Below are positions 1 through 64,000 of a stretch of 64,000 nt of DNA, piece after piece (position 1 is the stretch's first letter; each line of letters starts with the position of its first letter). The position numbers and the translations under genes are program-made. Source of the DNA: Octopus sinensis (Eukaryota); the NCBI RefSeq assembly GCF_006345805.1, contig NC_043012.1:43958001-44022000 (forward strand), written 5' to 3'. Under the pieces are notes generated by a model. That model did not search any database, was not told where the DNA came from, and saw only the letters and a list, made by a program, of their open reading frames with translations.

Positions 1-121
1 TTTATACATACACACACAGATATACATATACATACACACACACATCCATATGTATGTCTGTGTGTGTACGTGTATGAATATAAATATATATATATATATT
101 GGTGCCATTGGTTGTACCATT

Positions 122-160
<39 letters not shown>

Positions 161-465
161 TATAAAATATATATATATAAAATAATATTATACATTGTCT
201 GACTCAAATTTCGACTATTTTCGGACTTGCTTCTGTATTACTATGTTTTCGTCATTCAAATTAATGGATGATTTAGCGATTCGCCAAAGGTCCCAGTTAG
301 TGCATATATTTACATTTATGTGCATTGTATACAGTATTATGGCATGTTAGCTCTTATTTCTAGCAATCTAGGTGTTTGTAACACCCTTGTCACATTTAGT
401 GACTGTTATAATTCTCCTTTTTGGTGAAACAGAGCAAACTAATGTTTATATTAATTTTACATATA

Positions 466-945
466 TGGTCTTGGGACCACTGCTTTTCATAGTGGCCTTC
501 TCATATATGCCCTCAGCTGCCCGGATAGCCGCCCTTACTAGCTACGCAGACGATACGAAAGTATCGCAGAAAATACAGGACCCCAGCGATGTTGCACACC
601 TGCAGCAGGAGTTGGACTCAATTTACAGATGGGCTGAAGATAATAATATGCAGTTTAATGCTGAAAAATTCCAAGCCCTGCGCTACCACCGTACAAAACT
701 GAATATAAGCTTACATGGTACACAGGTCCACAGAGGATTACAGTCCCAGAGCCTAAATCAGTGAGGGACCTGGGTATCGACATGAGTGATGATACCTCTT
801 TCCAAGTGCACATTACCAGGATGGCGACAAAGTGCACTCGACTGGCTAGATGGATCCTGAGAACGTTCAGAACTAGAGGGAAGGAAACCATGATGGTCCA
901 CTGGAGGACAGTCGTCCTGAACCAGCTGGATTATGGTCCCTGTTA
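466..945 (+). mobile_element. CR1/L2-type LINE reverse-transcriptase fragment (frameshifted)
   Basis: ORFs 372-764 and 761-946 give VLGPLLF...SYADDTK...W...N.MQFN.EKFQ.L then RDLGI..SDD..F..HI, the C-terminal half of a non-LTR RT. Confidence 0.8.
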
Positions 946-1044
946 GTGTATATGTTTACACTTATGTGCGTTGACTACAGCTTCAGAGGATTTTAGCTCT
1001 TATTTCTAGCAATATATATATTTTCATCGTTCGACATTTACGTG

Positions 1045-1075
<31 letters not shown>

Positions 1076-1220
1076 GTATGTATGTATGTATGTATGTATG
1101 TATGTATGTATGTATGTATGTATGTATGTAGGGAGAGCTTACGAAAAAACCAAAAGACGAAGACAGGTGGTGTACAAAACAAACAGATGTATTAGTATAA
1201 CGCTCAGAAATAGAAAAAGT

Positions 1221-1256
1221 CTTTTACGTTTCGAGCCTACGCTCTTCTACAGAAAG
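1221..1256 (-). ncRNA. Minimal type I hammerhead-like motif, core variant CUGUAGA, in a Penelope pLTR-like remnant
   Basis: Minus strand reads CTTT-CTGTAGA-A-GAGC(GTAG)GCTC-GAAA-CG-TA-AAAG. Stems I and II pair; core position 6 is U instead of A. Confidence 0.55.
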
Positions 1257-1285
1257 GGAAACAGAACAAAAAACAAGGAGAGAAT

Positions 1286-1331
<46 letters not shown>

Positions 1332-1530
1332 AAAGTAAGCCACATAATGTGTTAAATATGGGAATATATAGTACTCGAATACCGGAGGTAGAATATTATG
1401 CTTTATTATTATGAAAGCTGAAAAAAAAACATCACAAAAAATGAAAAGAAACCAATTTCAAATGTGTATCTGTCAATGTAAATTGTATATTTTATACATA
1501 CACACTTTATTTGCTCCATTCTCTCAATCT

Positions 1531-1574
1531 AAACTGTCCGACAAACGGTAACGTGAAACTCTGAGTAGCAGTTT
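1531..1574 (+). ncRNA. Decayed type I hammerhead motif (ACTCWGAGT family)
   Basis: AAACTGT-CCGACAA-ACG(GTAA)CGT-GAAA-CTCTGAG-TA-GCAGTTT. Stems are intact; the core has two substitutions relative to CUGANGA. Confidence 0.55.
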
Positions 1575-1711
1575 TTTGTGATGTTTTTGGTGCTTTACAA
1601 TAATAAACATATATATACATATATATATAGATATATATATATATATTATATATATATCTATATATATAATATATAATATATATATATATATATATATAAT
1701 GTGTACGTATA

Positions 1712-1745
<34 letters not shown>

Positions 1746-2455
1746 TTGTATTATGTATTTTGTATGTATGTATATATATATTATATATATATTCTTATAT
1801 ATATATATATATAAAACTTACTTGGAGAAGAGAAACAACGCGTGCGTTCGGTCATATAATAACAATATAATAAATAAATAAAACATATGCATATATACAT
1901 ACATATATATACATACTTACATCTATATGTATATATACATGCATATTTATATATATAAATATGAGTACAGGACACCACAAATAAATGTAGAACACAACGG
2001 GAAACGAAAACATAAAATCAAACAAAGAAACGGACTCTTTTTAATAACGAAAAAACTGAGTACAGGACAAACAATACAAGGAAAATTCCCCTTCGTCAGC
2101 TGCCCCTGGTTCGACTCAATGCGTGTTTCGAAGGTAAGGTCAGAACACGGCCAGGCCGAAACAATCCTTCCTGCAAAAGGAATTAAATAAAATTATTTTG
2201 CAGAGGGGTAAAACAAGTGACAAGAACAGGACGTAAAAGCAATACAAATGAAGAAAATAAAAGTACAAATAAAGAATAACAGGACAAGGAAACCAACAAT
2301 AAGGGCTTTTTTTAGGCCTAGACGGTGGAAAAATTAGTTAGAACGTGTGTGTGTGTGTGTGTGTTGTGTGTGTGTGTGTGTGTGGTGGTGTGTGTGTTTT
2401 GTGGTGTGTGTGTGTTGGTGTATGTATGTATGTGTATATATGTATATATGTATAT

Positions 2456-2519
<64 letters not shown>

Positions 2520-3529
2520 AATATTGATACGAGGTCAGTTGAGAAAAAAGTTCTATGACCCAGTTTTTGGTGTTGTAGTCGGAGGGTCTGGAAAAAAGTT
2601 ATTGCGCTTTGTTCTGTCATTTTGTGGGGAAGATTAATGAGTTTGGAAAATACCTCTGACCCTTTTCCGGTCAGGGAAAGTTTAACAAAAAATAAATCTA
2701 CCACCCTTTAAAATGCGACGAGCTGGGTTTGTTGAACAGTTGGCGAGAGAGAGCTGGCCTGGGTTGGTCAGTTCTGCCTGAGACAGTGAGTTGGCAACAG
2801 GGCAATTTGGCAGTTTGGCCAGACAGTGAATGTGGGAGACGTCAGGCGAGAGGCAACGACAAGGATGACAGTTGGCAGAAGGCGAGAAAGACAGGCAGAT
2901 AGCATTGGGGACATGTAGAGCGAAAAGGCATGGCTATTGTAGTAGGAGTTTGTAACGGTATGTTTTGTTAATGTTTTTGGTGTTGAAATGTAAAAAAAAT
3001 TGTGTCAAAAAAAAAAGAGAACTGTGAATTGAGGAAAAGAGGAAGAAAAGAAAGAAAGAGAAATACTTTAATGTTGAACTGTTTCGAACTCTATATTGTA
3101 TCAAAACATTATTTGTTTTGATTGTTTTCGGACGTTCTGTATCGTGCATGTCTTTGTTGTTTTTCTTTTTATTTCTGTTGCATGTTATTTTCTTTAATGT
3201 ATATGCTATGTATCACATTTTATTTGATGTTGTAATAATTGTATACACTGTTCTTAAACGTAAGCAATTGCCTTCCGCCGTCTCTCTCTCTCTCTATCTC
3301 TCTCCCTCTTCCTGTTGTTGTTGTTGTTGTTGCTATCTCTGGTCGCCGGTTCGAGTTCGCTGCCATCTCCCACTACCGTTTTCTCTGTGGCGGATTCCGT
3401 TCGACTAACCTGGTCAATCGTCGTCGCTCGACTTAGTAGGGTCCCGGGTTCGAGTTGAGCGACGGCAGGTTCGTAATAATATATATATGCGTATATAAAT
3501 ATATATATATGCGTGTATATATATATAGG

Positions 3530-3810
3530 AGACCCGCTTCGGTCATGAATGACCATGAGTTACCCTCCGAGGCACAATTTCGGATAAGGTTGTTTACGGA
3601 AGTACAGCAGTCGTCCATGCATGCCAGCCTCCCCTCTCCACACCACTGATGTTATCTGTTGGAAAGGCAAAGGCACCAGTGATGTCGCAACTCATTTCTA
3701 CAGCTGAGTGAACTGGTGAAACGTGAAATAAAATGTCTTGCTTAAGAACAAAACACAGCCCGGTCCGGGAATCGAACTCACAACCTCATGATTTAATCCC
3801 TGAGCCATAT
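3530..3810 (-). mobile_element. tRNA-derived SINE (family 2)
   Basis: Minus strand has the B-box-like GTTCGATTCCC followed by GTTCTTAAGCAAGACA, and a body shared with copies at about 5705-6010 and 7570-7880. Confidence 0.65.
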
Positions 3811-3845
3811 CTATCTATCTAAGTATCTATCTATCTATCTATCTA

Positions 3846-3883
<38 letters not shown>

Positions 3884-4011
3884 AAAAAATGAAGTTCGAA
3901 AATGCTGCTGTATTATACAATTTTTAATTTTTATATATATACATTATAACATGTTTCATATATATATATATATATATGTGTCTATGTATCTATGTATGTA
4001 TGTATGTATGT

Positions 4012-4093
<82 letters not shown>

Positions 4094-4099
4094 TTATCT

Positions 4100-4365
4100 C
4101 CCCTACTTTCCCTCTTGCGTCTCACGTCTGATCTCTGACTTCTGGCCGAAATCAGACCGCCATGTTGATTCGCTAGCTCCTGCACGCATTTTTTTCTCTC
4201 CTTGTTTCTCTCCGTGTTTCTTTTCTGCGTATCTTTCTGTTGAAGAGCGTAGGCTCGAAACGTAAAAGACTTGTTTTATTTCTATTCCTGAGCGCCATAC
4301 TAATACAATTGTTTGTTTGTACTCCACCTGCCTTCGTCTTTTGTTTATTTTCGTTAGCTTCCCGT
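4100..4365 (+). mobile_element. Penelope-like pLTR remnant; same family as about 1130-1290 (-)
   Basis: Reverse-complement similarity to 1130-1290; carries a hammerhead-like motif at 4233-4268. Confidence 0.55.
4233..4268 (+). ncRNA. Minimal type I hammerhead-like motif, core variant CUGUUGA
   Basis: CTTT-CTGTTGA-A-GAGC(GTAG)GCTC-GAAA-CG-TA-AAAG. Confidence 0.55.
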
Positions 4366-4370
4366 TATAT

Positions 4371-4443
<73 letters not shown>

Positions 4444-4471
4444 CATATATACATATACTTATATGTGTGTG

Positions 4472-4513
<42 letters not shown>

Positions 4514-4575
4514 CATACATACATACATACATACATACATACATACATACATACATACATACATGCATGCATGCA

Positions 4576-4607
<32 letters not shown>

Positions 4608-4921
4608 CTTATATGTGTGTGTGTAGAGAGAGAGAGAGAGGAGAGTGGGGGAGAGATGTACATATGCTTCAATAGCACACACGTTCACACTCAAACGCAC
4701 ACCCCAAAAAGGCAAAAACATTGCTAATTATCAAATAATTATAATTATTTTTTTTTCTTGAGGTCAGATGTCATCTGTTTCCTGCAATTCTGACAAATTT
4801 TTCATTCCAATGTATCACTTTGTATAAACATTTTCTCTGCAATGTGTATACGTGTATGTGTATCTGTTTATTGTTATACATTCATACGTGCATACATGCA
4901 TGCTTGCATACCAATATACAT

Positions 4922-4999
<78 letters not shown>

Positions 5000-5002
5000 A
5001 GG

Positions 5003-5038
<36 letters not shown>

Positions 5039-5532
5039 CAGACAGACAGACAGACAGACATGATGTAGCTATGACACTATGTTATGAAATCCGTCGGATG
5101 GAATTTGAAATTTACTCTATCCAGGTTACAAGTTCAGTTTTATTGCTGTAATTATTGGGGAACTGGCATATGTAACACACTGCCTAAATTACCAATCTTG
5201 AGAAATTAGTTTTCTCAAAACTAGAAAGGTGTAAGCTGATTCCAAGACTACAGATGCAAGCCACCACTGGAACTGTAAAAATCTGTAAAACTTTCCAGAA
5301 GTCTATCATTTAAGTATACATGAACATGTCAAGATATGTAGCTATATACATGAGAAGACATACATTAAACAAAACATACAAATCTGCACGCTTACATACA
5401 AACATACATGCATACATACATACATACATACATACATACATACATACATACATGCACACATACATACATACATATATACATACATGCATACATACATACA
5501 TACATATATGCATACATCCATACATACATACA

Positions 5533-5563
<31 letters not shown>

Positions 5564-6351
5564 CTTGAGAAAATACCCTGTTATAAGTGTTGAAATTCCA
5601 ATGAAGGAACATTGGATCAAGGTTAGAAACTGACTTTTTCTCTATAGGCAAGAAATCTTGAAATAAAACCGAACATTGACACATATACATGCATACATAG
5701 GTAAAGACGCCTTTAAGTCATGACTGACCTTGGGATTGCACCTAGAAAGTTCCCCTCCGAGGCACAAGTCTGGGCAAAGTTGCTCCTGGAAGACTAGCGG
5801 TAGCCCATGCTCAACAGCCTCTCCTCCCCGCACCACCGATGTCATCCAAGAGAAAGGCCAGGGCCGATGCAGCTTGGCACCAGTGACGTAGCGACTCATT
5901 TCCTCACCTGAGTGAACTGGAGCGATGTGTCTTGCTCAAAATCACAACACACAGCACGGTCCGGAAATCGAATTCACAACTTCACGATTGTAAACACGAC
6001 TCTCTAATCACTGAATCATGTATGCATGTGTGCATGTTTGTGTGTGCGTATGTAAGTGTACCTGTTTGTGTATATGTGGTGTGTGTGTGTGTGTGTGTGT
6101 GCGTGTGTGTATGTTACTGAGTTAACTTACCCGTGTATAAATTTACTTACATACCTGTTGTGAAGGCGGGCGTGTTTGAGTAAGATCGTGGTTTCGATTT
6201 CTTGACTGATCAGCGTGTTGTGTCCTTGAGCAAGGCACTTCATTTCACATTGCTTCAGTTTGCTCAGCTATAACGAGTACCAGCCTTCTCTCCGTCGAGC
6301 TCTTACATTCTGGGTCAAGACAGAGTCTCTTTGTCTCTCTGCCAACATTGC
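4576..6351. repeat. Copy 1 of an about 1.77-kb direct duplication flanking the assembly gap
   Basis: Near-identical to 6452-8221; differences are mostly 1-4 bp indels. Confidence 0.9.
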
Positions 6352-6451
6352 NNNNNNNNNNNNNNNNNNNNNNNNNNNNNNNNNNNNNNNNNNNNNNNNN
6401 NNNNNNNNNNNNNNNNNNNNNNNNNNNNNNNNNNNNNNNNNNNNNNNNNNN
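6352..6451. other. Assembly gap (100 N)
   Basis: Run of exactly 100 N. Confidence 1.
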
Positions 6452-6821
6452 CATACATACATACATACATACATACATATACTTATATGTGTGTGTGTAG
6501 AGAGAGAGGAGAGAGAGAGAGAGAGTGGGGGAGAGATGTACATATGCTTCAATAGCACACACGTTCACACTCAAACGCACACCCCAAAAAGGCAAAAACA
6601 TTGCTAATTATCAAATAATTATAATTATTTTTTTTTCTTGAGGTCAGATGTCATCTGTTTCCTGCAATTCTGACAAATTTTTCATTCCAATGTATCACTT
6701 TGTATAAACATTTTCTCTCTGGCAATGTGTATACGTGTATGTGTATCTGTTTATTGTTATACATTATTACGTGCATACATGCATGCTTGCATACCAATAT
6801 ACATATAATAGATAGATAGAT

Positions 6822-6876
<55 letters not shown>

Positions 6877-6878
6877 GG

Positions 6879-6916
<38 letters not shown>

Positions 6917-7940
6917 CAGACAGACAGACAGACAGACATGATGTAGCTATGACACTATGTTATGAAATCCGTCGGATGGAAATTTGAATTTACTCTATCC
7001 AGGTTACAAGTTCAGTTTTATTGCTGTAATTATTGGGGAACTGGCATATGTAACACACTGCCTAAATTACCAATCTTGAGAAATTAGTTTTCTCAAAACT
7101 AGAAAGGTGTAAGCTGATTCCAAGACTACAGATGCAAGCCACCACTGGAACTGTAAAAATCTGTAAAACTTTCCAGAAGTCTATCATTTAAGTATACATG
7201 AACATGTCAAGATATGTAGCTATATACATGAGAAGACATACATTAAACAAAACATACAAATCTGCACGCTTACATACAAACATACATGCATACATACATA
7301 CATACATACATACATACATACATACATACATGCACACATACATACATACATATATACATACATGCATACATACATACATACATATATGCATACATCACCA
7401 ATACATACATACATACATAATACATACATACATACATCTATCTGAGAAAATACCCTGTTATAAGTGTTGAAATTCCAATGAAGGAACATTGGATCAAGGT
7501 TAGAAACTGACTTTTTCTCTATAGGCAAGAAATCTTGAAATAAAACCGAACATTGACACATATACATGCATACATAGGTAAAGACGCCTTTAAGTCATGA
7601 CTGACCTTGGGATTGCACCTAGAAAGTTCCCCTCCGAGGCACAAGTCTGGGCAAAGTTGCTCCTGGAAGACTAGCGGTAGCCCATGCTCAACAGCCTCTC
7701 CTCCCCGCACCACCGATGTCATCCAAGAGAAAGGCCAGGGCCGATGCAGCTTGGCACCAGTGACGTAGCGACTCATTTCCTCACCTGAGTGAACTGGAGC
7801 GATGTGTCTTGCTCAAAATCACAACACACAGCACGGTCCGGAAATCGAATTCACAACTTCACGATTGTAAACACGACTCCTAATTCACTGATCATGTATG
7901 CATGTGTGCATGTTGTGTGTGCGTATGTAAGTTTACTGTT

Positions 7941-7972
<32 letters not shown>

Positions 7973-8221
7973 CGTGGTGTGTATGTTACTGAGTTAACTT
8001 ACCCGTGTATAAATTTACTTACATACCTGTTGGAAGGCGGGCGTGTTTGAGTAAGATCGTGGTTCGATTTCTTGACTGATCAGCTGTGTTGTGTCCTTGA
8101 GCAAGGCACTTCATTTCACATTGCTTCAGTTTGCTCAGCTATAACGAGTACCAGCCTTCTCTCCGTCGAGCTCTTACATTCTGGGTCAAGACAGAGTCTC
8201 TTTGTCTCTCTGCCACATTGC
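6452..8221. repeat. Copy 2 of the gap-flanking duplication (likely unmerged contig overlap)
   Basis: Starts immediately after the gap with the sequence found at about 4576, and ends where copy 1 meets the gap. Confidence 0.9.
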
Positions 8222-8324
8222 TACCGAAAACAAACTAGCGAAAACGTGATACCAGTAATGATACACACACACACACACACACACGCACACACACGCACAC
8301 ACACACGCACACCTGAACTCAATT

Positions 8325-8535
8325 TATCTTTTTCTTATTTCAGTCATTTGACTATGGCCATGCTGGGACACCACCTTAGGTTTTTAGCCGAACATATCGA
8401 CCACAGGACTTATTTTTTAAAGTCTAGTACTTATTTTATAGGCATCTTTTGCCGAACCGCCAAGTTATGGGGACGTAAACGCACCAACATCAGTTGACAA
8501 GCGGTAGAGAAGGACACACAAACAGAGACACACTC

Positions 8536-8567
<32 letters not shown>

Positions 8568-8725
8568 GGCTTCCTTCAGTTTCTGTCTACTAAATCCAGC
8601 CACAAAGCTTTGGTCGGCCTGAGGCTATAGTAGAAGACACTTGTCCAAAGTGCAACGCAGTAGGTCTGAACCCAGAACCATGTGGTTGGGAAGCAAGTTT
8701 CATACTACACAGCCACGCCTGCGCC
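8325..8725 (-). mobile_element. tRNA-derived SINE (family 1)
   Basis: Head GGCGCAGGCGTGGCTGTGTAGT...GGTTCAGACC, internal (TA)/(TG) tract, tail ending in GACTGAAATAAG. Related copies at about 14979, 21949, 35635, 42033, 50580 and 59790. Confidence 0.75.
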
Positions 8726-9145
8726 TATGTTTATAATATTTATTTCATCTTCCCGGCGGTATGGCTGGTGGAACGACCGAATGTGTTGTCATTTATATTC
8801 ATACACAAACTCACACATACATGCATACATATATATATATATAAACATGATCTATACAGGGCGGGTACTCTGTCCGAACGTAGAATGCAGTAGTTTGTTG
8901 CAGCCTGTCCAGAATAACAGGCCACTGGACATGCTTCAATGTGTGTGTGTGTATACATTTACATACATTCTCTCTCTCTCACCATTTATTTCATATATAT
9001 ATAATATATATATAATATTATATTATATATATATATATGCATATATGGATGAAATATGAAAACAAATGAGTTCAATACGCAAACAACGAGAGAACCAAAT
9101 GCAAAACAGGACAAGTAACACTAAGAAGATTCTTCATCGGTTGTC

Positions 9146-9176
<31 letters not shown>

Positions 9177-9192
9177 GACTCTCTCTCTTCTC

Positions 9193-9256
<64 letters not shown>

Positions 9257-9334
9257 AACAAACACAAGAAAAAACAGAACGCGAGTACGTGTACATGCAA
9301 AGTATTAACAGACGCTCAGGGAATGAAAGGAAGA

Positions 9335-9369
9335 GTTTTACGTTTCGAGCAAAGCTCTTCGTCAGAAAC
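9335..9369 (-). ncRNA. Minimal type I hammerhead ribozyme motif with intact core (dimer type)
   Basis: GTTT-CTGACGA-A-GAGC(TTT)GCTC-GAAA-CG-TA-AAAC. Stem I GTTT/AAAC, stem II 4 bp, stem III reduced to the palindrome ACGT, GUA triplet. Confidence 0.75.
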
Positions 9370-9510
9370 AGGAGACGGAGGAATCCATGAAAAAGGAGAC
9401 GGAGGGAAAAAATCGCCAACGATCCACATGTGGTTACATTTTGAAATATATATACATACATATATACTCTCTCTCTCTCTCTCACTCTCTCTTTATATAT
9501 ATATATTTAT

Positions 9511-9549
<39 letters not shown>

Positions 9550-10526
9550 GCAAAGTCTTATTGTTTCTACATATATATTAGGAAAAACCTACAAACTTTG
9601 TTTTCATGTTATTGTATTGCATAGGATTACTGACTTGATTATATTAACCTACCTTGATTATTATAAATGACCCAAAATAGGATGTTATATTTTATTTTAT
9701 ATGTCTTTCGTATATATTTTTATTAATGCACCCATTTTTTAAAAAGCAATGTTTTTTTTTTTTTTTTGTTTTTTTTTAAAAAAAAGCAATGTTGTCAAAT
9801 TTAGAATGTTTATATAAGTTGTGTATAGCAAAGCATATGTATTTGTAAGCATGCGTATCTGTGTATGTGTAAGTGAAAGTATGCTTGTGCTTAAGCAGCA
9901 TACACACGACGGTATGTATGTATCATTCAAACTTGTGTATGTATACTGGCCTCTATAGATGCCAATAACATCGCTAACAAGTTTCCCCCCCACCCCCACC
10001 CCTCTTTCGTTCCTTTTTCTCTCTCTTTCCTTTCTTTCGTTCCCCCTCCTTGCTCAGTATATGAGAATTGCTACATAGATGAATTTTAGCTGCGTGCGAG
10101 ACGGTTTTGCGTGAATATATGTAACACATGCATTATGTGTATAATTTAGATTCATATTCATACGTCTGTATATGTATGTATGGCGTTACGCGCATCCTTT
10201 GTGTATGTTGATATATATATGTGGATTTTAATATAAATATGTATTGCAGTATTTATAACAGGTTTTAATTCTATGCATTAATTTGTACTGTCTTCATTAA
10301 CGGCAATAGGTTTTTTCCTCGGTTTTTTCCTCGGATTTTATATTTTTTATAATTTTATAAGTTTTTTTTATTATATATATACATATATTTTGACCTTTTT
10401 GTTTATCGCTCGAAGATTGACCGTTTTTTTCTAAAGGGCCAATCAAACAAGTCCATTTCTTTTTAAAGGTGTAGCGTTTGTAAGAGTATAGATTGAATTA
10501 ATATATATGTTCCATTCTAGCAAAAA

Positions 10527-10564
10527 CTGTCTGATGAACGGCAACGAGAAACTCAGAGTAACAG
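10527..10564 (+). ncRNA. Type I hammerhead motif (ACTCWGAGT family), core intact, stem II closing pair mismatched
   Basis: CTGT-CTGATGA-ACG(GCAA)CGA-GAAA-CTCAGAG-TA-ACAG. Confidence 0.65.
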
Positions 10565-10735
10565 ATTTTGTTGAATTTTCTGCTGCTTAAAATAAAGTAT
10601 ATATATATATATGTAGAAAATAGTAAAAAGTGAAAAAACTACAGAAGGCTTGTTTTAAAAGGTTAAAGAATATATATTTAAGTCAATATGTCTGAAGAAT
10701 ATTATAAATTTTTTTCTTACAATGACATAGTTTAG

Positions 10736-10774
10736 AAGAAAGACCGGTTTCGCGTTTAGCTTTTCAAATTTCTT
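10736..10774 (-). ncRNA. Hammerhead-like motif with U3-A8 core covariation (pLTR, element sense strand)
   Basis: AAGAAA-T-TTGAAAA-GC(TAAAC)GC-GAAA-CCGG-TC-TTTCTT. Confidence 0.55.
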
Positions 10775-11768
10775 ACATCGTTATGTTTATGTTGAGAAGA
10801 GTTATCGTTATGTTTATGTTGAAAAGAGTTCTAAATAAGGGGAGGTAATAAGTGATTTCTTCCGGTGTAAGGAAGATAATCGCTTAAATTTTTTTTCCTT
10901 TCCTTTGGGGTGAATTTCTCTGTATAAGTATGTTGGGATGGTTAAGTCTGGGCTTGTTTTTTCAATGAAAAGTTTCCTCCTTGTTTAGTCTAGTTTGGTT
11001 GAGGATCCGAAAGCACATTGGTAAAATGGAAAGATTAAAAATTGTGGTAGTGTTGCTTTGCGCATTTCTCAATGTGCTCACTAAAAGGTATCATTCTGTA
11101 TTCTGGGAATGCAATCTGTTGTCGATGCAGTGTGCATCTACGTCTGAGTGATAGTCCCGTGGATCCCACGTAGTCTTGGTGGCAGCACGAGCATTTTATG
11201 ACATAAATTATGTTTTCAGAGGCACAAGTAAAATTAGATTTGATCTTGAATTTCTGTCCCTCTTTGAAGAGGAATTCTGATCCTTCTAGCAGGATTGGAC
11301 ATGTTGCACAGTTCGGTCTACCACATTTTTTTACTTTTGCATCCGTAATTTCAGAAAACAATTTTGCCTTTGTGAGAATCTTTTTTAAGTGATTTAGGTT
11401 GTTTGTAGCTTTTAATGATTTGGTGTATGTTTAGAATTTCCTTTAATTTGGGGTCCTTATGAAGTATTGGTAAATTCTGGGTGATGATGGTGAAGGCTTC
11501 TTTGTTTCTGGGGTTGTATGTAGATATGTAAGGTAGTATTTTCGGGGAAGGTGTGTTGTGTTGAACTTTTCTTAAAGTTTCTATGTTGATTTCTGTTGCA
11601 CGTCTGATCCCTTCCTCTATGAGTTGAGCTGGGTAATGTCTGTCAATTAGGGTGTTTTTGAGTTCTTGCAGTCTAAAGTTCCTGGTATTTTGTTCTGACA
11701 CTATTGTGCATATCCTTCTTGAAACATAAACATAACGATAACGATAACTCTTCTCAACATAACAACGT

Positions 11769-11807
11769 AAGAAATTTGAAAAGCTAAACGCGAAACCGGT
11801 CTTTCTT
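11769..11807 (+). ncRNA. Identical U3-A8 hammerhead-like motif in the inverted pLTR
   Basis: Exact reverse complement of 10736-10774. Confidence 0.55.
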
Positions 11808-11971
11808 CTAAACTATGTCATTGTAAGAAAAAAATTTATAATATTCTTCAGACATATTGACTTAAATATATATTCTTTAACCTTTTAAAACAAGCCTTCT
11901 GTAGTTTTTTCACTTTTTACTATTTTCTATATATTCAACCACGTGCTTTCACAAACCAACTTTCTTATCTA

Positions 11972-12026
<55 letters not shown>

Positions 12027-12300
12027 ATATATCTATATATATCAGTGCGCGCGTGGTGTGGTGTGTATTTAGATACATACAAAATAACAACTGAAATCAA
12101 TACTAGTAATTTTCCTCCTTAATATAGTAAGAATTTACCAAATACGCCTAAATTCAAACTCTTCACGATATCGGTATATACAATTGAAAAGGCATTAAAT
12201 TAAAACAGGTATCAATATATCATATTTAACGTTTATACGCCGCCGATACCCTGGATTTTGTCTAAAATAAGATTTCTTCGCAGACATGGTGTGTTAAAAC

Positions 12301-12343
<43 letters not shown>

Positions 12344-12495
12344 ATAGAGGTAAATCATTACATAATTTAATTTAAACTTAACTTTAAATCCTGTATGTAC
12401 AAGGTTATGTATGTATCGAAACATTTGTAGTGATTAAAAAGCTGCTTAACCATACTTTCTCTTCCTTTTGACTCTTTTACTTTTTACTTTATATG

Positions 12496-12545
<50 letters not shown>

Positions 12546-12744
12546 TGTGTGTGTGTGTGTGTAATTAGTGTACATTTAAACACAAGAAAGGTGACTTATG
12601 CTATAAGTACCAGTCAAAACGACCAAAATCCCATTTAAGAGCAATTTCGAAGGGAATGAAAAATAAAAACTTTTACCTTGTTCTTTTTGCCTTGTTGTAT
12701 ATATACATATATATATATACATATATATATATATACATATATAT

Positions 12745-12840
<96 letters not shown>

Positions 12841-12942
12841 GAATTTGATAGCACTTTTAGTTCGAGCGGAAATCTAGAGGTGATAAGAAGCCAAAAGGGT
12901 ATGCTCCCCTTTCAGTGTTCCCAAATCCGAATCAAGGAGTTC

Positions 12943-12994
12943 TGAGCTGACGAAAGAAATGTCGATTTGACTAAATTAGAAACGTACGTTCTCA
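12943..12994 (+). ncRNA. Type I hammerhead motif, intact core, weak stem II, palindrome ACGTACGT
   Basis: TGAG-CTGACGA-(25 nt, only GTC/GAC pairs)-GAAA-CGTACG-TT-CTCA. Confidence 0.55.
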
Positions 12995-13181
12995 ATAACC
13001 TTTGCACTTGATTTTTTAATGTTTTCTTCCCATACCTTTGTGAGTTAGTTTGAGCAAACACTATCTGAGAGAGATCTTCTTTAAGTATTAGAAATAGCTA
13101 AAGAAATTCTTTAGCTGCTATTTCTAATGAGTTCAGTATGTGGCAAAGTAATTTATTTTACTAAGCCCTTATATATATATA

Positions 13182-13234
<53 letters not shown>

Positions 13235-14131
13235 GCAGTACGAGGAACATTGTCCCTTCCAATATTCGGAAGCAGTGAATAATACATTCGATATTTTTGA
13301 AAGCCATTGGGGTGGATAAAATCTCGGTGGAAACTATTGAAACAGCATTAAATTTAAATTGCCATCTAAGTATCATACTTAGAGTATTCATATCACTGTA
13401 AGGCATTAAACAGTAGATTTTGTCTGACAATACAGCAAATCTTACGAAGAGATTTTCTCTCAGATAAAGCTGCAGCACCTTTCCATACAGCTGTGTATAC
13501 CTACACTACAATTTGATATTAATATTTCTACCACTCCTCAAAATTAGAACTTCGATTTCACCAGATCCATAACTAAGTTATAGTAGCAGTATGAACAGAA
13601 TCAGAACTATGGCAAGGAATATAATACGATATAAACCACCCTTTCACTTAACCATATTTAATCCACTTGTGAGTCTTTCGTTCCACTTTCCTCGAAAGCA
13701 CTTCCCCCTACAGCATAGATGCTATATTATTTTTAAAAAATCATTGTGAATTTATTTTATTCCACTAGACTTAGTTTTGTTACAAACCCTACCGTCTCCA
13801 ACTTGCAAAAGCTCAAATTCACTAATAATAATAATCACAGGAGCAGGGGATAAAGTGTCCACTGAGCGTTTGGTAACAATAAAACCCTAATCTTACAATC
13901 AGCTTGTCTCTGATATACTCTATATAACAGGCTTCCAGCTCTTCACATCTCTGCACATAATCTGTTTCAAACTGATCGTATAAATAATTTTTATCGTTCA
14001 GTAATCATTAATTATTTCTTGTATCGCGAGAATGGTGTCAGTGACGGCTGGCTGCACGTTGAACTTTTCCGTTGCTTTCCTCTTGAATTGTTTCCCTTCT
14101 TTGCAGCCTTCTTTCTTTTTTGCCTTTAACG

Positions 14132-14176
<45 letters not shown>

Positions 14177-14945
14177 GTCACTCTTCCACCCTCTTTCTCT
14201 CTCTCTCTCTCTCTCTGGTTGTTTACCTTTTTACACTTGTTCCTCATAACCACAAGACGATAGAGGAGTGGTGTCAAAAGGGTTCTCAGTATGGTTCGCT
14301 TCTGGGACCGAGAGCAGAGTAGTTTTTCCAGCCCCTCACGAAGCTGCAATTCATGATGCGACCGGTGATGTCACTACCACATCAGTCTTCGGAACTGTGA
14401 ACAATACACATACACACACATACAACACACACAAACACAAGGTACAAATACTAGTAGTGTCACTTTCTCACAATTTTAATGTATTTCCCCTTGGAATCAG
14501 GCCAAGTCTTTGAAAAATAGATGTAATCAATTGAATCATGTTCACAAGACGGTGGCTTCTGTAGTACACAGCATAGGGCAGTTACGAATCTCTAGTGAAT
14601 GAGTTCATAACACGGATCTCATTTTCAATTATGTCTAGTTAACCTTATGTTTGTCGATAATCACAATGCGAAACCTGTGAATGCCTCAAATCCCCGTTTT
14701 CTTCGCATAATCAATGGAACAAATCAATATTGATTAACGGGAAAGAGGCAATAGCATAGATTTACACAGTTAAACATTTTAAAGGATGTTAATAATGTGA
14801 GGAAGTGAAATAACTGCAACAACTCACAAGGGTGGGAGAGTTGGCATAGGTATTATGGATGGTTGCGTGAAGCTCCAGTGATGGTTCGCTACGGGCAAAC
14901 AGATACAAGACATGTATAAGTGAGTCTATACGTATGTATGTATAT

Positions 14946-14978
<33 letters not shown>

Positions 14979-15077
14979 TGCGTGGCATCTTGGGCAAGTG
15001 TCTTCTGCTATAGCCCCGGGCCGACCAATGCCTTGTGAGTGGATTTGGTAGACGGAAACTGAAAGAAGCCTGTCGTA

Positions 15078-15116
<39 letters not shown>

Positions 15117-15310
15117 ATGTGTGTTTGTGTGTCTGTGTTTGTCCCCCTAGCATTGCTTGACAACCGATGCTGGTGTGTTAACGTCCCCGTCACTTAGCGG
15201 TTCGGCAAAAGAGACCGATATAATAAGTACTGGGCTTACAAAGAATAAGTCCTGGGGTCGATTTACTCGACTAAAGGTGGTCAAATGACTGAAACAAGTA
15301 AAAGAGAAAA
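14979..15310 (+). mobile_element. SINE family 1, 5'-truncated
   Basis: GCGTGGCATCTTGGGCAAGTGTCTTCT...GACTGAAACAAGTAAAAGA matches other family-1 copies. Confidence 0.75.
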
Positions 15311-15313
15311 TAG

Positions 15314-15400
<87 letters not shown>

Positions 15401-15669
15401 TATTTGTGGGAATCATTTAAATAAAAGTATTTTAATAATAAGGACATCAAGTCAGGGTCGAGATTAGTATATCTGGGTATATACCGTTACAAAAATAGCC
15501 AGTAAGATTCATGGAGGTAGAGTCCATTGACAAGGTTGCAAAAGGCAACGATGGAAGAAAAAATATAAATAAGAGATTAATGAAAATCAAACCGGTGCGC
15601 GTGTTGGATAACAAGGCAATATGACCCTCCCCAGACGCAACGAAAGATTACAAAACTGTTACTCGTTTC

Positions 15670-15765
15670 ACATTCTCTTTCGTCGGACGGTTGTGATGAA
15701 TACTGAATTAAAATCGTGATTGTCATACATACATATATGTATTATTTGTGTGTGTGTGTGTGTGT

Positions 15766-15811
<46 letters not shown>

Positions 15812-16608
15812 TACGAATATGTGTGTGAAGATATGTATAAATATAATAAATGCGAAAACTAATTTCTGTGTATCAATGTGTCACACTTTGACCCCCCTCT
15901 CTCTCACTATTCAATGACACTTCTACTATTCCACGTACTGGGGTGAGAGTAATAGTAGGCATAGAGACGGTGAGGGCAGTGGCGAAGACAGAGAGAGAGA
16001 AAGAATGAAAAAGAGAGGGAGAGAAAGAGAGACAAAGATATTTAGGGAGAGTCGATAATGTTTTATTAAAAGTAGTAGTGTTGATGGTGGCAGTGGGAGT
16101 AATAATAAGAGAGAGGGAGAAAGAGTGAATATGTGAGAGAAGGAGTGACTGAACACTGGATCAGCATGCTGAACTGACATTCTGAACACTGATGGTAAAG
16201 GGATGATAGTAATAGTATGAGTTGTAGCTGTGATAGAAGCGGAGGCGGCGGTGATGATGGTGGTGGTAGCCGAGACGGTTATGGATGACGGTGAGAGTAA
16301 GCAATGTGAAAGACAGAGGTGATGGTGGTGGTGGGAAAGGCGGCGAAGTCAACGGTATCGATGGTGGTGGCATCAGAAGTTTGAATGCTGTGTATGGCAG
16401 ATGTAGTGGCGATAGTGGTCGTACTGTTGTTTATCATGCAGCTTCGCAATAAGTTTTAAGTCGACAAATTATATCATTGTTTTGATGAAAATTGTTAATT
16501 GCTTGAAAAATAGTGTTCAAGTTTAATAAAATTTAATATGTACTCAATGCATGAAGTGTCATGTTGGGTCCAAGGCCCAATGAAGAACCCTCCACACGCA
16601 CACACACA

Positions 16609-16652
<44 letters not shown>

Positions 16653-16728
16653 TAATACATATATGTATATATGACAATCACGATTTTAATTCAGTATTCA
16701 TCACAACTGTCCGACGAAAGAGAATGCA
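15670..16728. repeat. Inverted repeat pair (about 15670-15810 and about 16600-16728); left arm overlaps a decayed hammerhead motif at 15655-15691 (-)
   Basis: CATTCTCTTTCGTCGGAC...AAAATCGTGATTGTCAT plus (TG)n recurs in reverse complement near 16600-16728. Confidence 0.75.
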
Positions 16729-16814
16729 AAAGTGGGCATAACTCTTTTACTAACTGACATGTCTTTAAAACTGCATGTGTTGATTGAATAACTTTTCCTG
16801 TAGATAAAGGTATA

Positions 16815-17740
16815 TTATATATTACTCAATATAGTCTCAATCCCAAGCGATTGATGTGTGCCATCGTTGAACACAACTCTTGAATATTCTTTGAAAGATT
16901 TAGGTTTGTATTGTACCCACTTCTTCACAACCACTTTCACTTCGTCTGTATCATTAAAACACACACACACACACACACAAAAGTTGTCATTCACTGGACC
17001 GACCAGGTGGAAATTGGAGGACTCTAGATCCATGCTGTACGGTGGATGAAGAACCACTAACCTGCCCACTTTGCCAATAGTCTGACTTGTTGCTAAAGAT
17101 GTGTATGGTTACGCATTATCAAGTTGAATGTGGATTGTTTTCAAATTCTTGTTCGGTTACTTCTTCTTAATGGCTTCTCTAAACTTTTGGGTGTCTCGGT
17201 GTACCGCTCGCTATTCTTGGTACAGTCATGTTTAAAAAAAATCAAGGAGAATTTTGCTCTTGTCTTCCCAAAACGTTACCGTGATTTTCTGTGATGATTG
17301 CAGGGTCTTGAACTTTTAAGGCCTTGGAAAAGTATGACATCGCTCCGTATACTGAGCTTTCGTTTCCGGATATTAAAGCTACACCCACATTTCATTCCTT
17401 TATCACCACATCGGAAAAAATATGTCTTCATTGGTTTTTAACTTTTCCAGCAGATTAGAACAGACTTCTACTTTTTACTCTTTCAAATCGAGTATTATCT
17501 ACCGAGATAAGCAGACTTCCCGATATCTGAAGTCTTCCATCATAATGCGTCAAGTTGTGAAGAAAGCCCGCGAATTGTGATTCGTCTGTACCCGCGAATC
17601 AGCTTGTCCACACACTGGCAATTCGTATAAGTGTTGCAGTTGATGGCTTCCCTCTGCGAAGTTTGTTATCAACACTGAAATATGACGACTGCTTTCTATT
17701 GTTGGAGGTAAAAGGACACATCCGGTTTGCAGTTGCTATG
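16815..17740 (-). mobile_element. Decayed mariner transposase relic
   Basis: Minus strand gives LHPPYSMDLESSNFHL (the HPPYSPDLAPSDFHL motif), plus an upstream RRITIR...FRYREVC-like segment; a (CA)n tract interrupts it. Confidence 0.7.
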
Positions 17741-17779
17741 AGAAGATGATGAAACGAACCGGGTAGGGGATTTAATTAA

Positions 17780-20660
17780 GTATTATGTCCCTTGGTACCG
17801 AGACATCGCCACTGGGTTGGTTATGTTGTAAGTCGGTAAGAGCTATCATGAAGTGTTTGTGGGAATTGAGTGCATCTTTCGGGTGTGTGTTCTTGTGGGA
17901 ATGGGATATGTGTAGCGATACTGTATGCCTAACTTTTGCAAGGTGTAGACACCCATTCTTGTGTTTGCTCGTGTGTTTTCTTTCTGTATTGGTCAAGATC
18001 ATGGAAGCTTTATATGTGCATGCAGTGTGTGTAAGGGTACAATGTGTGTGTCTGGGGGGGTTATATTGGAGGTGATGGGAAACGGTCTATTTGGTAGGTG
18101 TCCACCGTGTTGGGGCGTGCGTGTTTGTATGTGGGTGCGTTGATGAATGCTCTGGTCATAGTTTTTACCAGACTCCAGAGTATTGGTGAAGACCCTCCGC
18201 TGGAGGACTAATGATTGTAGCCGTGATGGGGCTCGCAGAGATAATATGATGTACTTCCTTTCATGTAGGAAGGATTAAATACTTCGCTCCTGCTATTCAA
18301 GTAAATGCTTGGCTGCTGGGTGCTCTTTAAAATCGCTCATTTCTCGGCCAGGCATAACCTGCACTTCCTGCTGCTTTTGAAGAACGGCTTACATTTCTCC
18401 AGGATCTTCTGCTTTATGTTGTACTGGGTGGCGCTTTCTTTCAATGACCAAACGTGCTTGGCCGGGTTGTGACGTTGCATCTCTCAGGGATGTTAAAGGA
18501 GGACTTGTGGTTCTTAAAGCAGGTTCTGAAGGAGCATTCAGTCGCTCCTACATACTCTCACACGTTTGGTTGCCCATTTGATTCTATAGTTGTTACCTCT
18601 GCCTTAATGCGACGGTCTCCGTGCTACAGTGGTCGTTCGGTGGACATGCTGTATTACCCCTACATGAGCATCCTGTCTCTCACGGGTGTTGGCTTAACAA
18701 TCTTTTTTACGCTAGTTGCACAGCTAAAAGAAATCCTCAGGGTATGCCAATTGAATATTTTGTTGAATCTGTCTGTACGGGAGAAGTGCTTATCAACTAA
18801 GCTAAGAAAAACTCTTTCCTACTCGGGTTTTAACATTTAAAGAGAAGGGAGGTGTGAACCATTACACTTTCCGGTGTCGCTTTATCCCGGGGAGGTTATG
18901 TTCTGACGTATAACTAATCCTCTCTTTGAAACTGCTGGCAGCCAGAGCCTCATTGTAGTACAGGGCAGCAGCATCGAAAATCTCTTCGCTTGAATATAAG
19001 CATGAGATTCTTCTGTTGAAGCCCTTTATGAGGTTCTTGAAAACTATGGCTGGGTGACAGGAACCTGTGCTAATGTATGATAGCTTCTCGTTTGGCTTCC
19101 TAAAGAGTCTATAGGCACCAGACTCCAAGTCCACGGCCACATTAAGGAAATCCACCGTTTTCAGGTTAGTTTCTATCGTAACCTTCAGTCTAAGGGAGTT
19201 CATGGTGTTAGTGAAGTCCTTTATAAGCCTATATAGTGCGTGGCCGTTTGCCCCTCTTGATATTGCCAGCACGTCATCCCTGTAGGGGCCAAAGTTAGTT
19301 GAAAGGAATTTCTTTTTGAGTACATCTAGGATAAAGAAACCAAATAAGTCACACACGTCAGCACTGTCGAAGGCACCGATTGCCATGTCGAAGGAGCCTT
19401 CTGGGTCAGTTCGTTTGACCTAAGCCGGCCCCTTACTGAAGAGGAGAGTTCTTCTGGCGTGCGTGATAATGTATATGTCCTCGTCACTGACTTCAGTGTA
19501 GGCCCTAGCGACGTCTAGTACCTTAAAAAGGAGCTCCCTTGATATAGATGGGTAGAAATCCACTATATAAAATTGCGTAACCTAGTTCTACGTTTTCCAC
19601 TATTGGTTTTTAAACTATGTAATGATCTCATTGGTGTTACGCCATAGGACAAGGTCTGGGGCGTTTCTAACGCCGTTGATGATCTTCCTGATAAGCTGTT
19701 TGTTAACCTGTCCGATCTTAGACTTCGCCGCGCTTATCAGCCTGCACTTGGGGTTTTGAGGCGAAGTTTGGTTTATGTTCCGTGATTTTTGTGAAGCCCC
19801 ATTTTTTTTTTTTGCAAATGACTCTACTCTATCTTCTGTGCCTAGTTTAATCGATTTATGCCTGGCCTCATGGTTAATACTATCATAAGCTTGAGGGGCA
19901 GCCCTCCTGTACGTTTGTGTAAACTGTACGTATATATCAGCAACGACAAATACGCACAATTTACAGAGAATAGAATGGTCCTATCAGAAGATCTAAGTCT
20001 ACGGGTGTTTGCTCTGAGTTTACGTTGGAAAGCATTTGAGAACTTACGGAATTTCAGGCGGGGTACAATGTTCAGAAGATCATTCTCGAAGGCCTCCAAC
20101 TCCTTGATTTAAGATGGAAACTCTGGATTTTAGCTCAAAATGCTCAGCTTCCGTTGATGATTTGAGATGGTCAAAAAGGCCTTACATCTTATCCGCCTGG
20201 CCAAGTCGATTATCGTCACCACCAGCAGCCTTCTATAGACCTTGTTCAAAGGTGTTGGGATATTTTTTGTTGAATATCCCAATACAATTCCAAATCCATT
20301 GTAAGGGATGTATAATATCCGTGGTGATTATGTAGAGGGCACCGCAGCTATATGGCACAAGATGCGGTCGCCCTATTGCAATATACCCTGTGGTGTGTGG
20401 CAACGTGTGCGCACGTGCGTAAGTCGTCTAAAAGTCCATAAGTCAGAAAAAAGATGCACTTGTATACCAATAGAGTGGGTATGTTATCTGAAGTATACAG
20501 CATTATATATTGTGTGTGTGTCCTGCGTGCCGAGTGTTCTTGTGGAAATGGGATACGTGTAGTAGTACATATACATATATCGGCTAACTCTGGTGAGCGT
20601 ACAGTTTGAAACCAACCACACCATTGTATTCTTTACGCGAAACCGATTGGTAAGATCAAC
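17780..20660 (-). mobile_element. Penelope-like element of Naiad type (decayed RT plus GIY-YIG), with diverged terminal direct repeats
   Basis: FENDLLNIVPRLKFRKFSNAFQRKL; MAIGAFDSADVCDLFG...GPYRDDVL; GIY-YIG YVGATECSFRTCFKNHKSSF...KHVWSLKE...CRLCLAEK...LNSRSE. GTGTTCTTGTGG.AATGGGATA.GTGTAG is shared by about 17885-17915 and about 20533-20562. Confidence 0.75.
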
Positions 20661-21039
20661 CGTGATGGATATTTAATACTATACATTTCGGATTATATAT
20701 ATATTACGGAAATGTACTTGCATAGAAAGTTACTTGGTCTGAGAGCGTGTGCGGAAATAAAAACAATTGCGACGTGGAAGATGTTTATAAGCTATTTAAA
20801 AACACACACATATAATATATACACTTCCCATGTGACATAGAATGAAAACTTATCATAGCATGAAATTGTAACATTATCACTAACTACTTAGTCATGATTA
20901 ACATAAGTGAAACTGGTCGACAATGTAAATATTTCAATTCTGTACATTTTCCTTCTTTTTATACTTTTCACTACAACGGAATTTGGAATTTTTTATACTT
21001 TTCACTACGTAGAATTTGGAATTTCTCGAACCATTTCTC

Positions 21040-21231
21040 TGTGTGTGTGTGCGCGCGCGCGTACGTGCGTGTGCGCGTGTGTGCGCGTGCGTGCGCGTGC
21101 GTGCGCGTGCGTGCGTGCGCGTGCGTGCGCGTGCGTGCGCGTGCGCGTGCGTGCGCGTGCGTGCGCGTGCGCGTGCGTGCGCGTGCGTGCGCGTGCGTGC
21201 ACGTGCACGTACACACACACATACATACACA
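21040..21231. repeat. Long CpG-rich alternating purine-pyrimidine tract (GT/GC/GCGT)n
   Basis: About 190 bp of mixed (GT), (GC) and (GCGT) units, ending in (CA)n. Confidence 0.95.
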
Positions 21232-21948
21232 TACAACACGCACATATGTCATATCAATACCGGCCAGGCTTTTTTTTTTAATTCATCACTGCAAGTATAT
21301 TGAAGCGAACATATGAATAAATCAAAATAGTTATGAATAACTCTTTATTCGTCTTTATTTTCTAAATTCATGTCTCTAGCCACAGTAAGTTATCAATCAC
21401 TCCTTGCTTATTTTTGTTTTAATTATTCATTTTATCCGAAACTACAAAAGTTCTCTTCTGTTTTTGCATATGTCTAAGTCTTATTTCTGCCACAGTCAAG
21501 GCGGGACAGTTGATACATTCCATTTGTACATAAACGCCTGTTCTCAGCAGTTCTCCTGGCTCCGGACAAAACATGCAGTCACTCCTTTATGGTGTTAGTT
21601 GCGAAGAGTTTGTTAACCTAGAGTGCGTCTCCCTTTCTTATTCGGCGGCCGTTACAGTTACCAACAAGCTTTTATTTTACCTTCCCTTGCAGCATAGATA
21701 ATTTTTTAAAATCTAGAATTTAACTTGTATGGTACATAATATACATGCAGTGAACAATTACAGAATAGCTAAGCTGAGATTCAAAACTAAATCCACATTT
21801 TTATACATTGTCTAACAAATTCTTAATCTATTGTCTCAGCCATTTTGCACTCAGAAATTAATGGGAATGTGCTGACCTCTTGATATTTCTCAGGGCATTC
21901 TTCAGTCAATTTTGATTGATTGATTGATTGACAGACAGACAGATAGAT

Positions 21949-22320
21949 ATGGTGTGGCTGTGTGGTAAGAAGTTTGTTTCCATCCAGATGGTTTTGAGTT
22001 CAGTCCTATTCCGTGACACCTTGGACCAGTGCCTTCTTTTATAGCCTCGTGCCGACCAAAGCCTTGTCAGTGTATTTGGTACACGGAAACTGTGAATGTC
22101 TGTTTGTGTGTCGGGGGGGGAGTATCTTTGTGTCTGTGCTTGTTTCCCGCCACCACTTGTTAACCGGTGTTGATGTGTTTACATCCCCATGATTTACAAG
22201 TTCAGCAAAAAAAACCGACAAAATAAGTGCCAGACTTAACTGGGATCGATTCATTCGACTAAAAATTGTTAAAGGCGGTGCCCCTGCACGGTCGCAGTCT
22301 AAGATTAAAACAAGTAACAC
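21949..22320 (+). mobile_element. SINE family 1, diverged
   Basis: TGTGGCTGTGTGGTAAGAAG...GAGTTCAGTCC head and the family-1 body. Confidence 0.7.
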
Positions 22321-22826
22321 ACACACATGCGACACTAGGCAGATACCTTCTTACCCTAGCAGAGAATTATTCTCTGAGCTAACTGCAGTGAATTTGCCTT
22401 TTAGCAGTTGAAATATGTCACAAACATATTTTAACTGACATGAATTTTGCTTATGCCTAAACATTGCTTGGCACTAATATTATGGTAATTTCTACGATCT
22501 ACCAGTGCAAATTAGTCAATGTTGTTGACTGTATATTAGTTAAAGCTGTAGCTTTAATACGGTCTGTTCAGAGTTGCCTTTCTTAGGTATTTCCCATTGA
22601 TAACAGCTAAGGAGCTAAAAACACCAATGTATGGGAATCTTGATTGATGGTGACACTGGGAAGATATGGTGTTTTTACACCTTTTTACCATAAGAGAACT
22701 TTTTTCCGTGGTAACTGCCGAGACTATGCCTCTTAGCAGTTGAAATGTCACAAACATTTTCACTAACCTAAACTTTACTTGTGTGTGTGTGTGTGTATGT
22801 GTGTGTGTGTGTTTATGTGTGTGCTT

Positions 22827-22908
<82 letters not shown>

Positions 22909-22944
22909 GCGTGCGTGTGTGTGTGTGTGTGTGTGCGTGCGTGT

Positions 22945-23870
22945 TTATATCAGAGGTGGAATTAGTAAGGTGAGAGTCAACAATGAATACAGTGATGAAT
23001 CTAACGTGAAGATAAAGATTCACCAGGGTTCAGTTTTCAGTCCCCTTCTGTTTACAACAGGTCTCTAGACTTTAAAAGAGGTTTCAGACTAGTTGCCAGC
23101 GTGAGCATCGGTGAGCAGATAGCATTGTTCTCATCACTGAATGAGAGTAGAAGGTTTAGAGAAATAACTGCAGACTTGAAAGTAAAACCTATAATCTAGA
23201 AACCTCATAGGAAAATTTAGTCAAGACTGAAATAGAAAGTAACAAAGAAGACAAGTCCTGCAACAGTCAGAGAAATTGTTGTAATTGATAAACAAATAAA
23301 GGGTTGATAATTTCTCGGCACTGTGTACTTAGTGTAAACAAGAGGTGCAGTGGAAACATGGGCGGACTAACGAAGAAAAAAGATTTTCACGCTGCGATCC
23401 ACAGAAGCAGTGAGTATTAAAAACAAACGTGAAATAATGTCTTGACGGCTCTCTCTAAAAGCAAATTAGCCAGAGTAAAATTGGAAGAATCGGGGAGCTA
23501 AATATTGCAGGTAAACCAAATTGTCTGATGTCTTTATAAGAAGTACGGTGCTGCACGATAATGAAACGTGGGCACTAAATGCAGAAGATTTGTAAAGACT
23601 TGAAAGAAATCAATCAAACATATATTGCTAAATTTCTAATTTTAGTGTACATGGAAGGTGAAGACCAAATAAGGTGGGAGAAAATCCGTGAAAGTAAGAG
23701 AAATATGATGTGGTGTGGTACGGGTGAATGAAATGTACGAAAACTGAGGTGATAAAAAAGGTGCAGGGAGTGGATGAATTCTGGGATACAGAGAAACCCA
23801 AGAAGATATGGAACGAAATAGGGAAGATTGATTTCAGGACGATTTCAAGAGATAAATTACCGCGATGATT
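22945..23870 (+). mobile_element. Heavily decayed RTE-type LINE fragment
   Basis: ISKVRVNNEYSDESNVKIKIHQGSVFSPLLF, followed by degenerate RT C-terminal sequence. Confidence 0.6.
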
Positions 23871-24812
23871 GGAAACGTACAATGCTAGAGAAGACTCGCC
23901 TACCCGAGCAAGTCTGGTAAAACAAACGTTGGTAGTGGGGGGTATTAAATACTGACATTTTAGGCCAATGAATCTCTCCCGCCTTGGTACCCACTCAACT
24001 CTGCCGTTCACACATTCTCCAGACACCGCCTCTCCTATTAACTGCACTATGCTGCCTGTGTAACTAAAGAAAGCAGTAAATCTTTCCAATTCACTGAACA
24101 ATACTGCTTGTATTGGAATGTCACTGAACTCAACTCAACCTACCGTCCCTCGCACACTCACCCGTTCTTCCATTCAATCCCCTACCATTATTCTTATCCT
24201 TGTACTACTTCCGTTCAGTATGAGACTTGTGTGTATTTATAAAGGATGGTAGGGTCTATTTTCACTTTTTCTGAATTCTCTCCTACTCCGAGCTAACTTT
24301 TTCTCTTACCATCACTCACTCTTAGCAATCACTCACTCGCCCCATTATACTATCCCTTACACTCCTGTCTCTTGCTATCAACATACAGTTGTTCCCTTCA
24401 CCCACCCATCCTGGGCTTTTGTTCAGTCGTCACCCTTTCTCTTTATTCGCCGTACTGGTCATGTTGTTTTGAATGAAAGGATAAAGCCAAGATCTCAATT
24501 CTCATGATTACAAAGTGAATTTCCCAAACAATTATTCAGACATCGCACACACGAAACTATCGTATCAAAAGTAGAAAATAATTTCTTCAAGCTATATTTA
24601 CATCTATCAATTAGTCTGTCTGTCTGTCTCCATACGTTTAAATTTTGTCTAGGATATTCTTGTAGTTTTATTGTCTAAACTGTCCAGTAATCTAATTTAT
24701 ATATTTTATACTCATGTCGATGTGTATTAACATATATGTTAATACACATGTGTATGCGATAATATATGTCTGGTTATTATGCCCCTATGTGAGTGCATGT
24801 TTATGTAGATAT

Positions 24813-25074
24813 TATAGCCTTGTTAAGCTATACGTAAACAAACGAGTGGAGACGAGTATGCATTTACCAAAAGTTTATTACTTTAGGTACAAAAGGGCTT
24901 AAGTCGTCAGTTATTTTTGTATTGTTCCTTCAGATTCGTTTCACGCACGCTGCTGTCATTCATCTGTTACCGTTCTCCGCCTGGAAGTCCTTTTCTTTCC
25001 TGGTGACCAACTTCCTAGTTAGCCCGCAACGAAGTATCTGTCTACAGTTCGTCTGTCACGAATCCTACCCTACC
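24813..25074 (-). repeat. 3' LTR of element A
   Basis: Direct repeat of 33135-33396; preceded on the minus strand by the PPT GGAGGGGGAG (25078-25087). Confidence 0.92.
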
Positions 25075-25376
25075 TAGCTCCCCCTCCAGTCCAATTTGGC
25101 CCGTTAAGTCTGGTTGTCAGTGATTCCTTCAGGCGGCGGTAAAATATCTCCACTAATCCGTTGGCCTGTGGGTGGTAGGCTGTTGTGCGGTTCATTGTGA
25201 TTCCGAAAAGATCATACATGTCATTCCACAGCTTTGAGGTGAATTGTGAACCCCGATTGGATGATATGCTATATGGAACACCGAAACGAGCGACCCAGTT
25301 TGCGATGAAAGCTCGGCTGACTTCTTGTGTTTCTGTACTGCGGAGAGGGATAGCTTCAAGCCAAGGTGTAAGGGTC

Positions 25377-25784
25377 TGTAACGTGAAAGGATCTATCATC
25401 GAAGCACTGGCAGGGTGTCGAGATCCTTTCTAGTCACATACAATAATTCTTGTAGAAAACAAACAGACGAAACTCAGGTTAAAGGTGAACAGACAACTTG
25501 GTTTATTGATTCATGGTTGTACGTTGTCTGATGGGGGAATAGACAGCCTCTGAGATACTGCTGGTGTTGGTCGTTGAGGTTGGTTGAAGCTGGTGTGTGG
25601 CTGTCAGAGCCAGGAAAACCGTGACCGATCGCAGTGCTGTCTTGAGCCGAAGAGAGAGATTTGAGGTTCGCGGGCTCGAGAGATGTTTTCCCGCACATGC
25701 GCATGGGGAAGACTTCCGGTGGCCACCCGGAAGTAGTCCCATTCTGCGCATGCGCGCCGAACCCTACACAGTAGCATCACTACA
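25377..25784 (-). repeat. 3' LTR of element B
   Basis: Identical to 29997-30404; PPT GGAGGGGAGCCC at 25785-25796 abuts it. Confidence 0.97.
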
Positions 25785-25883
25785 GGGCTCCCCTCCGAGT
25801 GCGAAGTACGGCAACCAGAATTTGTGGTGGTGCTGCAGAAAACAGAAGGCTTGCCGATCCCCCAGAAGACTTGGTACATACTA

Positions 25884-28800
25884 TTATACAATAATAAACA
25901 TTTTAAAGAAAGTTAAATGTAAATTGTTTTTGAAAGTTTCTTGGCCAATGCACTGTTCTGCCCGATTTTGTAACATACGGTGTGCTCGGGGCACCCGTTG
26001 ACGGCGAGGGTGGTGTTGTAGGAGCCGGTGAAGGTGTTTGTGCAGGTGAAGGCGTTTGTGCAGGTGAAGGCGTTTGTGCAGGTGTGAAAGTGTTGTTAAA
26101 GGTGCATAGGTGGGTGTGTCAAGGTTGTCATCAAAAGATGAAGACGTCTCAAAATGTGCCTTTTTTAAACGGTCCACGGAAACGGTCTCCGAACGACCAT
26201 TTATCTCAATCGTGAAAACCTTTGGTGTGCGAGAAAGCACACGAAAAGGTCCTTTATAGGGAGAAACAAGTGGGCCCTTCACAGAATCGTCCCGAACAAA
26301 AACATGCGACCAGGTGTTCATATCCGGTGGAAGATGGGACGGTGGAGATTGCTTTCTGGGAAGCATGGGCGGAAGGTTTGAAAAATATTCCCGCAGTCTG
26401 GTGACATAGGTCGCCGGATCATGGGGCGGGGAAGTGTCTGGCACACATCGTACCGGGCAATGCCAGTGTGGTACCATACAGCAGCTCTGGCAGCAGAAAA
26501 CCCCAGGTCTGCCTTGACAGCAGTCCGACAGCCGAGAAGCACAATGGGCAGAAATTCGATCCAGGACTGTGGGTCCGAAGAGGCACGAAGAGCGGCCTTG
26601 AGCTGTCTATGGAACCGCTCAACCAATCCATTAGACGCTGGATGGTAGCTTGTGGTGTGGATATGGTGCATACCCAAAATTCGCGACAATTCGCGAAATA
26701 GCGAGGCCTCAAACTGTCGTCCACGATCAGTTGTCAATCGGGACGGGACTCCGAAACGAGAAATCCAGTTTGAAACGAAAGCTCGCGCAACAGTCTCAGC
26801 AGAAATGTCTGCTATCGGAATGGCTTCTGGCCAGCGAGCGGAACGATCGACACAAGTTAATAGATAAGAGAACCCGCGACTCACAGGCCATGGTCCAACC
26901 AGATCGATGTGGACATGGCGAAAACGGGCCTCCGTGGGGGGAAATTGTCCAAGCGGGGCACGAACGTGCCGTTGAATCTTGGATCGTTGACACTTGGAGC
27001 AGGTGCGTGTCCAACAAGTAATTGTGCGACGCATATTCGGCCAGAAAAACCGAGCAGTGATTAATTTGAGGGTGGCAGCGATGCCAGGATGTGATAAGAA
27101 GTGCAGTGCTTCAAACACTGAGCGTTGATGGGTCTCAGGCACCAGTGGCCTGGGAGATCCAGTTGAAGTGTCACAAAGAATGGTGCCTTCGGCTGACGGA
27201 AGCGGAAGGTAGGAAAACTGGCAACAGGAGAACTTGGGAGAAGTTAAATCTAACGACGCCAAAGGTGGCTGCTCCTGCGAATGGCAGCTAAGTCGATAGC
27301 AGCAGGAGACGAAAGGGCGCAAACTGGAAGGCGAGAGAGAGCGTCAGCAGGAACGTTCTCTTTTCCAGGTATGTGTCGAATGTTGCTAGTAAATTGAGAG
27401 ATAAAATCCAGGTGCCGAAAAGCACGGGGTGAGAGTTTGTCCGTTTTTGAAAACAGGGCAAACGTAAGGGGCTTGTGATCCGTATAGATCACAAAATCTC
27501 GCCCTTCAAGTTGATGCTGGAAATGACGAACCGATAGGTAGATCGCTAGGAGCTCACGATCAAAGGTGCTGTATCGTCGTTCAGCTGGTTGCAGTTGACG
27601 GGAAAAGAAGGCTAGAGGTCGAACATGGTCATCCACTGTGTGTTGTAACACAGCGCCAATCGCAGTGTCCGATGCGTCCACAGTCAAAGAGAGAGAAGCA
27701 CCAGGAACTGGATGCAGCAAGCAAAGAAACAGAAGCCAGCTCCTTCTTAATGGACTCAAAGGCTGTCACTGCCTCAACAGAGAGGGTGACTTGACTGTCC
27801 TTTCTAGGAGAGTCCTTTAACAGCCTGGTGAGAGGTAGCAGCTTATCTGCACAACCGGGAATGAAGCGTCGGTAGAAATTGACCATCCCTAGATAATGCC
27901 TGAGCTGGCGCAAGGAAGTGGGGGGTGCGATGCGTTGAATGGCATCGACTTTTGACGAGAGGGGGCTGATTCCAGTCGAATCAATATGATGCCCTAGAAA
28001 ATCTAGGGAAGAGCGTCCGAAAACACACTTGTCGGGGTTTATGCGTATGCTATACGCGCGAAGACGCTGGAAGAGTTGAGAAAGGTGCCGGAGATGATTT
28101 TCTCGTGTGTCGCTCGCAATGAGTATGTCATCGACATAGGCAAACACAAAATCAAGACCGCGGACAACCTCATCAATGAAACGCTGGAAGGTGCTAGTAG
28201 CATTCCGCAAACCGAAACTCATGTACAAAAACTCAAAACACCCAAACGGGGTAGTGATTGCAGTTTTTGGAACGTCGGCTGGGTTGACCGGTATTTGGTG
28301 GTAAGCGCGTATCAGATCGACCTTCGAAAAAATGGTACAACCATGGAGATTTGCTGTAAAGTCCCGGAGATTTCTAATCGGATAGCGATCGGCTATTGTG
28401 ACGGCATTGAGGCGTCGATAGTCTCCAACCGGGCGAAAATCAGACGCCCTTTCGCGCCAAATGAAGGGGAGATGCCCATGGGCTGGTGGAGGGGCGTATA
28501 ATGCCAAGTTGAAGCATGTGCTCAAACTCGGCTCTGGCCGTTTTAAGTCGGTCTGGCGCTAGGCGCCGGGGGCGTGAGAATACAGGTGGCCCATTGGTGG
28601 TGATGAAATGGAGGGTCGAGTGGGTAGGATTTTCCGGTTTAAAGGCAATGTCCACTAGCTCCGGAAATGAAACCAAAAGAGAGTGAAAAGGGTCTCCAGA
28701 GTGGCAACAAAGAATGTCGGGCTAAGGACCGCAGTGGTGGAACTCCCAGTCGTGTGTAGAGAGCGACGTCGTGCTATCAAGAAGCCTCCGACGCCTGACA

Positions 28801-29614
28801 TCCACCAATAGGTTAAACCTATCCAGGAAATCAGCGCCGAGAATAGGATGCGGGATGTCAGCGATGACGAAAACCCATCGAAAGTCTCGACGAAGGTTGA
28901 GGTTGAGGCGCAGCGAAATCTGACCGTAAGTGGTTATGGGAGACGAGTCAATAGCATGCAAGACAATCGAAGAGCGCTTCGGCTTGTCTGCAGCCAGACG
29001 AAGGGGCCAGATGCTGCAACAGGAGCCGGTGTCTACCATGAAGAATTTCTCCGACACCAGATCTTTTACAAAAACTGCACGATTTTGGGAATGGCGATGG
29101 AAGAAGGTGACGTGCTCACCTCCTCCGGACTTAGTTTTCCGAGGGCTTGAAAATGCACGGCTGGGTACACCGATCTGCCTTTTGGTAGTAGAGCGACTAC
29201 GACTGCGTTGTCGGCGCTCGATCGCACGGGATAGATCGTCGATTCGCCGCGTGAGCGCATCAATCCGCTCGGTTAGTGAAATTTGCGCAGGGCCCCCTAT
29301 ACATGCACAGAGGCCTCGCGATGGAGATGGATTCGGAAATTCCAGTATTCCATCGGCCATCGTGGCAATCTGAATATTGCTCTCCCCGAACGTGTGTTGC
29401 GGCGGAGGATTTCTGCTTTCACAGACGCGTATGTGGCATCCGGGTGGGGACTTATTATTAGATCCCTGATCGATGCGGCGAGTCGGGGATGTAAGCCGGA
29501 ATATAGCAGGTGCAACTGCTGCTGTGGAGAAATGGCATGTGCATCAAAATACCACTCCACTTGGGCAAACCACAGGCCCATATCCCCCGTAAATGAAGGC
29601 AAACCTGAAGCCAT
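25884..29614 (-). pseudogene. gag-pol of element B, broken by deletions and frameshifts
   Basis: ORF pieces: gag (LWFAQVEWYF), protease (FMVDTGS), RT (YRRLN...FAYVDDILIAS), RNase H (LTVDASD...ELLAI...YTDH...ADALS), integrase (H..SH...[21 protein letters not shown]) and a GPF/Y-like GPLVSPYKGPF segment. Confidence 0.9.
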
Positions 29615-29984
29615 GCCTTTGTCGGAAGGAATCTGTGAGAAGGGGGCAGAAGGTATGGTCTAGAAGTGGAGAGAGAACACGTGGAACCGAGAAGGCAATT
29701 CAAAATTGTGTTTGTGTGTGCACCTCGTGGGTAGCAAAAAAAGGAATAGGTGTGTACAAGGAAAACAAAATACAGAAAAGGAAAAAAAATGAATGTGTGT
29801 GTTGTTTTCTTTTTTCTTTGTTTTTTTTTTTTTTGTACTGTGTGCGATGAATAAGGCTATTTGACCCACCTCGCCGTGCTGAAAAGGAGAAAATAGGAAA
29901 ATAAATGTGAATTTCCGCGCTCTTCGGCCCCAAAAAAAAACCTGTTCGCTGTGTCTTTTTCTATCCTGTTCTTTTTCTCAACTA

Positions 29985-29994
29985 GGGGTCACCA
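29985..29994 (-). promoter_or_regulatory. Primer binding site of element B (tRNA-Trp type)
   Basis: TGGTGACCCC lies 2 nt inside the 5' LTR and matches the 3' end of eukaryotic tRNA-Trp (complement TGGTGACCCCGACG). Confidence 0.75.
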
Positions 29995-29996
29995 AT

Positions 29997-30404
29997 TGTA
30001 ACGTGAAAGGATCTATCATCGAAGCACTGGCAGGGTGTCGAGATCCTTTCTAGTCACATACAATAATTCTTGTAGAAAACAAACAGACGAAACTCAGGTT
30101 AAAGGTGAACAGACAACTTGGTTTATTGATTCATGGTTGTACGTTGTCTGATGGGGGAATAGACAGCCTCTGAGATACTGCTGGTGTTGGTCGTTGAGGT
30201 TGGTTGAAGCTGGTGTGTGGCTGTCAGAGCCAGGAAAACCGTGACCGATCGCAGTGCTGTCTTGAGCCGAAGAGAGAGATTTGAGGTTCGCGGGCTCGAG
30301 AGATGTTTTCCCGCACATGCGCATGGGGAAGACTTCCGGTGGCCACCCGGAAGTAGTCCCATTCTGCGCATGCGCGCCGAACCCTACACAGTAGCATCAC
30401 TACA
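29997..30404 (-). repeat. 5' LTR of element B
   Basis: Identical to 25377-25784; AATAAA on the minus strand at about 30122-30127. Confidence 0.97.
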
Positions 30405-33118
30405 GGTCCACCAAGGTCAGTAGGTACGAGTAGCCCTGTGAAGCTGGTAGGGGGCCGAGAAGGTCGATATTGACATGGCTGAATCGGGCCTGAGGTGTAC
30501 TTTGGTGTGTTGACGGACCCTGGCTTGTTGACAGGGGATGCAGAACCTGGTCCAGTCCCCGATTTGCTTGGACATACAGTGCCAGATAAATATGCTTGAC
30601 AACAGCCGCCGTGTAGCTTTAGTACCTGGGTGGGAGAGTCCATGAATGACGTCGAAAACTTTCTTGCGCCAGGTTGATGGGACGATTGGTCGTGGCTTGC
30701 CAGTGGATAGTAGGATTGTACCGTTTGAGCCAAAATGTAAATCCTGCAAAGAAAGTGATGTGATGGCTGTGCGGTAGGCCCTGATCCCGTCATCTGTCTG
30801 TTGGGTTGCAGCCATAGCTTCGTAATCCAAGCCTTCTGTTATTGGTGCTAGGTAGGTGTGAGAGCGGGTAGGAGCACGAGAAAGTGCGTTGGAAACTGGG
30901 TTGCCTTTGCCAGCTATGCATTGTATGTCTGTGGTGTACTAAGAAATTACCGATAGCTGTCGTTGTTGGCGTGCCGACCAAGGCTCCGAGAGCTTGCTCA
31001 TAGCAAAGGTGAGTGGTTTGTGATCCGTGAATACTGTAAACGTGCGGCCTTCAAGGAAATACCGAAAGTGGCGGACACTTAGATGGACAGCCAGTAGTTC
31101 CCTGTCCAAAGCACTGTATTTCTGTTCAAGGGATCGTAGTTGTCGGCTGAAGAAGGCGAGTGGTCGCTACTGTTGATGTATTGTTCAAAAACACCTCCAA
31201 TAGTTGTGTCGGATGCATCAACTGTGAGTACAGTCCGAGCTGACATGTGAGGATGGGGCAGCATGGTTGCTTGGGCCAGGGCTTGTTTTCTGGATTCGAA
31301 GGCTGAAGTTATTGTACTGTCCCACTCCACCTGTCTTTTTGCACCTTCTTTTGATGGTGCCTTGTACAGGGGTCTCATCACGTTTGCTGCAGAAGGGTTG
31401 AAGCGATGGCAAACGTTTACCATGCCCACAAATTGATATAGAACCTTGTTTGTGGTGGAGCGTGGAAAGGATAGAATAGCTTTTACTTTACCTGGCAGGG
31501 GTGTAGCGCCAGCACTTGTGATTCGATGTCCCAAGAAGTCGATTTCTGTCGCACCAAAAATGCATATGGCGGGATTGATTACTAAACCATACTGTTCCAG
31601 CCAATCAAAAAGAGTCACTAGGTGCCTCTTATGTAGCTCTGCGTTTGGGCTTGCAATGAGGATGTCATCTAAGTATGCAAAGACAAAATCAAGACCTCTG
31701 CACAGAGTGTCCATCAAGCGTTGGAAGGATTGTGCCGCATTTTTCAGCCCAAAGCGTTACGTAGGAATTCGTACAGACTGAAAGGAGTGATCACAGCGGT
31801 TTTAGGTACATCGTCGTCTTGTACTGGTATTTGGTGGTATCCCCGGATGAGGTCAACCTTGGAGAAAACAGAGCACCCGGCTAGTTGGGCAGAAAAATCT
31901 TGTATATTTGGAATGGAGTAGCGGTCGGGTGTCGTATCCGCATTGAGACAGCGCTAATTTCCGCAGGGTCGATAACGTCCGTTGGATTTGGGGGCTACAT
32001 GCACAGGTAATGATCAGGGACTGCTTGATCGGCGAACAATACCCAAGGCCTCCATATTGTCGAATTCGGCCTTTGCGATTGGTTGCTATACGGGGGGGGG
32101 GGGTTATTGGGGGTTATTGGCGACCACTCACTTTCTTCAAATCCACCAGTAGTAAATGTGCTCGAAGAAACTCTGCACCGATTATGGGCTGATGGACATA
32201 GGTGATGGTGGAAGCCCATGTGTATTTTCGTGGGCCGACATTGAGGAAAAAGGTGCGACGACCGTATGCCTCGATTGTGGACCTGTTGGTGACTGTTAAA
32301 GGTTGGCTATGCTTTCCGTGATTGATGTCCCTTGCCGACGCCGGGATGATGCTGACTTCTGCTCCTGTGTCGATGAAGAACCTGCACCCGGAGCTGCGAT
32401 TGCGGACATAGAGGAGCATTTTGGCCATGTCTACCGGCCACCATGGTGTTCAATGGCAGCCGACCCTGGTGTTTCCCTGGTTCACTGGTGAAGGGATCCT
32501 GAAGCTACATGATTGTTTACATTTTGTCGCCTTTTTACCAAACTTTGCACGGTAGAAGCACAGGTCATCAAGCTTAACCCTACCCAGTCTCGGACCCGGC
32601 CCTATGGCGTTGACCACTGGATAAAAAAAATGCCTGTCAGTTGCCTTTGCTAATTGATTTCGGTCTGAGTTCTGAGGGCCTGGACCTGGGGTGGAAGCTT
32701 GCGGAGGAATATTTCTTTAAACAAAAAGGAAGGTAACTCACCGGGGGTGGGGACTAATGCCAACATCCTGTCCATCAGTTCTGACGGCTTGGAATCGTCT
32801 AATTCCTCCTCCAGTATCCTGGCTGCCACTTCTCTTTCACTGCGTCGGAATGTATCCACTTGCTTATCTTTCACTATGGCATATTTGTTTATTGGTGGGG
32901 GTGGGTTAAAATTTCCAGCAACCTCGTTGCTGTGTCTTCGTCTAGTGTCGCCACAGCTTGCGAGTACTCTGTTTGGTCAGCCGTTATCTTGTTTATATCA
33001 AATTGAGCTTCTGCCTGCACGAACCACAACTCAGCCCTCTTAGACCAGAACTGTGGTAGCCTCAGTGGTGTTTTGTTGCCAGCCATGTTTGTTTCGGTAG
33101 CGGGAGCTGCTGTCCGAT

Positions 33119-33132
33119 CGTCGGAGTCACCA
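33119..33132 (-). promoter_or_regulatory. Primer binding site of element A (tRNA-Trp type)
   Basis: TGGTGACTCCGACG, a 13/14 match to the tRNA-Trp complement, 2 nt inside the 5' LTR. Confidence 0.8.
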
Positions 33133-33134
33133 GT

Positions 33135-33396
33135 TATAGCCTTGTTAAGCTATACGTAAACAAACGAGTGGAGACGAGTATGCATTTATTAAAAGTTTAT
33201 TACTTTAGGTACAAAAGGGCTTAAGTCGACAGTTATTTTTGTATAGTTCCTTCAGATTCGTTTCACGCACGCTGCTGTCATTCATCTGTTACCGTTCTCC
33301 GCCTGGAAGTTCTTTTCTTTCCTGGTGACCAACTTCCTAGTTAGCCCGCAGCGAAGTATCTGACCACAGTTCGTCTGCCACGAATCCTACCCCACA
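33135..33396 (-). repeat. 5' LTR of element A
   Basis: Direct repeat of 24813-25074. Confidence 0.92.
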
Positions 33397-33619
33397 ATAG
33401 GCATATTGCTGGGTGTGGCTTCTCAGCTTCAAATTGTATTAGATAATATATTTATATGCACGTTGTCAATGAAATCAACCGCATGTATACGTTCCGAAAT
33501 AAACTTACACTTCATTTTAATGGCTCTGGGGACGCTAAAGAATGCTGCACATGTACTAAAATTTGAGTGCACTGCTTCTTATAGCAGAAACAGTTGTAAG
33601 CCAATTATGTTGTTTCCAG

Positions 33620-34410
33620 TGCAAGCTTAGGGCATATAAGAGGTGTAGTGGTATCACTGGAAAGTTAATGGAAAAAATAGTCATTTTGTGTGACAAATGT
33701 GCAGTTACAATAAGCACTAAAAATGCACAGACAATGCACTCCCTCAGATGCTTAGGGGCTTCATTAGAAGTAGTTGATAACTACTGTTACTTAGGCGATC
33801 AAGTTAGCAGTGGAGGAGGAAAATCTAAAAGTGTAATTGCTAGAATAAGAACGAGCTGGGTAAAGTTCAGAGAGTTGCTATCTTTGTTGGTAACTAAGGA
33901 CCTCTCCCTCTGAGTGAAAGGCAGATTGTATAATGCCTGTGTACATGCATGGCAGTGAAAGGTGGGCTTTGACTACAGAGGACTTGTGAAGGCTTGAGAG
34001 AAATGAAGCCAGCATGCTAAGCTGGATGGGTAATGTCAGAGTGTAAATGATTTAAGAGGAAAATTAGGTATATGAGGCATCAGATGCTGTGTGCAAGAGA
34101 GAAGACTGTGCTGGTTTGGTGATGTGATGCATACAGGTTGGTCCTTTACAGGTGCCAGTATCACATAAAATGAATTTGTGCTGGTACTGAATAAATGCAC
34201 TCATGCCAGTGCCATGTAACAAGCACCCGGCACAATCTGTAAAGTGGTTGGCATTAGGAAGGGCATCCAGCTGTAGAAACCATGCCACAACAGACAATTG
34301 GAGTCTGAACAGCTCCCTGGCTTGCCAGCTCCTGTCAAACCGTCCAACCCATGCCAGCATGGAAAGTGGATGTTAAATGATGATGGTGATGATGATGATG
34401 ATGATGATAC
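33620..34410 (+). mobile_element. Decayed RTE-type LINE 3' fragment (same family as 49050-50455)
   Basis: AYKRCSGITGKL...LEVVDNYCYLGDQVSSGGG...ARIRTSWVKFRELL; ends in the family 3' UTR and a (GAT)n tail. Confidence 0.75.
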
Positions 34411-34411
34411 A

Positions 34412-34445
<34 letters not shown>

Positions 34446-34454
34446 CATATATAC

Positions 34455-35530
34455 AGGGTGTCTCAAAAAATATATACACACATTGAATGATCACAAAGTC
34501 AGTGTTTATTAAAACACATTTTCAAAATTTATTGGAATGTACAGGCATAATTTAATTTTGTTACGAATGCCTGTTGACGACTGTTCTGGTCCAGGCATTG
34601 CAGATAACACAAAACAAGGGAATCATGAAAGATCAAGAAACATTTCATTCAGTTTTGTGCTTGTTTTTGTTAAATGGCTGATATTGGTTTATCAGTTGTT
34701 GCTAGTTTTGTACCATAAATTTTTAAGTATCCCATAAAAAAGTCTTGGTGGTGAAAGTTCCAGTAAACATGGAAGGTATTCTACTTAGCCTCTTCATCCA
34801 TCCCACCTATTTGACAAAATCTCATTAAAGTGGGCCCTGTCCAGCTAGAAAGAAAATTCTACACCTTCAAATAACTCTTGAATGTTTGGCATGAAAGATA
34901 GTTGCAGCAAGTTTGAGGAAATAACACCAGTCATCATCATCATCATCAACATTTAGCTTCTATTTTCCATGCTGGCATGGGTAGGACGGCTTGACAAGAA
35001 CTGGAAAGGCCAGGGGTTGCGCCAGATTCCATAGACTGTTTTGACATGATCCCTAATGCTAATCACCTTACAGAGTCTACTGGGTGCATTTTATGAGGCA
35101 CCAACACCAGTGCATTTTATGTGGGATCCACACCAATGTTTTTCACATGGTCCCTTGGTTTTAGGTTCTCAACTCTGCTGTGGTGGGCAGATCTTCTTAA
35201 GTACAGCAAAGCACCTCTGATTTTGGGCCTCTGTCATTGTACCATCAAAAAAGAATGGTTCAATTAATCCTTTCAATAAGGCACACCACACTATAACTTC
35301 TGGCAAATTAGCATGATCTTCCTCCATCATATGCAGATTCTCTAAGAACTCCAGTGGGTGCAATTGTGGCAGTTAATTGATCCATTTAATTTCAATATAG
35401 CCTCATCACTGCAAACAATCTTTGTCGGTGAAGTGTACATGTTCTCCACATCTTGTCAAGAACCTCCAGCAAAACTCCACTCTTACATCTGGATCCTCTT
35501 CATTGAGAGCATGGACTCTTCTTGGAATGT
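34455..35530 (-). mobile_element. Fragmented Tc1/mariner-like relic
   Basis: TA-CAGGGTGTCTCAAAAAA terminus at about 34455, and the transposase-like PEVIVWCALLKGLIEPFFFDGT on the minus strand; interrupted by an RTE tail. Confidence 0.45.
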
Positions 35531-35634
35531 AAAATTTCCAATGGCAGTCCCAATTCTACTATAGCCTTGGGCCAACCAAAGCCTTGTGAGTGGATTTGGA
35601 TGACAGAAACTGAAGAACGCTCATCATATATATA

Positions 35635-36008
35635 TGGCACAGGAGTGATTGCATGGTAAGAAGCTTGCTTCCCAGCCACATGGTTCTGGGTTCAGTCCCA
35701 CTGCGTGTGTTCTACTATAGCCTTGGGCCAACCAAGGCCTCATGAGTGGATTTGGTAGATGGAAACTGAAAGAAGCCCGTCATGTGTGTGTGTGTGTATT
35801 TGTGTGTTTGTGTCTGTGTTTGTTCCCCCACCATCACTTGACAACTGATGTTGGTGTGTTTATATCCTCATAACTTAGCAGTTTGGCAAAATCGACTGAT
35901 AGAATAGGCTTACAAAGAATATGTCCAGGGGTTGATTTCCTCGAATAAAAGGCAGTGCTCCAACATGGCCGCAGTCAAATGACTGAAATGAGTAAAAGAA
36001 TAAAAGAA
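35635..36008 (+). mobile_element. SINE family 1
   Basis: GGCACAGGAGTGATTGCATGGTAAG...GGTTCAGTCCC head; tail GACTGAAATGAGTAAAAGAATAAAAG. Confidence 0.75.
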
Positions 36009-38380
36009 TATACACATACATACATATATGCATAAATATACCCATATAAATATTCATACACACACACACATACACAATGAGATATGCACATATTCATAAT
36101 ATGCATAAATGTATATACATAGAGACATGCACATACACACACATGCATGCATGCACACACACATACTTGCAAATTCAGATGTATACGTATATAGAGAGAG
36201 AATGAGGGATAGATATAAATAAGGGAATAAATACCTAGCTACACAAACGAATATATTTATATAAATGAGCAGAGCAGACACTCAAACATATTCATACATG
36301 AAAAGCACATGTATACATACATACACCAGGTTGAAGCAAAAGATTTTTCATATTTCAAGCTTTAATTAATAGTGCAAACAAATTACATACAAAAAACGTA
36401 TATTCATTCAGATGTAAAGTGCCTCTCATTATGTCCGATTGTCTGTTGCCATTGTTGTGCCAAAAGCTCAATTCCATGCTTATATTATTTGGCTGGTTTA
36501 GAGGCAAAAAACTACAGGCACCTGTTTTTAACCTCACCCATATTGTTGAACATTTGTTTGAGTGGGAAATGAGTTCTGGTCTGGAAAAGGTGATAATCTG
36601 AATGTGCAGCATCTGGACTGTAGGCAAGGTGAGGCAACACTTCTAAGTCACTTAAGTTCCTCAAATTTACACTTGGTCACATTGGCCATGTGTACTGGGG
36701 CATTATCATTACATAAGAGTGTCTTTAATTGTAGTTGGCTTTCAAAGCATCATATACTCATTGTACTTAGTGAGAATAACGGTTAGCGTACACAGCATGA
36801 CCATCTGGGACAAGCTCAAAATACAACACCCTGCTTGAAATTCCACCAAACACACAACCTGCTACCTTGCACTCAGACCATTTTTCTACAGGTAGCATAA
36901 AATGGGTCTAATTTAAATTTTTTCCCCACACGTAATGAAAGCTGTAAAAGAAAGAATAAACAATTAAATGCACATGCAACTATGTACCTACACACATATA
37001 CACACATATTTACATTCAGATAACACAGCCTAAAGTATATATGCTCACAGACCCACACTCTCACTCTTCAGTTTAACCTTGTATCGTTGTCTAGTCTGAT
37101 ATTTTGGTCAGTAGTTTATCAAATGTTTTCTTGAATATTAATAGTGGTTCCTTTTTATTTCTGATTTCTTTAGGTTGGCAGCTAAACACTTGAATGTCTC
37201 TAAATATCATATTATTTTAATAGAGTGTCTTTGCTTATGATATTGAAGGTGGTGTATGTGGAATCTTGTGGTATCTATCAGTTCATGCAGTAAAGATTTC
37301 TTTAATGCTGAAGTTTGGAACATGACTTTCTAGGATCTTCCATATATAAGTAATGATTTCAAATTTTGTCACAAAGACAGAAATTTCAGGGGAGGGGATA
37401 AGTCAAAGTGCTCAACTGATATGTATTTTATCAACTCCAAAAGGATGAAAGGCAAAGTCGACCTTGGTGGAATTTAACTCAGAATGTAAAAACAGATGAA
37501 ATACAACAAAGCATTTGCCTGGCATGTGGATGATTCTGCCAGCCTGCTGCCTTACACCAACTCGCTACCTTCTTCCATACATAGATAATGACATATCTCT
37601 CTCATTCCCGATGTCATTCAAGAGAGTAGAGACGCAGAACTTTGAGATGCTCACAGGAAATTAAATTCTTTAATCAAAATTATTTTACTACTGAAGATTC
37701 TCTGAAACCCTTTAATTTCTTCTTTAAGATCAGGTGTGTATGGAGGCCAAAGTTGTGAAAAGTAATCTAGTCTATTCAAAACCAAGGTTTTCCATAGAGT
37801 CAGCATATGGTTCCCTTGTAATGAAGGTTCATAGGATCTATCCTATAAGGTGTCTAAATTTAGAGATCAAGTTGGTGATGTATGGGATGAAAGATGCATC
37901 ATTTGACATGATTACTCTAAGTCCCATATTTTATTAAAGCTTTGAATTGTTGTGTTATCTGGTGTCAAATAATTTGCATTGTGCTTGACCACTCCGTAAT
38001 GAAGAGCTTGAAATTTTGATATGTTCAGTTTCATATTATTTCCAGCCATCTATCAATAGATGAGATTTAGCTCACTCAAGAGTGTGGCAGCATCTTTTGC
38101 AGTTTGGATAGCTACTAATACTTTTGTGTCAATGGCATAACTCATTGGATTGGCTGAAAGAATCAGTGACCTTATACCTGATAGGGTAATGATAAATAAC
38201 AGTTGTTCTAGAACTGTACCTTGAGACATATCACTTACTACAGATGACTTGGCAGAGAGGAGACCATCTGCAGCAACAGATTCATTCCTATCCTGTAGTA
38301 AGTCAAAGAGCCATACTCAGAGTTTTCTTGTGATACCAAGATCCTTTATCTTATAACAGATAATTCCATAATCACTCTTG

Positions 38381-38414
<34 letters not shown>

Positions 38415-38419
<5 letters not shown>

Positions 38420-39233
38420 GCGTAACACCAAAATTGTCACACTCACAAATTCTTAAAATTTTTTTAAACCAATAAACAAATCAATTTGCAATTTTTCCAT
38501 TTTTCCAGATAAGACATCTGGCCATACTGACACCAGTTTTTGTAAGAATCAGTGAAATACCCATTGAAATATTTAGTTAGAAATCGTTTTGTGTCAGCCT
38601 CACCATGTCTTCCCAAATGAGCAGTGTTGAGAGGGCTAAGATCATCGAAGCCTTCAGTAATGGTAACCAACATTTATTCTCTGGCTTCCATCTTCAAAGT
38701 TCATTCAAGAACCATCAAGATAATTGTGAATAAGTTTGAGACAGAAGAAACAGTGGAAAGGAAACTGGACCAGGAGGACACAACTGCAAGAGGGATCATC
38801 ATTTTAATCTGGAGCTGAAAAGATCAATCAGAAGAGATCCAACTCAATCCATAGGATGTTTGACGCATAAGGGAAGAGTTTCAGCTATGGAAATTACAAA
38901 AGTGGTAACAGAAGACTTGAAATGAAATCGTACTGAGACCTGTGAGGCACCTTGTTACTCCAAGGTTAGAAGATTGGAGAGGGTGAAGATCATCTTGAAC
39001 AAAGTGATACTTAATCCTGGAGTGATATTTTACACAGATTAGAAGAATTGCATCCAAGATATGCACACAAACATATTCTGGCTTCACCTCCTCATGAGAG
39101 AAGCCAAAAATCTGGCCTGTGATGGCAAGAAGATGCCATTGATAATCTTTAATTCCATTATCTTTAAGCTTTCCTGAGATACAAAGGTTCAAAGATGAAT
39201 AAAAAATTTGGCCAATTTTGCTGATACACCTGG
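38415..39233. mobile_element. Decayed, rearranged Tc1-like element with imperfect TIRs
   Basis: CAGGCGTAACACCAAAATTGTC at the left end versus the reverse complement CAGGTGTATCAGCAAAATTGGC at the right end; TA-flanked; HTH-like IASIFKVHSRTIKIIVNKFETEETVERK. Confidence 0.55.
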
Positions 39234-40097
39234 TATATATATATATGTGTGTAGTTTGCTTTTACGTTAAGGTAACATCAACGAAAATAGTCCTCCACCT
39301 AACGAGAGATAAGTGTTGTTTAATGTACATAACAATATAGTTATGAGCTGCTAGTAGTTTGATACATTGGAGATGTTTTCCAGGCAGGGTTTAATAACAT
39401 GCCTGGTGTCTCCAGGCTCTGAGCACATGGCCTAAACAAGTTACAGAAAAGAGGAAGGTAAATGCTAAAAGTGGGAAAAGAAAGAGGAAAAAGGCACAAT
39501 ATGCGGATACATGGAGAAGTTTCTTTCAGTGAATTGGAGAACTCTACCCTCTCTAGATTGGGCAGCTGTATCACAGACTTTAGACTCCTTTGGTGATTCC
39601 ACATCAACTAGCTTTATGGCTTTACAGTCAAAGGGGACATAACTCTAATTCTTTTGTTTTTCACCTTTTCTTCCACCAGTCCATTTTTTGTTTCTACCTT
39701 CCTCCTGTTTTTTTCTCTTGTTCTGATTTGTAACTTGTATAGGCCTATGCTAAGAGCCTGAAGATCCCTAGGAGACACTAAGCATGTTATAAAATCCTGC
39801 CTTGAAAACATCTCCAATGTATGAAGGTATTACCAGCTAAAAACTATATACTTAAACAAAATATATGTACACACACACACGTACATACATACTTGTTTGT
39901 TTCCATGTTCAGTTATAATAAAATCAATTTGACATTAGTATGATGGGTTACTCTATACTTTTGCAGAATACAAATTTATTATTCATATACAAGAATGTTG
40001 TTATCAATAACTTTGAAGCCACTGTCAACATTTCTGTATAAGAATTATGCCAGTATGGAAGACGAACGTTAAATAAGGATGATGATGATGATGATGA

Positions 40098-40134
<37 letters not shown>

Positions 40135-40501
40135 CTTTGTTATAGAAAGTGTCTTAGATTTTAGATTTAGAAATTATTGTGTCTATAAAATGAGACAACT
40201 TGATGATGAGATAACAGTCCATATAGGTTTTCTATTTAAATTTCACAATATGGCTTATACAAACACCAAGTAGGTTATTTTATGTCATTTTGACATTTGT
40301 CTACTTTCACATATTCTCAATAGCTGACGCCTCAATACAAGGATCCAACTAATGCTTTCTGGAATTTTCTGCTTGTGGTGTTTTTGCAAAAAAATAAAAA
40401 CTAGATTTGGAAGAATTTTTGGATTTCAGATTACATATGGTCATATATAAATGTGTGTGTAGACATACACACACACATATATATATATATAAATATATAT
40501 A

Positions 40502-41421
40502 TATTGGTTCATCTCATAAATAATGTGGTATTTTCAATTGCATGAACTAAAAGTCAAAGGAGCATAGGATAAACTACCTGCACCAACTTGCTATAAAAGC
40601 AGGTAATAATTTTACCTTCTACTTATTCTTAGTGCAAGTTTTGAGGAGTGCAATTCGATTTTAACAGTAATTGTGGGTTCCTCACAAATTTTCCGATTCT
40701 AATCGTGCACAGAGAGTGAATGTGTGCTCTTCTTTGTTGTCACGTCTCACGAATGAACCTTGTTTGGACCAAATAGTGACTGGTGACAAAACATGGGTTC
40801 TCTATAAAAATGTCAAGTGCTGAAGAGAGTGGGTAGGGCAAGGAGAAACACCAGCACCCCAGGCTAAAGGTCTTCACCCTCATAATGTGTTGTTATCTGT
40901 TTGGTGGGATATGAAAGGTTTAGCCCGCTTTGATCTTTTAAACACAAATCAAATGATAACAAAGGAGATCTACTGTGAGCAGCTTGAGCAGTTTAAGTTA
41001 GCACTAGAAGAAAAACAACCATCTTTGGTTTCAAGACGAAAGGTGTTCTTCCATCAGGATAATGTTCGGCCACATACAGCGAGGATGAAATTCCAAAGGG
41101 TGAAGCAGTTTGAATGGGAAATGATGCCCCACCCACCATATTCACTGGACATTGCCCCATCTAATTATCGTTTATTTTGCAGTTTTCAAAATCATTTGGA
41201 CGGGAAAAAAAAGAATTGTAGACGAGGTCAGAACAATACTGGAGGAGTATTTTTCATCACGGTCAAGTGAATTTTGGAAGAGGGGCTTTGCAAGTCTACT
41301 GGATAGATGGAAGAGCATTGTAGAAAATGAAGGAATATATTTTAAAATAAAAAAGAACTTTATCTTAATTTTGAAAAATAAAAGTGTAAAAAAAACGCAT
41401 TATTTATGGGAGGACCCAATA
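40502..41421 (+). mobile_element. Internally deleted mariner (D,D34D) element with both TIRs
   Basis: IVTGDKTWV, LLSVWWDMKG, FHQDNVRPH and PHPPYSLDIAPSNYRLF motifs. Ends TATTGGTTCATCTCATAAATAATG and (rc) TATTGGGTCCTCCCATAAATAATG. Confidence 0.85.
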
Positions 41422-41435
41422 TATATGTATGTATG

Positions 41436-41620
41436 TACACTAGGGGACGCTGAAAAGTTCCTGGCTTTAAGGGTATTGCGAAAAACCTAGTTGGGGGGCC
41501 CAACCTTCTGAGTTCTTTTACAAGGCTTGAAAAATCTGAAGGACTGCTGCAATAAGTGTGTAAATCTGAGAGGGAGAATATGTTGAATAAAATCATAATT
41601 AACTGACTTTACCCAAAGTA
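41436..41620. mobile_element. Partial mariner-derived non-autonomous element
   Basis: Terminus TACACTAGGGGACGCTGAAAAGTTCCTGGCTT, followed by sequence resembling the 3' end of a mariner transposase. Confidence 0.45.
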
Positions 41621-42032
41621 ACTCCTCATATATAGACAGACAGACAGATTGATAGCTAGAGACAGATAGACATCTTGGTCTGAATTGGCTCCTAAGACAT
41701 TCATTGGTTCTCTTTATAGGTGTAATTCAATTAGTATTTCTTGGTTCACTATGAAGAAAAGCAAAGTCAATATTTATGGGATTTAAACTCAGTGTACACA
41801 ATGAACTACCATGAGACATTTTGTCCATCACTCTGCCAATTCTGGCCTAACAATGGTCAATTCTAACATCATGAACTCCTATAAATACTTTTTGGCTGAT
41901 TCTAATATTCACCATCATCACATTACTTGGAGTTCACATTTTTATCATTTAATACAACAGCCTGGAGTTTGAGACTTATATAAGAATGAAGCTTGGGACA
42001 GAAAAATATGAATTCAGAGACATACGTGATTA

Positions 42033-42525
42033 AGTGCAGTTGTAGCTGTGTGGTAAGAAGCTTACTTCCCAACCACATGGTTCTAGGTTCAGTCCCAGCC
42101 TCAGACTGACCAAAGCCTTATGAGAGGTTTTGGTAGATCAAAACTGAAAGAAACCCGTCATATCATCATCATCATCATCATCATCATTTAGCGTCCGTTT
42201 TCCATGCTAGCATGGGTTGGACGGTTTAACTGGGGTCTGTGAAGCCGGAAGGCTTCATCAGGCCCAGTCAGATTTGGCAGTGTTTCTACGGCTGGATGCC
42301 CTTCCTAACGCCTATATATGTATATATAAATGTATGTGTGTGTCTTTCTGTACATGTTCATCCCCTACCACTGCTTGACAGCCAGTATTAGTCTCATGGT
42401 ATTAGAGTTCGATAGAATAAGGCTTAAAAAAAGAATGGTATAGGGGTCAGTGCACTCAACTAAAAATTAAGGTGGTGCTCCAGCATGGCCGCAGTCTCAC
42501 AACTGAAACAAGTAAAAGGTAAAGT
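42033..42525 (+). mobile_element. SINE family 1 containing an RTE 3'-tail insertion (about 42165-42312)
   Basis: Family-1 head and tail flank a (CAT)n-TTTAGCGTCCGTTTTCCATGCTAGCATGGG segment. Confidence 0.7.
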
Positions 42526-42850
42526 ATTATGGAGTCAGAGATGTAGGTAAATGTGTAACCTGTGGCTTATGCAAATATGAAGTCTGAATCTACTTGACTA
42601 GTAAATATATATTGGAGGAAACACAGTTCATTAATGCATGCAAAAATATTGTCTATATAAGGAGTACTTGGTTTCAAACTCTGGCACAAAGCCAGCAAGT
42701 TCAAGGGTTGGGGTAAATCTGTTACACTGACTCCAGTGCTCAGCTGGTACTTATTTTATCAACCCAAAAGGATGATAAGCAAAGTTGACCTCAGTGGAAT
42801 TTGAACTCAGAATGTAAAGACGATGAAATGCTGCTAAGTATTTTGCCTGG

Positions 42851-43027
42851 TATATAATGGACAAGTTATTGGTAATGAGAATAGTTTGGTGAGAAATAAA
42901 AAAAAGAGATGTAATTGGAGGAAGACTTTGAGCCAGAATAACTGGGAGTCTTTGTTGCTATGTTTCAAGAGAGAGAAATGACTGACAGAAACAGTGTACC
43001 TATGTGAAGACCCCCAGGTTTTAGAGT
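42851..43027. repeat. 177-bp exact copy of 45763-45939
   Basis: No difference found by eye, including an A8 run. Confidence 0.9.
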
Positions 43028-43412
43028 TGCTGCGTTAGTGGCTGGTAGTATTAACAAAAACATAACCAAACGGGTGACAACTGACCAATCTTTCTCAGGG
43101 TTAAAAGAACACTCGATCAATTTATGAATTCCAGGTTTGATTCTATGATAAGGCATTTTGGGTATGTGTCTTTCACTGCAGCCTTGGGTTGACCAATGTT
43201 TGTGATTGGTATTCAGTAGAAGGAAGCTCTATAGAAGCCCAACATATGAGTGTACATGTATATTTGTGCTTGCATACAGATGTATAGGTGTGTGTGTGTG
43301 TGTGTGTGTGTGTGCACATATGTATATATATGTAAGCAAAAAAACATTTAAGCATTTACGCTCGAAATAAAATGTCATGACAGACAGACAAATGTAAAAT
43401 AAGCTTTGTCTC

Positions 43413-43418
43413 TTTATT
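43413..43418 (-). promoter_or_regulatory. Candidate polyadenylation signal of the TM2D3-like gene (alternative at 43568-43573)
   Basis: AATAAA on the minus strand 466 nt after the stop codon; no transcript evidence. Confidence 0.35.
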
Positions 43419-43883
43419 TAACAGAGATTGATAAAAGAAGTATCAGAGTGAAATAAGAGCTGGGGTTGACATAACAAACAACCCTGAAGGCAGGGTCACA
43501 GCACAAGCAAAGCCCTGAAACCAACAAAAGAGAAAAAACATAAAAATTTAATTTGTATTTATATAATTTTATTGGCTGGACACTCATGATTAAGTTTCGT
43601 TAGTCACCAAAATTGATTTAAACAAAATTTCACACACGCACAAAACTTTCTCAAAATGATGCAGGTGCCAAACTGTACAATGACAACACACACATAATGG
43701 ACTTAAGATGGATCTAACCATGTAAAATGTCACATGGACAATGGCAGCATTCATACTTTTCCCAAGAAAGTTATAACATTGTAATGTAAGCAGTTCTTTC
43801 ATAAGATTTACTGCTTCGCTTGTAATCCACAACACATTCACCTTATTACATTCTGACTTCCAACAATACATAAAAAACAAACA

Positions 43884-44052
43884 TCAGTATATATAGAGAG
43901 ATCCATCAGCGGGACCAATATAGCCAATGGCTATGAGAATAACATCAATAATTGTCCATACACCAAGACCCCCAAAACTGAATAACTTGCCAATTCCTTC
44001 TTCCCAAAGACCAAGGTAAAATCGATCGACACCAAATCCACCAAGAGTAATG
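43884..44052 (-). CDS. TM2D3: TM2 domain-containing protein 3 (almondex-like), exon 5 (last coding exon)
   Basis: After ttttgcag: (S)ITLGGFGVDRFYLGLWEEGIGKLFSFGGLGVWTIIDVILIAIGYIGPADGSLYIY*, nearly identical to the TM2D3 C-terminal TM2 domain. Confidence 0.95.
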
Positions 44053-45399
44053 CTGCAAAAGTAAAAAGATAAATAAAAGGTTTATTTAAATCAGCAGGTA
44101 TATTTTCAAATCATTTATTCTCATACATAGACATCAAATTTTACTGTAACCAGTCAAATCATTTTCTATGAGCTAACAGACAAACCTCTGCTTTTACATA
44201 GTTGTTCAACTTGCTAGAAACAGCAGTGAAATTCACCTCAAATTGTACCTGTCTTCTAAAGAAATAGGACACATTAGATAATAATAATGTATTATTATTA
44301 TAAATATATATAATATATTGAATAATAGAAGACAGGAATGCCTTTAATCAAATGGCTATTTAATCAAAGCTGGCTTTGGGCGAAAAAAAAGCATCATCTT
44401 TGCTAATTTATTCGATTCTCCAATATTCACTTTCAGTTCTAAGCTGTTTCACAGATGTCAGATAATTGGTAAAATACACACTTGGAAATTTACAAATTTT
44501 GTTGTCTTCAAATACAAAAATGAACATAAAGAATATGCATAGCAGAGATTAATTAGAAGGTTTAATCTTTATCTAAGAGACAAGAAATTCCTCTTCTATT
44601 GAGGTTATGCTTATTATTGGTAAAACACTTCAATGAATATGAACTGTCGGTTCATTCAGGGAAGAAGTTCTGGGAGCTTTACAGAGAATACTTGTTAAAA
44701 AGTTTTCAAATGCAGAATGAAGGTCCTTATCTAACAATTCTAATCACCTGATCTCTGGAATTTTGTCACTATTTTTCTTTGATGTAAACACTGACTCTTT
44801 GAGAAGTAACAGAAGAATGGAGTGAAATTTAACGAACAAGACTTTGTACATTAACAGAAATGAGTAAGAATGTTAAAGACATGCAATGAAAGTTAGCATA
44901 GAATCACAACAGCGAATGCTGTGATACAAATAAGCTTGTACTTTGTGAACTGTTAGAGGTTCATGAATAGATATGAATAAAATAATTCCTTCAAGACCAA
45001 AAGCCCTAAATCTATTTTATTATTAGGGTAGAATGGGGGAATAAATTAGATAAGTCATAGCAACCTGTAATTAGGAAAGGAAATTAGGAAGTCGTGTCTT
45101 GTTTCAGAAAAAAATTATGGAAATATACTAAAAACAAAACATTTTAAAAACATTTCCTTATAGTTTACAAGAGAACCTCACTGAAATCTCACGTATTTAA
45201 ACAGGATCATTGTATATTTTGTAATAAAATTTTGAGGGTGTATTTAGGTATATCTACTTTTTCAGGATAAATTCCAATAAAATAATTCATCTAAACGTTG
45301 TTCATTGAAGATCAGGTAGGAGATATTTTTACTGGAAGTCTGTTCGTAAGCAAGTATTATATAAGTCCAAGGGGGATAATTCTGTACACATCGTGTTTA

Positions 45400-46110
45400 G
45401 TATTAGCCACTTAGTAGTGAACTGGTAGTTTCTCTGTCAGCTGACACTGGGTACAGTTGGGATGCGGTCTTGCATTCTGTGTAGATGTGTGCTAGTGACC
45501 AGGTAGTAGTTATATGACCAGACAGATGTAGAGAGAGAGAAAGAGTGTCACTTTAGGTTTAGAGGTGAGAAAAAGATTGAAAATGTTTGTGTTATTGTAG
45601 TTGAGAAGAATGAGTGTAGATGTGACTAGTTAGATGTAGAGTTGAGGATTGCAAAAGATTCAATTTCCAATAAGAGCCAAGTAGAGTTGTTGCATTGAAG
45701 ACACTGAGAACAAGAACTTTGGGGAAGGCTGACATGAGGTAGATATCCTGAAAGTATGAAGATATATAATGGACAAGTTATTGGTAATGAGAATAGTTTG
45801 GTGAGAAATAAAAAAAAGAGATGTAATTGGAGGAAGACTTTGAGCCAGAATAACTGGGAGTCTTTGTTGCTATGTTTCAAGAGAGAGAAATGACTGACAG
45901 AAACAGTGTACCTATGTGAAGACCCCCAGGTTTTAGAGTGAAAATTGAATATAGAGTATAATAAGGGAAACAGAAGTGGCAATGGATAAAGGTTGAGATC
46001 TGTGTTTCAGAATATAATAGGATATGTGGTTTGCTTTTTAGAAAGAGGTGATAGTTAGATCAGAATCCACAAGTAATTAGAGAAGAGGGAGAGTGTCATG
46101 GCTGAATGAT
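45400..46110 (-). mobile_element. Decayed LINE apurinic endonuclease region in TM2D3 intron 4
   Basis: Degenerate KPHILLYSETQIS...LFWLKV...CNNSTWL, matching the APE-domain pattern. Confidence 0.5.
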
Positions 46111-47665
46111 CTTACTAACAGTGACACTTGATGAATTCATTCTCCAAGAACAGTTTCCATTAGAAACTAGTCCCTTGCTTCTATGGTACCACAGCCATCA
46201 CACCTGCTCTTTTATTGTGATTTTCAGGTCAGCAGCACACGTTGTTTAGTTGGATTAAAAATGCTCATTCAATTCTCCATACTTAAAAGTTATTCCCCAT
46301 TTTATCTACATTAACCCTTTAGCATTTAAACCAGCAATGTCCAGCCCAAATTTTCTACTTTTATGTTCAAACTGGCCAGATACGCCGTACTTGAGAAAAC
46401 TCATCAAGCCAAGTGAGATCATAGCTGTGGTTGATGCTTGTGTCATGTAACTGGGCTGTTAAAAGCATATTTCAATTGTTGGGCGATATACTGTGCTTGT
46501 GAGATCATAGTCGTGGCCGATGCCTGCGCCATCTGATTGGCATGTATGCACCATTCATATATCAGGCCTCATGGAGGCAGTGACATCAAGCCAAGTGAAA
46601 TCGTAGTCAAGCCCAATGCCAATGTTGCATAACTGGCCTGTTAAAAGCACCCTTCAATCGTTGGGTGATATTCTATGCTTGTAAAGACCTGTCAAACTGA
46701 GTGAAATCATAGTTGTGGCCGATACCAGTGCCGTCTGACTGGCATCCATGCTAATGGCATGTAAAAAGCACCATTCAAGCATTAAGCCTCATGGAAGCAG
46801 TGACAGGTGACCAAGATCCTTGGCAATATACCATGCTTGTGTTGACCTGTCAAGTCAAGTGAGACCATAGTCGTGACTGATACCAGTATCAGGTCAATTG
46901 CACCCATGCTGGTGGCATGTGAAATATGCCTACTACATTCTCGGAGTGGTTGGTGTTAGGAAGGGCATCCAGCCATAGTAAACTATGTCAAATCAGATTG
47001 GAACCTGGCGCAGCCGCCTGGCTTACCAGTTTTCAGTTAAACCGTCCAACATGGAAAGCGAACATTAAATGATGATGATGATCATCATCATCATCAAAAT
47101 CTCAAGGCTATGAGATAATGCATGATTAATTCAAAACAATGTGAATAAATAAGAATTACATTTGACAGAGTAATTGGAATGCTGAAGGGTTAAAATAAAT
47201 AATATACAGCAAATGTTAACATCTCAGTAATAGTAACGAAAGATTAGGAATAACAATGGAAATCCAGTATAGTGAAGTATATGAAGACTGTGAAATTGAT
47301 GTAAAATGAGAGACATGATATGAAGTCAGTATAAATAATATACGAGGTGGTATCAAAAAGGTTCCTGGATTAGTTATCTGAATCTATAAAAGAGGGTTTG
47401 TATGTGTGTGCATATGTTCCTTATGCATTCCAAAACCGAGTTGCTGATTTTGATGTATGAGGTATCAAAAGATTCGGTAGGCATTTGGCTACCAACTAGG
47501 TTCAGTTACTGCTGGCTTATAGTTAAACACTGGTAGGTTATAGCCTAAAAGTTTCAAAGTAAAATCTAAAAGAAACGTATTGAAGATACAACATAAAGTG
47601 AACAGGTTATCAATGAACACAGGCTTGTTTTGTTAGTCTGGCAGAAATCATAAAGTGAGATTTAC

Positions 47666-47741
47666 CTTAACAAGAGAGCTACACTCCAACGGTAACCGCT
47701 GGTCCAATTACACAAACGGTATTTGTAAAAACTGCGATTTC
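47666..47741 (-). CDS. TM2D3: TM2D3-like exon 4
   Basis: ctcag|GA AAT...TTA AG|gtaaat; (G)NRSFYKYRLCNWTSGYRWSVALLL(S); 76 nt, phases 1 and 2 match the neighbouring exons. Confidence 0.95.
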
Positions 47742-49049
47742 CTGAGAATAAAGAGGTTTAAAAAAAGTTAATGACAATAAATCACCATTAATAAGGTTAT
47801 TATTTTAAATAGTTGACCATTATTAGGCAAGCAATAATTTGCTAAAATAAATAAATTTTCAATATCTCAACAGAATTTCACTTTCAAACAGCACAATTTT
47901 CTACAAAACAATTTACTCAGTTGTGCTTCACCCAAATGACATATTACAATTGTTACAAATCTTTATATCCTACCCTCTCTTACTATCACACATCTGAAAG
48001 ACTATCTGATGGTACTTGTCTTCGTATACTGTTTTTCTTACAGGAGCAGTTCATATCAATAATCTAAACCAGTTTATGGTGGGTGTCCCTAGAAATTAAA
48101 TCTTCTGGCACTAGACGATCCACATATGCCCAAAACAGTTTTAGTTCTATATTTTACAGTATGATCCTTCTCTTCCATCTAATTTTATACTCTACTAAAC
48201 TGATTCTTTACAAGTTATACATTTTACACGGTCGTTTATAGCAACTATTCTACATCTATTCAGTATATGATGAAAGTCTACTTTCATAGCCTATAGAAAA
48301 TTTGATGTCACTTCCTCCCTCTGTTCTTTAGATTCTGTTAGATTTCCTTTTATTTTCTTTCTATTAACGAATCCGTTCAATATCTCACAATTTTCCTAGA
48401 TGAACCAAACTCTCTTCATCACATGTCTAACCACTGTAATTAAACTTTTATGGTTTTTAATAGATTTTCAGTGAATAATTCCAATTAATCCAAATTTGTT
48501 TTCCTATGGATTTTCATTTCAGTGGTCATCCTTGTGACTATTTGCAATTTATTTTCGTTTTGCTCCCTGCCAAGAAATATAGACATCATTCATCTTTAGA
48601 TCAAGTAATTTTTTTCTGAGAGCAAAAAATTCCTGCTGCTTTTTCCATTCTCCGTCTTATCTATACAGTTTTTGCATATCTTTTGATATCATGACATGGG
48701 TTTGTGTCATTCTTGGCTGGCAAAATAATGTCTAGCTAATAATGGTTTTCTTCCCATACTTTCAAATCAGCAATAGACTATTGGATCCTTTTAACATCCC
48801 CAAACTCATGGGTCATTCTGTATCGTTTTTTTTTTTTCTCTTCAAGGAATATTGCTACTGACATCTCATTCTTGTAAAAATCCCTTTATGGTGGAAATCC
48901 ACCAGCTAATTAACTTTCAGCTAATCAACTTTCAGCACCATCGTTCTTCACATTTGCTCTCAAACACTAATCTCTCCCATGTCAGGCAATTGTAATACAC
49001 CATATCACTGACTCTCTGGTAGTAATAAACAATTACTGGCAGATTTCAA

Positions 49050-50455
49050 TGCTGGTTTCTGAATATATTTGTCAAGCAGGCAAACCACAAATCCCTTCAG
49101 GTAGATGGCCCTGCTCGATCTGCAGAAAAGGCGTAGGTAGAAACTGTATAAGATGTACTCAGTGTAAGCTATGGACACATAAGAGGTGCAGCAATATCAA
49201 AGGGAGGCTAACTGGGAGGATAGCTTTTGTATGTGGCAGATGCTCGGGAGCAATAAACACTGAAAATGCGCAGAGAACAACTTCCGCCACATTCCAGGGA
49301 GAAAAACTACAAGTAGTTGATAGCTTCCGTTACCTAGGTGACCAAGTCAGTAGAGGGGGAGGGTGCACTGAAAGTGTAGCTGCTAGAATAAGAATAGCCT
49401 GGGCTAAGTTCAGAGAGCTCTTACCTCTGCTGGTGATAAAGGGCCTCTCACTCAGAGTAAAAGATAGACTGTACGACGCATGTGTATGAACAGCCATGCT
49501 ACATGGCAGTGAAACATGGGCCTTGACTGCTGAGGATATGCGTAAGCTCGCAAGAAATGAAGCCAGTATGCTCCGATGGATGTGTAATGTCAGTGTGTAT
49601 ACTCGACAGAGTGTTAGTGCCCTGAGAGAAAGGTTGGACCTAAGAAGCATCAGATGTGATGTGCAAGAGAGACGACTGCACTGGTATAGTGATGTGGCGA
49701 GAATGGATGTGGATAGCTGTATGAAAAAGTGCCACACCCTAGCAGTTGAGGGAACCTGTGGAAGAGGTAGACCCAGGAAGACCTGGGATGAGGTGGTGAA
49801 GCATGACCTTCAAACATTGGGCCTCACCGAGGCAATGACTAGTGACCGGGACCTCTGGAAATATGCTGTGCTGCAGAAGACTCGGCAAGAACAAGTGTGG
49901 CCTATGCTAGAAGTGTAACCCGTCCACTTATGCGTGCCTTTTCTTCATTGGACACTAAACTCTGCTTATGAAGACCAGTTGGGGCAAGTGAAATTGAAGT
50001 CGAAATCAAAGTCGGTGACTGGCATCCATGCTAGTGGAGTGCTAAGAGTACCATACGAGTGAGATCGTTGCCAGAGCAACAAGCTGGCCTTTGTGCCAAT
50101 GGCACGTTAAACACACCAGTTGAGCATGATCGTTACTGTGTCGCCTTACTAGCACTTGTGCTGGTGGCACGTGAAAAAACATTCAAGTGAGGTTGTTGCC
50201 AGTGCCAGTGCCACTGGACTGGCTCCTGTGCAGGTGGCACATAAAAAGCACTATTTGAGTGTGGCTGTTGCCAGTACCACCAAACTGGCCTTCATGCTGG
50301 TGGCATGTAAAAGCACCCACTACACTCTCGAAGGGCATTCAGCTGTAGAAACTGCCAGATCAGATTGGAGTCTGGTTTGCCAGACCTCAGTCAAATCGTC
50401 CAACCCATGCTAGCATGGAAAGCAGATGTTAAATGATGATGATGATGATGATGAA
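49050..50455 (+). mobile_element. RTE-type LINE, 5'-truncated, with a PHD-like finger inside the RT region; antisense in TM2D3 intron 3
   Basis: ORFs 49049-49489 and 49496-49918 (FRYLGDQV, MLHGSETWA, GRGRPRKTW), a long 3' UTR and a (GAT)n tail. Confidence 0.85.
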
Positions 50456-51010
50456 TGGATCAACTATACCAAGTATTGGGTAGTCAACACCTATTTGGCT
50501 TCTATCTTATATATCTTCCGCTCAGTATAGTTCATCATGTACCTGGCCAGCATACCTGCGGAAAATCTTGTATGAAGTGTTTAAATAAATGACTGGTCTT
50601 TACTCTTTTACTTGTTTCAGTCATTTGACTGCAGCCATGCTGGAGCACAACCTTTAGTTGAATAAATGAACCCCAGGACTTATTCTCTGTAAGCCTAGTA
50701 CTTATTCCATCAGTTTCTTTCTGCCGAATTGCTAAGCAATGGGAACATAAATACACCAACATCAGTTGTCAAGCAATGGAGAGGGTACAAACACTAACAC
50801 AGACAACAAACGCATACATACATACATTCATAAATATGATATATATATATATATAAACTAGAAAAAAAACACCTTTTATCAATTCAAAATGAAAAATTAA
50901 ATTGCACCATCTAGAAAATTACATATAATAGAAAGTTTAAATATAAGATAAAAAATATAATGATGATTAAGTAATGTGCAAAATAATAAATAAAACGTAT
51001 ATATTTGGTA

Positions 51011-51124
51011 GAATAATGACACGTGTTTCGTGGCTATATCTAAGAAATGATTATAGTAAAAATATTAGTAGTAGTAGTAAAATCACTTCAATATAAATAT
51101 AGCTACTTATCAGGTACTCATCAG
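51011..51124 (-). ncRNA. Damaged hammerhead motif (G8 to A, stem I unpaired), palindrome ACACGTGT
   Basis: CTGATAA-GTAGCTATAT...ATATAGCCAC-GAAA-CACGTG-TC-ATTATTC. Confidence 0.5.
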
Positions 51125-51225
51125 GATAACTACAATAATAAAATAATTCATTAATAAATATATGTAAATAATCTTATAAAATATAAATATATTCTTTAAA
51201 ATAGATATCTATATATCTATCTATC

Positions 51226-51441
<216 letters not shown>

Positions 51442-51442
51442 A

Positions 51443-51481
<39 letters not shown>

Positions 51482-52641
51482 TACAAAATATAAATTAAGT
51501 GAAAACTAAATACAACACTTTAAACTATATACATTAAATCAAATTATTAATTAATATATTAATTTAATAAACATCCAAATAAAGTTTAATACCCATTAAG
51601 CAATTAATACTAAAAACCTTAATATTAATTAATATACATAATGCTAGTACAAGCCATAAATACTGGAATCAAAAATATGAAATGGTTCAAATATAGACAC
51701 ACCCATTATATAAACTAACTATACAATTAATATATATGTAGTATCTATAGATTTAATATATAACTCAATAATACAGTTGACCAAAATATCAATTAATATA
51801 AAAACTAATTTACTTAAATGTAATACTACTTGATAAATATACCACCTAATTATTAAATAATGTATTGTCTAACAAAATTAATTCTCAAATTAAATTATAT
51901 GTAATACGTTAAATCTCTTTATAAACACTAAGACCTATATATTTTTTTACGTTTAAAATTCAATTATATTATTTTCATCGGACAAGCTAAGTAACGGTTT
52001 TTGCTTATAAATATTATTTGGCTTTTGAATTATATTGGGTTTGATTATTATTGCTGTTGAAATATTATTATTTTTATATATATTTTATTGATAGTTATAA
52101 GTTATGATAGTTATTAATTATGATATCTATTTATTTAGAATGCTTTATTATTATTTTTATAAAGGGATTTAACGTATTACATATAATTTAATTTGAGAAT
52201 TAATTTTGCTAGACAATACATTATTTGTATATATAAATTATCAATAATAATTGTATTTAACTGCTATTTCTAAATTTCGGTATGTGGTGAAGCAATTTTG
52301 CTAAACCCTAATTATAATTATGTTTATAATTATAATAATTTTTGTATAAGTTTACCAATAATGGTTCTTTTAACATACCAAACTACTTGGTAAGATTATC
52401 AATTATAAATTGATTAATTAATATTACCCTTTATTATTATTGATATAATTCTCTCCCTGATAGTAAACTGCAGTTTCTGTGGGATTACTCGTAACGCACA
52501 TGGGTGATTGGGAGAAGGTGCAAGCCCTAACTCGTCTGCATGAATTCAGAATACTGGTTTTTTGGATGTTAATTTTGTTTGATGGCGCTCGGTCAAATAA
52601 ATATCTTGATTACTAGTGCTCTCAAATTTATAACTGAAATC

Positions 52642-52708
52642 CTATACTGATGATGGAAATAAGGTATGAGTTATTTTATATATCTTTAATCCAGAAACGC
52701 GTATATAG
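52642..52708 (+). ncRNA. Intact type I hammerhead motif (dimer type), antisense to TM2D3
   Basis: CTATA-CTGATGA-TGGA(32 nt)TCCA-GAAA-CGCG-TA-TATAG. Confidence 0.8.
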
Positions 52709-52886
52709 TTAATCAAAGCCGGGTGGATTCGTTATTTTCCCTCTTTGCCTGTATGAGTTGAGAGTATTGCTGTCTGGGAGATATCTTATGGTAGCAGAAT
52801 AGTATTTAACTGCTATTTCTAAATTTCGGTATGTGGTGAAGCAATTTTGCTAAACCTTAATTATAATTATGTTTATAATTATAATA

Positions 52887-52936
<50 letters not shown>

Positions 52937-53137
52937 TTTTTAATAATATATTATTATTAATATTAGGAAATCAATATCAAAACTCCTCAGAAAGATATAT
53001 ACGTGTGAAAAATAATCGTTGTATTAAAAATATATATAAATAAATATAACTATGTATAAAAATATATGTAAATATGTATAAGTATAAATATATAATGTAT
53101 ATGACAGTTTAAAAGTTTTGAATTAAGTATTTAAAGC

Positions 53138-53227
53138 ATCTTACGATCGTTTCACAGAAGTGCTGTCCCTATAATGAAATCCTATATTGATAAGCATTTA
53201 TAGACAACTCTTCTGCTCTTCAGAGAT
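53138..53227 (-). ncRNA. Intact type I hammerhead motif (dimer type), sense strand of TM2D3 intron 3
   Basis: ATCT-CTGAAGA-GCAGAAGAGTTGTC...GACAGCACTTCTGT-GAAA-CGATCG-TA-AGAT. Confidence 0.82.
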
Positions 53228-53329
53228 ATAAAATTTGAATTCTGTATAACATATCGAATAGTAGTTTTTTCTTTAAATTTGAAGTAATACTATAAAATAT
53301 TATTTGTTTGAAAGATAAATTAAAAATTA

Positions 53330-53660
53330 CTGCTTTTGATGCTATATGCATGTGAGACTTGGGCCTTGATGCAAAGAGAACATCTGCTTTTGGCGCAGAG
53401 AGATATGGAAAGTTCGATGTTGGGAATCTTGCTAAGAGATCACATTCAGAAAGAGGAGATCAGGGATAAAACTGGAGTAAAGGACATTGTCACACAATAC
53501 CACCAGGTAAAGCTACAATGGGCTGGTCATGTCACAAGGTTCACCGGCAATTGGTGGACCCATGTAGTTTCCGAGTGATACACATAGGAATGGAAGAGAC
53601 CACTTGGAAGACCTCCAGTCAGGTGGGAAGATGATTTGAGAAACTTACAAAAAAAATTGG
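53330..53660 (+). mobile_element. RTE-1-type LINE C-terminal fragment
   Basis: MLYACETWAL...IRDKTGVKDIV...KLQWAGHVTR...RPLGRPPVRWEDDL. Confidence 0.75.
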
Positions 53661-54108
53661 ACATGAATTAAGAGATGATATGGTTGGACAACATCCAAAG
53701 TATTGGCATAGTGGGCATTGGTAATAGGCATATAAAGTGGATGAAAGATCTATACTGAGTGAAAAGTGCCAAGACTTGCTATAAGAGGGTACATGTGCTA
53801 GTGCCAGACTAGAATCATTTGGACATAACTTGTTGAATATGGCAATGGTCAATCTCATAGATAAGAAAATACAGGACTGAAAGTATCTCGGAAATGTATT
53901 TAACTTGTGCAAGTTATAGCAAAATACAAGTCAAAAATGACAAAAAAGAGGAGAAACGAAAAAAAGGAACAAGCAGAAAGAAAAGTCTTGTATCAATATA
54001 GCATTGCATATGAACGACAGGATTTGTTCATTCATTCATTTTAAGTCCCAACTGACACACAGTGTCCTGTACATTTGTTAAGTTTTGATAATTAAACTTA
54101 AAACTCAC

Positions 54109-54268
54109 CTAAGCACATTACTGGCTCTTTAACTTTACACGTTGAAACATACTTCTGTCTTGGTGCTGCAACAACTCGGCAAGAAGTCGAGGAATTGCAA
54201 GTATAGTTCGATGGATCCAGCTGGTAACAAAACCTACATTCTAACTGCCTTTCAAATTTTTCTGGACC
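54109..54268 (-). CDS. TM2D3: TM2D3-like exon 3
   Basis: ttcaaag|GGT...TTA G|gtgagt; GPEKFERQLECRFCYQLDPSNYTCNSSTSCRVVAAPRQKYVSTCKVKEPVMCL(G) aligns with the CRFCWQL...PRQRY...HCLG region of TM2D3. Confidence 0.95.
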
Positions 54269-54350
54269 CTTTGAAAATAGAAATATAAAGTTTAATATTA
54301 AGAAAACAATGTATAAGTTTATAAAATAGGATACATTATATATACATTAT

Positions 54351-54480
54351 TCTTCTACAAAAATGTTGTTGACAGTGACTTCAAAATTTCAGCCAGACAA
54401 GCCATAATTGGTCTGCAATCCAATGATGCCTTAGCTGGCCGAAACTCTGAAGTCACTGTCAACAACATTTTTGTAGAAGA
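54351..54480. repeat. 130-bp fold-back palindrome (33-bp perfect outer arms, 28-bp imperfect inner arms, 8-nt loop)
   Basis: 54351-54383 is the exact reverse complement of 54448-54480. Confidence 0.95.
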
Positions 54481-55779
54481 CTAATAAATTTGTACTTGAC
54501 AAAAATATAGAGTAACCCATCAGATTAATTATAATTGAACATAAAAACAAACATCATCATCATCGTTTAACATCCGCTTTCCATGCTAGCATGGGTTGGA
54601 CGATTTGACTGAGGACTGGCGAACCAGATGGCTGCACCAGGCTCCAATCTTGATCTGGCAGAGTTTCTACAGCTGGATGCCCTTCCTAACGCCAACCACT
54701 CTGAGAGTGCTTTTACGTACCACCGGCACAAGGGCCAGTCAGGCGGTACTGGCAACGGCCATGAAAAAATTGTATTTTTTATTATTTTAATATATATATG
54801 TCTGTGGACGAAGAGATGGTGGCAGGCAATTTAACATGGGAGTATTCTTAATTCTACGTATTAATTCATGTTATCTACAACCAGATTATTTTGGAATGTT
54901 ACTTGTTGTGAACTAGTTTCCTACCTGAAAGCTCTATGCCTCAACCACTTAATGCCATCACACATCTAAATATGTCTTCAAAATCCCCATCCGACTGTTA
55001 AACATATTTATGTTTTAACATGGTCAAGGTTTAGGAAGTTGATAGCAATTGTAGCAAAGTACTTTGCTTGCTGCAGTGTTTTGGTGACTGTTATAAATGA
55101 AATAAGAGAGGAGAGAGCTACTATGACCAGCAAACTCATCTCTTTTATGCGACATAACAGATAGGTGATTGTAGTTTAAGAGTTTGTTTTGTTATTCAAT
55201 AATTTTAGTAGACAGCAGCCAACCAAAGTATTAAATCAGTTTCTCAATCAGAAGTTATTCCATTTTTGTGGATATGCTACGTTTAGATACTGAGACTTAG
55301 TTTAAAATATGTAGCCTTCATTTGAAAGGCAGTAGATAATTAATTAAATAAGATTTGATCATTACGTTGAGTTTGTTAATTAATTGTGTAGAAGCTCCTT
55401 TAACACAAACAACTTCAAATCTACAAAATTAGAAAACCCTCAGTAAAACATAAATAGTACATCTATCCATGACCAGAGATGAACTTCTTTCTCTTCAATG
55501 ATATAGCTTAAAACAAGGTAAATAAGTTACTGTTTTCTTTAGCAAAGACTTCATAAATAACCATAAAGGCTTAAGCCAGTATGGTTAAGTATCTTGACCA
55601 AGAACACAATGTTTGCAGTGGAATGCACACTAACAACGTAATCTCTTATCCACACTGTAATTATTCCTTTTCAATTTTTATCTTTTTCCATCTTGAGTCA
55701 AATTAAGTTCATGGTTAAAATAAAAGACTGACCTGCCTTAATTTTATGATTTAATAGCAATGATGATGATGATGATAAC

Positions 55780-56610
55780 CCTTTTTATTACACGTAAAAG
55801 GCCTGAAATTTGCAGGGAGAGGATAGTTGATTACATCGACCCCAGTGTTTCAGTTACAAAATTTATCGACCCCAAAAGGATGAAAAGCAAAGTTGACCTC
55901 AATGGAATCTGAACTCAGAATGTAAAGACGGATGAAATGGCATTAAACATTTTGCCTGGCATGCTAACGATTCTGCCAGCACCTTAATAATCCTTTCTAC
56001 TATAGGCACAAAGCTAGAAATTTGGTGGGAGGGGTTAAGTCGATAACATTGACCCCAATACTCAGCTGGTACATAATTTAGGATGAAAGGCAAAGTCAAC
56101 CTCAGCAGAATTTGAACTCAGAACAATGAAGACAGACAAAATACTGCTAAGCATTTTGCCCAGTGTGCTAATGATTGTGTCATCTCACTGTCTTCAGATC
56201 TCAACTGATTGGAAGTGTTATCATGTACATTGTTTTGTCTTGGTATAAAAGATGGGCAACAGCAAATATTCTGCTCAATACCAGAGATTTGCTTGTCAGT
56301 TGGTCCCACATTGGTCCCAGGGATCAACTGGTACTTATTTTATCGACCCCGAAAGGATGAAAAGCAAAGTCTGCCTCGGCAGAATTTGAACTTAGAATAT
56401 GATGAGGGATGAAATACTACTAAGCATCATTTTGCCTGGCACATTAATGATTCTGCCAGCTGGCTGATTTAACAATAATAATAATAATAATGCTTTCTAT
56501 TATAGGCACAAGGCCTGAAATTTGGAGGGGGGTTGAACTCAGAATGTAGCAGCAGACAAATTACTGCTAAGCATTTTGCCTGGTGTGCTAACAATTCTGC
56601 CAGCTCACAG
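55780..56610 (-). mobile_element. Cluster of about four SINE family-3 fragments in TM2D3 intron 2
   Basis: Repeated ATCGACCCC.AAAGGATGAAA.GCAAAGT...GAATTTGAACTCAGAA; other copies at about 37385-37555 and 42680-42850. Confidence 0.7.
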
Positions 56611-56632
56611 CAGCAGCAACAACAATAATAAC

Positions 56633-56674
<42 letters not shown>

Positions 56675-56676
<2 letters not shown>

Positions 56677-57365
56677 CCTCATGCAGTAACCAGGCAGTGG
56701 CTCTCATGGCTTCTGATCTTAACTGATTGGAAGTGTTATCATGTACATTGTTTTGTCTTGGTATAAAAGATGGTCTACAGCAAATATTCTGCTCAATACC
56801 ACAGATTTACTTGTCAGTTGTTTGACCTTAACCAGTTGAGCATGTTCCTTAGTGGCTGACGATATGTGCATCCCTGATCACGAGCAGAAGTAGTGGGGGA
56901 GCATCATAGCCATGTGTTGAGAGGGATTCTTAGAGGTCTGAATAATTCACCTTTGGAAACATGGGTGTTTCGTTCATCATCCTAAAGCAACCCTTATTCA
57001 GGGACCTTTTGAGCAGGATAGGCTACTCGACCTGAAGAAAATTCTAACTGGGCCCCACCTGCAAGGTCATGCGCTGTTTATTTTGATATAAGATCACCAT
57101 GTCGCGCACATATGGTTGTGATGCGTGTACCTAGTGTACCCTTATCAGACGGGTAGTCATGATGGGTATGCTGGGCTTTGTATATTTTACCCCAGTGTCA
57201 CTTTGATGGCATGCACTGCTCTCTCACTCAATAATAATAATAATGGTTGTGATGCATGTGCCTGGTGTACCCTTATCAGACAAATAGTCATGATGGGTAT
57301 AATGGGCTTCGTATATTTTACCCCAGTGTCACTTTGATGGCATGCACTGTTCTCTCACTCAATAG
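56675..57365 (+). mobile_element. Retroposon 3'-end-like repeat with its last about 120 bp tandemly duplicated
   Basis: GGTTGTGATGC.TGT.CCT.GTGTACCCTTATCAGAC...CTCTCACTCAATA occurs at about 57113-57235 and 57244-57365, each followed by (AAT)n. Confidence 0.55.
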
Positions 57366-57428
57366 TAATAACAATATCAAAAAAGGAAAAGGATACCAGT
57401 AGAATATAAATACACCAAATTACATTAC

Positions 57429-57667
57429 CGTACAATTAATGAACTGCTTAGCTTTGCAGGTCACTGTGTGAATTTGGCCATAAATACATGAACTACTGAA
57501 ATTACAAGTGATGCAGTCTGGTCCCAGATCCTGACACATGGTCAAGCTAGGGCACTGATGAATGTATGATTCTGTTACTCCATTATCTGTTTGTCCTTTG
57601 CTAGAGTTTGTGCTTGAAGTAGACTGTGTTCCTGGAGTGCTCAGGCCATCTCGACTGGAGCTCGGGA
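57429..57667 (-). CDS. TM2D3: TM2D3-like exon 2
   Basis: aatacag|TC CCG...TGT ACG|gtaatg; ends CPSLTMCQDLGPDCITCNFSSSCIYGQIHTVTCKAKQFINCT, with the TM2D3 cysteine spacing. Confidence 0.93.
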
Positions 57668-58039
57668 CTGTATTAAAAATAAATTTGGAAACAATTTTTA
57701 AAATGTACAACTAAAATGATAACTAGAAGGGAATATGTAAATTAGCCAAACTGTTAATAACTATCTTTAAAAATCTATTTAAAAGTCACTATGCCCACAG
57801 GTAGACAAACAGAGCCATTTGAATAACATGTTTCAAAACAATATCCCACATCTCTCTTTTATGCATGAATTCACACTCATTGTTTTCACTTTCCTTATTT
57901 CACAATGGCTTATCTCCACAGAAATAGCCTCTCCCTCATAGTCTGATTTTCATTTGTTAAATCATTAATAGAAATATAACTATGAAAGGTTATTGAAGGA
58001 AAAGAAAGTGTAAGAGAGAGGGACAACCCCAAATAAGCC

Positions 58040-58070
<31 letters not shown>

Positions 58071-59789
58071 AAGAGAGACTAGCTGTTAAAGTTAACAATA
58101 ATACACTAAGAGTGATGAAGGCTATGGAGGGAGGGGAGGAAAGCAGCTGGATCATCAAGAATACTCCTGAGATACTGAAAATATCTGGCAAAGTAAGACA
58201 TGTATTAATCAATCAGGTTATAGAGACAGGTGTCATACCCAATGGCTGATGTAGCAGTATTGTAACCAACTGTTACAAGAGCAAAGGAGATGCCCAAGAA
58301 CAGTGGTTCTCAACCATCATTTTTTTTTTCCTGATTACCCGATTCATTTCTGTTTCACTTGAATGGAACCTCATAGTCATTTGATGTTTAAAAAAATTAA
58401 TATATTTTTATAATTAAATATTATTAGGAATAATATAAACAAAATTGTTAAAATATTTTGTGTATAACCAATTTATTGCATGTAAATTTTAATAAAATCT
58501 TATATGGACTGCAAGGGTCATATGGATCCCAGCTGAGTACCGCACTCTAGAAAGAAGCTGGTACAAAGGCATCAATCAGATGGATCAAGTTATAAGAGTA
58601 AAAAAGAAAATGAGTTGTAACACAACTAATTAATTAGGAAAACAATAAGCTTAGATCAAATGCAGTTCATGTTTATTAAGAGAGGAGAAGAGCAGAAAGG
58701 CAGAGATTTTCCAATGTTGATGTTCTAGACTGCAAGACACTGAGAAATGTATGCTGTGGATAATGGTACAATTGCATTTAGGGATTCTGAAAAGAAAGGG
58801 GCATGATATCTTGTCACCACTATATCATAATGTGGGGTAACCATGTATCTCCTTATGTAGTGAGACATCGGTTCTTGTTCTTCTATTATACATTAGCTTC
58901 TCAATACCTGGCATATTCCACCTCCCTCACTCAAGGCCTTTTTCTTTGTCATGCGAATTACTTGGCAATCTTATTAGTGCTGTACTCATTACACTTTGCA
59001 AAGTGGTTGGTGCTAGGAAGAGCATCTAGCTGTAGAAAACATGCCAAACAGTCATTGGAGTTAAATATAGTCCTCTAGCTCAATGGATCTTGTTCAGCCA
59101 TCCAGCCCATCCTAGTATGGAAGACAGGTGTTAAGTGATAATCATATACACACTTAGTCTTGCATGCATGTCTGTGTGTGTACACACGCATACACATATA
59201 CTGTGTATAGTATATCTTGGATGTACAAATATATGCACAATTGCTACTGTTGAATTTAGAGCTCCATGTAGATTATCATCATCCAGTCTGTTCTCAGTAT
59301 ACTGGTTAAGTACTATACTTAGTAGTATTACTAATTGTGATATACAAAGCAAATGTAGGAGAAATTAGGACAGGTTTATATCATTTGTTCCTACATATAT
59401 TTCACCATTATGGTTGTTTGGATCTCAGTATTGGCTCCAAAAAGCTTACATCTACATGGAGGAGAGAGTGTTGTCACTCAGCAATGGGGAAAGTGGAAAA
59501 AGAAGGACTGGACTAGAAACTAAAGAGGACTCAGGACTCAGAGGTGGCAAGTGGTGTTAGTGTGGGGTGAGTAACACACTTTTCATATTTACATTTTCAC
59601 GATATCATTCATGCTATCATAACTTTAATATTTTGATTTTATTTTTTCATGTTTATTTTCATGTGTCATTCATAGTATCATATTTTATTTTTATATATTT
59701 TTAATTGTTATATGTCCCCACATGTTTTGTAGTGTCCCCTCTATGTTATGCCTTTATGGCAAAATTTTGAAATAAAGTAGCTTGCTTAC

Positions 59790-60100
59790 TAACTACATAG
59801 TTCTAGGTTCAGTCCTACTGCGTGGCACCTTGGGCAAGTGTCTTCTACTATAGCCTTGGGCTGACCAAAGATATTTAGAAACTGAAAGAAGCCCGTCATA
59901 TATATATATGTGTGTGTGTGTGTTTGTCTCCCCAACATCGCTTGACAGCCGATGCTGGTGTGTTTACGTCCCTGCAAACTAGCGGTTCGGCAAAAGGCAC
60001 CAACAGAATTAGTACCAGGCTTACAAAGAACAAGCCCAGGGGTCGACTTGCTAAACTAAAGGCATGGCTGCAATCAAATGACTGAAACAAGTAAAAGATA
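59790..60100 (+). mobile_element. SINE family 1 in TM2D3 intron 1
   Basis: GGTTCAGTCCTACTGCGTGGCACCTTGGGCAAGTG...GACTGAAACAAGTAAAAGA. Confidence 0.75.
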
Positions 60101-60243
60101 GAAGCTAGAAAGAAGTGTAGTACTTAGTAGACAGTGAGGGGAAGAGGACCAATTCCATAGAATTCTATATCGATTCATTTTTAGCAACCACCAATGAGTG
60201 TCACTAGCATTAACAGATTGATACTGATATTATTTAGATATTT

Positions 60244-60790
60244 GGTAATTGTTCAGTTTAGTTATATAAAAAAAGTAAATAAAAATTAAGGGGGAAATAA
60301 GTAGTAAAAGAAGCAACGGGTCATTGGGTATTCGGTGGCATAAAGATAGCCTCAAGAAAGTGTTTTTTGGTCGAAGTACCTGACCGCACAGAAGAAACTT
60401 TAACTGAGCTGATACAAAGGTGGATTTTTGCCTAGTGTCACATAGTCAGTGATGGATGGCGAGTATATAATAACATTGCTATCCTCAATGGTGGTGCCTC
60501 CACGCATGAGGTGATTGTACACCAACATTTTGTTAATCCTTATTATCAAGACGTCCACACACAAAATTTGGAAAATACATGGATGCGGGTGAAACGGAAG
60601 TTGAGACGACAGTTTGGGACATCGTACGAATTGTTTGTTTCGTAGCTACATGAGTTTCTCTGGCCTAATTCCACAGAGAAAATGGATACATTTGTTCACT
60701 TCCCGGTGCGTCGCCAAAGCTGCTTCTTTTACTACTTCTCTCCCCTTAATTTTTATTTACTTTTTTATATAACTAAACTGCAAAATTACC
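60244..60790 (+). mobile_element. Merlin (IS1595-like) DNA transposon deletion derivative
   Basis: About 70-bp TIRs starting GGTAATT (60244-60315 and 60721-60790). Internal WVFGGI...CFLVEVPDRTEETL...IVSDGWRVY...HFVNP...VHTQNLENTWMRVK...LHEFLW, with two stops. Confidence 0.8.
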
Positions 60791-61810
60791 CTAATATTAT
60801 TTTTTGCTGACAACCGAAGGACGAAAGACAAAGAAATTTTAAACTCAGAAAATAGAGGAATGTACATCAAACTATTTGATTTGGAATTACTTAAATGTTA
60901 CCACCATTCATCCAAATATAATAACTGAATACTGTAAAGGTGTTAGTTAAGTTTTCTGTTCAAGAAACACGCCATCCAACTCATTAGAATTATGTCTTTA
61001 TATTTACTATCTTGTGGCTACGATGCGATCCTGGGTAAGACCAAACCTCTGGTCACCCCAAGCCACAGACGAGGAAACTACGAATCAAAGCATGAGTTTT
61101 CTATGTAAAAAAAAAATGTGCTTTTAAGCATTTTACAATTATTTTTCCTAGATTATCCTTTTATATTTTTGATAATAAACGAATATTTCGAATCAATTAC
61201 TGAATTTTCAGTGTGGAGACGTGATCTGAATACTTGCAAGAAGGTAGACAGGAGGATAGGTGGTATTAAACCGCGTCTATCACATAGGAACAGATAATGG
61301 CCTTCCATACAGTTGTAACAAAACACTCAGATAAGAAACGAGCTAAGTATGAAAGTCGGCGATAGATGTACCTTACGATACTTTAAAAAAGGCAACGTTT
61401 TGTCGAAACGACGGTCTAAATCTTCGGCAATCTCCGTACAGAATTTTTATTCATTTACTTTTTCATATCCTGTTGAATGCGACATTTGCATAGAACAAAA
61501 CAAAAGATGCTAGAGTAGGAAAGATCTTTGCGGACATGAAAAGGGGTGTAAATGAATCATTCTAAGTTACAATACTATTTAGTTTGCCAACACTAGCATG
61601 TGGGTAAAACAAGTTAGGATTCTGAAGATTGAGTTGTTTAGCTCCAACTTTGGTCGAGTAGACCTACGATTTAAGGTTGCGCTTATTTTCTTAACTGTAA
61701 GAAGTGATTAAAGATAGATTTGGCAGTTACTCCAAGTTGATCAGGGCTTCCTTGTTTGGCTTGTAATGGTTAAATAACTTAATCATAATGTATTATTTTA
61801 TTTCAGGATA

Positions 61811-62110
61811 CCTACACAAGTGTAACCAACCTCCATACCTACTTTGTTTCCTCATAACTTTCAGAAAAATCTGCTGAAGTAAAGAATACGCACACCACCC
61901 GTTTTCGGAGCAACAAAAACCCTGACCCTAAAACTAACCCTAAACCCCGGGTGTGCGTATTCTTTACTTTCGCCGAAAAATCGATATTTTCATCATGAAA
62001 TTTTCTACAAATTTTTTCAGAAGGTGTGGGGTAGGAGTTTCGGGTAATTCACATAAGTCAAATGTTTCCTCATAATTTTCACGCTATTCGGAGTACCACA
62101 CTTCTGCAGG
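61811..62110. mobile_element. About 300-bp MITE-like element with TA flanks and an internal inverted repeat
   Basis: TA|CCTACACAAGTG ... CACTTCTGCAGG|TA; internal IR AAGTAAAGAATACGCACACC / GGTGTGCGTATTCTTTACTT. Confidence 0.6.
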
Positions 62111-62363
62111 TATGCTTTTATTTCCTTATTGTTTAGGAAAAAAAATAACAGCAAATGAGGTATTACCCGGGTTTACTCAAGCAGATAACTATTTGTCAGT
62201 GTAGTTGTGCGCATTTAAGACCCTGAGTGTAACTGATCTTGATTTACAAGACTACAACAGCACAATAAATATTAAAAGTGTTTTGTGTTGGACTGTTTTG
62301 CTTGTTTGTTACTTGGGCCTTGCTTAAAAACTGATTATTTTTCATAGAGTAAACAAAGCTTAC

Positions 62364-62490
62364 CCTCTACTGACGAACTGGAACTATCTCCACGAGTAAG
62401 AATAAACAAAAAGGAGAAGAAAGGAAGGAGAAGTGAGATTCGGGACCAGTTTAAGCGATAAATTCTGTCAGTTGACATTCTCAAACGCAT
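62364..62490 (-). CDS. TM2D3: TM2D3-like exon 1 (signal-peptide-like N-terminus)
   Basis: gctaaaATG; MRLRMSTDRIYRLNWSRISLLLPFFSFLFILTRGDSSSSSVE plus G|gtaagc. Phase 1 fits exon 2 and completes a 256-aa ORF. Inferred from hydrophobicity and phase, not from sequence homology. Confidence 0.75.
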
Positions 62491-62667
62491 TTTAGCAACG
62501 GGGTTTCACCCCTCATTGAGGAACACTGAATGAGAAAGCGGTGTTAAAACACTAACAATCCCTCCTTGTAATATGTCCAGCTATTTTCGATATGTTCGTT
62601 AAAATCTCTTTAGATCCTACTTTAAGAGTTGAAATTGTAAATTTCAGTCAAAAGATTTTTTAACGAG

Positions 62668-62744
<77 letters not shown>

Positions 62745-63614
62745 CTGTGTGTATGTTTTTGAAACGTCAATGTGTATGCGTACTTTCAGAGAATTTAGTT
62801 ACTTAACAGAATTACGTCCCTTGTAAGATTCTCCAGCCCGAACGTAAGCTGATGAATAATATAATTTTGTAAATAGAAAAATCGTACAAATTCTGTTTGT
62901 ATATTTCGTTTTTATTTTACAATTAAGGACCATAAAAGATTTGTAAGTTATGCATAAGGTAACAGATTTCGAGGCAGAGGACAGTCAGCGAACCCCAAGA
63001 TTAAACAGGAGGCGAATGTAAAGGGACGCAACTGGATATGGCATAGGCTCAATCTGCTTTTGACCAATGACTCCTAGAAGTAACATCTTATTCAACTCTC
63101 AAAGACTAATTTAACAATCAGTTTAACATAAATAATTTCATAATCTGTATTTTTGAGACATTCTCAGGGAAAGTAGACTGTATGCCAATTTAATTGCATT
63201 TTTCGAACTGGAATCGGTATAAACAGTTCATTATATCATAAGACTTCTAATTAAGTGACTTGTTCAGAAAAGTTATGTGTAATTAATTTTACATAATCAT
63301 TGTATAATTAACGCGTGTTAAGATGTTATAAGTAAATAATTTTACTCTATATTCTCCTATCTTGTACTGTTTATCAATACCTGACATTGTCATGAAATAA
63401 AGAATTTTCTGACTAAGCATCAGTTTTGAAGTGTAATGGAATGTAGAAATTTTTGGGATGGTGTCTGGTGTGCTGGAAGATCGGTAAGAGTGAGGCATTT
63501 CTCAGCTTTTCAAAAAGCATGTCTCTAGGAGAAGGTCTCTGAAATAAAACTAGAATTGCATGGAATGGCATTGAACATTTTGGTTATCTTTTGCTTGTAA
63601 TAATAATAACAATA

Positions 63615-64000
63615 ATTGTGTACAGTGCTCAGGTGCACTACAACTCATCTAAAGTGTATATATAATCAGGTGTAGTTTCGGCGGATTTTGGAAAGCATGA
63701 GGGCCTTAAAGGATGCAGTGTTATGGCAGTCAACAACTGATGCAGGCAGTTTATTCCATGCTTCAGCAACTCTGAGCGTGAAAAAATGTTTCCGAAAGTC
63801 ATGGGAGCTGTGTTGTTTTCTGACTTTGTAGGCATGTCCACGTGTGTTAGACACATGGAGATCAAAAAGGTGTTCAGTGTTGTTGTTGGTGAGGTGGTTG
63901 ATAACTTTGTGGGTGTTTACCAAGTCCGTCGCCAGATGCCGGAGCTTCAGTGAATCCATGCCCAGGGAAACAAGGCGCTCAGAATATGGTAGGTGTCTGA
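63615..64000 (-). mobile_element. CR1-type LINE 3' end running off the window edge
   Basis: SNTRGHAYKV...RKHFFTLRVAEAWNKLP motif, followed by a short 3' UTR hairpin and a (TTA)n-like tail. Confidence 0.8.

What the first reader, a model, noticed from the sequence alone, without database searches (positions are those of the whole stretch)
53138..53227. Apparently intact hammerhead ribozyme on the sense strand of TM2D3 intron 3
Seen: the minus strand has every canonical type I hammerhead element. These are stem I ATCT/AGAT, core CUGAAGA, a stem II of about 14 bp closed by G-U, GAAA, stem III formed by the palindrome ACGAUCGU, and a GUA triplet (predicted cut between 53142 and 53141). It lies about 880 nt downstream of the exon 3 donor, in the same orientation as the pre-mRNA. 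Known: Penelope pLTRs carry small hammerheads with palindromic stem III that cleave mainly as dimers. Inference: as a monomer, stem III is only 2-3 bp, so the host transcript may be spared unless a partner RNA with the same palindrome is present. That would make intron cleavage conditional on expression of the cognate retroelement family.
Basis: partly seen in the sequence, partly recalled or inferred. Interest (0 to 1): 0.8.

Follow-up and report, generated by a model that had tools for sequence, protein, structure and literature searches.

The report
Retroelement-type hammerhead motif in octopus intron
The hammerhead ribozyme motif is really there, in the sense strand of intron 3 of the Octopus sinensis TM2D3 gene, but it is most likely one more relic of the hammerhead-carrying Penelope-like retroelements that litter this region, not a regulator of the gene.

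Summary
The window is Octopus sinensis chromosome CM016874.1, and TM2D3 lies on the minus strand. At 53228-53137 (minus), 881 nt downstream of the exon 3 donor, the sequence has every invariant hammerhead core base: a 4-5 bp helix I, a 13-14 bp helix II, the palindrome ACGAUCGU as helix III, and a GUA cleavage triplet.

It is not a chance match. Structure descriptors expect 0.001-0.004 such motifs per shuffled window, and the window holds three:
- this motif;
- a second palindromic-helix-III hammerhead on the opposite strand, about 430 nt away, inside a 549-nt element with a pseudo-LTR-like partial tandem;
- a textbook Penelope-type minimal hammerhead at 9335-9369.

Decayed copies of the other two families are also present, and every one abuts a (TA)n microsatellite.

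The best explanation is a lineage-specific relic of a Penelope-like or retrozyme-type insertion, carried passively in the intron. It has a G10.1-U11.1 wobble in place of the conserved G-C. It has no partner copy in the pre-mRNA and no relative in the other octopus DNA I could scan. The hammerhead fold makes up about 0.2% of the predicted monomer ensemble.

The proposed "conditional cleavage" is untested and quantitatively demanding. This is a new member of a known kind, of low interest.

The parts
53137..53228 (-). The hammerhead motif of the finding, called HHR(-) in this report: a type I hammerhead, whole extent including the U.G fifth pair of helix I.
   Evidence: It is the only hit of the strict descriptor in the window.
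53217..53223 (-). Core strand C3 U4 G5 A6 A7 G8 A9 (CUGAAGA).
   Evidence: read directly from the sequence.
53154..53216 (-). Helix II. It has 7 bp, an A.A mismatch, then 6-7 bp, and is closed by a 33-35-nt AU-rich distal loop that can pair further. The closing pair is G10.1.U11.1.
   Evidence: RNAfold's minimum-energy structure contains this helix.
53151..53153 (-). Core bases G12 A13 A14.
53143..53150 (-). Helix III, the palindrome ACGAUCGU (A15.1 to U16.1). As a monomer it forms 2 bp plus a GAUC loop. Between two copies it forms 8 bp.
   Evidence: Self-duplex energy is -10.0 kcal/mol and the cofold minimum-energy structure uses it. The 8-mer occurs once in the window.
53141..53142 (-). A17 (53142) and N1.1 (53141). 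The predicted scissile bond lies between them.
   Evidence: using standard hammerhead numbering.
52892..52944 (.). A (TA)18 microsatellite followed by a T14 run (A14 on the minus strand). It lies between the 3' sides of the two convergent hammerhead-bearing segments.
   Evidence: Penelope-like elements have a reported bias for inserting into microsatellites (PMC8557442).
52642..52708 (+). Second hammerhead, called HHR(+), on the opposite strand: CUAUA-CUGAUGA-helix II (4 bp + 8 bp)-GAAA-CGCGU-A-UAUAG. Helix III is the palindrome ACGCGU.
52249..52897 (+). A 549-nt unit (52349-52897) that carries HHR(+). A 5'-truncated copy of its last 100 nt precedes it: the direct repeats 52249-52348 and 52798-52897 are 96% identical. 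This is a partial tandem that looks like a pseudo-LTR.
   Evidence: A diverged copy of the same family lies at 12938-13165.
53347..53950 (+). C-terminal reverse-transcriptase and tail fragment of a LINE, antisense to TM2D3. It is orthologous to a longer copy in O. bimaculoides. The shared sequence ends at 53346/53347, next to the AT-rich block that holds the hammerheads. The upper end (about 53950) is approximate.
54109..54268 (-). TM2D3 exon 3 (GPEKFER...PVMCLG), with its donor GT at 54108-54107.
47665..47739 (-). TM2D3 exon 4 (NRSFYKYRLCNW...). Its 3' boundary is approximate.

Best explanation
The motif is a genuine hammerhead-lineage sequence of the class carried by Penelope-like retroelements (PLEs) and their non-autonomous derivatives. 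That class has a short helix I, a long helix II and a palindromic helix III that is completed only between two copies.

It arrived with a retroelement fragment that inserted at a (TA)n microsatellite in TM2D3 intron 3, in the lineage leading to O. sinensis and O. vulgaris. It lies tail-to-tail with a second hammerhead-bearing element. It is now transcribed passively as part of the intron.

As a lone copy it should cleave very slowly or not at all, for four reasons:
- its monomer helix III is only 2 bp;
- it has a G10.1.U11.1 wobble;
- no loop-loop tertiary contacts were recognised;
- alternative folds compete with the hammerhead fold.

It is therefore expected to have no effect on TM2D3 expression.

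Shown: the motif, its position, its non-random nature, and the neighbouring hammerhead families with their microsatellite context. Inferred: its retroelement origin, and its weak or absent activity.
For: 1. All invariant core positions and all three helices are present.
2. Descriptors expect 0.0025 (hairpin helix III) or 0.004 (palindromic helix III) hits per shuffled window. The window has 1 and 3 respectively. Real motifs of this class are thus a few hundred times commoner here than chance ones.
3. A second palindromic-helix-III hammerhead lies about 430 nt away on the other strand, in a unit with a 100-nt partial-tandem repeat. PMC4209133 reports pairs of minimal hammerheads 100-700 bp apart on opposite strands. 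PMC8557442 describes pseudo-LTRs formed by partial tandems, inverted copies and a microsatellite insertion bias for PLEs.
4. A textbook PLE minimal hammerhead sits at 9335-9369. It has the extra base after A9, a G10.1-C11.1 pair and an ACGU helix III. Two decayed copies of it have a compensatory change in helix I.
5. A decayed copy of the HHR(+) family at about 12.9 kb keeps a paired helix I and a palindromic helix III with different letters.
6. An ORF fragment resembling a PLE GIY-YIG endonuclease lies at 11038-11812 (weak Pfam hit, E=0.018).
7. Each of the four hammerhead-type loci examined for this (53137-53228, 52642-52708, 9335-9369 and the decayed copy near 12.9 kb) has a (TA)n run within about 200 nt on its 3' side, whereas only 16% of window positions lie within 260 nt of one on either side. 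The cleavage site lies 193 nt from the 3' end in HHR(+) and 196 nt in HHR(-).
8. The motif is present and identical in O. vulgaris, where the surrounding 800 nt are about 99.6% identical, so this shows no extra constraint. It is not found in the assembled O. bimaculoides intron or in Argonauta.
9. The hammerhead-competent monomer fold is -18.1 kcal/mol against a minimum of -20.7, about 0.2% of the ensemble.
Against: - No second copy of this particular hammerhead or its flanks was found. I looked in the 64-kb window, in 29 kb of O. bimaculoides sequence and in 21 kb of another O. sinensis locus. Its membership of a repeat family is therefore inferred from context and not shown.
- It has no significant sequence similarity to the neighbouring HHR(+) element.
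- It lacks two hallmarks of PLE minimal hammerheads: the unpaired base between A9 and 10.1, and the G10.1-C11.1 pair.
- No PLE open reading frame adjoins it.
- A 2-bp helix III with a tetraloop is described as typical of invertebrate type I hammerheads (PMC7229834), so some monomer activity cannot be ruled out.
- Nearest-neighbour folding ignores the tertiary contacts of the core.
- The O. bimaculoides intron has a 3.4-kb assembly gap, so absence there is not proven.
Confidence: 0.75

Rival explanations
1. The intronic hammerhead is a conditional switch: it is silent as a monomer, but it cleaves TM2D3 pre-mRNA when transcripts of a cognate retroelement family supply a partner copy that completes helix III (and helix I) in trans.
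For: The palindromic 8-nt helix III gives a predicted intermolecular duplex of -10 kcal/mol, and RNAcofold's best homodimer uses it. The motif is on the sense strand. The core is intact. Dimer-dependent cleavage is documented for this class of hammerhead (PMC4209133, PMC6765202).
Against: - No cognate copy was found anywhere I could look (a metagenome scan also found nothing).
- The partner must also match helix I.
- My estimated Kd of tens of nM needs thousands of partner RNAs per nucleus.
- PLE hammerheads cleave poorly even as dimers (PMC4209133).
- The G.U wobble at 10.1-11.1 is a further handicap.
- The region is lineage-specific and shows no sign of constraint.
- From my own knowledge, slow intronic cleavage is tolerated by splicing.
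Confidence: 0.05
2. The motif is an active monomeric ribozyme. Its 2-bp helix III plus GAUC tetraloop, as in many invertebrate type I hammerheads, suffices, and the intron is cut constitutively, with or without consequence for the mRNA.
For: The core is intact and helix II is very stable. PMC7229834 describes invertebrate hammerheads with a 2-bp helix III capped by a tetraloop.
Against: - Helix I is only 4-5 bp and open-ended, and I recognised no loop 1 / loop 2 tertiary contacts of the kind thought to be needed at physiological Mg2+ (PMC4209133 introduction).
- The 10.1-11.1 pair is a G.U wobble.
- The hammerhead fold is about 0.2% of the predicted ensemble.
- Single PLE-type motifs showed no detectable cleavage in vitro (PMC4209133).
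Confidence: 0.1
3. A chance match. An AU-rich hairpin happens to be flanked by CUGAAGA and GAAA and by short complementary runs.
For: The core specifies only about 13 bases and helices I and III are short. One of 400 shuffles produced a descriptor hit, so a 2.7-Gb genome (size from my own knowledge) would hold some tens of chance hits at the loosest thresholds. No homologous copy was found. The G.U at 10.1-11.1 is atypical.
Against: - Expected 0.001-0.004 per window, against three observed with the same descriptor.
- Helix II has 13-14 bp and helix III is a perfect 8-nt palindrome with two CpGs in a region of 28% G+C. Both are far above the descriptor's minimum.
- It lies 430 nt from another palindromic hammerhead and about 195 nt from a (TA)n run, like the other copies.
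Confidence: 0.05

Closest known systems
Minimal hammerheads of Penelope-like elements (Cervera and De la Pena 2014, PMC4209133; Lunse, Weinberg and Breaker 2017)
   Same: Type I topology, CUGANGA and GAAA boxes, a short helix I (4-5 bp), a long helix II, and a palindromic helix III that can only be completed between two copies. A second motif lies on the opposite strand within 100-700 bp. A microsatellite and a partial-tandem element lie next to it.
   Different: No unpaired base between A9 and 10.1. G10.1.U11.1 in place of G-C. Helix II is much longer (63 nt with a large distal loop, against 6-8 bp). Helix III is an 8-nt palindrome, where the minimal forms have 2-4 nt. No PLE ORF or demonstrable pseudo-LTR contains it. 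No family consensus is available.
Non-LTR retrozymes and satellite hammerheads of metazoans (newt satellite 2; mussel, coral and axolotl retrozymes; PMC7229834; bioRxiv 10.64898/2026.07.22.740005)
   Same: A type I hammerhead with a weak helix III (1-2 bp plus a palindromic tetraloop), in low-GC non-coding repeats related to PLE pseudo-LTRs. About 42-44% of Xenopus retrozyme copies overlap introns.
   Different: Those occur as head-to-tail tandem repeats of 150-400 bp, so the partner lies in cis. They usually keep loop 1 / loop 2 contacts. Here there is a single copy with no tandem partner.
[quoted passage not shown]
   Same: A hammerhead on the sense strand of an intron of a protein-coding gene.
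   Different: Those are highly conserved across amniotes, have canonical tertiary contacts and are found by Rfam models. This one is confined to O. sinensis and O. vulgaris, lacks those contacts and shows no evidence of constraint.

Membership tests
Hammerhead ribozyme, type I (motif level) | Invariant core C3 U4 G5 A6 N7 G8 A9 ... G12 A13 A14, an A15.1-U16.1 pair, and H17 at the cleavage site. | tested here: met
   CUGAAGA at 53223-53217, GAA at 53153-53151, A15.1 at 53150 paired with U16.1 at 53143, and A17 at 53142.
Hammerhead ribozyme, type I (motif level) | Three helices around the core, with helix I open-ended. | tested here: met
   Helix I 4-5 bp, helix II 13-14 bp, helix III 2 bp as a monomer or 8 bp as a dimer.
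Hammerhead ribozyme, type I (motif level) | A conserved G10.1-C11.1 pair closing helix II. | tested here: not met
   G at 53216 faces U at 53154, a G.U wobble. PMC4209133 lists G10.1-C11.1 as highly conserved.
Hammerhead ribozyme, type I (motif level) | A match to the Rfam hammerhead covariance models. | tested here: not met
   No hit at the gathering score or at E<=10 on 551 nt. The control matters here: the textbook PLE minimal hammerhead at 9335-9369 and HHR(+) are also missed, so the test does not discriminate for this class.
Hammerhead ribozyme, type I (motif level) | Site-specific self-cleavage. | not testable with these tools
   This needs in vitro transcription or mapping of RNA ends.
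PLE minimal hammerhead (Cervera and De la Pena 2014) | A short helix I (4-5 bp) and a long helix II (6-8 bp or more). | tested here: met
   Helix I 4 bp plus U.G, helix II 7 + 6-7 bp.
PLE minimal hammerhead (Cervera and De la Pena 2014) | Palindromic positions 15.2-16.2 and loop 3, giving a helix III competent for dimer formation. | tested here: met
   ACGAUCGU is a perfect palindrome. Self-duplex energy is -10.0 kcal/mol and the cofold minimum-energy structure uses it.
PLE minimal hammerhead (Cervera and De la Pena 2014) | An unpaired nucleotide between A9 and 10.1. | tested here: not met
   Treating G 53216 as the extra base would leave U 53154 unpaired before G12, so the only consistent register has no extra base. 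The copy at 9335-9369 does have it.
PLE minimal hammerhead (Cervera and De la Pena 2014) | Located in the pseudo-LTR of a Penelope-like element, or in a truncated copy of one. | tested here: inconclusive
   No PLE ORF adjoins it and it shows no similarity to the neighbouring pseudo-LTR-like unit. The context is nonetheless PLE-like: a convergent hammerhead partner, a (TA)n run, and the same 193-196 nt from the cleavage site to the 3' end.
PLE minimal hammerhead (Cervera and De la Pena 2014) | Belongs to a multi-copy consensus family showing covariation. | not testable with these tools
   No whole octopus genome was searchable. There are no relatives in about 114 kb of scanned octopus DNA. The other two hammerhead families in the window do show compensatory variation.
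Non-LTR retrozyme / satellite hammerhead | Head-to-tail tandem copies that provide a partner in cis. | tested here: not met
   It is a single copy. ACGATCGT occurs once in 64 kb, and no tandem repeat covers it.
Conserved intronic hammerheads (HH9/HH10 type) | Conservation in the orthologous intron across distant species. | tested here: not met
   It is identical in O. vulgaris, but the flanks are about 99.6% identical too. It is absent from the assembled O. bimaculoides intron, which has a 3.4-kb gap, and from Argonauta hians.

The most novel reading that the evidence does not exclude
A lone intronic hammerhead, inert on its own, is completed in trans by abundant RNAs of a cognate retroelement family sharing the same helix I and the ACGAUCGU helix III. 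TM2D3 pre-mRNA would then be cut only when that family is expressed. This would be a ribozyme-based link between transposon activity and a host gene.
Probability: 0.03. Interest if true: 0.75.

Novelty: new member of a known kind. Interest (0 to 1): 0.2.

Why it matters
If the best explanation holds, the finding is routine annotation. It adds cephalopod examples to the thousands of Penelope-type hammerheads known in metazoan genomes. It also shows that Rfam's hammerhead models miss this class, including a textbook copy in the same window, so structure descriptors are needed to annotate them. It would matter more only if the motif were shown to cut the TM2D3 intron in vivo, alone or with a trans partner. 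That would give a natural case of transposon-dependent ribozyme control of a host transcript.

Tried and rejected
1. Rfam at gathering and permissive thresholds found no hammerhead hits for any of the motifs, including the textbook one. I therefore rejected it as a discriminating test.

2. I tested whether the 100-nt direct repeat (period 549) continues as a tandem repeat through HHR(-). Global alignment shows no similarity beyond the first 100 nt. A 16-nt near-match, GAAATCCTATAYTGAT, shared by 52631-52646 and 53176-53191, is compatible with chance.

3. I tested whether HHR(-) is an inverted copy of the HHR(+) element. The local alignment score is no better than for shuffles.

4. Conservation test. 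O. vulgaris is too close to be informative, O. bimaculoides has an assembly gap, and Argonauta lacks the motif.

5. Attempts to collect octopus PLE loci or more copies mostly failed:
- A protein search with the PLE endonuclease fragment found nothing.
- Exact-ORF look-ups next to the motif found nothing.
- A metagenome scan for CTGAAGA-N45-75-GAAACGATCGTAAGAT found nothing.
- Two further octopus loci were reached through an LTR-retrotransposon integrase. The one I could scan, L005, gave no good hammerhead.
- Loci L003, L004 and L006 never appeared in the script folder. L003 and L004 were searched only with the pattern tools, and L006 was not scanned.

6. Lunse et al. 2017 (PMC5785218) is not held in the library. 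It is cited only through PMC6765202.

Full report
**What is there**

On the minus strand of 53228-53137 the sequence reads:

U-AUCU / CUGAAGA / GCAGAAGAGUUGUC ... GACAGCACUUCUGU / GAA / ACGAUCGU / A / AGAU-G

Every invariant hammerhead position is present:
- C3-A9 at 53223-53217;
- G12-A14 at 53153-53151;
- A15.1 at 53150, paired with U16.1 at 53143;
- A17 at 53142.

- **Helix I** is 4 bp plus a U.G pair.
- **Helix II** is 13 pairs with one A.A mismatch, and RNAfold's minimum-energy structure contains it.
- **Helix III** is the perfect palindrome ACGAUCGU. In a monomer it can form only 2 bp closed by GAUC.

One departure from the consensus is clear. The pair closing helix II is G10.1.U11.1, not the highly conserved G-C.

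**Where it is**

The window is 100% identical to Octopus sinensis chromosome CM016874.1. The exons on the minus strand translate to TM2D3, XP_029646457.1. Their positions are:
- exon 1, about 62490-62370;
- exon 2, 57668-57429;
- exon 3, 54268-54109;
- exon 4, 47739 to about 47665;
- exon 5, about 44060-43887.

The motif lies in intron 3, on the sense strand, 881 nt from the donor.

**Is it more than chance?**

I tested this with two structure descriptors.
- The first requires CUGANGA, GAAA, helix I >=4 bp, helix II >=4 bp, helix III >=2 bp and H17. It finds only this site on both strands of the window. It hit 1 of 400 shuffles that preserve dinucleotides within 2-kb blocks.
- The second is tuned to the dimer class and requires helix III to be a perfect palindrome. 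It expects 0.004 hits per window (0.001 for palindromes of 6 nt or more) and finds three.

Chance and real motifs both scale with the amount of sequence read. The useful number is therefore their ratio, which is a few hundred to one in favour of real hammerhead-lineage sequences in this DNA.

Rfam does not report any hammerhead. It also misses a textbook Penelope-type minimal hammerhead in the same window and the second motif described below. That negative result therefore carries little weight.

**The surroundings**

1. **A second hammerhead, HHR(+), at 52642-52708 on the plus strand.** It reads CUAUA-CUGAUGA-helix II (4 + 8 bp)-GAAA-CGCGU-A-UAUAG, with the palindromic helix III ACGCGU. It sits in a 549-nt unit (52349-52897). 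The last 100 nt of the unit are repeated, 96% identical, immediately upstream at 52249-52348. This is the partial-tandem arrangement that creates the pseudo-LTRs of Penelope-like elements (PMC8557442).

2. **A diverged copy of the same unit at 12938-13165.** The spacing from its hammerhead remnant to the shared tail is the same 62 nt. Its helix I (UGAG/CUCA) and helix III (ACGUACGU) use different letters but still pair, while helix II is broken.

3. **A canonical minimal hammerhead at 9335-9369 (minus).** It reads GUUU-CUGACGA-A-GAGC-UUU-GCUC-GAAA-CGU-A-AAAC. It has the extra base after A9 and the G10.1-C11.1 pair that Cervera and De la Pena list as hallmarks (PMC4209133). Two further copies, at 4233-4268 (+) and 1221-1256 (-), carry A6-to-U and a compensatory helix I, CUUU/AAAG.

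4. **An ORF fragment at 11038-11812 (minus).** It has the look of a PLE GIY-YIG endonuclease (NIIYVIKCSCCHQDYVGSTG...). The Pfam GIY-YIG hit is weak: E = 0.018, below the cut-off.

5. **(TA)n microsatellites.** Each of the four hammerhead-type loci I examined for this (the finding's motif, HHR(+), the copy at 9335-9369 and the decayed copy near 12.9 kb) has a (TA)n run within about 200 nt on its 3' side. Only 16% of window positions lie within 260 nt of such a run on either side. The finding's motif and HHR(+) converge on the same (TA)18 run. Their cleavage sites lie 196 and 193 nt from the respective 3' ends.

PMC4209133 reports that pairs of minimal hammerheads 100-700 bp apart on opposite strands are a recurrent arrangement.

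**Origin and age**

In O. vulgaris the 800 nt around both motifs are about 99.6% identical to the window and the motifs are unchanged. At that distance this says nothing about constraint.

In O. bimaculoides the flanking intron aligns at about 91% up to 53347. The shared sequence there is a LINE reverse-transcriptase fragment, antisense to the gene. From that point O. bimaculoides continues with more LINE sequence, while O. sinensis has a 2.5-kb AT-rich block (53346-50843) that holds both hammerheads. The O. bimaculoides intron has a 3.4-kb run of N, so absence there is likely but not proven. The small Argonauta hians gene has nothing comparable. The motif is thus lineage-specific and shows no evidence of purifying selection.

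**What could not be shown**

The finding's motif has no detectable relative.
- It has no significant similarity to the HHR(+) unit or to the 12.9-kb copy.
- No copy was found in 29 kb of assembled O. bimaculoides sequence or in 21 kb of another O. sinensis locus.
- A metagenome scan found none.

Its assignment to a retroelement family therefore rests on its architecture and its context. It does not rest on homology.

**How it most likely behaves**

Folding the 92-nt monomer alone gives these values:

| Fold | Energy |
|---|---|
| Hammerhead-competent fold | -18.1 kcal/mol |
| Minimum-energy fold | -20.7 kcal/mol |

The hammerhead-competent fold is about 0.2% of the ensemble. Nearest-neighbour models ignore core tertiary structure, so this figure is only indicative.

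Two copies are predicted to pair through the 8-bp helix III: -51.6 kcal/mol against 2 x -20.7.

In a double hammerhead both helix III and helix I form between the copies. I infer this from the topology drawn in PMC4209133. A partner would therefore need AUCU/AGAU as well as the palindrome. ACGATCGT occurs only once in the 64-kb window, which contains the whole gene, so the pre-mRNA has no partner in cis.

A dimerisation energy near -10 kcal/mol corresponds to a Kd of tens of nM. By my estimate that means thousands of partner molecules per nucleus.

Three further points bear on activity:
- Single PLE-type motifs showed no cleavage in vitro, and dimers cleaved only weakly (PMC4209133).
- The motif has a G.U wobble at 10.1-11.1.
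- I recognised no loop 1 / loop 2 tertiary contacts.

I therefore expect little or no self-cleavage. I also recall that slow ribozyme cleavage inside an intron does not prevent splicing (Dye et al. 2006), whereas fast-cleaving variants do abort processing (Fong et al. 2009). Both points come from my own knowledge and were not checked here.

**Comparison with what is known**

The motif works like, and most resembles, the hammerheads of Penelope-like elements and the related non-LTR retrozymes.

| Test | Result |
|---|---|
| Core bases | met |
| Short helix I | met |
| Long helix II | met |
| Palindromic helix III | met |
| Extra base after A9 | not met |
| G10.1-C11.1 pair | not met |
| Location in a pseudo-LTR | inconclusive |
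| Multi-copy family with covariation | not testable |

It is not a tandem retrozyme, because it is a single copy. It is not a conserved intronic hammerhead of the amniote HH9/HH10 kind. An intronic location is ordinary for such repeats: about 42-44% of Xenopus retrozyme copies overlap introns (bioRxiv 10.64898/2026.07.22.740005).

**Verdict**

The classification as a Penelope-type, dimer-class hammerhead is supported. The regulatory inference is unsupported, though not excluded. This is a new member of a known kind, of low interest.

Noticed in passing
window 52249-52897 (+), hammerhead at 52642-52708: A 549-nt non-coding unit carries a hammerhead with helix III ACGCGU and a U10.1-A11.1 closing pair. 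A 5'-truncated copy of the unit's last 100 nt precedes it (96% identical), and a (TA)18 run follows it. It looks like a small non-autonomous Penelope-like or retrozyme-type element with a pseudo-LTR.
   Followed up: partly
window 12938-13165 (+): A diverged copy of the same unit. Its hammerhead remnant reads CTGACGA ... GAAACGTACGTT-CTC, with helix I and the palindromic helix III kept through different letters and helix II broken. It has the same 62-nt spacing to the shared tail and is again followed by (TA)n.
   Followed up: partly
window 9335-9369 (-); 4233-4268 (+); 1221-1256 (-): A textbook Penelope-type minimal hammerhead, GUUU-CUGACGA-A-GAGC-UUU-GCUC-GAAA-CGU-A-AAAC, flanked by microsatellites. 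Two related copies carry A6-to-U in the core and a compensatory helix I (CUUU/AAAG). Rfam misses the intact copy even at E<=10.
   Followed up: partly
window 11038-11812 (-): Two overlapping stop-free stretches resemble the linker and GIY-YIG endonuclease of a Penelope-like element (NIIYVIKCSCCHQDYVGSTG). The Pfam GIY-YIG hit is only E=0.018, and a protein search found no relatives.
   Followed up: partly
window 53176-53191 (+) vs 52631-52646 (+): The 16-mer GAAATCCTATAYTGAT occurs at both places with one mismatch. At the second place it is helix I plus the start of the core of the plus-strand hammerhead. At the first place its complement forms part of the helix II loop of the finding's motif. 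The offset of 545 nt is close to the 549-nt repeat period. It may be chance: I estimated about 0.25 for the region, less given the register.
   Followed up: partly
window about 25000-33000 (-): Long stop-free stretches encode reverse transcriptase, RNase H and integrase of one or two LTR retrotransposons. The integrase is 75-78% identical to proteins annotated 'K02A2.6-like' in O. bimaculoides and O. sinensis. This explains the GC-rich block at 26-32 kb.
   Followed up: partly
window 55760-56820 and 50080-50450, 54550-54630: Multiple copies, in direct and inverted orientation, of a short interspersed repeat (e.g. ...GGCCTGAAATTTGGAGGG...TTATCGACCCCGAAAGGATGAAAGGCAAAGTC...). From memory it resembles an abundant octopus SINE. 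A 77-nt pair that is 95% complementary brackets 4.1 kb, including exon 3 and both hammerheads.
   Followed up: no
window about 4100-8500: A segmental duplication within the window: blocks near 4106-5935 recur near 6250-7812. There is a run of N at about 6330-6440, suggesting an assembly join or collapsed repeat.
   Followed up: no
L002 17510-20960 (O. bimaculoides TM2D3 intron 3): A 3.4-kb run of N in the orthologous intron of the O. bimaculoides assembly. It prevents a clean test of presence or absence of the hammerhead-bearing block.
   Followed up: yes

What the first reader, a model, noticed from the sequence alone, without database searches (positions are those of the whole stretch)
54346..54485. 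Near-perfect 130-nt hairpin 82 nt upstream of the TM2D3 exon 3 acceptor
Seen: a perfect 33-bp outer stem (54351-54383 with 54448-54480) continues into a 28-bp inner stem with 21 Watson-Crick pairs and an 8-nt loop. Four of the seven inner mismatches are A-C on the plus strand, which become G-U wobbles on the minus (pre-mRNA) strand; none are G-T on plus. This is a weak bias toward folding on the TM2D3 sense strand. No TSD or transposase was seen. Known: coleoids have extensive ADAR editing and many lineage-specific miRNAs. Inference: it could be a Drosha/Dicer substrate (inner 64 nt is pre-miRNA sized), an ADAR substrate that affects nearby branch-point use, or a tiny MITE.
Basis: partly seen in the sequence, partly recalled or inferred. 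Interest (0 to 1): 0.7.

Follow-up and report, generated by a model that had tools for sequence, protein, structure and literature searches.

The report
Repeat-derived intronic hairpin in octopus TM2D3
The hairpin is real, but it is the self-complementary end of an about 0.2-kb dispersed repeat sitting in a TM2D3 intron of Octopus species; it drifts at the neutral rate, so it looks like ordinary repeat-made double-stranded RNA and not a microRNA gene or a conserved regulator.

Summary
The RNA fold is -92.8 kcal/mol (z = -15).

The window is Octopus sinensis chromosome CM016874.1. The hairpin lies in TM2D3 intron 2, 82 nt from the perfect stem to the exon 3 acceptor.

It is not a stand-alone structure. 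It is the 3' module of a roughly 206-230-nt repeat made of a 66-95-nt non-palindromic module plus a palindrome. A second copy lies 14 kb away in the window, and a third lies on another chromosome.

The orthologous copy is present in O. vulgaris and O. bimaculoides. It is absent from the same intron in Argonauta and Sepia.

Between O. sinensis and O. bimaculoides the hairpin differs at 9.8% of sites and by a 17-nt arm deletion. Introns of this gene differ by about 6-7%, and the adjacent 3' splice region by 2.6%. So there is no purifying selection on the hairpin.

The G·U strand bias is within chance. The perfect outer stem is best explained by arm-to-arm homogenisation (template switching).

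Most likely role: an incidental intronic dsRNA that ADAR would edit promiscuously. This is untested. It is not a canonical miRNA. Interest is low.

The parts
54346..54485 (-). The hairpin (palindromic module of the repeat copy 'hp'). It is transcribed on the minus strand as part of TM2D3 intron 2.
   Evidence: The MFE is -92.3 to -92.8 kcal/mol on the sense strand, with z between -15 and -17.
54420..54485 (-). 5' arm of the hairpin in the sense RNA. The perfect part is 54448-54480.
   Evidence: In O. bimaculoides this arm lacks 17 nt and has 6 substitutions.
54412..54419 (-). 8-nt apical loop.
54346..54411 (-). 3' arm of the hairpin in the sense RNA. The perfect part is 54351-54383.
   Evidence: There are 5 substitutions against O. 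bimaculoides.
54486..54551 (-). Non-palindromic 5' module of the same repeat copy. It is shared with copies c2 and c3. O. sinensis and O. vulgaris lack a roughly 16-nt segment here that O. bimaculoides, c2 and c3 keep.
   Evidence: Homology of hp 54450-54553 with c2 40013-39894. Alignments. Unit-only nhmmer hits with E from 1e-12 to 1e-22.
54552..54770 (-). Octopus SINE copy whose (GATG)n tail (54552-54564) abuts the 5' end of the repeat.
   Evidence: blastn finds five further SINE copies in the window. Sequence shown.
54269..54345 (-). 77-nt intron segment between the hairpin and exon 3, holding the polypyrimidine tract, the acceptor AG at 54269-54270 and presumably the branch point. This is the conserved part of the region.
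   Evidence: 2 of 77 sites differ between O. sinensis and O. bimaculoides. It is partly alignable to Argonauta (54310-54101, 87%) and Sepia (54287-54101, 71%).
54109..54268 (-). TM2D3 coding exon 3 (GPEKFERQLECRF...VMCL).
   Evidence: The exon model gives a 256-aa protein identical to XP_029646457.1.
39892..40052 (+). Copy c2 of the same repeat: the 5' module plus a shorter 71-nt palindrome that lacks the central ~64 nt. It is about 80% identical to hp, in the opposite orientation, 14.4 kb away, and present in all three Octopus species.
   Evidence: nhmmer E = 1.8e-40.

Best explanation
The hairpin is the self-complementary 3' module of one copy of an old, dispersed, non-coding repeat of about 0.2 kb. 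The repeat consists of a 5' non-palindromic module followed by a palindrome of 70-140 nt. Its transposon class is unresolved: it is foldback or MITE-like, but without terminal inverted repeats at both ends and without a TSD.

This copy entered TM2D3 intron 2, next to a SINE tail, in the Octopus lineage. That happened before the split of O. bimaculoides from O. sinensis/O. vulgaris, and it is not found at that site in Argonauta or Sepia. Since then it has drifted without constraint.

The perfect 33-bp outer stem seen in O. sinensis reflects concerted evolution of the two arms. I infer that this is DNA-level template switching or arm-to-arm conversion. It is not conservation of a functional RNA.

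When the intron is transcribed, the sense strand is predicted to fold into a 66-70-bp dsRNA. In an octopus this is most likely edited promiscuously by ADAR and then degraded with the intron. I see no evidence for a dedicated role in small-RNA production or in exon 3 splicing.

Shown: the structure, the repeat family, orthology, the rates and the arm co-variation. Inferred: template switching, ADAR editing and neutrality of function.
For: Structure.

Repeat family:
- Copy c2 lies at 39892-40052, and its homology runs about 70-95 nt beyond the palindrome on one side only.
- Copy c3 lies on a different chromosome (CM016860.1; L034 2050-2268). Its nhmmer E-value was 1.4e-11 before it was added to the model. 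It has the same two-module layout and also folds as a hairpin (z = -8.4).
- There is no further homology between the three contexts, so this is a discrete element.
- Family members keep pairing through different sequences: 9 of 48 predicted pairs show changes on both sides (arm alignment).

Orthology and rates:
- The copy is present in O. vulgaris (2 differences) and in O. bimaculoides (12 substitutions in 123 aligned nt, 9.8%, plus a 17-nt deletion in the 5' arm).
- The intron baseline is 5-7.5%, or 5.9% in the three-way alignment. The adjacent 3' splice region differs by 2.6%.
- O. bimaculoides keeps a near-perfect inner stem but has a degraded outer stem. O. sinensis shows the reverse. Each lineage has therefore decayed differently from a nearly perfect ancestor.
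- The intron in Argonauta and Sepia has no hairpin and no inverted repeat of 16 nt or more.

Context from papers:
- O. bimaculoides has an exceptionally high hyper-editing rate, and 4.4e-3 of random loci form long near-perfect dsRNA. Palindromic repeats self-fold and are edited (PMC5625713).
- In O. vulgaris most editing is in introns and 3'UTRs, and it very rarely alters splice sites (PMC9699675).
- Molluscs, including O. bimaculoides, show no dedicated endo-siRNA pathway (PMC12479628).
- Template switching can create and maintain perfect hairpin stems without selection (PMC8794818).
- The same gene carries another foldback element with 71-nt arms at 97% complementarity.
Against: - Only three loci of the family were seen, in about 115 kb of Octopus DNA. 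The genome-wide copy number, the consensus, the ends and the class of the element are not established, and no TSD was found.
- A HMMER scan of a 55-aa translation of the hairpin against 1.84 billion protein representatives gave no hit. This would be a little surprising for a very abundant, transcribed repeat, although such ORFs are rarely called.
- Two complementary double changes occurred in the outer stem of the O. sinensis/O. vulgaris lineage. At 54476/54355 an A-U pair became C-G. At 54481 U became G, followed by A to C at 54350 in O. vulgaris only. That is more than independent neutral hits would give (my rough expectation is about 0.1), so selection on pairing cannot be excluded by sequence alone.
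- No RNA data could be examined, so ADAR editing and the absence of small RNAs are both unverified.
Confidence: 0.72

Rival explanations
1. A selected cis-acting dsRNA. The hairpin would be kept because, as an ADAR-bound or edited duplex 77-82 nt upstream of the acceptor, it tunes branch-point use or exon 3 inclusion, or tunes editing elsewhere in the transcript.
For: The structure is very stable on the sense strand. There are two compensated pairs in the outer stem of the O. sinensis/O. vulgaris lineage. All three Octopus orthologues still fold strongly (-92, -92 and -68 kcal/mol).
Against: The hairpin diverges at or above the neutral rate, 9.8% against about 6-7%. O. bimaculoides has lost 17 nt of one arm. 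The part that is perfect differs between lineages. The hairpin is absent in Argonauta and Sepia, whose exon 3 and 3' splice region are conserved. The structure comes from a repeat that folds the same way at unrelated loci. Editing very rarely alters splice sites in octopus (PMC9699675).
Confidence: 0.1
2. A lineage-specific, repeat-derived microRNA or other Dicer product. Either the inner 64 nt or the perfect outer duplex would be processed into about 22-nt RNAs.
For: The inner stem-loop is pre-miRNA sized. Octopus has gained many novel miRNA families (PMC9699675). Repeat-derived miRNAs are known elsewhere (human Made1/mir-548; from memory).
Against: - The stem is a continuous 66-70 bp, with no basal single-stranded junction about 11 bp below a cleavage site. 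By textbook knowledge, canonical Drosha substrates have a stem of about 35 bp.
- Rfam matches are only generic long plant-type hairpins, scoring 29-59 bits against gathering scores of 100-245.
- The 17-nt arm deletion in O. bimaculoides destroys any conserved 5p/3p register.
- Hairpin k-mers occur nowhere in the searchable papers or in the supplements of PMC9699675. This is a weak negative, because full miRNA sequences are not held there.
- No endo-siRNA pathway is detected in molluscs (PMC12479628).
Confidence: 0.04
3. A classical Tc1/mariner-type (Stowaway-like) MITE that consists of the palindrome alone (54350-54481), with a TA target-site duplication.
For: TA dinucleotides flank 54350-54481 on both sides (54348-54349 and 54482-54483). 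The element is small, non-coding and almost fully palindromic.
Against: TA is trivially frequent in this AT-rich intron. Homology among all three copies, including the unlinked c3, continues for about 66-95 nt beyond one end of the palindrome and stops at the same point (TG|TTTGTTT). The palindrome is therefore not the whole mobile unit. The outer bases 54346-54349/54482-54485 also pair and are shared with the other copies.
Confidence: 0.08
4. A local, one-off inverted or segmental duplication, with no mobile element involved.
For: The first two copies found lie only 14 kb apart and in opposite orientation.
Against: A third copy with the same two-module structure lies on another chromosome. 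The three contexts share nothing else.
Confidence: 0.02

Closest known systems
Self-folding palindromic interspersed repeats that act as ADAR hyper-editing substrates (for example the palindromic Harbinger-derived repeat of Xenopus, and inverted-repeat dsRNA in octopus; PMC5625713)
   Same: It is a non-coding repeat whose own sequence is nearly a palindrome. It is transcribed within a host intron and is predicted to form a long, nearly perfect dsRNA. It is lineage-specific, and this copy evolves neutrally.
   Different: Editing at this locus was not observed here. The element class is unknown, with no Harbinger-type TSD or TIR at both ends. The element carries an additional non-palindromic 5' module.
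MITEs and foldback elements, including human Made1, the source of the mir-548 family (recalled from memory, not checked)
   Same: It is small, non-coding and dispersed, with long internal inverted repeats that give a hairpin when transcribed.
   Different: No TSD was found. The inverted repeat occupies only one end of the shared unit. The stem is about twice the length of a pri-miRNA stem, and there is no small-RNA evidence.
Canonical animal pri-miRNA/pre-miRNA hairpins (MirGeneDB-type octopus miRNAs, PMC9699675)
   Same: It is an intronic hairpin on the sense strand, and the inner 64 nt are of pre-miRNA size.
   Different: The duplex is a continuous 66-70 bp with no basal junction. It is not conserved in register between O. 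vulgaris and O. bimaculoides. No Rfam family match reaches threshold. It is derived from a repeat.
Helentron/DINE-1-type non-autonomous elements (3' stem-loop, associated microsatellites, no TSD; a lead recalled from memory)
   Same: It has a stem-loop at one terminus, no TSD, and a microsatellite directly next to the element in all three copies.
   Different: The termini do not show the 5'-TC ... CTRR-3' Helitron signature. The stem-loop is far larger than the usual 16-20 nt. Subterminal inverted repeats were not identified.
Quasipalindrome correction by replication template switching (PMC8794818)
   Same: The arms change in concert. Mutations on one arm reappear as complements on the other, giving a perfect stem without constraint on sequence.
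   Different: This is a process and not a family. It is inferred here from two double changes and from differences between paralogues, and was not observed directly.

Membership tests
MITE (non-autonomous DNA transposon) | Terminal inverted repeats at both ends of the mobile unit | tested here: not met
   The unit shared by three copies is asymmetric. A 66-95-nt non-palindromic module precedes the palindrome, and its outer end (TTTGTTT...) has no inverted partner at the other end.
MITE (non-autonomous DNA transposon) | Target-site duplication flanking the element | tested here: not met
   No direct repeat flanks hp, c2 or c3 at the homology boundaries. The TA next to the palindrome lies inside the shared unit. 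No empty site was available. The Argonauta intron is rearranged by SINE fragments.
MITE (non-autonomous DNA transposon) | Small, non-coding, multi-copy and dispersed | tested here: met
   The copies are about 160-230 nt with no coding capacity. Three loci lie on two chromosomes within about 115 kb of Octopus DNA sampled. The genome-wide count was not obtainable.
Animal microRNA gene | Pri-miRNA stem of about 35 bp between a basal single-stranded junction and an apical loop (textbook Drosha/DGCR8 requirement) | tested here: not met
   The predicted stem is a continuous 66-70 bp. The inner 64 nt sit on top of a perfect 33-bp duplex with no junction.
Animal microRNA gene | [quoted passage not shown] | tested here: not met
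   The locus is present in both species, but the O. bimaculoides 5' arm lacks 17 nt and has 6 substitutions. The 5p/3p register is therefore not conserved.
Animal microRNA gene | Discrete 20-24-nt reads from both arms with 2-nt 3' overhangs | not testable with these tools
   No small-RNA read data are available. The sequence is absent from the searchable text and supplements.
Animal microRNA gene | Match to a curated miRNA family (Rfam) at gathering score | tested here: not met
   The best hit is MIR2646 at 59.4 bits against a gathering score of 245. All hits are generic long hairpins.
ADAR (A-to-I) hyper-editing substrate | Long, nearly perfect intramolecular dsRNA within a transcribed region | tested here: met
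   There are 33 perfect pairs plus further pairs. The sense-strand MFE has 46 consecutive pairs including G·U, at -92.8 kcal/mol. The hairpin lies in intron 2 of TM2D3 on the sense strand. Transcription is assumed from the gene annotation.
ADAR (A-to-I) hyper-editing substrate | Clusters of A-to-G mismatches between RNA and genome | not testable with these tools
   No RNA-seq reads are available.
tRNA-derived SINE | Internal Pol III A and B boxes or a tRNA-like head | tested here: not met
   ARAGORN finds nothing in 54200-54900. There is no B-box-like match inside 54346-54551.
Helitron/Helentron non-autonomous element | 5'-TC and 3'-CTRR termini with a short 3' subterminal hairpin, and no TSD | tested here: not met
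   The ends of the shared unit are TTTGTTT... and ...AAGAATAAT(G). Only 'no TSD' and 'hairpin at one end' fit.

The most novel reading that the evidence does not exclude
Complementarity of the two arms is actively selected, both in this copy and across the family, because the transcribed hairpins are used. They might serve as Octopus-specific repeat-derived small-RNA precursors, or as ADAR-binding duplexes that modulate splicing or editing of host transcripts such as TM2D3. On this reading the two compensated pairs in the O. sinensis/O. vulgaris lineage are true compensatory substitutions and not template-switch events.
Probability: 0.05. Interest if true: 0.5.

Novelty: new member of a known kind. 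Interest (0 to 1): 0.15.

Why it matters
It matters mainly as a caution. A striking, near-perfect 130-nt hairpin beside a splice site in a coleoid genome need not be a miRNA or a regulatory element. Here it is the foldback end of a dispersed repeat that decays neutrally.

It is also a small, clean example of two things:
- Octopus introns acquire long dsRNA, the raw material for the heavy non-coding ADAR editing reported in these animals.
- The arms of a quasi-palindrome can stay perfect, or co-vary, without selection on the RNA.

The repeat family has a 5' module, a foldback, an adjacent microsatellite and no TSD. It may deserve classification by someone with the full genome. If the family is abundant, masking it would remove many false miRNA-like candidates from scans of this kind.

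Tried and rejected
1. Exact 19-mer scans of the metagenome and viral contig collections. There were 28 loci, but blastn shows only 19-21-nt chance matches with no wider homology. They are irrelevant.

2. Rfam at a permissive E-value. Only sub-threshold generic long-hairpin families matched.

3. Searching the papers library, and the supplements of the octopus miRNA paper, for hairpin k-mers. Nothing was found. The supplements hold seeds and MRE 8-mers, not full miRNA sequences, so this negative is weak. I did not pursue seed matching, because about 2 chance matches would be expected.

4. A HMMER scan of the 55-aa stop-free translation of the hairpin against 1.84 billion representatives, meant to find other copies through spurious ORFs. 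It gave 0 hits.

5. Sampling more Octopus DNA through retrotransposon proteins.
   - The first search gave two usable Octopus loci, one of which held copy c3.
   - The second search returned no further Octopus proteins and was wasted.
   - Two further look-ups added nothing new.
   - One ENA contig (L036) has no octopus SINE and is probably not octopus.

6. Local segmental duplication as the origin of hp and c2. This was rejected after c3 was found.

7. A transcription-associated A>G bias as the explanation of the G·U excess. The polarised O. sinensis/O. vulgaris intron substitutions show no asymmetry (A>G 8 against T>C 10; C>T 15 against G>A 10). The G·U excess itself is not significant, so nothing needs explaining.

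8. Defining the insertion site from Argonauta. Its intron is rearranged by tandem SINE 3' fragments, so no clean empty site exists.

Full report

- There are 33 consecutive Watson-Crick pairs, 54351-54383 with 54448-54480.
- A 28-pair inner stem, 54384-54411 with 54420-54447, has 21 Watson-Crick pairs.
- Four inner mismatches are A·C on the plus strand, which are G·U on the minus strand. Three others are A·G, C·C and A·G. None is G·T.
- The loop is 8 nt, 54412-54419.
- Four more pairs sit beyond the single mismatch at 54350/54481.

The repeat finder gives 75-nt arms at 84% complementarity. The minus-strand RNA folds at -92.8 kcal/mol (z = -15.0). The plus strand folds at -77.8 kcal/mol (z = -13.6). 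No shuffle out of 200 comes close. The structure is real and far beyond chance.

**Where it is**

I assembled a five-exon TM2D3 model on the minus strand from splice sites and the TM2 'DRF' motif. The 256-aa product matches O. sinensis TM2D3 (XP_029646457.1, Pfam TM2) exactly, on chromosome CM016874.1 of GCA_006345805.1. The window is therefore Octopus sinensis.
- Exon 3 is 54109-54268, with the acceptor AG at 54269-54270.
- The hairpin is in intron 2 on the sense strand.
- It is 82 nt from the perfect stem, or 77 nt from the hairpin base, to the exon.
- A SINE on the same strand (54552-54770) ends with its (GATG)n tail 66 nt upstream of the hairpin.

**The hairpin is part of a repeat**

A sensitive self-search found a second, diverged copy (c2) at 39892-40052 in the opposite orientation.
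- Homology between hp and c2 does not stop at the palindrome. It runs on for about 70-95 nt on one side only (hp 54450-54553 with c2 40013-39894), and ends in both copies at the same sequence, TG|TTTGTTT.
- c2 has only the outer part of the palindrome (71 nt).

To test whether this was merely a local duplication, I sampled unlinked Octopus DNA through retrotransposon proteins.
- One of two 21-kb Octopus loci, on a different O. sinensis chromosome (CM016860.1), holds a third copy, c3, at L034 2050-2268.
- c3 was detected at nhmmer E = 1.4e-11 before it was included in the model.
- It has the same layout of a 5' module plus a palindrome, and it also folds into a long hairpin (z = -8.4).
- The three genomic contexts share nothing else.

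The element is therefore a discrete repeat of about 160-230 nt, dispersed across at least two chromosomes. All three copies are directly preceded by a microsatellite: the (GATG)n SINE tail for hp, (CA)n(CATA)n for c2, and (TATG)n(TG)n for c3. No copy has a recognisable TSD. There is no tRNA-like head or B box.

One unlinked copy in about 43 kb (L034 plus L035) implies, very roughly, 10^3 to 10^5 copies for a genome of about 2.7 Gb. The true count was not obtainable.

Family members keep their self-complementarity through different sequences. RNAalifold on hp from three species plus c3 finds 9 of 48 pairs changed on both sides. The arm-by-arm alignment shows the two arms of each copy resembling each other more than the arms of other copies.

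**Orthologues and rate**

Exact-protein look-ups gave the TM2D3 loci of O. vulgaris (L031), O. bimaculoides (L032), Argonauta hians (L030) and Sepia pharaonis (L033). The SINE, the 5' module and the hairpin are all present at the orthologous site in both other Octopus species.

O. vulgaris differs at two positions:
- 54456, G to A, breaks a pair in the 'perfect' stem.
- 54350, A to C, repairs the basal mismatch.

O. bimaculoides shows much more change:
- It has 12 substitutions in 123 aligned nt (9.8%).
- It has a 17-nt deletion in the 5' arm.

For comparison:
- Long intron alignments of this gene differ by 5-7.5%.
- High-quality columns of a three-way alignment differ by 5.9%.
- The 77 nt between the hairpin and exon 3 differ by 2.6%.

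The hairpin is therefore not under purifying selection. The conserved element is the 3' splice region next to it.

The pattern of decay differs between lineages. O. bimaculoides has a near-perfect inner stem (19 of 20 pairs) but a damaged outer stem. O. sinensis and O. vulgaris have a perfect outer stem and a damaged inner one. Both patterns descend from an ancestor that was almost perfect throughout.

The intron in Argonauta and Sepia has no hairpin and no inverted repeat of 16 nt or more. Only exon 3 and about 20-45 nt of the upstream intron align. No family copy was found in the 59 kb of those two loci.

**Strand bias and the perfect outer stem**

I polarised the changes using the other species and c2/c3.
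- The four G·U pairs of O. sinensis arose by three A>G changes and one C>U change on the sense strand.
- Over all lineages there are about 6 wobble-making against 2 disruptive transitions, plus several transversions.
- Introns of the same gene give 23 against 20 for the same classes.
- The bias is not significant, with a binomial p of about 0.15-0.2.

What is unusual is two complementary double changes in the outer stem of the O. sinensis/O. vulgaris lineage.
- Pair 54476/54355 is C-G there. It is A-U in O. bimaculoides and in both arms of c2.
- Position 54481 changed from U to G, and its partner 54350 then changed from A to C in O. vulgaris alone.

Independent neutral hits would give roughly 0.1 such events by my estimate. 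The published mechanism that produces exactly this without selection is replication template switching between the arms of a quasi-palindrome (PMC8794818). A single conversion tract over the outer 33 bp would explain both the perfect stem and the double change. Selection on pairing cannot be formally excluded. However, the loss of 17 nt in O. bimaculoides and the above-neutral rate argue against it.

**What it most likely does**

As part of the pre-mRNA, the sense strand should form a 66-70-bp duplex.
- Octopus has an exceptionally high hyper-editing rate and an unusually high fraction of loci able to form long dsRNA (4.4e-3). Palindromic repeats are known to self-fold and be edited (PMC5625713).
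- In O. vulgaris most editing is in introns and 3'UTRs, where hairpins abound, and it very rarely alters splice sites (PMC9699675).
- Molluscs, including O. bimaculoides, show no dedicated endo-siRNA machinery or products (PMC12479628).

The most probable fate is therefore promiscuous ADAR editing, followed by turnover with the intron. This is inferred, not shown.

A canonical miRNA is unlikely for four reasons:
- The stem is about twice the canonical length and has no basal junction.
- Rfam gives only generic sub-threshold hits.
- The arm register is not conserved in O. bimaculoides.
- The structure is inherited from a repeat.

Structures like this are common locally. TM2D3 intron 3 carries another foldback with 71-nt arms at 97% complementarity.

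**Comparison with known kinds, and verdict**

It works like the self-folding palindromic repeats that feed ADAR hyper-editing. It resembles foldback and MITE-type elements, and it shares 'hairpin at one end, microsatellite, no TSD' with Helentron/DINE-1-type elements (a lead from memory). It fails the defining tests for:
- a classical MITE (TIRs at both ends, TSD);
- a tRNA-derived SINE;
- a Helitron (termini);
- a miRNA gene.

I therefore file it as a new, unclassified member of a known kind: an interspersed foldback repeat forming intronic dsRNA. It is ordinary for an octopus genome, and the interest is low. The only mildly notable points are the concerted evolution of the arms and the unresolved class of the repeat.

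No step had to be referred.

Noticed in passing
window 51855-52226: Another foldback or MITE-like element lies in TM2D3 intron 3. Its arms, 51855-51925 and 52156-52226, are 71 nt long and 97% complementary, separated by a 230-nt AT-rich spacer. It looks younger than the hairpin studied here and is an equally good candidate dsRNA.
   Followed up: partly
window 54552-54770, 50262-50446, 46936-47082, 42174-42312, 34243-34390, 58999-59046: There are six copies or fragments of the abundant octopus SINE with (GATG)n tails. Copy c2 of the repeat is fused directly to the last ~40 nt of one more SINE 3' end plus its tail (40050-40100).
   Followed up: partly
window 25884-32449 (minus strand): A degenerate Ty3/gypsy-type LTR retrotransposon. 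Its reverse transcriptase, RNase H and integrase ORFs are in different frames. The closest proteins are 'K02A2.6-like' of O. sinensis and O. bimaculoides (75-78% identity).
   Followed up: partly
window 39330-39413 / 39771-39854: An inverted repeat of 84 nt at 83% complementarity, with a 357-nt spacer, lies just upstream of copy c2. It may be another MITE-like element.
   Followed up: no
window about 6330-6460: A run of N, probably an assembly gap, shows as a run of X in the translation. It is flanked by (TGTA)/(TG) microsatellites.
   Followed up: no
window 51211-51430: A long (AT)n-rich perfect palindromic microsatellite: 110-nt arms at 92% complementarity, with a 58-nt perfect core.
   Followed up: no
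L030 12751-13145 (Argonauta hians TM2D3 intron 2): Three tandem SINE 3'-end fragments, each with a (GATG)n tail, sit directly upstream of the conserved 3' splice region. This is the position where Octopus has the SINE, the repeat and the hairpin.
   Followed up: partly
hp 54552-54564; c2 39870-39891; L034 2269-2380: All three copies of the repeat start at the same TG|TTTGTTT and are immediately preceded by a microsatellite. Copy c3 is bracketed by (TG)n on one side and (CA)n on the other. This could be a target preference or a variable tail; it is unresolved.
   Followed up: partly
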